A stretch of 64,000 nucleotides of DNA, from the NCBI RefSeq assembly GCF_902652985.1, contig NC_047019.1, positions 43,400,001 to 43,464,000 on the forward strand, given 5' to 3'. A program made the position numbers and the translations under genes. This document shows, one piece after another, positions 1 to 64,000 of the stretch (position 1 is the stretch's first letter; the number at the start of each line of letters is the position of its first letter). Origin of the DNA: Pecten maximus. Taxonomy: Eukaryota. Below the pieces are notes generated by a model. The model was not told where the DNA came from. It ran no database searches and worked only from the letters and a program-made list of their open reading frames with translations.

Positions 1-14390: not shown

Positions 14391-14547
14391 GGTTAAAGGT
14401 ATTAACCAACTGCGGGTCGTCGATGCCTCTGTTTTACCGACACCTCTATCCGGCGCAACGTACGCACCCGTTGTCATGGTAGCAGAAAAAGCAGCAGATA
14501 TCATCAAAAAGACATACCAAAGGCGACATAAACGCCGGCCTAGCTGA
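14391..14547 (+). pseudogene. Duplicated terminal exon of the GMC gene (identical peptide, intact acceptor)
   Basis: Copy of 7308-7464 at offset 7083 with tttccAG acceptor; one synonymous change seen (gcc/gca). Confidence 0.88.
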
Positions 14548-15065
14548 TAAAAAAACGGAAGTTATCTGTTCTGTCGTCGTCATATCACAAATACTATGTT
14601 ATATTAACACTTCATCTCACTTTGTGGTGTGAATGGATCAGTTATCACCAAGGATATGAATGACGTCATATTGTTAAATACTTAAATGTTTGTTGACTTG
14701 TGTTATATATTAGGATGAAGCTGTTCATTAGTTACCCCTTGTATGCCGATAATGGTGTTGTTTATCGATTACCCATTGTTTGTCGATTGTGATGTTGTTT
14801 ATCGATTATCCATTGTATGTCGATGATGATGTTGTTTATCGATTAACCATTGTATGTCGATAATTATGTTATTTATCGATTAACCATTGTATGTCGATAA
14901 TTATGTTATTGATCGATTAACCATTGTATGTCGATGATGATGTTGTTTATCGATACCCTTTGTATGTCGGTAATGATGCTATTTATCAGTTTAATATTTT
15001 TGTTGATATTTTATTTCCTGTTGATCAAGTATACTGTGGTTCTCGTGCTACACAATGGCTGAACA

Positions 15066-16419
15066 ATAACTGGGATTCAACACATTTGTCATCTTGTTTT
15101 TAGTTTTGTTTTCCATAAGTATTTATACTTAAGGTATCTTGTTGTACGCTGTCCTACTGTCATAACGTCATATACACTCTTTGCTTGCCAATTGTGAATA
15201 CTTTCACGACGATGATATAGTGCGTCTCCGCTGACATGTGGACACTCTTCCTGGATAACGATATCGTTGTATGTATTACCTTGTTAGTACATGTATGTCA
15301 CCAATAGTGTAATGTTATTAATCAGGGTCGATAATGGGGCGATACATAGCTTTTAATCTCCATTATTTACCGATAATGGGTTAATACAGGTGCCCTGTTC
15401 CTCGTTTATATCGGTTTGCTACATAGCTTATTATCGATGATGGTGCTACACACGTGGTCTGCGCCTCGTTGTCGATAATGGTGTGATACAACGCTACCGA
15501 TAATGGTGTGAAGCATAATCATTATCTCCCTTTTTAATCAATGATGGTGTCATGCACGTGCTCTACCCAACGTTATCGTTAATGGTCTAATACAATACCC
15601 CGCCCCTCGTTTGTTTTTTGTTGACACATGTGTGGTACTGTATTATCTCCCTTATTTGACGGACTATCTATATATGTCTTTCATTGATTGTCGATAAGAA
15701 AGCTGTAGTACATTGAATCGTCAAGATCAATTTGTGTGAAACATAACTGGGATTCAACACATTTGTCATCTTGTTTTTACTTTTGTTTTCCATAAGTATT
15801 TATACTTAAGGTATCTTGTTGTACGCTGTCCTACTGTCATAACGTCATATACACTCTTTGCTTGCCAATTGTGAATACTTTCACGACGATGATATAGTGC
15901 GTCTCCGCTGACATGTGGACACTCTTCCTGGATAACGATATCGTTGTATGTATTACCTTGTTAGTACATGTATGTCACCAATAGTGTAATGTTATTAATC
16001 AGGGTCGATCATGGGGCGATACATAGCTTTTAATCTCCATTATTTACCGATAATGGGTTAATACAGGTGCCCTGTTCCTCGTTTATATCGGTTTGCTACA
16101 TAGCTTATTATCGATGATGGTGCTACACACGTGGTCTGCGCCTCGTTGTCGATAATGGTGTGATACAACGCTACCGATAATGGTGTGAAGCATAATCATT
16201 ATCTCCCTTTTTAATCAATGATGGTGTCATGCACGTGCTCTACCCAACGTTATCGTTAATGGTCTAATACAATACCCCGCCCCTCGTTTGTTTTTTGTTG
16301 ACACATGTGTGGTACTGTATTATCTCCCTTATTTGACGGACTATCTATATATGTCTTTCATTGATTGTCGATAAGAAAGCTGTAGTACATTGAATCGTCA
16401 AGATCAATTTGTGTGAAAC
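15066..16419. repeat. 677 bp head-to-tail duplication present only in unit B
   Basis: 15066-15742 repeated at 15743-16419; single copy in unit A (~8132-8808). Confidence 0.92.
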
Positions 16420-19075
16420 AGTTGTTTTTTTATCTGTTGATAGATGGTACTGTACTGCATATCTTATGGTTCTGTTTGTAGAAAACTTATCCGTCTCAAT
16501 ATTGTCCCTTATTGGTTGGTACCAGCATCAAAGGAAAATTCTAACTACGATGAAGTTGACAGAGTTTTCCTGATTTAACTGAGACTGTTTCTGGTAGGAT
16601 GTATTCCAGTTTTTGCGTGTATATAGCATAAGTTTCGCTCACTTGTCTACGTAAAAACATGTATATGACAATGTGATCTCAGTGCGTGACGTAGTGTGAT
16701 TTCGTTATGCTTTTAATCATTGTTAGATAAATGCTTAGTGAACTGTAAAAAAAATACGTTCGTTAAATACTTTCGTTGTGTGTAATATATAGAAACAATG
16801 CTCATATTCTTGGATTGTAAAAGCTCTGTTTCAAGTATAGAAACCACAAAACCAACAGTCGTGTCCAAACTGAAAACAGAATTTCGATATGATGATCAAA
16901 TTTCGATTGAATAATATATGAAAAATTGATTTATATACAATTATTTTGAAGAAAAATGCACACGAGTTGTAAATTATCAACATCATATTCAGTCATTTTT
17001 AACTCATTTCGCCTTGACGTTGAAAAAAAACCCAATCATATTTGGAAATCTTGCCTTCGCTATCTTCCGTTTGATGACTGTTTCCACTGGGTATATTTAC
17101 AAACAGGATGTCGTTTAAACTGATATCGGTACCCCTGTTGTAATCGCAGAGAGACGAGTTATTACAGAACTATTAAGTTATTCATATTCGTTAGAGTTAC
17201 TTCCCTTCGCCTGGCATAAAAGTATTTGTATAATCAGGGAGGATAGACCTAGGTAATTTCTTTTTCAACTTTTGTAATTATATTAAATTACTCAAATTCC
17301 GGGTAAATGAATGGTATACCGCTAAATGTGTTGTTTAATAGTTGAATTAAAAAAAAAAAAAAAAAAAAATAGAGCCGGCGGTGAATCTTGACCTTAAATG
17401 GTTCACTGTAATCATCCCGAGTCATTCGGTTTAAACATTAGCCTAGAGTAGAATAACCTGTTGACTGGCCTTTTATCAATAGTTAGTGTGCCCAGGTGTG
17501 TGGAAGAGGCTTGTATTGAATGATTTATAAGGGAGTGTCGGTATCGGCGATGATAATAACGGACGTAAAGAGTTAGTACAGTAGAAGGTCCTAAAATTAG
17601 CCTTGACCTGTGTGGACAGTTTATAGTACTATTGTGCAATGTTATTTTTAGAATAAATTGTGTTAAACTATTAAGTGTGTTAGAGTCGTTTAATTACACC
17701 AAGTCACTTGCCTGTATATGTATCAAATTACACCTCTTGCTAACGCCGCATTTTCTATTCGAAAACCTCCTTACACTTTACGGAATTTATCAACTGTATA
17801 TGACGTTGAAAAACAGCCTATATTACTTTCATAGAAATGCTACATCTGACATTCGCCAAAGCATCCTATTATTCCAAGAAACATCAAAATGTCTGTCATA
17901 AAAACATTTTGTGTCATTGATTTCCGTCCTGTGTAGAATGCAGTATCAATGCAGGAAACAGAATAATACGAGTATTTGACTATTTATTCCCTTTCAAAGT
18001 CTGTTGTTAGTAGGTAGGTTGAGAATTTGTTTATCATTTTGATATTTACTCTTATGGGTTCTAGTTTTTGTTTTCACTATATAAGAAGGATAATGCAGAT
18101 TTCACACATTCAGTCATGAAGAACGAACAAATCACTGCCAGCCAGGACATTTACTCAGTATTATCTTTATTTCCATATAATTCAAATACAATATATCAAA
18201 CAAAACTTACAAAACTGTAACAACCACATTATTCTACATAGTAGTGATCACAATACTCAGATTAACACAAGGCAACAAAATATTACAATATATAGAACGA
18301 TGAGTATTCTTAGAGATTCAGGTGATTTTGTTACATGTTTATATGACAACGCTAAGTTGTTACAATAACAATTACTGACTCTGCGGACCAATCTATTATT
18401 AATCCACTTCAGATAGACTGAGCAATGAGCGAATTAATGTTCCATCCACGTAATCACCGTTGGATTTCACTTTATGTTGACCGTCTATCCGATACCTATT
18501 ATAAGTGATATGGTTAATAAAATATGAATGACCTCTGATGAGTATACATTTATAACAACAGAGATCATTGATATGCCGTAAGATATTGCAGCGGATCTGT
18601 ATTCACGTGTTACTCCTGTCGTTTAACAGGTCATCCCCAAGTGAAAAGTATCTTGTTAATGGGGAAATGCATTAATAGTTCTGTTATATCTTCATAATAT
18701 CAATCAGAAATACTAACCTGACGAAGGAATAAACTTGTTATGTATAACGACAAATACACAATACATTTTTAGAAAAAGTAGTTGTGAAAAACGTTATATT
18801 TACGATTCACCATTAAAAATCCTCGACACATTTCTTCTTTGCCCTTTCATGCAACACTGGTAGTTACACATGAGCATTATGTATATTGTTACCATTTGTG
18901 AAACTAAACAGGTCTTTCTTTCCAATAATTGATCAATATTTTACTATAATCCTTTTCATCACTGCTTCATTCAGATAATGACGATTCGTTATCTCACTCC
19001 AAAATGTGGTCATGTTCAGTAATTATATCATAGTTCTTATACAAATTACATAAACATGTTCTTATTATCATATTA

Positions 19076-22000
19076 TCAGAACTTAGTAGTCTCCCGATTT
19101 GCCGTTGGATATTTCCGTTGGAGATCTCCGTTGGAGTGTTCCTGGTATGGGGGACATTGCATGTTTACATTACAAGCAGTTTCTCTTTTCTGATGTTTGG
19201 GGAACACATCTTCAACGCAACAGAGATTTTCTACCTGTTTGTCTGTGTTTATATTTGGCGACACCTTTCGCCCAGGTTTTCTCTTGACATCCTCGTCCAG
19301 TGACCCGTTCGCGTATTCATAGGCTGTGAGGAACGTGCTGACAAATACTGGTATGATGAGGGAAAATAACACAACGCCTGATAGAGCACAGATACAGCCA
19401 ATCAACTTTCCCAACACCGTCTTCGGTACCATATCTCCATATCCTACCGTTGTCATGGTTACGATACTCCACCACCAAGCCGCGGGAATACTGGGAAAAT
19501 CCGATTTCTTTTCAACAAAGTAGATGAAGTTTGAGAAAATGCACATTGTTACCATGACGTACATGACTAGAACGCAAATGTCTTTCATACCAGTAACAAG
19601 GGAATAACGAAGGACCTTAAATGCTTTGATATGTTCTATTGTCCTGAAGAGACGAAATACACGGAACATTTGTAAATAAAGGAGCAGGTCGTACACCACG
19701 GCCATAGTCTCCATAAAATCACTCCGTAAATCCAACAAAATTCTCCCGAAACTGCCAAGGAGAAGGATTAGGTCTAACCAGTTCAGCACGCCGCTGAGAA
19801 ACTCTTTTTTATACGGACATGTAATGAGTCTGAGGACGAATTCAACAGTAAAGAATGCTGTTATGACGTGTTCCATATAATGATAAACGATATATTCAAT
19901 GTGTTTTACGTTGTTACGTTTTAAAGATGATGTGAATGAAGATAATTTTTCTTTTGAAGTCAAAATCGTTTCCTTTAAAGCAGTAAAAATCCTCGCATTG
20001 ATAGAGTCATCACGTATTATTGTAAAGTTTTGTGATAATAGCGAACTGCTGTTTGTTTTACTATGATTTGCCCCTGGATTAATGTTACCACTAGACATTT
20101 CATTCGATGCTGGAATTGGCATTATCTGAACAGATCCCGAATGTAGAAGTGTTTGGTTTTTCTGATCCATGGGGTCGTCACTACCATAATCAGTATAATC
20201 AGCAGGCTTATTATCACCATAGTCCATGTAATCAGCAGGAGGGTCAACCATCTTAGCCACGTAAATTGGCAATGATTGCGTCACGAACGGACGACAACAT
20301 TTTGGTATGTGTAAGTAAACGTCTGTATTTCCTACTTTGTACTCGGTTCTTTTTGCAGTCGGCGATAGCCCCGGGCTTCCACGTGAAAGTAAACTACAAA
20401 TAGCGCAATCCACCTTGATAATCATAGGAGAAAACATCAACGGTTTTGGTGTCGTCGTTACGCAATTCATTGTTTTACTTGAAGGATCTGTATCCGTTGT
20501 TGGATTGACTCTCAGATCAGAGACTGGTGTCTGAGTCATGTCCATTGCCAATGCAGACATGTCCTTCTGGACGGTGTCCTGTTCATCGTTCATGCTAGTC
20601 AGAGCAAGATTGGCAATCATCAGCAGTACAAAGGTTGTCGACACATAGAAATACACCTGGAAATATATTTGTCAGACATCAATCCCTGGAGTTTATTTAT
20701 AAATATTACTTTGGTTTTCATATGCATAACATCTGATATAACTTTCATGACACCACACACTTGTCCGATTCCATTTGTATATGTATGTTTAAATCAAACC
20801 ACTTTTTGCAATTGAAATGTTGCAAGTTGCAATTGCCAATCTCGAATTTTTATGTTTGTGTTATTGTCGATACGGAATGACAAACGCGTCTCAAAAAGAT
20901 ATAAGTGATTTCCTCCGTGAAACACTTCATCGTAAACATGAGACTTCGAGTAAGTTTTGATTTCACGTAGATTTGGATTTCGATAATGCAAAATACTTTA
21001 ACGTAGTCAACAGTGTAGCGTATAGCCGGTTATTTTTGCCGATCAAAATTTTTGCGATTTTATTTAAAAAGATTTAAATTTTAAATCTAATTGAATAAAA
21101 AGATCTGGTTATAGGAAGATACTAATACATTATATTACAACAGGAAAGAACAATTATAATTGCCGAAATAACCTTTGATAATTAAAGGCGGCTAAGTCGG
21201 CTAAGGACTGCGTGCTATAACGATAGTCTTACACCGCTGTTTATTTCGCGGATACTAATTACCGAATGTCTGATTATTTCACAAATCAGATTTTCGCAAC
21301 TACATCAAAGCCCCGAGAAATAACGAATATATAATCCCTGCAAAAAACCCCCGGCTATATGGTAAATTGAAATCATGAGTTATACATCGTAAATAACGGG
21401 CCAACCTCAAATCACGACATATCAGCGATTGGACATGCAAATTAGACCGAAGGTGTGGGAAGCAGAGCACCAGATTAACATACATTGTACATATATACTG
21501 CAATACACATACCCGAAACCTCTGCTATGTTCTCAACACTTAAGTTTACAAATATCTGCACCAAATATATTTTGAATTACTGATAGAAATATCATCAAAT
21601 TTTCATATCGAATTTAAAAATGAATACAAATACTAAGTTTATGTGTATCATACTTCTTGATAATTAAATACACTTCCGTCTTCTATCATGTATTAATTAA
21701 TATGTATATGGTAGTAACAAAATTACTTTACAAAGTAACAACAGAGATAACATACCTTTGAACACGTTGACTTTCGATCACAGTTGACAATACCCCATAT
21801 TCGTTCCTTTGCGTTCACGTTTCGTCCAGCACTACTGTTTTCTGGTTTCTTGTGCATATTTTCGAACCCTTCGAGCATTTTCTGATCGTTCACGAAAGCA
21901 CAGAGCTTGTGATAGCAGCATTTTTCCAGCAGGCTATGATTTAGTCCCCAGAACTGCAGCTCTGTTAAAAACTCGCCCTTGCAGACACTCTGAGGAATAT

Positions 22001-22202
22001 GCAGCTGTCCGGTATAGCAGTATTCTACCAGAGCCATGGTAGAGTCTTTGGGCCGCCTAATAACGTATTTCGTGTATGCATCTGTCTGGGATGTTGTATC
22101 AAGGAACATTTCGATCTTTGACCCGAAAGTTTTGAGAACAGATTCCATGCGAACTACAAACTGATGAGCACCGATCTGGAGAATGCACTCTTTATAATCC
22201 AT
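19076..22202 (-). CDS. Kv-like channel copy 2 (divergent Shaw/Kv3-type, T1 + 6TM, ~675 aa)
   Basis: Exon 1 22202-21756 (149 aa T1 domain with H-x5-C-x20-CC: HIPQSVC..ELQFWG..CCY), phase-0 intron, exon 2 20656-19076 (S1 VYFYVSTTFVLL, S2 EHVITAFFTVEFVLR, S4 RVFRLFR, pore WWWSIVTMTTVGYGDMVP). An AG acceptor just before the ATG hints at an upstream exon. Confidence 0.92.
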
Positions 22203-23059
22203 ACTGTCAATGTTAATGGAAATCAAAACATAAAAGTATTTCTTTAGAGGATACTACCAAACGCACGTTTGACTGTTTCTGAGTATTGAAATCTAGTACA
22301 TTGTCGTCTATTAGCTATCTATATAGGCATCGATACAACATGTACATAGATAATTGTCCGGAGGCTGGCCTTAGACAACCGGGTACCATACCAAGACTGT
22401 TTAATAGTTCATTCGTATAGGACACTTTCAAGACTTAGATAATGCATTGATTATAGTCATGCATATTTAAATTTGCTTAATGACTTAAGCGTAGTTAGAT
22501 ATACTAATAGTGAACATCGAGGGATGAAATGTCCTGTTGGTGCTCCCGGTGGAAATTCAACATCCCATAATAGGTCCTGATATTAACAAATGGATCCAGA
22601 TATATACTGATTCCTTTTCACATATTCTGTTTTCGCTGTAAGGAATGTTGCTAGGACATAAGTTCTTATGCTCTTGGTTATCACAATGATCGTTTAAGTT
22701 CAATGTACATTGGCAACAAAAAAGACCGACATAATAAGGAAACTATTATCCAAACATATTTCTTTCCAAAAGACATGATGTCGACTATAACATTTCCCAT
22801 GGTCTTCACCAACCTCAACTCTCGAAACTTGTGTTGTTAATGTCATCGTCAGTTGTCGACATCTCTCAGGAAAATAGTGATAATAATAAATAATAAATAA
22901 TAACAGAGAATGGGAAAATGTGGAAACTAATTATATTAGTGAGAATACTAATAGTAAGATCATTACTTTTACCACAGCTAACATTTCAAATTGCTACGCT
23001 GCATATAGACAAAAAGACGGTTACAATTACATTTGAGATTGATAGGGAGAAAAAGTAAA

Positions 23060-23220
23060 AAGCTTTTTCAGGCACCCACTTTCAGCTCTATAAAATTGAC
23101 AATGAGACTCACGGCTGGCAAAAGTGAATAGATGCTGTAGGAGATTATGTTGAAGAATAGTACAATATGTCCGGCAAATCCTTCAATACGAGGCTCACAA
23201 CATATCAATCAGACCTCGTA
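23060..23220 (+). mobile_element. 3' end fragment of the same mariner family as 753-1858
   Basis: Ends tccttcaatacgaggctcacaacatatcaatcagacctcg+TA; also matches ~1750-1810 (gattatgtt..tgtccggcaaa). Confidence 0.85.
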
Positions 23221-23299
23221 AAATAATAAAAATCTGCTTAATACATGCCAAAGCATTATATATAAATGTAAAATAGGTTTCCATTTCAGATAAACATAC

Positions 23300-26005
23300 T
23301 GCTTTGAAGTTAGCAATAGCTAGATTACAGGGTTTGCTTAGTCGAAAGTTAAAATCATTAGACAAAAATAACATTTAGATACTGATGGAAATTAGCATGG
23401 TTCGTCTGTAACACTGACTCTGATAAATTTGGAATTTGCATTAAAAACATTTATCATATTGTACATATGTGTTAGACATATAACCACATTGCTATGCATT
23501 GGAAGAATGCAGTGTTGTAGCCATTTTTGCTCTGATGTTATCATATATTTACTTCTTTTAATCAAACATAAATATATATCTTTGCAACACTTTTCACGTT
23601 TTAATAAAATGTGAATATGACTGAGTATAAAATGTCTTTCTATAGTATTATCTCCCCCTATGTTTGAATTTAAATTTTGACAACTTTGTTTGATTGTACG
23701 ACATATACTTTCATAAAGTAGACAGTTTCCCTACCCAAATCGAGTTGTACCAAATAGGAAGATATAGAAATTCACTTGGAGTCTGCACCTTTGTTGCTTC
23801 TGAAATTTTAACCCATGCCTTCAAAACATGTTTCTAAAAGGTATTATTAGTTCTAAGATCTTTAATGAAATCAGTTCTTATGTCTGATAAATGATTTATT
23901 GGGAAGTGTTCGGTTCAAAAATATCTATCAAGCCCTTCTTATCATTTTGAAGTAGCGTTCTCATCCATGTAGACTTTAGACTAAGAAATTGTGAAATATT
24001 AATCATTTTGAGACCTCCATTGACATAGCTTTGAATTATAGTATTTGTTTTTATTTTGTCAACTGAAGATTGTCAAATGAAGTTGAAAAACAAAGTTTTT
24101 AGTTGTAGGTTTAGGTGTTGTCAGGAGTTTGAATGGATATAAACAAATGGTTAAATTTTGGTATTATGATTGAGTTCACAACTAATATCCTTCGAATAGG
24201 TGTCAGAATTCTTCTTTACCAATGGTTTAAACTATTTTTTTTTTATATTATTTAGTTTTATTGAGTAATTTAACATAACTATCTCATCTAGATTCACCGA
24301 AAAATCAACTCCAAGCAGAATAAAATGTTGCTTCTCCCCATTTGAGTTCCAATTTGAGTTTCGTTGAATGAGTTTCTAGATCCATCTAAAATTATTGAGG
24401 TGTCATCTGCAAACTGTGTGAGTTTATCATCTTTTCGATGTACTTTGATACCCTTGATGTTGTTATTATTTTTTTATGAGATTAGCAAGTATTTCAGCAA
24501 CAAGCAAAAAGAGATATGGGGAGACAGGATCCCCTTGTCGACAGTCCCTTTGTATGTTAAAGAATTTTGACAACATACAACAGCAGAAAAGTTTTATTAT
24601 ATAGGGTTTATATCCATCTTTTAATGCTTTCTCCAAAATTAAAAAAATAAATGACTTTATGTAGAAAATTCCATGAGACTGAATCAAATGCCCTTTCGAA
24701 ATCAATAAATAACAGAAGACCTGGTCTATTATTTAGTTCAGAGTCATTAATAATATCATTATATATAAGTCTAGTGTTTTCACCAATATGTCTTCCAATC
24801 CAGTTTGTGTTTTAGAAATAATACTGCTTCTGTTAATCCCCCCTCTAATTGTACTTTCTCATTGTCACTTAGTTTAACAAAATCAAAACCACTTAAAAGA
24901 TGATCCAGATCTACATTTTCGATCAGAATGATCTGCATATATTTTGATGGTTTTCCCCCTCATCTAGCGAAGTTACTTTAGATCGGATCATATATCCCTT
25001 CATCTGAGTTTTTCTAAGGTTTTCTAGTTTATTATTTTATTCTTCATATATTTCCTTTTTAGATACTCAAGCATTATTTTTTTTCTCTGCTATCTCTTTC
25101 CTTTTTTCTAAATGATGAATGTAAAATAGTTATTCCCCTGATCTCCATTAGCAATATTTCCAAAAATGTTGATCATCAACACTTAGTAAAGTTCAGAATC
25201 TGGTATATTTATGATGTCATTATTATAAACGGGAGAAGCATACTGTATTTCAATATTTCAATGTTTTTTTTATTGCATCCTTAAATTTTTGCACATATTC
25301 TGGTGACATAAAAGGTTGTTATTAAATTTCCATAAGCCTTTTTCTTTAACAAAAGAGTTATTATGGAATGATCTGATCTGTATCCAACATAAATGTTGGT
25401 CTTATCGATTATGTTTTTTAGGTTATCTGTGGTAAGGAAGAAATCTGATCTAGTTTGTTTGATATGATCTTCCCTTCTCCTTTCCCTATATCGTTTGCAG
25501 TTTGGATAAAAAAGTCTAAAATGATAAATCAAATTGTCAAATTATCAAGTTGTATACGTGCACTGGGGTTGTTTACATGTATGTAATTTCAGTATCCATG
25601 TCAGGTCTAAAACTAAATTGAAATATCTATATATGATACAGTTAGGATTATTGTAAATATTTATCGGTTCATAATTTGTTTTGGAAAAATCTACATCATC
25701 ACAATTTCGACGTGATAGATGCTGTAGATGTTAATTAGTGTGAACCTATTTTTTTTTCAATTCAAATATCAAGTGCTAAAATATTACCTTGACTCCCCTT
25801 GAGTAGTTTTTTTATACGAGTTGAAATAACATTTATATCCCCATTGCTCCAAAATTTCTTTTTCTAGGTCTTTTTTTTTTTAAATAGATGTCTTGGATAC
25901 TTACAATATTATAATCTTTATAATGAGTTTGAAAGAAATCAAAAACATTAGTTTTTTTCTCCTTTTAGCCTTATACTCTACTAGTTCCAGATACTATCTT
26001 AATAT
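23300..26005 (-). mobile_element. Decayed L1/Tx1-type non-LTR retrotransposon ORF2 (APE endonuclease + RT)
   Basis: Minus-strand peptide relics: NIVSIQD (~25900), TRSDFFL and GYRSDHS (25281-25532), IDFERAFDS (~24700), CRQGDPVSPYLFLLVAEIL (~24500), QFADDT (~24400); many stops and frameshifts; boundaries approximate. Confidence 0.85.
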
Positions 26006-27958
26006 TTTCGACATAATGTAGAAATACAATAATTACTTTGCCTGCATGCAGATCATACAACCTGTCTTCAAAAACCATAAAATAATAATGGGTTTCAACA
26101 GGAATAATATAGAGATCTATCGTCATTAGGTTTGCCGATTGATCACGCACGACAGGAACAACACGACATATAAACAAAAATGTTTGCATAAGACTTATAC
26201 AGAGCACAATCACAAAGACTGAAAGGCACATGATCATACTTAACATTAATACATAAAGAATATATACTTTGAGACCATTGACTGTAATATCCGTAAGACT
26301 GTAGTAATTCAACACATGAAAGAAATAGTTACAAAAGTAAAAAGATACAATGTAACGAAATTCTGATAACTGCGATTGTATTTTCCTGGATGTTGTCATT
26401 AGTTTTTACCTACATACGTACATTGATACGATCAATGTAGATGTAAACATACATAAATAACAACTTACTGCTTAATCATGTATTTTCTTTAACATGTATT
26501 TAATCTGATAATACCAGCTGGGACGAAGACGAAGAATCGCTGTATATTATCTAGTATCTAAGCTACCAGTAGCCCTCTTTATAAAGTTACATAACAATAC
26601 AAAAAGAAAGTATCTAATTGTAGATCAATATACCGATGTCGTGTTAAACATGGACGAGTGACTGGTGAAATCCACAATCTACTGAAAAAGAACAAAACTA
26701 CATGTACATCAGTACATGTGTTTTTTTCTGACCTCGATTCTAATTGAAGGTTGAAAATGATCAACCTTGGTTACCTGGAACCTTGTCAAGTAAGTACCTA
26801 GTATTCAAGCATTGGATAGACCATGATTTTAGACTTAGTCTTATTGATTTTATCGATCAAATTACTCCAATACCTTGTTTAAAGAGAACAAAAATATAAC
26901 TTTTCATTTGTAAAATACAATCATCAGTAGGAAAAGGAAACTTACACAAGTAATACAATAACAACATCACATGCATTGGTTCTTTTACAATATATATTAA
27001 TAAATGATATTAAATTATGAAAATGCAAGGAAGCTGATTGATTTTAATCAGTCGGAATGTTGAGAATGTGGTTCTAATGGTTAGAATCAACTTATTATAG
27101 CTTCCTTGACTACGCAAACTTGAATTATATAGGCATGTAAGGTTTATGCCCGTGATTCTACAATTGTACAGACTTTTTGCACTGGTTGATAACTGGTATA
27201 AACAAACACGTAAAACTCATACTGACATACATTGTAAAGTGTATGTTGCATTTTTTAGCTGTTCTATAGACTTTATGTAATCTACATATGATGTCATTAT
27301 ACCCTTTCCTTATTTTACACTATATAAAAAGAAGAAAATAGAAATGCTATTTGAACCACATCGTCCCAAAATGCTCTAAACCATATTGGTAGTCAAAGGT
27401 GTTATTTACCCGGAATGAGCGCATTAATATTTTCGCCTTTTTTCTTCATTCATTCTGATTGACAATGCATACGCGTTTTCGAGACGAAGCAGACACAGTT
27501 TGTTTACTGAAATGGTTCCAGGGAATGCTACAGGAACATTTCGGAAAATGGCTTTATCTACAAGTTTCGGTAATCTGGATGAAGAAGTGCTGGAGAGGAT
27601 TTTTTTTTCTGAAAAAGTCAGCACTAACACACAACGAGTAATAAAAACGCCAGGTAGCATGCTGTTATAACTGTATAATATATATTACTAATATGAAATA
27701 GAGTTTACACACATATATATACATATCATGAATCATGCGCGTCAAAGAATAAAGTTAATCGCTGGCATGCTCCTGGGTGAACGAGCCCCATAGACGGTCC
27801 AGTTCCTCGTCACTCGATATATGCGCGATACGACCAGTTGTTGTAATAACCCAAATTTTCCTATTGGGAAATCTGTCCATGGATATGAATGGGCATCGGC
27901 AAGCTCAATCTAATTTCCATCGATTCCATTTGAAGTTGTTATTGAGCAGCGTGTAACT

Positions 27959-30595
27959 TCAAATACAAATAGTCTCTTGGTTTTCCTTTACAGATTTCTG
28001 TTGGAGATTTCCGTTGGAGATTCCGAGTTCGATTGTGTTTCTAGTGTGTTCTTTATGCCCGATGCAGTTAACTTCAATATCGCACAAACCACATATTTCT
28101 CTTTCCTGGCATTCGGGAGACTCATGTTCAACATTACATAGACTTATTGAAATCCTTTTCTTAGAGTCGTCATTCCACTGATCGTCATCAAGCGACCCAT
28201 TCGCGTATTCATAGGCGTTCAGGAACGTGGTTACAAATACTGGTATGATGAGGGAAAATAACACAACTCCTGACAGAGCACAGATACAGCCAATCAACTT
28301 TCCCAACACCGTCTTCGGTACCATATCTCCATATCCTACCGTTGTCATGGTTACGATACTCCACCACCATGCCGCGGGAATGCTGGGAAAATCCGATTTA
28401 TTTTCAACAAAGTAGATGAAGTTGGAGAATAGGCACATTGTTACCATGACGTACATGCCTAGAACGCAAATGTCTTTCATACCAGTAACAAGGGAATAAC
28501 GAAGGACCTTAAATGCTTTGATATGTTCTATTGTCCTGAAGAGACGAAATACACGGAACATTTGTAAATAAAGGAGCAGGTCGTACACCACGGTCATAGT
28601 CTCCATCAAATCACTCCGTAAATCCAACAAAATTCTCCCGAAACTGCCAAGGAGAAGGATTAGGTCTAACCAGTTCAGCACGCCGCTGAGAAACTCCTTT
28701 TTGATCGGACATGTGATGAGTCTGAGGACAAACTCAACACTAAAGAATGCCATTAGGACGTACTCCATGTAATAACATATAACATTTTCTAAATATGTTA
28801 TGCTGTTTAGCTTTAGTGATGAGGCGAATGAGTACAACTTTTCCTTGGAATTTAAGACTGTATTCAAAACGAAGTCACTCAGTTTCACCTTGACACTTAG
28901 ATGATCTGCTGTGATATTTATTTTAACAGTTTTGATTTTTTCAAAACTGATATTTGAAGGACTAAGCCTGTGATCAGCAGTAGTATTTGGGATAGCACTA
29001 GCCATGTCTTGGAAGGAAGAGTGTGGCGTGACGTTAACAAACCCTGAAAATGCCTTCATTTCATTTAATCGGCTTGTTTGATTGATAGCACTATCATAAT
29101 TATGATAGGTAAAATCAGGTATTGGTATTGTAGATTTGTCTACATCATAAACGTCCTCAGAGTCCTTGTAGTCAGTAGGGGGTTCGACCATCTCATTCGC
29201 TTGTATTGCGCTTGGCTGTAATATATAGAACAAACAACATTCTAGGATTTTCAGGTGAATGTCTGTATTTTCTACTCTCAAATTGGTTCTTCTATTTGGT
29301 ATTTGCCCCGGGCTCGTGCCGTTTAGGTGACAGCAGGGATCACAATTCACGTAAATAGAAACTGGAGGGTATATCAGTTCGGTTGGTTCAACATTACCGA
29401 CACCAGGCGGCGTAGTGGGATCTTCGGTAGCGGTAGGTTGACTGATATTCGATAACGGATTAAGGGTTGTCGACACATTCAAGTTAACTGCTGATGCAGA
29501 CATATTCTGATGTGCGGTCTCTTGCACGTCTGTCATGTCGGGATACTGTCCTGTATCTTGTACGTCATTCATGCTTGTAAGGGCGAGGATAGCAATCGTC
29601 ATCAGTACAAAGGTTGTTGAAACACAGAAATACACCTGGAAATACATTTGTCATATCAACAAGTCCATACAACAGTATATACCACTATACCAGCGTCATA
29701 TTGTCGGATCAGTAGTGACAGAGAAATAAATGTTAGAATCAATTCCAAAAGAAGAAAAATAAAAAAATAAATTGTAACATTCTTCATGATATACTTAACG
29801 TATGTCTAGAAAATATTGTATGTCACAATAGGATTACTTTCAGATAAAATCTATAGATTTTAATTTTAGTAAAATTTGAGTTAACGTTTAGATAACACCA
29901 ATATTCGAACTTGTGTAAGGTAAGGTCTAATATAAACATACTTGCTCTTTGATCAAGCATATTATTGCAAATAAAAACGTTTACTAGTGATGACAATGAT
30001 TGTAGGTTAACATTAATCAACATGTTGAAATGAAGTTTTACAAACAATATTCATAAACACTTGTTCTAGAAATCAAGTATTTATATAAGTATACCTCTAT
30101 CGTTTCTAATTAGCATCCTAGCTCGGAATTCATCACCACATGACATACTTTTGAACACGTTGAATTTCGATCACAGTTGACAATACCCCATATTTTTTCT
30201 TTTGCGTTCACGTTTCGCCCAGCACTGCTATTTTCTGGTTTCTTGTGCATATTTTCGAATCCTTTGAGCATTTTCTGATCGTTCACGAAAGCACAGAGCT
30301 TGTGATAGCAGCATGTTTCCAGCAGGCTGTGATTCACTCCCCAGAACTTCAGCTCTGTTAGAAACACGCCCTTGCAGATACTCTTAGGAATGTGAAGCTG
30401 TCCGGTATAGCAGTATTCTATCAGAGCCATGGTAGAGTCTTTGGGCCTCCTAATGACGTATTTCGTGTACGTATCTGTCCGGGATGTTGTGTCTATAAAC
30501 ATTTCAATTTTGGAACCAAACGTTTTGAGAACAGATTCGATGGGGATCACAAACTGATCAGCACCGATCTGGAGAATGCACTCTTTACACACCAT
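27959..30595 (-). CDS. Kv-like channel copy 3 (~707 aa)
   Basis: Exon 1 30595-30149 (149 aa T1, HIPKSIC..CCY), exon 2 29635-27959 (558 aa); same intron position and phase; intact TVGYGD. Confidence 0.92.
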
Positions 30596-30989
30596 ACTGT
30601 CGTCCTACAGACGCTCAAATTAGATAAACACGGAATATGTTATTGTCTTCACCCTTTTTGATTTCCGCTGTATATAATGAGCCACTTCTCAGACGTGTAT
30701 ACACATATTGTCCTAGTGATTGATTTCAGGGGCTCTTTACTAGTTAATGATCTGATGAAGACTTCTGTAATGCTCAAAGTGTAGTCATAAATATTTAAAA
30801 TGGTTAAATCCAATACATTGCACTTGCTATAATGCATATTGATGTAGTGTTATTATAGGCATTTAGGCCGCGCAACAACAGACATGAAGAATGTCATACA
30901 TTGCAAACCTCGCTATCGCTCGCACAGATTTGCAAACGAAACCTTTGTTCTAACTCAATATCGATCAAATGAAAGGGAAAACGAACAAC

Positions 30990-32692
30990 ACATGGATTTG
31001 AATGGGGACCGCTTTAAAGTACATGGATTTGAATTGACACCTATGTAAATGACACGGAAGACCTCTGTAAAGGACATGGATTTGAATGGATGACTCTGTA
31101 AAGGAGATGGATCTGAATTGACACCTCTGTAAAGGACATGGAAGACCTCTGTAAAGGACATGGATCTGAATACAGGCCTCTGTAAATGCCACGAATTTGA
31201 ATGGAAACCTCTGTAAAGGACATGGATTTGAATGGAGAACTATGTAAAGGACATGGAATTTGAATGGAAACCTCTGTAAATGCCATGGATTTGAATGGAG
31301 TACTCTGTAAAGGACATGGATTTGAATGTAAACTTCTGTAAAGGACATGGAAGACCTACGTAAAGGACATGGATTTGAATGGAGAACTCTGTAAATGCCA
31401 TAAATTTGAATGGAAACCTCTGTGAATGCCATGGATTTGAATGGAGAACTCTGTAAAGGACATGGATTTGAATGGAGAACTCTGTAAATGCCATGAATTT
31501 GAATGGAAACCTCTGTAAATGCCATGGATTTGAATGGAAACATCTGTAAATGCAATGGATTTGAATGTAAACCTCTGTAAAGGACATGGAAGACCTCCGT
31601 AAAGGACATGGATTTGAATGGAGAACTCTGTAAATGCCATGGATTTGAATGGAAACATCTGTAAATGCCATGGATTTGAATGGAGAACTCTGTAAAGGAC
31701 ATGGATTGGAATATAGACGTATGTAAAGGACATGGATTCGAATGGAGAACTCTGTAAATGCCACGAATTTAAATGGAAACCTCTGTTAACGCCATGGATT
31801 TGAATTGACACCTCTGTAAATGCCATGAATTTGAATGGAGAACTCTGTAAAGGACATGAATTTGAATGTAAACCTCTGTAAATGCCATGAATTTGAATGT
31901 AAACCTCTGTAAATGCCATGGATTTGAATGGAGATCTCTGTAAAGGACATGTATTTGAATAGAGACCTTTGTAAAGGACATGGATTGGAATGTAAACCTC
32001 TGTAAATGCCATGGATTTGAATGGAGAACTCTGTAAAGGACATGAATTTGAATGTAAACCTCTGTAAATGCCATGAATTTGAATGGAAACCTCTATAAAA
32101 GACATGGATTTGAATGGAGAACTATGTAAAGGAGATGGATTTGAATGGTGACCTCTGTAAAGGACATGGATTTAAATGGAGGACTCTGTAAAGGACATGG
32201 ATTTAAATGGAGAACTCTGTAAAGGAAATGGATTTAAATGGAGGACTCTGTAAAGGACATGGATTTGAATATAAACCTCTGTAAATGCCATGGATTTGAA
32301 TGGAGAACTCTGTAAAGGATATCGATTTGAATGGTGACCTCTGAAAAGGACATTGATTTGAATGGAGTCTTCTGTAATGCTCAAAGTGTAGTCATACATT
32401 GTAAATATTTAAAATGGTTAAATCCAATACATTCTGTAAAGGAGATGGATTTGAATGGAGACCTCTGTAAAGGACATGGATTTGAATGGAGACCTCTGTA
32501 AAAGACATGGATTTGAATGGAGACCTCTGTAAAGGACATGGATTTGAATGGAAACATCTGTAAATGCCATGGATTTGAATGGAGAACTCTGTAAAGGAGA
32601 TGGAATTGAATGGAGACCTACGTAAAGGAGGTGGTATTGATTGGAGACCTCTGTAAAGGAGATGGAATTGAATGGAGACCTCTGTAAAGGAC
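30990..32692. repeat. ~31 bp satellite (ctctgtaaaggacatggatttgaatggagaa / ctctgtaaatgccatggatttgaatggaaac variants)
   Basis: More than 50 units; produces the overlapping repetitive ORFs at 30955-32861. Confidence 0.95.
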
Positions 32693-33075
32693 AGGGAGAA
32701 TGAGACCAGGTGTTCCGGAAGGGTAAATGACTTCTGAGACATCGACAAAACCCGCCTTGTAGTCTGGGCCCTAATCTCTCAACAACGATATGTATGGTGG
32801 TGACAGCGGAACCACAAAGCATATCATCAAACACCCTTCTTCCTGACGTCATATCGCACAAGGGAATATAACAACATGTAGACTATAAAACTTCCCGTAA
32901 TAAAAAAGACCTTACACATGTCGAAACCTTGTTTGAGTTTTCCTGTCCATTATCGACATCTAAACAGGAAATCGTGACACTACTGATGTGAGCTAATATT
33001 ACTCTCCTGAAATGCAAAGTTACCAATTGGTAACAGGATTATTCTGCACCTTACTTGTAAGTTAGACAAAAAATA

Positions 33076-35388
33076 CGGAAGCCTGTAAGGGTCACAGCGA
33101 ATAAATATATTATGTCTTTATACCGACTTAGCTATGTCGTATTATTATACCTCAGACTTGTATCACAGCTTCTGATTAGTGAAAACCATGTCACGTGATT
33201 AAAAACATTCGTTATGTCAACCACAACTTTCCAAATAATTCATTATTTACTTGCTGTCGCTTTCGAAACATCATGTCACCCTCTGAATATCATAATGTCA
33301 CCCTCTCGTGAGCCCTCCGAAATCGTCATGTCACCCTCTCGTGGGCCCCAACTCGGAACTCTCTTCCGTAACGTCTTTAAAAGTAGTCGAATCAGAGGAG
33401 TTCCGAGTATTCTGCTTGACAACAACAATGGCTGTCGGCGGACGCTATCGTCTGCCAACAGAGGAGGAATTGGCGAAATTATTGCAAGAAAAGGATTCTA
33501 AAAACACCAAAAGGGTCATCAATGGGGTCGTGGATTCCTTTACACATTTCCTATCTGCAACAGGTAGGCCTAGACCAAAGGATTGTGAAAACTTCGACGC
33601 CCATACATTGAAAGTTCGACTGGGAGAATGTTATGCCGGGTCCAGAAAGACGATGGGGTACCTCTTAAATTTTTTTCTTAAAAACTGTTGATAGTAATAA
33701 ATAAACTTATTGATATCAAAATTAATTCACTTATGTTTTTTTCGGTATAATAAAACAATTACTGCCCTTGTTCCGGGTTGACATGAATATTTGACCACCC
33801 GAGAGGTGTCATGTCACCCTCTGGCTACGCCCTCGGGTGACATGACACCTCTCGGGTGGTCAAATATTCATGTCAACCCGGAACGAGGGCAATAATTGTA
33901 TAATAACGACTTAGTATCTCGTAATAACGACTTAGATATGTCGTAATAACGACTTAATGTCTCGTATTAACGACTTAGCTATGTCGTAATAACGACTTAG
34001 TTTGGCGTAATAACGATTTAATATCTCGTAATAACGACTTAATATCTCGTAATAACGACTTAGTTATGTCGTAATAACGACTTAGTATCTCGTAATAACG
34101 ACTTAGTGTCTCGTAATAAAGACTTAGCTGTGTCTTAACTTAGAGCAAGTTATCTGTTGGGACATGTGACTTCATTGGATTGATCAGTTTCAGTTTTTGA
34201 CTGCTTATTATCAGAAAAGATTGCACATACTTTTATAAAATCTCATTTTAATTTAGTTGTACATTCCAATGTAGTAGAATCTAGTCCTTGTGCATTTTAC
34301 TGTTTGGAACTGACCAGAATCACAATATGGCCACCAAGTGGCCATCTCAGATTTTGAGAGTACACAAAAACTGGTAATGTTCAACTGGACTCTTCAAGTT
34401 TGGTACATTATATGCATATACTAAAAGTTCATCTTGGAATAGTGGAGCGCAGTGTAAAATATGACTTAGTAAGTCATTAGTATCTAAATATTATATACGT
34501 TGTTTGACATCAGATCAACACATTTGATTTTAATGTAATGACTGTTTTTTCATTGTATTTTATCTGTCAGATCGCATCGGTAACAACCCTTTGTAACGGA
34601 TTTCGGATCTTTATCTTGAGAGGGTTCCTTTTATAACAAGACAAAGTTAGAGTTGTACCGTTTGCAACGTACACAAGACATGCAGAGATGATTTCGTGAT
34701 GAAATCATGCTAAACCGGATACGTTTACGGTACAATTTCCCATTCGTGTAAGGAAGTATATGACCCGGGATAATGACTTTAGGGGATTATGTCAAGCGGA
34801 TATAAAATTCATCTAAATTGCACTGACACTAGCTATTCATATTTGATATTGTAACGTGCATGAATTTCGGTTAAGTATGTTACTTATTCAACACAGTCGC
34901 CCGAGTAAGCTACGTTTTTGTGTTTAAACTCGTCTTATGTTTAATTACCATAGCATTCGTGGCTATCTTCTTTACTTCAGTACTCTACTCTACAAGAACT
35001 GTGTGAATATATACTTCACAATTATTGTATCCTTATACATGTGTGTACGCTTATATATAAACTACGTAACCGATAATTATGTTTGAATTCGTGCTACAAA
35101 AAGTGAGTGACGTATTATATAAAGACATCATAGATAAAAATCGGTTAATTAATCCAAATTACGAATACATAATGGATTAACCAAAGTGAACAAAGTAAAA
35201 AAAACACACTTCGAAATAATTAAGCGAACGAAACCCCGTCGTTGTTGATCTGTTGTATATTTGTGCACGCAATAATACCACACAGATGACTTGCTCCAAG
35301 TTAAGACATAGCTAAGTCGTTATTACGAGATACTAAGTCGTTATTACGACATAAAATATTTTTTCGTTGTGACCCTAACTGGCTTCCG
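33076..35388. mobile_element. TA-flanked non-autonomous DNA transposon with long TIRs containing ~21 bp subterminal tandem repeats
   Basis: Left TA+cggaagcctgtaagggtcacagcgaataaata, right ttttcgttgtgaccctaactggcttccg+TA. tcgtaataacgacttag repeats at 33900-34130 are mirrored at 35310-35350; cttaacttagagcaagttatctgt (~34135-34157) is mirrored at ~35283-35306. Confidence 0.8.
33145..33903 (+). mobile_element. Crypton-like (tyrosine-recombinase) non-autonomous element nested in the left arm of the TA element
   Basis: ttatac...gtataa termini. ORF from ATG 33428 (RYRLPTEEELAKLLQEKDSKNTKR..F..FL..L..CYAGSRKTMG) resembles the N-terminus of Crypton/DUF3504 proteins and is truncated. 145 bp subterminal hairpin at 33755-33899. 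Confidence 0.7.
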
Positions 35389-36171
35389 TAAAAAAATGTA
35401 TTCAAATAGGCAAAAATAGTATATCAAAATAGTATTTTACTGTACAATCGACCAAAACACCTTATGTTTGTCATATATTATAATATTACTTTGATTTCTC
35501 TTGAAAATACAGGAAGGCGATACACTGGGCTCACAAGGTAAAACATATAACAATATCGATATGTAATGATTTCACTACAGTGTATTGAAATGAGTTTTAT
35601 TATTACCATTATTATTACAAAATGTATATATTTTCCCTTTAATACAGAGCTTAGTGACAACAATATAGAAATAATCAAATATTCCTATATACTTCAAGAT
35701 ATTTTGGGAATTTGCCGAGGAAACTTTATACTTTTGAAGAAAGTCATAATATGGGTATACATAGAACTGAATTATAGAAATACATTTTCTAGAGTAAGGT
35801 TCAGTGGCAATTTGAATGTATATAAAACTGCCTACCGTTCTACTTCTATAAATACAGATTTTCAGTATAAGCTGGTTCACAGATAGAGTCCACTGTAATC
35901 CATGTTGTCGTTTATATGTAATTAATCTAGGCATCCGTATAATAATTATGATATATAGTAGAGTGGACATATTTCTTTGAACAATTCATTTTAAGAAGTA
36001 TCAGTATACGGGTAGTTCAGACCCTTATGTTGAATATTCGTACTAAGTAAAACTATGACTCGGCTCTCAGAGGAAATTTTACATTTAAAAAAAATTAAAG
36101 ACAATCCCTTTCATTTGCACTTTCATACGGTTGATGATATTCCTATTCCTTGATTGTTTGAATTATGACAT

Positions 36172-36448
36172 TCACAATAGGAGACTTGGACCAAATCTAT
36201 AGACCAATAAGATAACGTAAATGCACCCATTTATTGTGAAATTTTGTAAAGTCATTTTATTAATAATGTATTCTTCTGTTCTAAAGTAGTATTCAATTTC
36301 CTTCTTAAATCCGGAGATAGAAGGCAGTGTGTGTTTGAGTTTCTGTTTGTATATATGTATCTTTGGTGATATCATTAGCATGTTATTTTGTTTTAATTTA
36401 TGGTCAAGAAAACCTAAAGTTAAAGGGAATAGAAATACCTGTATGGTT
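36172..36448 (-). mobile_element. 3' fragment of an L1/Tx1-like ORF2
   Basis: KIHIYKQKLKHTLPSISGFKKEIEYYFRTEEYII resembles the C-terminus of L1/Tx1 ORF2. Confidence 0.55.
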
Positions 36449-37335
36449 ACAAGATACAATATACAAGAATTTTCATTTAACGTCGCATATTAAAAACAGT
36501 AAACATTAGCGCTGTAGCGCTATTCTTGCGACAAACATAGTACTAAGAAATGCAATATCATATAGTTAAGATATACATGTCGCGTACAGGAATCACAGAA
36601 GAAACGATACCGAATTACAAACAGCTAAATTAAGAATATAGTTATACACAAATCAAAGAAGGCATATACATGAAAAGGAACAAACGAGTTACAAGCAAAC
36701 ATACAAGATACAACAAACAAAGCAGCATATTAAATAGTAAATTATCACAGAATAAGTATAGTGTTTAAAATATTCTAATATAAATTTCATAAGTTTCATA
36801 ATATAGAAATAATATTGAACACTTGCATATCACACAAGTATTACTAACGGATCAGGTTACAGCACTATGATAGTCTAATGTACATACAATGCTAATGTAG
36901 CAAAGGGTAAACATTGATATAATATACACTAATATAGTGTGAATAAAAACAAGAGATAATGAAGTTGGTTGAAATAGAATTACTATGGTTATAATCATAC
37001 TGTTTAAAGTTTGGTTAGGAAAATATACTGCTGCTAAGTTAATAATGTAAAAACAAAGAAGCGAAAATAAAACACATGTACAGGTTGGCCATAGTATCAG
37101 GACACCAAAAGCAAACACACAGGGCTAGGTATGTCAGAAGGACTATGCATGCGCGCATATGGCACACATAAACAGTTTACCATCCCAGGTGCGCAACAGT
37201 CTGCGGAAACTCTGGTAGTTTTCAGCCTTTCTCAAGTCGTTTGGCAGACTGTTTCAGACCCGGGCGGCCTCAAAACGGAATGAATTCTTACCATATCCAG
37301 TGGTGTTGACTTTAGCATCTTGAGGGTATTTTCAT
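36449..37335 (-). mobile_element. 5'-truncated CR1/L2-group LINE: ORF2 C-terminus, 3' UTR and (TCTTGTA)-type tail
   Basis: Minus strand KVNTTGYGKNSFRFEAARV*NSLPNDLRKAENYQSFRRLLRTWDGKLFMCAIC (~37310-37155); tail ttcttgtatattgtatcttgta at ~36449-36470. Linking tail to ORF is inferred. Confidence 0.65.
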
Positions 37336-38264
37336 TTCATTTCATTTCATTTTCATTTTCATTTGGGTTACTACCCACAGAGCTAACGCTTCTCAGAAGT
37401 TTAATAATGAGGGACATTCCGAAGGTAAGCTAATAATTGAATCAACATTACTATTTCAGAAAGAACAGAATGGAGAATTTCTAATCTTTATTGTATAAAG
37501 AAATTTGTGGCTATTATCCTGTGTACAATTCTATACTGAAACCATCGGCGGTTGGAGTTGTATTTTGTGTTTATCACAATAGTATTTATTCTCGTCCACC
37601 AAAATTGATCGTATTGTACGTGAAAATCCATTTGTATTGAATACTTGTATTTATGTTTTATTGTTTAATAAAGAGCATATATATATAGTCTGCTTATTCG
37701 AAAGACAACAAAATACAAAAGCATACACACGAACATTAACATATATTTCAGCTATAAAAAGTGTTGGATATATCACTGTCATAATGACATGGCATTTCTG
37801 GTGTAAAAAGTGCCACCAGACCTAACTACATTTGTCTTCTCGCTGTTTTTTCATGTGTAACTAATTATTTGTATAGACCACAGTATTCGTATATAATTAT
37901 GTGTGATATGTGACCTATATGTAAAGATATATTTCCCCCCACACTGGTTAGCAATGTATGTTCTTCGACACTTCTGGAAAACTATTCGGTAAAGTAAGTA
38001 AATTTTATTCGTATAACTATTGCCATAGATGCGTTTTTATACCGTTCACACCATTTTACTATAGACTAGTGTAAATTAAACTAGTTAAGGAAACAATGAG
38101 TATGGATGATCATAAAATAGTATCTACCCATGCTTATATATTGACAAAAATATAAACCACATTTTAAAATGGGGATGAGACTTCATACCTTATTTCTGTA
38201 ATGTGGTCATGATTGTCCTCGGTATGATCAGTTAATTATCTACATGTACTACATAGTTAACGAA

Positions 38265-38565
38265 TGGTGTGGATGATAAGAAAACCTCCGATACCATTGG
38301 GATGAATGTTGAGATACAAATGTAGCCTCAGATACTGATGGAATGAATAATGAGATAGCCTCAGATACTAATGGAATGAATTATGAGATAACTTCAAATA
38401 CAAATGGGATGGGTAATAGGATAACTCTCCGATACGAATGGGATGGTTAATGAAATAGCCTCGGATACGAATGGAATGGTTAATAAGATAACCTCGGATA
38501 CAAATGGGGTGTATAATAAGATAACATCTGATACCGATTGGATGGATAATAGGAAACTTCCGAAG
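38265..38565. repeat. Degenerate ~33 bp tandem repeat just downstream of the Kv copy 4 stop
   Basis: About 8 units of gataacctcggatacnaatgggatggntaataa. Confidence 0.7.
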
Positions 38566-38625
38566 CAACTTTGATAATGAGTCAGTATAAAGGTAACTTC
38601 TTAGTGACCTTCTCTTAAGATAGTG

Positions 38626-41555
38626 TCAAAATTGAGTAGTTTCCATAGTTTCTGTTTTCCGTAGTAGTATTGGATGTTCGTTTGGGTTATGCAACTGTTC
38701 CTTACACATTATGTCAACATTAAGGACCCTTGTGATCTGTTTGTTCTCATTTGAGTTCAGCGTCCCAATTCGCCTTGAGTCTTTACCGTCCTCACCGTCC
38801 CGACAGCCTTCCTCACCATCCTGACAGCCTTTTGCGTATTCGTAGGCTGTGAGGAACGTGCTGACAAATACTGGTATGATGAGGGAAAATAACACAACGC
38901 CTGATAGAGCACAGATACAGCCAATCAACTTTCCAAACACAGTCTTCGGCACCACATCCCCATAGCCTACCGTTGTCATGGTTACGATACTCCACCACCA
39001 TGCCGCGGGAATGCTGGGAAAATCCGATTTATTTTCAACAAAGTAGATGAAGTTGGAGAATATGCACATTGTTACCATGACGTACATGACTAGAACGCAA
39101 ATGTCTTTCATACCAGTAACAAGGGAATAACGAAGGACCTTAAATGCTTTGATATGTTCTATTGTCCTGAAGAGACGAAATACACGGAACATTTGTAAAT
39201 AAAGGAGCAGGTCGTACACCACGGTCATAGTCTCCATCAAATCACTCCGTAAATCCAACAAAATTCTCCCGAAACTGTCAAGGAGCAGGATCAGATCTAA
39301 CAAGTTCAATACGCCACTGAGAAATTCCTTTTTGTTCGGACATGTAATCAGTCTGAGGACGAATTCAACAGTAAAGAATGCTGTTATGACGTGTTCCATA
39401 TAGTGACATAAAACGTTTTCAAAATCTGCATTACTTGCTAGTTCCCGCGCTGAGGTGAACGAAGAAAGTTTTTTCTTAGAATTTGAAAATGAGTTCGTAA
39501 GGAATGTAGTCGTCCAATCCTTGACAGATGATTTAAATATATTTTCATTATTCGTTATGTTTTTTAATGCCATCTTGCTGATGTTTGCACCAGGGCTTGT
39601 TGCATCACTGTATATCTCGCTGGAAGCTGAGTGTGGCGTAACGTTTGTAGCAAAATACCGCGTGCCATTTAATTTCGTCGTTTGGTTCATGGAACTATCG
39701 TTCCCGTAATCATTAAAATTAGGCTTTGGAGGTTTGTCCAAATCATACAAGTCCTGAGTGTAATCAGGGATTGGAGTTATATCCAGATCATATACGTCCT
39801 TGTACTCAGTAGTGTGGTCCAGTATTTCGCTGAATGGTATTACAGTTGATTGTACAATATTAGTCTTACAACATTTTGGCAGGTGTAAGTGTATGTATGT
39901 ATTTTCTACTTCTAGCTTTTTACTTTTATTACTTGGTGACATCCCACGGCTCCCACCGGTTAGGAGGCTGCAGGCAACACAATTTACTCTGATAATAGTA
40001 GGAGTATATCTCAGTGGCATCGGTGTCACGGTACCGCAATTCGCGGACATATTTGAAAAACCTGTAATATTCAATTGATTTGTAGAAGGTAACAGATCCG
40101 AAGTACCAGACGAATTCCCGTCGGGATGCTGCTCGTTATCTTTTACATCGCTCATGCTGGTAAGGGCAAGGACAGTAATCATCAGCAGTACAAAGGTTGT
40201 CGACACATAGAAATACACCTGGAAATACATTTGTCAGGCATTAAGTCTATAAAACCGTGTATACTGCTGTCGAGATTATTAAGTTAATCTATATGTCATT
40301 TTTAATCTTTGAACATTATGTCAGGTGTTCACGAAACAAAAAGAATGTCGTTTGTGAAAATAGATATCAACAAAAAAGAAATCGAACTGAACTACTTTGG
40401 TCATTGTAATAATTTCAAATAAACTGACGTATTGTATAGCAATTTTGCAGGTACAAATGTCATAGGATGCAAAGCCCATACTCCCGGTCGATAGAGTGTT
40501 TGTGACGAAAATACACAGCAGGACTATCATTTTACAACTTATTCCGAAAGAACTTTCAAGCTTGGAGCCATACACCGAACATACATTTATTCTTCCATAC
40601 TCGTACATCAAGCACCACACAGTGAACATACATTGGTTCACCCATACTCGTACACAAGGCCCCACACAGGGAACATACATTGGTTCACCCATACTCGTAC
40701 ATATACTAGTACCTGCCATTACGAAATTGATGGCTCGAGCATTCAAATTTTGGATTATCAGAAAGAAAAGGCCTAAAGAATGATAATGTGATTATTGCCC
40801 GTAAGGGACGTTGAACTGGCCACGAACGTGATGTGAAAACCAATGTTCGTTTTCGCAATTTAATTTTACACCTCAACTCAAGTTTGAAGTAGGTTATACC
40901 CTAACGGAAAACTATGTTTTAAAGGAACTACAAATGTTTAAAGAATATTGATGTAAAAGGCCTTCCTCGAAATAATTGGAACGATCAAAATCTTTTCTCG
41001 TGTAATCTTGATGATTGCAAACCACACAATCTAACAATGGATAATAACCCAGAGTCAAAGCCGTTTTATAATTTGTCCTGCTGTTAGAAAACATACCTTT
41101 GAACACGTTGACTTTCGATCACAGTTGACGATTCCCCATATTCGTTCTTTTGCATTGCCATTCCCAGAATGCCCAGCGCCACAGTTCTCTGATTCCATAT
41201 ACATGTTTTCGAACCCTTTGAGCATTTTCTGATCCTTCAGGAAAGCACAGAGCTTGTGATAGCAGCATGCTTCTAACAGTCTGCTTTTCAATCCCCAGAA
41301 CCGCAGCTCCGTTAAAAACTCGCCCTTGCAGACACTCTTAGGAATGTGAAGCTGCCCGGTATAGCAGTATTCTATCAGAGCCATGGTAGAGTCTTTGGGC
41401 CTCATAATGACGTATTTCGTGTATGTATCTGTCCGGGATGTTGTGTCAAGGAACATTTCAATCTTTGACCCGAAAGTTTTGAGAACAGATTCCACGGGGA
41501 CTACAAACTGATCAGCACCGACTTGGAGAACAGGTTCAATTTTGTCACATACCAT
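38626..41555 (-). CDS. Kv-like channel copy 4 (~683 aa)
   Basis: Exon 1 41555-41097 (153 aa T1, HIPKSVC..CCY), exon 2 40218-38626 (530 aa); intact TVGYGD; same intron phase. Confidence 0.92.
40575..40705. repeat. ~47 bp tandem repeat (about 3 units) in the Kv copy 4 intron
   Basis: gaacatacattggttcacccatactcgtaca recurs three times. Confidence 0.7.
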
Positions 41556-44500
41556 ATTGTCAGCTGACAAACACACTATCGTTTTTGATAATTGTTTAAT
41601 TCAAAAAGATTGAAATCGAGAGCCTCTTCTTTATGATACTCCCAAACACAGTACATACACTAGAGATATCTCTCAGTCGTGTTTATAATAGTCGTCCAAG
41701 TATCTATATTTGATCATCAGGGTATGGTGTAGACTGTTGAATGCCATGGGGCATAATGAAATATGCCTAAGCTATAGTCATTCATATTTAAAAATAATTA
41801 TGGGCAAACAAAGTCAATATATGAATATACAGATCGATGTAGCTCTACAGTACAGACCTGACAGAGATTCATGGGATTATACTGTCCAACAACTTCATAT
41901 GGTTCTCTGTTAACATATATTTTACATGCATGCTTCTAAGACATATATACTTATGGTTAACATAATAGAAACATTGTAGAATTGCATTATCTATGCATTG
42001 ACGTCATGTTTAACCTTCAGTACCAGATTGCTTGGTGCCTATCAACACTGCATAGCTGAATCATGTACATTATTAACCATGGCTACGTACCCTATCTTAA
42101 CGGAGCATCTCATTTACGTTCTCATCACGTTGTCAGTATAATATGACCACGTGACCAGCGAAGTAGTACTGTAAAGTCGGTATCGAATATTCGTGAAATA
42201 AAATCAATTTTAATTTTAGCCAATTTCTGAATTTTTGTTTTAGTAACAGTCCATCTATCATGTTGTAGGAGAGATAACCCCTATTTAACATATAGAGATA
42301 ATCAAATATATACGTATACATATAATAATATAATATTTGTATAAAATTTGGTCAGCATTCTTACCCTTCATAAACAAACTATACAATTCCCTATGATATT
42401 GTAGAATATCAGATTGTGATGAGTCACTGGTGTTTCACTATATAAAATACATCTACAATACATGTCATAGGGAACTCTAGTGTAGGGTTTCGTTGTCAGG
42501 ATGTGCATGAAGTAAGAAACATAACTCAATGTACAGAATAAACAGTTTCATCAAATTTCATAAAACTAGCTGCACTGATAACAAATGAGACCCATTCTAC
42601 AGCATATCTTATATAATCACGCAATGAAAACAATGTCTCGTTATCACAATATCGTCACAAAAGAGCAAAGGTAAATCGCTGACCCAGTATCAGTGGATGT
42701 AGGGTAAGATACGTGTACAGCTGTACTCGCTATCTGTACAGGGAGATAAAGGACCAACCAGTCTCCCAAACAGTGAGTCTGAGGTAGAGCATCAGGTAGA
42801 CTTTTCCGTGGGTGACACAGAGGAAGTCGGTTAGAACATGGCCATGTTGAACTCGGTCCTGAGAACCGTTTGTAGACAGACTGTCGGACGCTGTCAGCAC
42901 GGTATGTTACATGGTTACACACTACACGTACTCCGAGTACCAGATCTGTGTGTTTGTGTATAGTAGTTATATAACCAAGAGGTGACACGGTTTTAACTTT
43001 CAATAGGAAGTTTATTGTTTAACATCTGCTAGCTTATTAACACAGTAATCGTTCTGAGTCCTTATAAAGATACGTTCTCTCTGTAGTTATGGATAACATG
43101 GCGTGCTTGTCACAAACAGGTACCCGAGTATTGATAAGTCATGTGATACACGGTAAATATTGTAAACAACCTTGTATGCGTCACAAACAAACTAAACCAC
43201 GCTCTATAAATTTTTACTCTTACAGGAAATCAGTGTTTCCTTACATATGTGCATTTTACATACATGTACTATGATTTAAAGAGTGTATTACTTCCATGTT
43301 CACTGTTTTGTGATATCTTGTAGGGTTGCAGCTGACTGGGCCGGGGACAACTAGTGCTCCTGTCAGGTGGTTAACATTGGTATGTGTTAATTTGTTAAAT
43401 AGATAGAAACTCGTCACATTTAGCATTCATCCATCTTTAAATTTGTATGATTTTGTTTAAGTGACACTAAAATCCTCAACATTTTCATCGAAGATGTACA
43501 TTTACAACCCAGATATCTGATTTACTATTAATAAAAAGGAAATAATAAAATTTATAATTCATACCGCCTTATAAACCAAATTTAATATTTTAACTCTAAG
43601 ATAAATGGAGTTATCTGTGTGATTCTGTATGATTCGCAGGGAACACTTAAGATTTTAAACGTGTTGATCACGTGTCAAAATGACGAATCGAGAGAGAACC
43701 ATTATGACTTGAATAGGAATGATCACATATGTCTGCTTCGGGTTAGTGTTTATAGAAAAGTTATTAGCTCTTGCTCTTTTTTCACTCAGATCCAAGATGT
43801 TATGAATATCAGCCAAACAAAACTAGCCAAAGTCTATAGTGATCTCGACTCTTTACAATTTATAGAATACACAGCATGTTTCATACTTCATTGCTTACTT
43901 TCGTTACTATTTCTTTTCGCACTCGCTTATATGCTCATACCTTCAAAAACCGTACACAAATACTCATTCAATCAAACCAACCGTCCGACGCCTATACAGA
44001 AGCAAAAAAGAGACACATTGACATACGAAAATCAAACACCATGGCAGACTCTGGCCGACTTTAACCCTGTCACTGATATAAAGACAAGCACATAATTCAC
44101 TGATAGCCTAATAAAAACACACCCATCAGTCAGATACATATATAAAAACGTTTATACCTAAGATCCACTCAATTACAAACAAGAATTATTATGGAATTTC
44201 AATTCTGTCAAACATACACAAAGACTTGTATGTATCTTAATTTAGAGTCAGCAACATAAGCACACAGACATACAGATACTTATAGAAAGAAAGTTACACT
44301 TAAGATCCACACAATTACAGACAAGATATACAGTGCAAACTCTGTCAAACATACACATAGAACAGGCATACTCATAGACATATAGACATATCCTGTCTCA
44401 CACTTAAACCCATATATACGTGTACGATACTATGTTTTGTAATTGTTGATGTCAATATGTTCTGTCTTTTTTTCTTTTTTGTTATCTTAGTGCTTAAACA

Positions 44501-45369
44501 GTTTTATTTTATTGTTCATTCATACTGTATTCGTACCCAGTGTATAAGTTAAATGTTACATTACCGGAAGTCTGACCAATCGCACCGAGAGCCATGTTTC
44601 AGTGTTGGTCATAACTCTTACCACCTTCACATAGCTATCGACACAATTAACCAGACTCCATACTAAAAATTCAACTGTTAAAAAATGGATTAAGCATTCT
44701 TATCTTGTTCTTGTACATTTAGCTTTGCAATTTTTGATTCAAATTGAAATACCGACATAACACTAAGTACTTTACGTTGCTGTTCACTAAAATGATATAC
44801 TTATATATATATATAAATGATATATACTATTTATATCGTTCATTTCTTTCATAAATCTTATACTCAAATATAATATACTGCAGTTTTCTCATATTGATGC
44901 AATAACCAAATTCTTGGAATATCTCTATGCTAGATTCCATATATCATTGAAGTATTTTCATTCTATGAAGTAATGTGTATAATCTTCGGTAACATTACAA
45001 ATATTACAAAAGTTACTTTCTTGAATTCTCCATCTTTGTAGAATAACTTTGAGCGGTATCATATAATGAAACAACTTCCATTTAAACACTTTATAACGGT
45101 TATCAATCAATTTATTTTGTATGAAATTAAACGTATGTTACTATATCGACAATGTGTACTACTCGAAGAGTCAAATGTGGGGATGAGCATCGATTCACTT
45201 TGGATTTAAGTGCAATCCGATAAAAATAGCAAATGTACACAAACTTCAGTAACGTACCTTGGCTATAAATCCGTAAATACCAATGCATGATATTTTTTGT
45301 CGTGTAACAATAATTTAAAAATGAGACCATGGATCAAAAGCGGACTTGATTGCCGACAATGCATGGGGC

Positions 45370-45480
45370 AATCCGATTGGTCGACAACTCTGCAAACAAT
45401 ACTAACTGTCCACCAATCAACAGCCTACTTCCGTTCCACAGTTGATGCATCGTCTGACCTTCGAGTGTTACACCTTGTTG
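45370..45480 (+). promoter_or_regulatory. Possible promoter and first exon of the BBOX-like gene
   Basis: Two CCAAT boxes (gattgg ~45375, ccaatc ~45412), an ETS-like acttccg (~45427), ATG at 45445 and a GT at 45481 in phase with the next exon; not proven. Confidence 0.3.
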
Positions 45481-45611
45481 GTATAGTTTCAGTAGCGGCT
45501 AATAGTTTTTCTATAGATACTGACTAGAAGCAAACGCCTGTGGAATGATTTGCAACATTTGCAAATTGATATGTACATGGTACATTTGAAAAAAATGTGT
45601 TTTATTCACAG

Positions 45612-48600
45612 AACAGTAAACTGTTGTCGTCGGTGCAGCAGGTCCAAGTAGTAGATGGCGGGAAAAAGCTCAATGTCACTTGGGAAGACGGCAAATCCTT
45701 CGAGTAAGCCACGCGATGTATTATGTACTATGTATTTATATATCGAGCTTCACTTATAACCGACCAAACATAACGAATGCACGATTGCACAACAATACGA
45801 ATTTCAGTAATACTATAATAAAGGACTGAGATTTAGTATCCCGAAAGCTATGAGAATTAGTACCGAACGTCAAATTGGGGATTTCTCATCATAGCTTTCC
45901 CCGTATCCTGTAAATATCACGCAAGTGAAAATCCTCTAATATATAATGTGTTTACATATCTTACGAATATCAAATTGTTATTTCGTTAAAGTGCACTGAA
46001 GCATGTTTTTTCCCCGTGAACAACATTGATGTATATGAATGTAATTCTACGTCTTACTAGATATAATTACAAGCATTTGGAGATGAGTCAACTTATAGAA
46101 TGTTGGACATCTCTACTGCTACCATGTACATGTTAACAGGGGCTAAAATGTGTACCTGCATGCATATAGTTTTGACGGTTATATTTACATATTTAATATC
46201 CCTCTATTTAGATGACGGCTATATTTGCATGTTGATATTTACGTGTAGAAATCCCTTTATTGAGATGACGGCTTATATTTACATGTTGATACCCCTCTGT
46301 AGAAATAAAGGCTATATTTACATGTTGATATCCCTCTGTAGAAATAAAGGCTATATTTACAAGTTGATACCCCTTTGTTGAGATGATGGTTATATTTACA
46401 AGTTGATAACCCTCTGTTGAGATGACGGTTGTATTTACAAGTTGATAACCCTATGTTGAGATGACGGTTATATTTACATGTTGATATCGATCTGTTGAGA
46501 TGACGGTTATATTTAATTGTTGATAACCCTCTGTTGAGATGACGATTATGTTTACAAGTTGATAACCCTATGTTGAGATGACGGTTATATTTACATGTTA
46601 ATACCCCTCTGTTGAGATGACGGTTATATTTACATGTTGATATCGATCTGTTGAGATGACGGTTGTGTTTACAAGTTGATATTTACGTGTAGAAATCCCT
46701 TTATTGAGATGACGGCTTTATTTACGTGTAGATAACCCTCTGTTGAGATGACGGTTATATTTACATGTTAATACCCCTCTGTTGAGATGACGATTATATT
46801 TACAAGTTGATAACCCTCTGTTGAGATGACGGTTGTGTTTACAAGTTGATAACCCTCTGTTGAGATGACGGTAATATTTACATGTTTATATCCCTCTGTT
46901 GAGATGACGGTTATATTTAATTGTTTATATCCCTCTGTTGAGATGACGGTTATATTTACATGTTGATATCGATCTGTTGAGATGATGGTTGTGTTTACAA
47001 GTTGATAACCCTCTTTTGAGATGACGGTTATATTTACATGTCGATAACCCTATGTTGAGATGACGATTATGTTTACAAGTTGATAACCCTATGTTGAGAT
47101 GACGGTTATATTTACATGTTGATATCGATCTGTTGAGATGACGGTTATATTTAATTGTTGATATCCCTCTGTTGAGATGACGGTTGTGTTTACAAGTTGA
47201 TAACCCTCTATTGAGATGACGGTTATATTTACATGTTGATACCCCTCTGTTGAGATGACGGTTATATTTACATGTTGATATCGATCTGTTGAGATGACGG
47301 TTATATTTACATGTTAATACCCCTCTGTTGAGATGACGGTTATATTTACATGTTGATATCGATCTGTTGAGATGACGGTTATATTTACATGTTAATACCC
47401 CTCTGTTGAGATGACGGTTATATTTACATGTTGATATCGATCTGTTGAGATGACGGTTATATTTACATGTTAAAACCCCTCTGTTGAGATGACGGTTATA
47501 TTTAATTGTTGATAACCCTCTTTTGAGATGACGGTTATATTTACATGTTGATAACCCTCTGTTGAGATCACGGTAATATTAACATGTTGATAACCCTCTA
47601 TTGAGATGACGGTTATATTTACATGTTAATACCCCTCTGTTGAGATCACGGTTATATTTACATGTTGATATCGATCTGTTGAGATGACGGTTATATTTAC
47701 ATGTTAATACCCCTCTGTTGAGATGACGGTTATATTAACATGTTAATACCCCTCTGTTGAGATGACGGTTATATTTACATGTTGATAACCCTCTGTTGAG
47801 ATGACGATTATATTTAATTGTTGATAACCCTCTTTTGAGATGACGGTTATATTTACATGTTGATAACCCTCTGTTGAGATCACGGTAATATTAACATGTT
47901 AATACCCCTCTGTTGAGATGACGATTATATTTACATGTTAATAACCCTCTATTGAGATGACGATTACATTTACATGTTAATAACCCTTTATTGAGATGAC
48001 GATTATATTTACAAGTTGATAACCCTCTGTTGAGATGACGGTTATATTTACTTGTTGATAACCCTCTGTAGAGATGACGGTTATATTTAATTGTTGATAA
48101 CCCTCTTTTGAGATGACGGTTATATTTACATGTTGATAACCCTCTGTTGAGATCACGGTAATATTAACATGTTGATAACCCTCTGTTGAGATGACGATTA
48201 TATTTACATGTTAATAACCCTCTATTGAGATGACGATTACATTTACATGTTAATAACCCTTTATTGAGATGACGATTATATTTACAAGTTGATAACCCTC
48301 TGTTGAGATGACGGTTATATTTACTTGTTGATAACCCTCTGTTGAGATGACGGTTATATTTACTTGTTGATAACCCTCTGTTGAGATGACGATTATATTT
48401 ACAAGTTGATAACCCTCTGTTGAGATGACGGTTATATTTACATGTTAATAACCCTCTGTTGAGATGACGATTATATTTACATGTTAATAACCCTCTATTG
48501 AGATGACGATTATATTTACATGTTAATAACCCTTTATTGAGATGACGATTATATTTACAAGTTGATAACCCTCTGTTGAGATGACGGTTATATTTACTTG

Positions 48601-51600
48601 TTGATAACCCTCTGTTGAGATGACGGTTATATTTACTTGTTGATAACCCTCTGTTGAGATGACGGTCCTACCTGATATTGTGAAAAGAACACACGTTAAC
48701 ACAAAACAGATCAATTCATCCTCAGGATAGCTTGTTTGTTCTATTAAAAACAGATCACAAAAACCCGTGGTTGTTATATGTCGTACTTCTTTCACTCTCG
48801 CTAGTTATTGACGAGTTTCTGTAACCTCTATATTTCTAATAGCACAACAGTAAATATGCTGTATAGATATTAAAATAAAATGGTTTAAACCAATCACCGA
48901 AACTTTAATTTCCTTATGAAATCTGATCATTTTGAAATGATAAACCTTGTAATACTCTGTAAACATGTGTTCCACTGTTTCTGGTTTTCTTTTACAAAAT
49001 CCACATAAATCACGCCAAGCCTTAGCTTTGCCTCCTTCACCTTAACTTATTCCAGTAACCAATTTTCCTGGCACTTGAAGGGCTTGCTAACTTGATATTG
49101 TCATTCTGTTTACATTGTGGCAATTTTCTACTTCTGCTAAGTTACCGTCCCTTCTACATAATATTATAATTAATTTGTGTGCAGTGAGCAAGCCCTCCTG
49201 CGTGAGGACTCAATATTGTTCAGGGGGTTGATCCCAGGGCTCCCCAACCCAAGTTCTAGTCCCCATTTTATTTCTTGCCGATTGACCTTTGGCAAATGCT
49301 AATAAAATATTAAAAAAAAAACATCAGAAAAAGTTATTGTAGACTTTGAAAACAGTATTCTTGTAAATATCCTCAACAATTTTAACAAAATATGTTTCCA
49401 TTGAACAGCATTATTCATTATAGGGAACACATTTATTGCAATTTTGCCTAGATATTCTTGTAAAATGTAACCGCTTCAAAAGCAAAGCAGACATCTTTTC
49501 CAAATTGTTTTCTTTCGTTCTTCTGAATCTTTCTTATTAACTCAACTAATTCATAGAAGGTGCATCAAGAGGCAATGATTCCTTAAGAAATATTTTCCAT
49601 GTAGCATCGAATTATACGTATACCCTTTTATCCATTTGACCCTTAATTATTTAATGAAAAAAATAAACTATAAATAAGTTTCTATAACAGTAAGCAACGC
49701 TTAACTACTTTGAGTTTTTTCACGCTAATAATTCCATATAAACTGGTAAACCGATATCAGACCGAAATAAGTGGCCGGATTCAGAAATCTGGTATCCATC
49801 TACGATGAAAATGGGAGAAGCAAGTACAAAATTCGTTTGCCCTGCTTGCAGACCGGTCAACAAAGACAAAGTTTAGGCTGCTTAAAGGAAGTTGTGCATG
49901 GCGGCCCACGGCCGAATCTTATTTTATGCATGATATTATGATAGACTTTTACCAAATACATGTCATTTTAGACACTAAAACGAAAATTAGCAAATGCTGT
50001 ATACGCAGCGCCACCTAACATGATTTCTGTAAAAAATGTGTACCCTCCCTTTTAAATTCAATATATTTCTCGTACAAAAGTACTTGATAAATTTCATATC
50101 GCATTGATAGTCTCATGTGATGTTATATTTTATAAAAACATGTGTGTTTAGTATGAATTTGTATAATAGAAAGTGTAATTACAGCTTTTTTAACAAAATT
50201 ATCAGTAAAAAATTTACCTTCTTGAAATTTTCTTTTATTTGTTAAGTAGATAAAATGTAATAATCGTTGGAGTACTATCAAATTTTGCTTTTAAAAAACA
50301 TTTTGCATATTAATCTTAATACACAACCAAAAAAAAAATCATCAAAAATTACTGGATAACAAAAGATTTTTGCATACAAAGAAAGGTCATGAAGTAAATT
50401 GTATTAAAAAACCAAGGGTTAAAAAGGAGCACCCTGTCTGACACAAGCAGTAAAGTGTAAAGTGTAAAGTAAAGTAAAGGCAAGAGTGCTTTTTTATTTA
50501 GGAACTAGCAATCAGAACAAAAAGCCATTACAACAACGGAATTGTATGTCACTGATGATGTAAATCTCATAATAGACTACACGAAGCTACATGGTGTGGT
50601 TACAATCATAATTAGATAAGCCCACAACATGATCAGTAAAACGTTTGTCATAAAATAATGTTTAATCGAACGTTTTGATGTACCTTTTGTAGCATTTGCC
50701 TCTATTTTTCAGTACTTTCGGTACTTTGATATGTTGTCCAAAATTTGGGGTGTATGCATTTAACATAATAAAATCTTGGCATATCCAGTAATTCACAAAA
50801 TAAATTTGTTTCATTAAATGTTTATGAATATCCATAGATTATTTCTAACCGGAAATTTTGATAGTACTCCATTAATAACTTTGTGGTATTAGACTTTCAA
50901 TGAAAAGTTAAAAACAATGATTTTCACAAAGAAGACAACAAATTAGGCTGAAATTTAATTTTAGTGTCACGGAGCGTGATGATTCATATACAAAATTAAA
51001 CCTTAAACAAATGGGGTGAATTTGTTTCACAAATAGGAAATAAAAATGTGTTCTATAATAATTAGTGGTCAAAACATTAGCTTCTTATGCAGTTTGATGG
51101 GGAAATAATGAAATCACCAAAAAAAGAATATATACATTGAGGAATGGAAATTAATTCCTCCCACATAATCGGGGATATTATGCTTTTGACAAAAATGTGT
51201 TTCCAGGAAAAAAATCGCCGTGGGCCGATTTAGCCCTCCTATGCACCACCTCCTTTGAAGTGATTAGATCGTCCTTTATAGATACACGACACCAAAGAAA
51301 ATTTGAACCCGAAGAAGACAAATCATATTTTTACGACATTTTGACATTTCCAAATATCCATTCAATTCTGAATGAAGGAATTTAAGAAAAAACATCTTAT
51401 TGCATCAAATCATAATCTATAATCATCTCCAACAAATATTTCTGTAAAATATCTTAAAATATTGGTTGAATTTTCTGCTTTCCCAGCAGAGTCTACATTT
51501 TCCCTTTATATATATATGTATAACGTTTGTGTACAATTACTTAGGGGATGCATTTTATAATTGCCCGGTTCTTTTCTGTACAAATGATAGTTGTAATGAC

Positions 51601-54600
51601 TTGTTTTCCAGCTTCCACAGTATTTGGTTACGATTCCAGTGCCCCTGCACGAGCTGTCGTGAGGAATCCAGTGGTTTATTCAGAACCCGCCCAGCCGACA
51701 TACCGCTAGGCTTAAAGATTAAAGAGGCCGTAAAAACAGGTTAACTTTGTCTTACAAAACCAGCTTTGTTGTCGGTATTATTATTTGAGTGATGATGGCT
51801 ATTAACGAATTAACATCACCAAACTATAGTAAATCGAGACGATGTTTTAATCTTAAGTACATGCAATTGCTGTTCAAAATACCTTTTATGTTTTCTAGTG
51901 TCACTAAACCTTATTAACAGCGGTATATCACAGGAAACATAAGCTTTATTACATATCGGTTGTAAATGATTCAAACATGAATAATCAAACTAATCCTTTC
52001 TCCTTAATTACAAAATTATACTCAAGTCGCCTTTTTCGTACAATATGTTTTACGAACTAAACCCGTCAACATATATGCTTAAAAAGGTTGACGGCATATA
52101 TTCATATATCGCTACATCTTAAACGAAGTTCCCTATTACTATGCCTTTAATGAGCAAGACTTCTAAAGTTAAAGTGACTTTAAAGATTATTTAGTGCATG
52201 TAGCAATGTGTAAAGGCTTGACTTTGTAAAAGTAAATTAGAGATAACTTTACTCTATTTGTATCTACCCCACCATGTATCTACCCCACCATGTATCTACC
52301 CCAACATGTATCTACCCCACCATGTATCTACCCCACCATGTATCTACCCCAACATGTATCTACCCCACCATGTATCTACCCCACCATGTATCTACCCCAA
52401 CATGTATCTACCCCAACATGTATCTACCCCACCATGTATCTACCCCACCATGTATCTACCCCAACATGTATCTACCCCACCATGTATCTACCCCACCATG
52501 TATCTACCCCACCATGTATCAGTGAAGAGATATATACTTCGATATGATAACAACCAAAATAAAAACGTGTGTTTTAATTATTTATCTCACAAAAAACATG
52601 TTCTTGTTATAAGAAACGGGAGACGTACAGGTCCAATGGAAAGAGGAACAGCACCATGGATATTTCTCGCAGGACTTCCTTCATCAACACATATATTCCA
52701 AGGATCATTTGCAGGCGAAGAAGCAGGTGTCCAGACCGGTGTTTAACACAACGGTGAGATGGCTGGTCACACGTTTTGTATTTCCTGTTTAAGGGGACTA
52801 TCATTTAGCTTTAGTTCAATCAAAAATACCAAGGTTGGTTTGTAATGTTGTCGAAAGTCAATAGACAAATGGGAGGCAATGATAGTATACAAGTACTAGA
52901 AAACTAAGCATGCATCTTCCTTCTCTCAGCAGTATTGGTTGTCAAGTGAGATGGTGTACAATATTCAGTTCGGTTTTTTTGTACAATTTATTAGTTCCAG
53001 ATTGGTTCTTTAGTACGTTTGATTTAATGATAGCATCAGCAGTTAAAATTTTAAAAGATAACATTTACACTAAAACTTTGCTAAGAAAGTGGATTGGCGT
53101 TAAAATACATGATATACGTTAGGTTAGACAGCTAATCAGTGGTAATATCGGGTGCTATATATCGCTTTGGAAGCATGTTTGGATAACTGTCAATATATGT
53201 ACTACCTGCCAATAGCTTCATAAATAATGTTTTGAAAACGATTACCTACCCATAATAGCTTATTTTAGCTATTTTGTGTATGGTTTTTCATTGTTATCTT
53301 TTTTGTTTTTGATTTTTGGCGATTTTTGGCAACCCCACTTAGACTGGATGATATTGTTGTTGATAATTGTAATATTTGCTTCTATTGTTTATGGAAGGCA
53401 ATAACATTATGTCAAATTTTATCATTATCTGTATTTAGTCATGAGTATGTTAAAAAAAATTCAAATCTATTGTCCGAAGTTTCTTCGGCTATGAGTGTAG
53501 ATCATAAAGAGTGTTTTTAAAACAATGGTAAGATCACATGATATGGAGATCAGGGTAGTCCGTAGGTCTCATATGTACTAACTCTATACTTAATCGCGAT
53601 TTTCCAAACCATTTGCCTCTATTCTATTTCCATATTGGTAAGCTCGAATGTATCATTTCTTGACATACAGCCACGGTAGATATTAGGCTCCAGCACTGTA
53701 AACGTACACACTACCATCAAGGACAATAATCTAAAGAGGTTGTGTAATTTTGTGAAGCAGGGGATGCTATGACGAGGCTGGTCTTAGATGAAACGCATTC
53801 GTTTAAGCATAGCTAGAAAAATAAAATGTTCACAATAAGGATCGAAACTTTGAAACTACATTGTATATTCAGGAGCTTTATGTCAAATGATGTCAAAACA
53901 ACAATATCATACAATTAACACATTCCCAAAACAGATTCGATAAAGAGAAATGATAAAGAAACAAAATCACCAAGATAGAGAGAATCTATCTAATTGATAC
54001 GAAATTATAACACCGAAACGAGTGAACTCGGTTACATTTATTCGTACCTCACCTGTGTATAGAGAGCTTAGCCGACATGATAGTTTAAAAAAAAAAGTTT
54101 TGTTAATTTCAGAAAAATATCGACATAATGCCATGGGAAGATGTAAACAACTCAGAAAAGGGCCTTTACAGGTAGGACAGGTATAAATGTATAGAAACTT
54201 TACGTGTAGGATAGGTATAATTGTATACGTCTTTACAGGTAGGACAGGTATAATTGTATAGAAACTTTATGTGTAGGACATGTTTAATTGTATAAGTCTT
54301 TACAGGTAGGACAAGTATAATTGTATAGAAACTTTACGTGTAGGATAGGTATAAATGTATAGAAACTTTACGTGTAGGATAGGTATAATTGTATAGAAAC
54401 TTTATGTGTAGGATAGGTATAAATGTATAGAAACCTTACGTGTAGGATAGGTATAATTGTATAGAAACTTTATGTGTAGGATAGGTATAATTGTTTAGAA
54501 ACTTGATGTGTAGGACAGGTATAATTGTATAGAAACTTTATGTGTAGGACATGTATAATTGTATAAGTCTTTACAGGTAGGACAGGTATAATTGTATAGA

Positions 54601-57600
54601 AACTTTACGTGTAGGACAGGTATAATTGTAAAGAAACTTTATGTGTAGGACAGGTATAATTGTATAGAAACTTTATGTGTAGGACAGGTATAATTGTAAA
54701 GAAACTTGATGTGTAGGACAGGTATAATTGTATAAGTCTTTACAGGTAGGACAGGTATTATTGTATACAGTCGTTACAGGTAGGAAAGGTATAATTGTAT
54801 AAGTTTTTACAGGTATGACAGGTATAAATGTATACAGTATTTACAGGTAGGACAGACATAATCGTATACAGTCTTTACAGGTAGGACAGGTATAATTGTA
54901 TACAGTCTTTACAGGTAGGACAGGTATAATTGTGTCAGTCTTTACAGGTAGGACAGGTATAATTGTATGCAATCGTTACAAGTAGGAAATGCATATCTGT
55001 ATACGTTTTTACAGGGAGGACAGGTATAAATGTATACAGTCTTTACAGGTAGGACAGACATAATCGTATACAGTCTTTACAGGTAGGACAGGTATAATTG
55101 TATACATTCGTTACAGGTAGGACAGGTATAATTGTGTCAGTCTTTACAGGTAGGACAGGTATAATTGTATACAGTCGTTACAGGTAGGAAAGGTATAATT
55201 TTTACAGTTTTTACAGGTAGGACAGGTATAAATGTATACAGTCTTTACAGGTAGGACAGACATAATCGTATATAGTCTTTACAGGTAGGACAGGTATAAT
55301 TGTATACAGCCTTTACAGGTAGGAAAGGTATAATTTTATACAGTCTTAACAAGTAGGACAGGTATAATAGTATACAGCCTTTAAAGGTAGGAAAGGTATA
55401 ATTTCATACAGTCTTTACAGGTAGGAAAGGTATAATTGTATACAGTCTTTACAGGTAGGACAGGTATAATTGTATACAGCCTTTACAGGTAGGAAAGGTA
55501 TAATTTTATACAGTCTTAACAAGTAGGACAGGTATAATAGTATACAGCCTTTAAAGGTAGGAAAGGTATAATTTCATACAGTCTTTACAGGTAGGGACAG
55601 GTATAATTTTTACAGTTTATACAGGTAGGACAGGTATAATTGTATACAGTCTTTACAGGTAGGGACAGGTATAATAATATACAGCCTTTACATATAGGAA
55701 AGGTATAATTTTATACAGTCTTTGCAGATAGGACATATAATCTTTAGAGGCAGAACAGATACTTTTGTATACAGTTTTTGCAGGAAGGACACGTATTGGT
55801 GTATACAGTTTTACACGTAGAACACATATCTATGTATATACAGTAATCTTTACAGATAGATCATGTAATTTTGTAATCTTTACAGGTAGATCATGTAATT
55901 TTGTAATCTTTATAGGTAGATCATGTAATTTTGTAATCTTTACAGGTAGATCATGTAATTTTGTAATCTTTACAGGTAGATCATGTAATTTTGTAATCTT
56001 TACAGGTAGATCATGTAATTTTCCAAAAAGCATTACATTATTTGAATAAATGGTCACTCTTATATTCTGTATAATGAGGACAACATTTTAGAAAAGGGGG
56101 ATGGACGAAAAGTCATAGGTGTAAGGACATTTGATCGTTTGTCTATCGGAAGGCAGAATTCGTATATCACTTTATGTATGCTCCACATAAAACTAAAACC
56201 AATGATTGAATTGAAAAGGCCATCTTATACAAGATGACGAAATAGTTTAATTTTAGATTTAGTGCTATATGCGTAAAAACAAAATGGCGATGATGGAAAA
56301 AAATTCAAGTGAAGAAAAGTAACCAACCAATCACCGACCAGCAAGTGTTGTATGCTCTGGGGCCCCCAACGGGATAAAAGGCCCCATTAAGGCATATAAT
56401 GACGAAATATCAAAGAATTGTTTTCAAAAAGAAAGTTTTATTTTTATTTATTCTACTTTTTTGGTATTAGTCTTTTCAATACAGTTGACCAAGTTAGGAC
56501 GAGACAGCGTATTTAATTTCCGAAAATGTAAGCCTCCGCTAATTGGTGAATACGAGTATAAACATTAACATAGAGTAACGTATGTGATTAAATAGTGATA
56601 TTATCTAACCTTGCGGTCACATTTATTTGGTATTCAATTTATTACAGATGGTTGCGGAAGCTGAATGAAGATGGACTAGCAAAAGTATCAGGAGTTCCCA
56701 AGGAACGGGACTACCTAGAGAAAGTAAGTGTCACTTTATATTGTTTTTCAAAACAGTAATGTGAACTTTGTAAAGACAGCATTAGAGAAATAGATTTGAA
56801 ACGGATAGAAAAAAGGCCGTTAATGAGGAAAAGACGCTTGGAGAGATGACATCAAGGTTCGAGATGAACATTTATAATTACAGGAAAGTTGTCATTATCT
56901 ATCATTTTATTACTGAAATACAAACTGTAAAGGTTTACATTACCAAGGTACGATAACTTAATATCATTGGTGTGTTAACAGGTGATCAGAAAAATAGGCC
57001 CAATCATCCATACCCCATACGGCTATGTAAGTATTTACCATGTACCTGTAATGAAACAGAGAAATGGAGTGATTCTAACTCGTGTGAAAGGTAATCAAAC
57101 TTTAAAATTGATTTAACAATAATTCCCAGGTTATATAAACAGACAAAATGTAACAATGGTATAAAACATCCGTGTTGGCTCGTATAGAAGCGCGCGAGAG
57201 GTCGTACTGCAAACGAAACTAAAGAAAATACACGTCGCAATCCCTATATCTGTTGACGTTCCATCGGACAAACAATCCAACCCTTGTCGCATTGGTGAAA
57301 GTCGGCCGCGCCTACCACTGCGCCACCCGCAAACAGATCACGTGGACTGATAGGAATATTGGCTACTAATGATATAGCTGTTTAGAGAAGACATATAGAC
57401 ACATGTTTATGAAACAGAGCGCATGATTAATTAAATTTAAATCACTGCCTCCGCTAGGGATCGAACCCGGGACCCCTGGCTTACTAATCTTACGCTCAAC
57501 CGATCGAGCTAAAGAGAAGATCTCTCTAGCCGAGAGGTATATTGCGGCTAGTATTTACCAGGGTTACATACTCCCCCTCTAGGAAAGAACTCGTCCTCGA

Positions 57601-60600
57601 GTTTCCAGGAGTAACAGCGATGCTTGTGGAGCATTCCTGAGTATTTTTCCCGGGTCCCTACATGGGCGCCAATGTAACAGAGCGCATGATTAATTAAATT
57701 TAAATCACTGCCTCCGCTAGGGATCGAACCCGGGACCCCTGGCTTACTAATCTTACGCTCAACCGATCGAGCTAAAGAGAAGATCTCTCTAGCCGAGAGG
57801 TATATTGCGGCTAGTATTTACCAGGGTTACAATTATTCTTAATCTTAACTGTACATAGTTTATCATTGTAACATACCTCAAATCTGTCTTGACGGCAACT
57901 ACATATTTGATCCGTCCGTAGACAATGGCTACCTTTTTAATTCCCGCCAAGTACAAACAAAAGTGACCACAAAGGACAACACATGGACACATATAATGAT
58001 GACGTCACATAGGTATTAGTGGACAATACATACATGTATATACGTATACGGGCGATAATGAGTGGCTCACTGTAACCGACGCGACGGCCAATTCCGCGCA
58101 ACGCGGTATAACAATGCGGTATAAAATGACAATGAAAATGACCCTATTACATTTACATGTCATTTCGACACTAGCCATCATTTTTCCCCAACAGCTTTTT
58201 GAGGTAGCCACTGTTGATGACCCAGTCAACGCATCCTTCACCAGCGTGGCGCTGCATTTCCATCAAGACCTGCCGGTATATGAAGGACAGCCGGGTATCC
58301 AGTTCCTACACTGCCTCAGGTTATATACAGCCTAATGTCATACTGTATTCTCCGAGTTCTTTTTAGATAATGTATCCATTATCTCTATATGGGAATAGTG
58401 TGCTTATTTCTGTATCACGAGATGAATGATATGTGTCTGATTATAAAATCACAACTTCAAAGCAAATCACAATTCGATGATTCCACATCATGTTCACTAC
58501 TATTTATGTAGGTGGTTCATTTGTTAGTATATATATATATATATATGCACACACCGACACTTTTTTGTCCAATATAATTGATAGAAATATCTTACTTTAG
58601 ATTTGACGAGACTGTGAAAGGCGGAGTGACAAGGTTCCTTGATATGTATCAGGTACTCGCAAAGTTCCGAGTTCAGTATCCAAATGAGTTTAAGACACTG
58701 TGCAGAGTTCCTATCTCCATACAAATGGAATACGACAACAGGTACGTTTCCTCCAGCACTACCTGAGTAGCTTATATAGACAAGATAGGCGTTTCGTGAA
58801 ATGTAGTTATCTAGTTTGGATATGAACTCATACCAATCCAATATTTACAGTGACTACCCTGTTCTGATGTCCAAAAGACGACCTATAATATACCTTGATG
58901 ACCATGGAGAGGTTAGTGACATTTAGTCTCTTATATATTATTCCTTATACAAAGATAAAATCAATTCAAGTAGGACGCCACAGTGGAAGTCGTAACAGTA
59001 CATTACCAGTCGGGGTGAAAGGTTAGTGAAGGGATTCAATATCAATGTGTGTCTGCTATACAAAATTATGATGATATTGGCATGTTCAAAGAAATAATAC
59101 TCGTATTTGTTGTTGTTTGAACTGAATATGTAGTGAATAATTAATGTTGTTAAGTAAGGCACAACTTTCAAAGTCATATATCTTACTTAAAGAGAATTGT
59201 TGTCTGTTTTGCTTTGTGTGTTTTAACCGTTAAATTGACTCTCACAATGGTAATGATAAAACTGCTGCCGTTACAGTATGTGTTTGTTGTGTAGGTGATA
59301 TCGGTCGTATGGCATACGTACATGCACGCGCCATTGGAAGTTCCGGAGGTAAGGATTATTGCTTGTCCACATTGTTATTTACTTTTTAAAAGTCTGTGCA
59401 TCGCTTCATGTGCATATGATACATTGTACTTTAATCTTAATGGTTTATATGACTAAAAGGAAATCAATATACCACACACTAAATACTAACATTATTAGGT
59501 GACCACTATATACATAAATGTAACACCAATCACTGATCTTACGGTGAGGGGGCCGCGGTGGCCGAGTTGTTAATGTGTCCCGACACGTTAACACTAGCCC
59601 TCCACCTCTGGGTTGCGAGTTCGAAACCTACGTGGGGCAGTTGCCTGGTACTGACCGTAGGCCGGTGGTTTTTCTCTGGGTACTCCGGCTTTCCTCCACC
59701 TCCAAAACCTTGCACGTCCTTAAATGACCCTGGCTGTTAATAGGACGTTAAACAAAAACAAACCAAAACAAACCAAATCTTACGGTGACCACAATATAAC
59801 ACCAGTCACTAATCGTAAGCGAACGACTTTATAACACCAATAACTGACCTTACGATGACCACTATATAACACCAGTCACCAATCTTAGACCACTGTTTAA
59901 CACCAATCACTGATGTTATGTCGACCAATATAAAATAACACCAGTTACTTACCTTGTGGAGACTACTATGTAGCACCAATCTGTAACCTTATGTCAACTA
60001 CTATATAGCACCAATCTGTAACCTTATGTCAACTACTATATAGCACCAATCTGTAACCTTATGACGACCATTATATAGCACCAATCTGTAACCTTATGAC
60101 GACCATTATATAGCACCAATCTGTAACCTTATGTCAACTTCTATATAGCACCAATCTGTAACCTTATGACGACCATTATATAGCACCAATCTGTAACCTT
60201 ATGACGACCATTATATAGCACCAATCTGTAACCTTGTGTCAACTACTATATAGCACCAATCTGTAACCTTATGTCAACTACTATATAGCACCAATCTGTA
60301 ACCTTATGTCAACTACTATATAGCACCAATCTGTAACCTTGTCAACTACTATATAGCACCAATCTGTAACCTTGTCAACTACTATATAGCGCCAATCTGT
60401 AACCTTATGACGACCATTATATAGCACCGATCTGTAACCTTGTCAACTACTATATAGCACCAATCTGTAACCTTGTCAACTACTATTTAGCACCAATCTG
60501 TAACCTTATGACGGCCATTATATAGCACCAATCTGTAACTTTATGACGACCATTATATAGCACCAATCTGTAACTTTATGACGACCATTATATAGCACTA

Positions 60601-63366
60601 ATCTGTAACTTTATGACTACGACTATACAGCATCAATCACTGACTTAATGGAAACCGCTATATGTCACCAATCACTGACCTTATGGAAACTATTATATAT
60701 CACCAATCAATGACCGTATCGAAACCACTATGTAACAACAAACTCATACCTTATGTAGACCTCTGTGTAGCACCAATCACTCACCTTATGAAGATCACAT
60801 TAAAACATCAATCACTAACATTTAGAGACAGTTATATCGCATCAATCACTAACATATAGATACCGCTATATAGCAACAATCACTAACATATAGAGACTGC
60901 TATATAGCATCAATCACTAACATATAGAGACCGCTATATAGCATCAATTACTAACATATAGAGACCGCTATATAGCATCAATCACTAACATATAGAGACC
61001 GCTATATAGCATCAATCACTAACATATAGAGATCGCTATATAGCATCAATCACTAACATATAGATACCGCTATATAACACCAATCACTAACATATAGATA
61101 CCGCTATATAGCAACAATCACTAACTTTATCAAGACCGCTATATAGCGCTTATCACTAACCTTTTGTATACCAATTATAAAAACTGGTACGCTAGTATTT
61201 AGTTATTCTCTTATTTAAATGTTTTGGGATTCAAAAAATATATCGCATACTGTGTTACAGGAGGACGTCGAAGAGTTTTATAATGCTTACCAACTTCTCG
61301 GACGAGCAGTCGAGTTTTCTGAGGATGTAGTAAGTTGATAGACTATACAATGTCTCAAAATACCTGTACATTGATATTGTAAATTTTCTGTTATAATATA
61401 GCATCCCAAACATAAATATACATATGTATAAACTTTGGGATCCAGATATTAATATCATCTTAAAGACGATTTGCCACTTTGATCATATCAGGGTATTGGT
61501 CCGATCAGTACTGCGCCAATGAAACGTTCTTTTGAAGAACGATGATGTGGCGCAGCGGTATAAGCGGCTGGTATTTCTGGCAAGGCGATTGGGTGCCACA
61601 GATCGTTGAGTTCAAAGCCCGGCCGGGGCATGTGTCATGAAGTTTCTTCCCTCGTCATTTTTGTTACAATTTTTATCTAATTTTTAGCACAATGTATCGT
61701 ATGTGCTTGTACGTGTTGTTTATCCAATGGTAAAGATTTGAATTTCCTATCGTAGTTGTACTGGAATGAATATATATCTAATTTGACCAATACATTCTAT
61801 CAGATTGAGACCAAGCTGAAGCCAGGGGAGGTCATAGCGTTCAACAATAGAAGAATGTTGCACGCACGGTCCGCATACGAGGAAGGTGGTTCGGGGAAAC
61901 GTCACTTCCAGGTAAGTTAATGTTTATATCCTAACGATGATTCTAGTATATTATCATATCAATATTATCACTATTGCTTAACCAGTGTTATTGTCATGAT
62001 AACCTCTGGAAAAGTTTATCAGAACATGATATTATATATTTTTCTAGTGTGATATAGAGTTTGAGGCCACCGGCACTCATTTATCTGCTTCGTGGTTCAT
62101 AATCACACTCAACCTATAGAAACACATGATCTTATTCTAGAATTGTCTGAATTAGTTTTATAGAATTTGAGATTCTTTTTACAGGTTACACGTCAATATC
62201 CTCCTGTTTTTATCTGTCACTATTGGAGGTATTTTTTTTTTATCTTAGCGAGTTACATACGCATGCTCTTTATCAGGTGATGTTTACGCCTACCTCTTGA
62301 ATCTGTCATAAAATATCAATATCGCTTATATCGTAATGGCAGAGGTACACGGTACCTTAACACGCGTCTTTGAAATATAAAACACATTAAGATAGTATGA
62401 GTGTGTCTAAATCAACTTACCAAGTGCTGCCACCTAATAACCACGGCATGGAATGATGTCATAGTTGAAGTCGCTCGTTGCCATCAATGAATATAGTTCA
62501 TAATGGTGGCATTCATAACTCTGAATAGTAAGAATGGTGTCAAAACTTTAAATTACTTGCAGTGTCTAAAGTAAATCAAAAGTTCACACACACATATGGG
62601 TTTTTTTCATAGCACACCAATAGATTTAATCATCTCCTTAGTTTACACTATTACGTTTTAACTCATTCTTATTTGACTAATTATAAATGACATTATGAGT
62701 TACCAATGGAAACACCAGACACTTATCTAACATTTTCTAACATTTGCATCAAATACAAAAGTGATTTATCTAAATCGGCTTTTATTTTCACGGTTCATTT
62801 TTCATTCCCCTCGGCAGGTAAAAAATATAAATCTGTGCGTACAATTACGGGAAAGCAAAAATGGTATACACACATCTGTAATTGATAGGCGTTACCAGGG
62901 TTGGGGAGCTCTGTGGTCATCTCCTTGAACGATAGTATTGTCATCTCGCAAATTATTTTTTATGCATACACTGTATCTATAATAGTCATAGGGGAGGAGC
63001 CTTTTTGGGGAAAAAATGTATTCTATTATGATTTAAGGGGGTAGCTTTTGGGGAAATTGCCAAGTAATACAATAAAGGTGAGTAATTTGATAAAATGCTA
63101 TGAATTGTAATGTACACAAATAATTTAACAATGGACAAATAGTAGAATTGAACTTCTATCTTAATATTTCATCAGTTTCCTACATGTACGAAGAATAAAA
63201 TATTTGTAAAGACAACAAATACGTTACATTACAAAACACAATAAATTTATTATTTCAGGGAGGATATCTCAGTGGAGACGATTTCAAAAGCAGACTTTTA
63301 GTTCTGGCAAAGAAAATGGGAGATCCAAGGCCTGCGATCAGAATTGGAAACAATGACTGGAGATAA
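45612..63366 (+). CDS. Gamma-butyrobetaine dioxygenase-like Fe(II)/2-oxoglutarate dioxygenase (BBOX1/TMLHE/TauD family); start exon uncertain
   Basis: Phase-consistent GT-AG exons: 45612-45703, 51612-51739, 52614-52753, 54113-54171, 56648-56723, 56982-57026, 58195-58319, 58601-58741, 58851-58911, 59295-59348, 61261-61329, 61804-61911, 63259-63366(TAA). Zn motif WLRFQCPCTSC..H, iron ligands HQD and LH in FNNRRMLHAR, PGIQFLHC, RHFQGGY. Confidence 0.92.
46200..48666. repeat. 39 bp intronic satellite (ttgagatgacggttatatttacatgttgataaccctctg), ~60 units
   Basis: Direct reading; explains ORFs 46100..46381 and 48523..48795. Confidence 0.96.
49886..51254. mobile_element. Non-autonomous Kolobok-type DNA transposon (~1.37 kb) in a BBOX-like intron
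   Basis: TTAA at 49882-49885 and TTGA at 51255-51258; TIR aggaagttgtgcat vs aggaggtggtgcat (12/14); subterminal cggcccacggc / gccgtgggccg inverted match. Confidence 0.72.
52258..52520. repeat. 16 bp minisatellite (catgtatctaccccac/aa), ~16 units
   Basis: Direct reading; produces ORFs in all three + frames. Confidence 0.96.
54164..56022. repeat. ~34 bp satellite (ctttacaggtaggacaggtataattgtatacagt) starting at an exon/intron junction and ending in a 30 bp variant array (~55846-56022)
   Basis: The first unit overlaps the end of exon 54113-54171 and its GT donor. Confidence 0.95.
57410..57831 (-). mobile_element. TRIM (miniature LTR retrotransposon) with tRNA-derived LTRs, Helenus-like
   Basis: Two 159 bp TG..CA LTRs (57410-57568, 57673-57831; 158/159 identical); 104 bp internal region with PBS tggcgcccatgtagggac and PPT agagggggag on -; tRNA-like A and B boxes in each LTR; flanks ttta/atta. 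Confidence 0.88.
59490..61165. repeat. 34-35 bp satellite (tatatagcaccaatctgtaaccttatgtcaactac, grading into tatatagcatcaatcactaacatatagagaccgc)
   Basis: Direct reading; two homogeneous sub-arrays with degenerate flanks. Confidence 0.93.
59548..59776 (+). mobile_element. Full-length tRNA-derived SINE (V-SINE-like core)
   Basis: A box ggtggccgagttg, B box gagttcgaaac, core ggtttttctctgggtactccggctttcctcc, (aaacc/aaac)n tail, perfect 12 bp TSD atcttacggtga (59536-59547 and 59777-59788). Confidence 0.9.
61545..61660 (+). mobile_element. tRNA-derived SINE-like head
   Basis: gtggcgcagcggtataagcg A box and gagttcaaagcc B box without a proper cloverleaf; extent uncertain. Confidence 0.5.
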
Positions 63367-64000
63367 ACGTCCAGCCGTCAAGATGTGTTTTGTCATTAAG
63401 CATCGCCATCATTTGACATAATCGCCCAATAGTGTATATCGAACGATAATCCGGCAGTAAAAGGCTTTCACAAACGCAACAAAAAGACAATACCAATATC
63501 GTTGTATCCTGACATTTAAATACTGGCTATTAAGTTGGAAAAGTTAAATACTCATCACAGACATTGTTAAATATATCTTCTTTAATGTAGTAATAGTAAA
63601 AACAATATGTATATACAATATAGCTGGAAATTTATACTATATTACCAATTTAATCCAAAATTTTCTTAATATCTGATAATATTGAAAAAAGCCCATCTAC
63701 ATGCATGCATTATTTAACGTTATTAACTATATAACCTGTTAACACTTTCAATGAACTTGCTTGACAAATATAGTTGCTATTTTAGTATGGTCCTAACCTT
63801 ACCCATCAAAATATGTTTCCCAGTTTTTAGTTTGTCCTGATCTTGTGTCAAAATTACCCAAATCTTGATAACGGTTCTGTTCTTGTATTGAAATCTCCCA
63901 ATTTTATTGTTTGTTCACGGCCACATATTCCCGACAGTAGATCTATGTCAGGGTTAAACTCTATGAAAACTACTAGTCCCAAATATTAACCTTTATGTTA

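Follow-up and report, generated by a model that had tools for sequence, protein, structure and literature searches.

Tandem Kv channel genes of the scallop Pecten maximus with a conserved four-cysteine module in the S1-S2 loop, a candidate disulphide-stapled extracellular knob

The window, i.e. the whole stretch of 64,000 nucleotides of Pecten maximus DNA that was analysed (contig NC_047019.1, positions 43,400,001 to 43,464,000), contains four tandem voltage-gated potassium (Kv) channel genes on the minus strand, of which copy 1 is 5'-truncated (Table 1). In each gene exon 2 spans from S1 to the C-terminus and exon 1 encodes the T1/BTB_2 domain, a domain match that was made on copy 2 (PF02214, E=2.7e-8), where exon 1 is linked to exon 2 by a GT-AG splice. 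The H-x5-C-x20-CC motif in this T1 domain is presumably the T1 zinc site. Copy 2 is intact, its spliced frame giving a 675 aa product, and its intron is absent from the contigs of three of four transcript runs (X1, X2 and X3, all from one study); a single 3094-base contig spans both exons and carries exon 2 without any difference. Coding cover of copies 3 and 4 was almost nil in the four runs and no RNA record was found for the listed carriers of the module described below, neither of which is read as silence. Copy 1 differs from copy 2 at 14 of 1596 bases and belongs to a ~7 kb tandem duplicate (window 7265-21929, 96-98% identity), which leaves its T1 exon 5'-truncated and is either a genuine recent duplication or an assembly artefact. 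Since copy 1 is a truncated duplicate, the window holds three distinct complete genes.

Several other features were observed in the window. An exon-like piece that we take to resemble the C-terminus of a GMC oxidoreductase is duplicated on the plus strand (14371-14520 and 7288-7437) and abuts the copy 1 breakpoint, and a plus-strand frame at 976-1356 presumably resembles the N-terminus of a mariner-type transposase. At 33140-33563, divergent contigs from all four runs pile up to high depth, and this segment is likely to be a repeat element. Scattered low-depth contigs from three runs lie downstream of copy 4 (35770-38706), possibly in a long 3' untranslated region, and long tandem-repeat arrays (30990-32700, 46250-48670 and 52220-52750) give spurious open frames.

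Table 1. Features of the tandem Kv genes in window coordinates.
Feature	Position	Strand	Description or basis
Copy 1	exon 2 ORF 11495-13090	-	first ~91 codons of exon 1 missing
Copy 1 module	12713..12868 (about)	-	same as copy 2 module
Copy 2 coding exon 2	19076..20656	-	S1, loop, S2-S6, C-tail
S2-S6 core, copies 2, 3 and 4	19289..19881, 28181-28773, 38828-39406	-	93-95% DNA identity; likely gene-conversion tract
Copy 2 S6 gate IIPVFV	19340-19357	-	within exon 2
Copy 2 filter TVGYG	19436-19450	-	within exon 2
Copy 2 S4	19625-19672	-	within exon 2
Pre-S2 conserved loop element (K-x-K-L-x-S...E)	19877..19966	-	alignment conservation
Copy 2 S1-S2 loop	19886..20590	-	~234 aa, 4 N-glycosylation sequons, 5 Cys, Ser+Thr+Pro 29%
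Copy 2 module	20294..20449	-	CxxC, 20-aa spacer, VGNT hairpin, CC; four beta-strands predicted
Copy 2 module Cys codons	20405-07, 20396-98, 20297-99, 20294-96	-	sequence
Copy 2 fifth loop Cys	20462-20464	-	sequence
Copy 2 intron	20657..21755	-	GT-AG, 1099 bases, skipped in transcript contigs
Copy 2 coding exon 1	21756..22202	-	T1/BTB_2 domain with H-x5-C-x20-CC motif
Copy 3	exon 2 ORF 27959-29650; exon 1 within 30110-30604	-	open frames
Copy 3 module	29234..29386 (about)	-	five Cys: CxxCC...CC
Copy 4	exon 2 ORF 38626-40233; exon 1 within 41055-41600	-	open frames
Copy 4 module	39868..40023 (about)	-	sequence

The cysteine module lies between S1 and the Ion_trans match of the host channel (PF00520, E=4.6e-34), i.e. 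in the S1-S2 loop. The initial annotation had reported its motif in three loops with a spacer of about 20 residues, and the motif is indeed seen as written on the minus strand in copies 2, 3 and 4, with spacers of 20, 19 and 20 aa, respectively; copy 1 also has it, with a module identical to that of copy 2. The module was found in four further genes, three from Argopecten irradians and one from Mizuhopecten yessoensis, and is present in all seven distinct genes despite loop lengths of 212-298 aa. It is nearly gap-free in the alignment, compared with many gaps in the flanks, and of the 22 loop columns that at least six of the seven sequences share, 11 lie within its 50 residues (Fisher p=0.0014); conservation of the module is beyond chance. 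At least six of the seven keep strand positions I85, V87, V113, T116 and L120, and the inner residues of the CxxC vary freely (AI, DP, VA, VS, NP, EK and GT). In copy 2, Ser+Thr+Pro make up 38% of the stalk preceding the module, and the copy 2 and copy 4 loops contain local tandem repeats. The assertion that the flanks barely align was overstated: identity among the window paralogues is 33-40% over the entire loop and 43-50% over the module, and a stretch before S2 equals the module in mean pair identity across the seven proteins (0.37 for the module, 0.37 for the pre-S2 element and 0.18-0.19 for the other flanks). The pre-S2 element, drawn as a helix in a low-confidence full-length model of the Argopecten protein P0006, may couple the loop to the voltage sensor.

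Since the cysteines had originally been picked from the window copies, their retention was tested out of sample. Cys is retained at 15 of 16 positions in the four non-Pecten homologues, compared with 31 of 80 for flank positions showing the same invariance among the three window paralogues (p=5e-5), and non-Cys module positions were kept in 26 of 48 cases, an excess over the same flank set that is not significant (p=0.10); these p-values are indicative only, the sequences being related. The cysteines are thus conserved in three scallop genera, the pattern being present in the Argopecten and Mizuhopecten homologues, related species in which it might have been absent. That all four are invariant holds within the P. 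maximus genome and fails across scallops, where the fourth Cys occurs in six of eight modules. The two exceptions are in P0006, which has two modules in tandem, duplicated as a unit, both ending in C-A rather than C-C and with a new Cys three residues after the CxxC, a shift that is common to both and counts as one evolutionary event. Each P0006 module keeps four thiols, the fourth Cys being moved and not lost, which suggests that the CxxC and CC segments adjoin in space; the shift alone does not separate disulphides from metal ligands.

Beyond scallops no carrier was found. A search for lophotrochozoan homologues had been proposed, and it recovered the module in other scallops and nothing further by profile or word searches: a profile of the seven modules run against 1.84 billion representatives gave three matches, all of them training sequences, the reach of a seven-sequence profile being limited, and a word-based search of proteins of 115-2000 aa gave six matches among 3861 candidates, again all training sequences. 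The strict motif pattern matched no other listed protein, and the same pattern also missed the carrier P0002. From these searches the module looks scallop-restricted and not lophotrochozoan-wide. In the P. maximus genome a protein search gave four strong matches, all within the window, and a DNA search found copies 1 and 2 only, with no repeat origin seen. Two further own-genome protein matches, with stop codons inside and E about 3, were set aside as chance. A literature search, with subscription papers thinly covered and supplements excluded, returned no paper on the module or on these scallop channels; the module is apparently undescribed so far, on a known channel type.

On its domain matches and its TTVGYG filter, the host gene is a Shaker-family Kv subunit, with an S4 that carries just three regularly spaced Arg residues (Q-x-x-R-x-x-R-x-x-R). 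The module proteins are labelled 'Shaw-like' or Kv subfamily A/B-like by their sources. A quick tree built on 98 pore-region rows, which left out Lottia sequences, unites the seven module genes in a single clade (SH-aLRT 100) nested in a divergent clade (99) whose named members are all bivalves. The tree places this divergent clade outside the conserved groups (Shaker, Shab, Shal and Shaw), in a part where deep nodes fall below 95 and long branches meet. A lophotrochozoan expansion of Shaw (Kv3), with 13 Shaw genes in Lottia, is described in the accessible text of Jegla et al. 2012 (PMC3519636), and the expansion also appears in the available part of bioRxiv 10.1101/2025.09.21.677649; it is likely that the module genes belong to it. 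Loops in the bivalve clade range from 52 to 486 aa by a heuristic length, obtained for 23 of 32 clade rows, and hold 0-28 Cys, many being Cys-free. The P. maximus genome itself has a large Kv repertoire as judged from sequence matches, with 43 own-genome hits to the Kv pore region at E<=1e-10 and several tandem clusters on C2, C4, C7, C8 and C17. One Kv paralogue elsewhere in the genome (L011, G000:C16:21879538-21883098) has a Gln-rich S1-S2 loop of ~460 aa with 11 sequons and no Cys. A protein of the same Kv clade from the ark clam Tegillarca granosa (P0017) and a relative, P0009, have an S1-S2 loop of ~480 aa with 28 Cys, which has no Pfam match above the cut-off and no similarity to the scallop module (probability 0.3%); a search with this loop found only itself and missed the evident relative P0009, indicating the limited reach of that search.

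The divergence of the three window paralogues is uneven along the gene. Within the window, dS is 0.11-0.18 in the core from the end of S2 to S6, compared with 0.5-1.5 or saturation in the loop and tail, and 90 bases around S4 are identical in copies 2, 3 and 4. In a tree of the loops, copies 4 and 3 pair with different Argopecten genes (86 and 85% bootstrap), and core identity is 94-95% within the genome versus 76-87% across species. The loop pairing and the core identities together suggest old paralogues with a gene-converted core: the three genes appear to be older than the split between Pecten and Argopecten, and the pore core has likely been gene-converted while the ectodomain diverged freely. 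Conversion of the core only, between old paralogues, would mean that conservation of the module does not come from recent copying. Simple counting on ~50 codons per segment, with some segments saturated, puts dN/dS among the three paralogues at 0.40-0.80 for the module, compared with 0.46-0.60 for those flanks in which dS is unsaturated. As far as such comparisons go, it is mainly the cysteines and a handful of strand residues that are under constraint.

A module dN/dS similar to that of the flanks is what would be expected if the loop were a near-neutral spacer, a glycosylated filler lengthened by local duplications and lacking a partner, in which the cysteines persist since a lone thiol harms folding or export. 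The local repeats in copies 2 and 4, the non-significant excess of conservation outside the cysteines and the sister genes of the bivalve clade, with their 52-486 aa and often Cys-free loops, are consistent with this. Such a filler would not readily account for a module that remains whole in all seven distinct genes, one of which has duplicated it as a unit, that is nearly gap-free between gap-rich flanks, and that has conserved hydrophobic strand positions, and we regard the spacer explanation as rather unlikely.

The chemistry of the cysteines depends on which side of the membrane the loop faces. Across the seven loops there are 59 N-x-S/T sequons in 1718 residues, whereas 1424 cytoplasmic residues contain 12 (p=4e-7); counted per Asn, an excess is again seen (59 of 151 in the loops versus 12 of 82, p=9e-5). 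Together with the S1-S2 position in standard Kv topology, this enrichment suggests that the loop is likely extracellular and glycosylated. An extra membrane segment within the loop was considered and rejected, the first strand region being hydrophobic enough in copy 2 only (1.64 over 19 residues, compared with 1.59 for S1 and 0.88-1.32 in the other six). Extracellular cysteines normally pair, and because the loop is likely extracellular, disulphides are likelier than a zinc site or a redox switch. Of the three chemistries offered by the initial annotation, disulphide bonding is therefore favoured by the S1-S2 position and the sequon enrichment, and metal binding and redox switching found no positive evidence. 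Four of the seven loops hold an odd number of Cys (five), the fifth without an evident partner.

The remaining two chemistries would have the four Cys bind a metal (Zn, Cd or Cu), or the CxxC act as a redox switch that gates the channel. The CxxC and CC could indeed supply four ligands, a count that is kept in P0006, and the weak PDB sequence matches of the module (E 0.57-1.6) are CxxC stretches of zinc finger and ribosomal proteins; these matches are not significant, however, and each covers one Cys pair. Catalytic CxxC motifs are not known to vary freely at their inner residues, in contrast to those of the module, and the likely extracellular, glycosylated setting is one in which Cys normally pair. 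Redox-sensitive extracellular disulphides are known from TRPC4/5 in the accessible text of PMC7054860, a precedent on the other side. The sequence searches linked the module to no family of zinc fingers or redox proteins (PDB best E=0.57; no Pfam match), and we consider a metal site or redox switch very improbable.

Structure prediction was carried out on the 65-aa module, for which a usable model was obtained. AlphaFold2 with the seven-row alignment gave a mean pLDDT of 71 and a pTM of 0.47 (pLDDT 64-66 in the other four models), with strands at 12-17, 37-41, 44-48 and 54-59 (pLDDT 72-80) and a spacer of low confidence (pLDDT 55). A four beta-strand fold is thus predicted with moderate confidence, where a failure to predict any confident fold would have spoken against a domain, and to that extent the prediction bears out the earlier proposal of a small folded domain carried by a stalk rich in Ser, Thr and Pro. 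The full-length P0006 model is unusable (mean pLDDT 35), and the same four strands are drawn in its module 2. Foldseek with the module gave no match at E<=0.001 in the PDB or viral library, and a structure atlas gave no feature match (best TM 0.45), which is not proof of a new fold. The best VIA-align hit, to beta-sandwich-type chains (Z 2.4, rmsd 4.1, 50 aligned), was not trusted. At the sequence level no Pfam family matched the loops of any of the three window paralogues at E<=1, the seven modules reached a best E of 0.15 with unrelated families, and the PDB search was not significant; the module would seem to belong to no family found in these searches.

Combined with the gene structure and the comparative analysis, it is proposed that the module forms a small beta-strand knob outside the cell, on a likely glycosylated and flexible stalk, in which two disulphides would tie the CxxC segment to the CC segment. 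Such a disulphide-stapled knob is probable in our judgement. The knob may serve as a paralogue-specific contact surface for an extracellular partner (a ligand, matrix or an accessory protein), and contact with the partner could act via the voltage-sensor helices that the loop joins, tuning where the K+ channel, a weakly voltage-dependent one, is localised or how it gates. Granted the disulphide knob, we rate the contact role as an even call. For the reading as a whole, a conserved four-Cys module that folds outside the cell into a disulphide-stapled beta knob with a role as an extracellular contact surface, the balance tips slightly in favour. Points against a strong role are the p of 0.10 for the non-Cys excess, the module dN/dS of 0.40-0.80, the pTM of 0.47 and the odd Cys in four of seven loops. 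If it exists, a folded, Cys-stapled ectodomain on a Kv voltage sensor would be a natural test of extracellular gating of a Kv channel, and paralogues with differing ectodomains and near-identical pores would allow simple swap experiments; if the module is merely a stabilised spacer, it would be a minor scallop peculiarity.

Two larger arrangements were also weighed. The polycystin-mucolipin (TOP) domain sits between S1 and S2 and contains disulphides. By analogy, the four modules of a scallop channel tetramer, perhaps with the pre-S2 element, might form a cap or ring above the pore, as in TRPP/TRPML, in line with the earlier suggestion of oligomerisation above the channel. The loop is domain-sized, the conserved hydrophobic faces of a four-strand unit might call for a partner, the fifth, unpaired Cys in four of seven loops could join subunits, and TRPP/TRPML offer a precedent (accessible text of PMC7054860). 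A prediction of the four-copy complex (score 0.05, mark 0.32), in which the alignment was unused and the partner fold uncertain, is given no weight either way. The cap is distinctly unlikely in our estimation: the three loops have no Pfam match at E<=1, the bulk of the loop is of low complexity and weakly conserved, and in one paralogue each subunit carries a pair of modules, an arrangement that a ring of fixed fourfold symmetry would need to absorb. A bolder reading, to which we give little credence, is that the bivalve Kv clade comprises receptor-like K+ channels, in which lineage-specific S1-S2 ectodomains would gate the pore on extracellular ligands or force. The pore itself, conserved, weakly voltage-dependent and made uniform among the scallop paralogues by gene conversion, would then carry such ectodomains as the scallop four-Cys beta module and the ark-clam 28-Cys domain, a Kv counterpart of the polycystin-mucolipin domain.

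Compared with known systems, the module genes resemble Shaw (Kv3) and other Shaker-family Kv channels in their T1/BTB_2 domain, S1-S6, TVGYG filter and the H-x5-C-x20-CC motif in T1. Kv channels typically have short S1-S2 loops, and the 212-298 aa of the module genes differ from the 8-46 aa obtained for 26 P-x-P-gated rows. The available text of PMC12184066 describes a Zn site between subunits in the T1 domain of Kv3.1, and the part of PMC10567553 accessible to us has the S1-S2 loop of Kv2.1 left unmodelled. The S6 gate is IIPVFV in all seven module genes and departs from PVPVIV in the loss of the first Pro and an aromatic at position 5, a likeness to regulatory ('silent') Kv subunits, which are marked by atypical S6 gates and mostly keep P1 in the accessible portion of Pisupati et al. 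2018 (PMC6279357). Unlike in those subunits, loss of the first Pro is common to the whole wider molluscan group, deeply conserved members included (TVPIIV), and a silent phenotype of the module genes is for that reason merely possible. The TOP domain is described, in the available text of PMC7054860, as a large extracellular domain of TRPP/TRPML that is absent from related voltage-gated channels. The scallop sequences differ from it in that neither the loops nor the modules gave a TOP match in the Pfam searches above and just ~50 loop residues look folded; what they would have in common with it is a large, probably extracellular insertion on a six-helix tetrameric channel.
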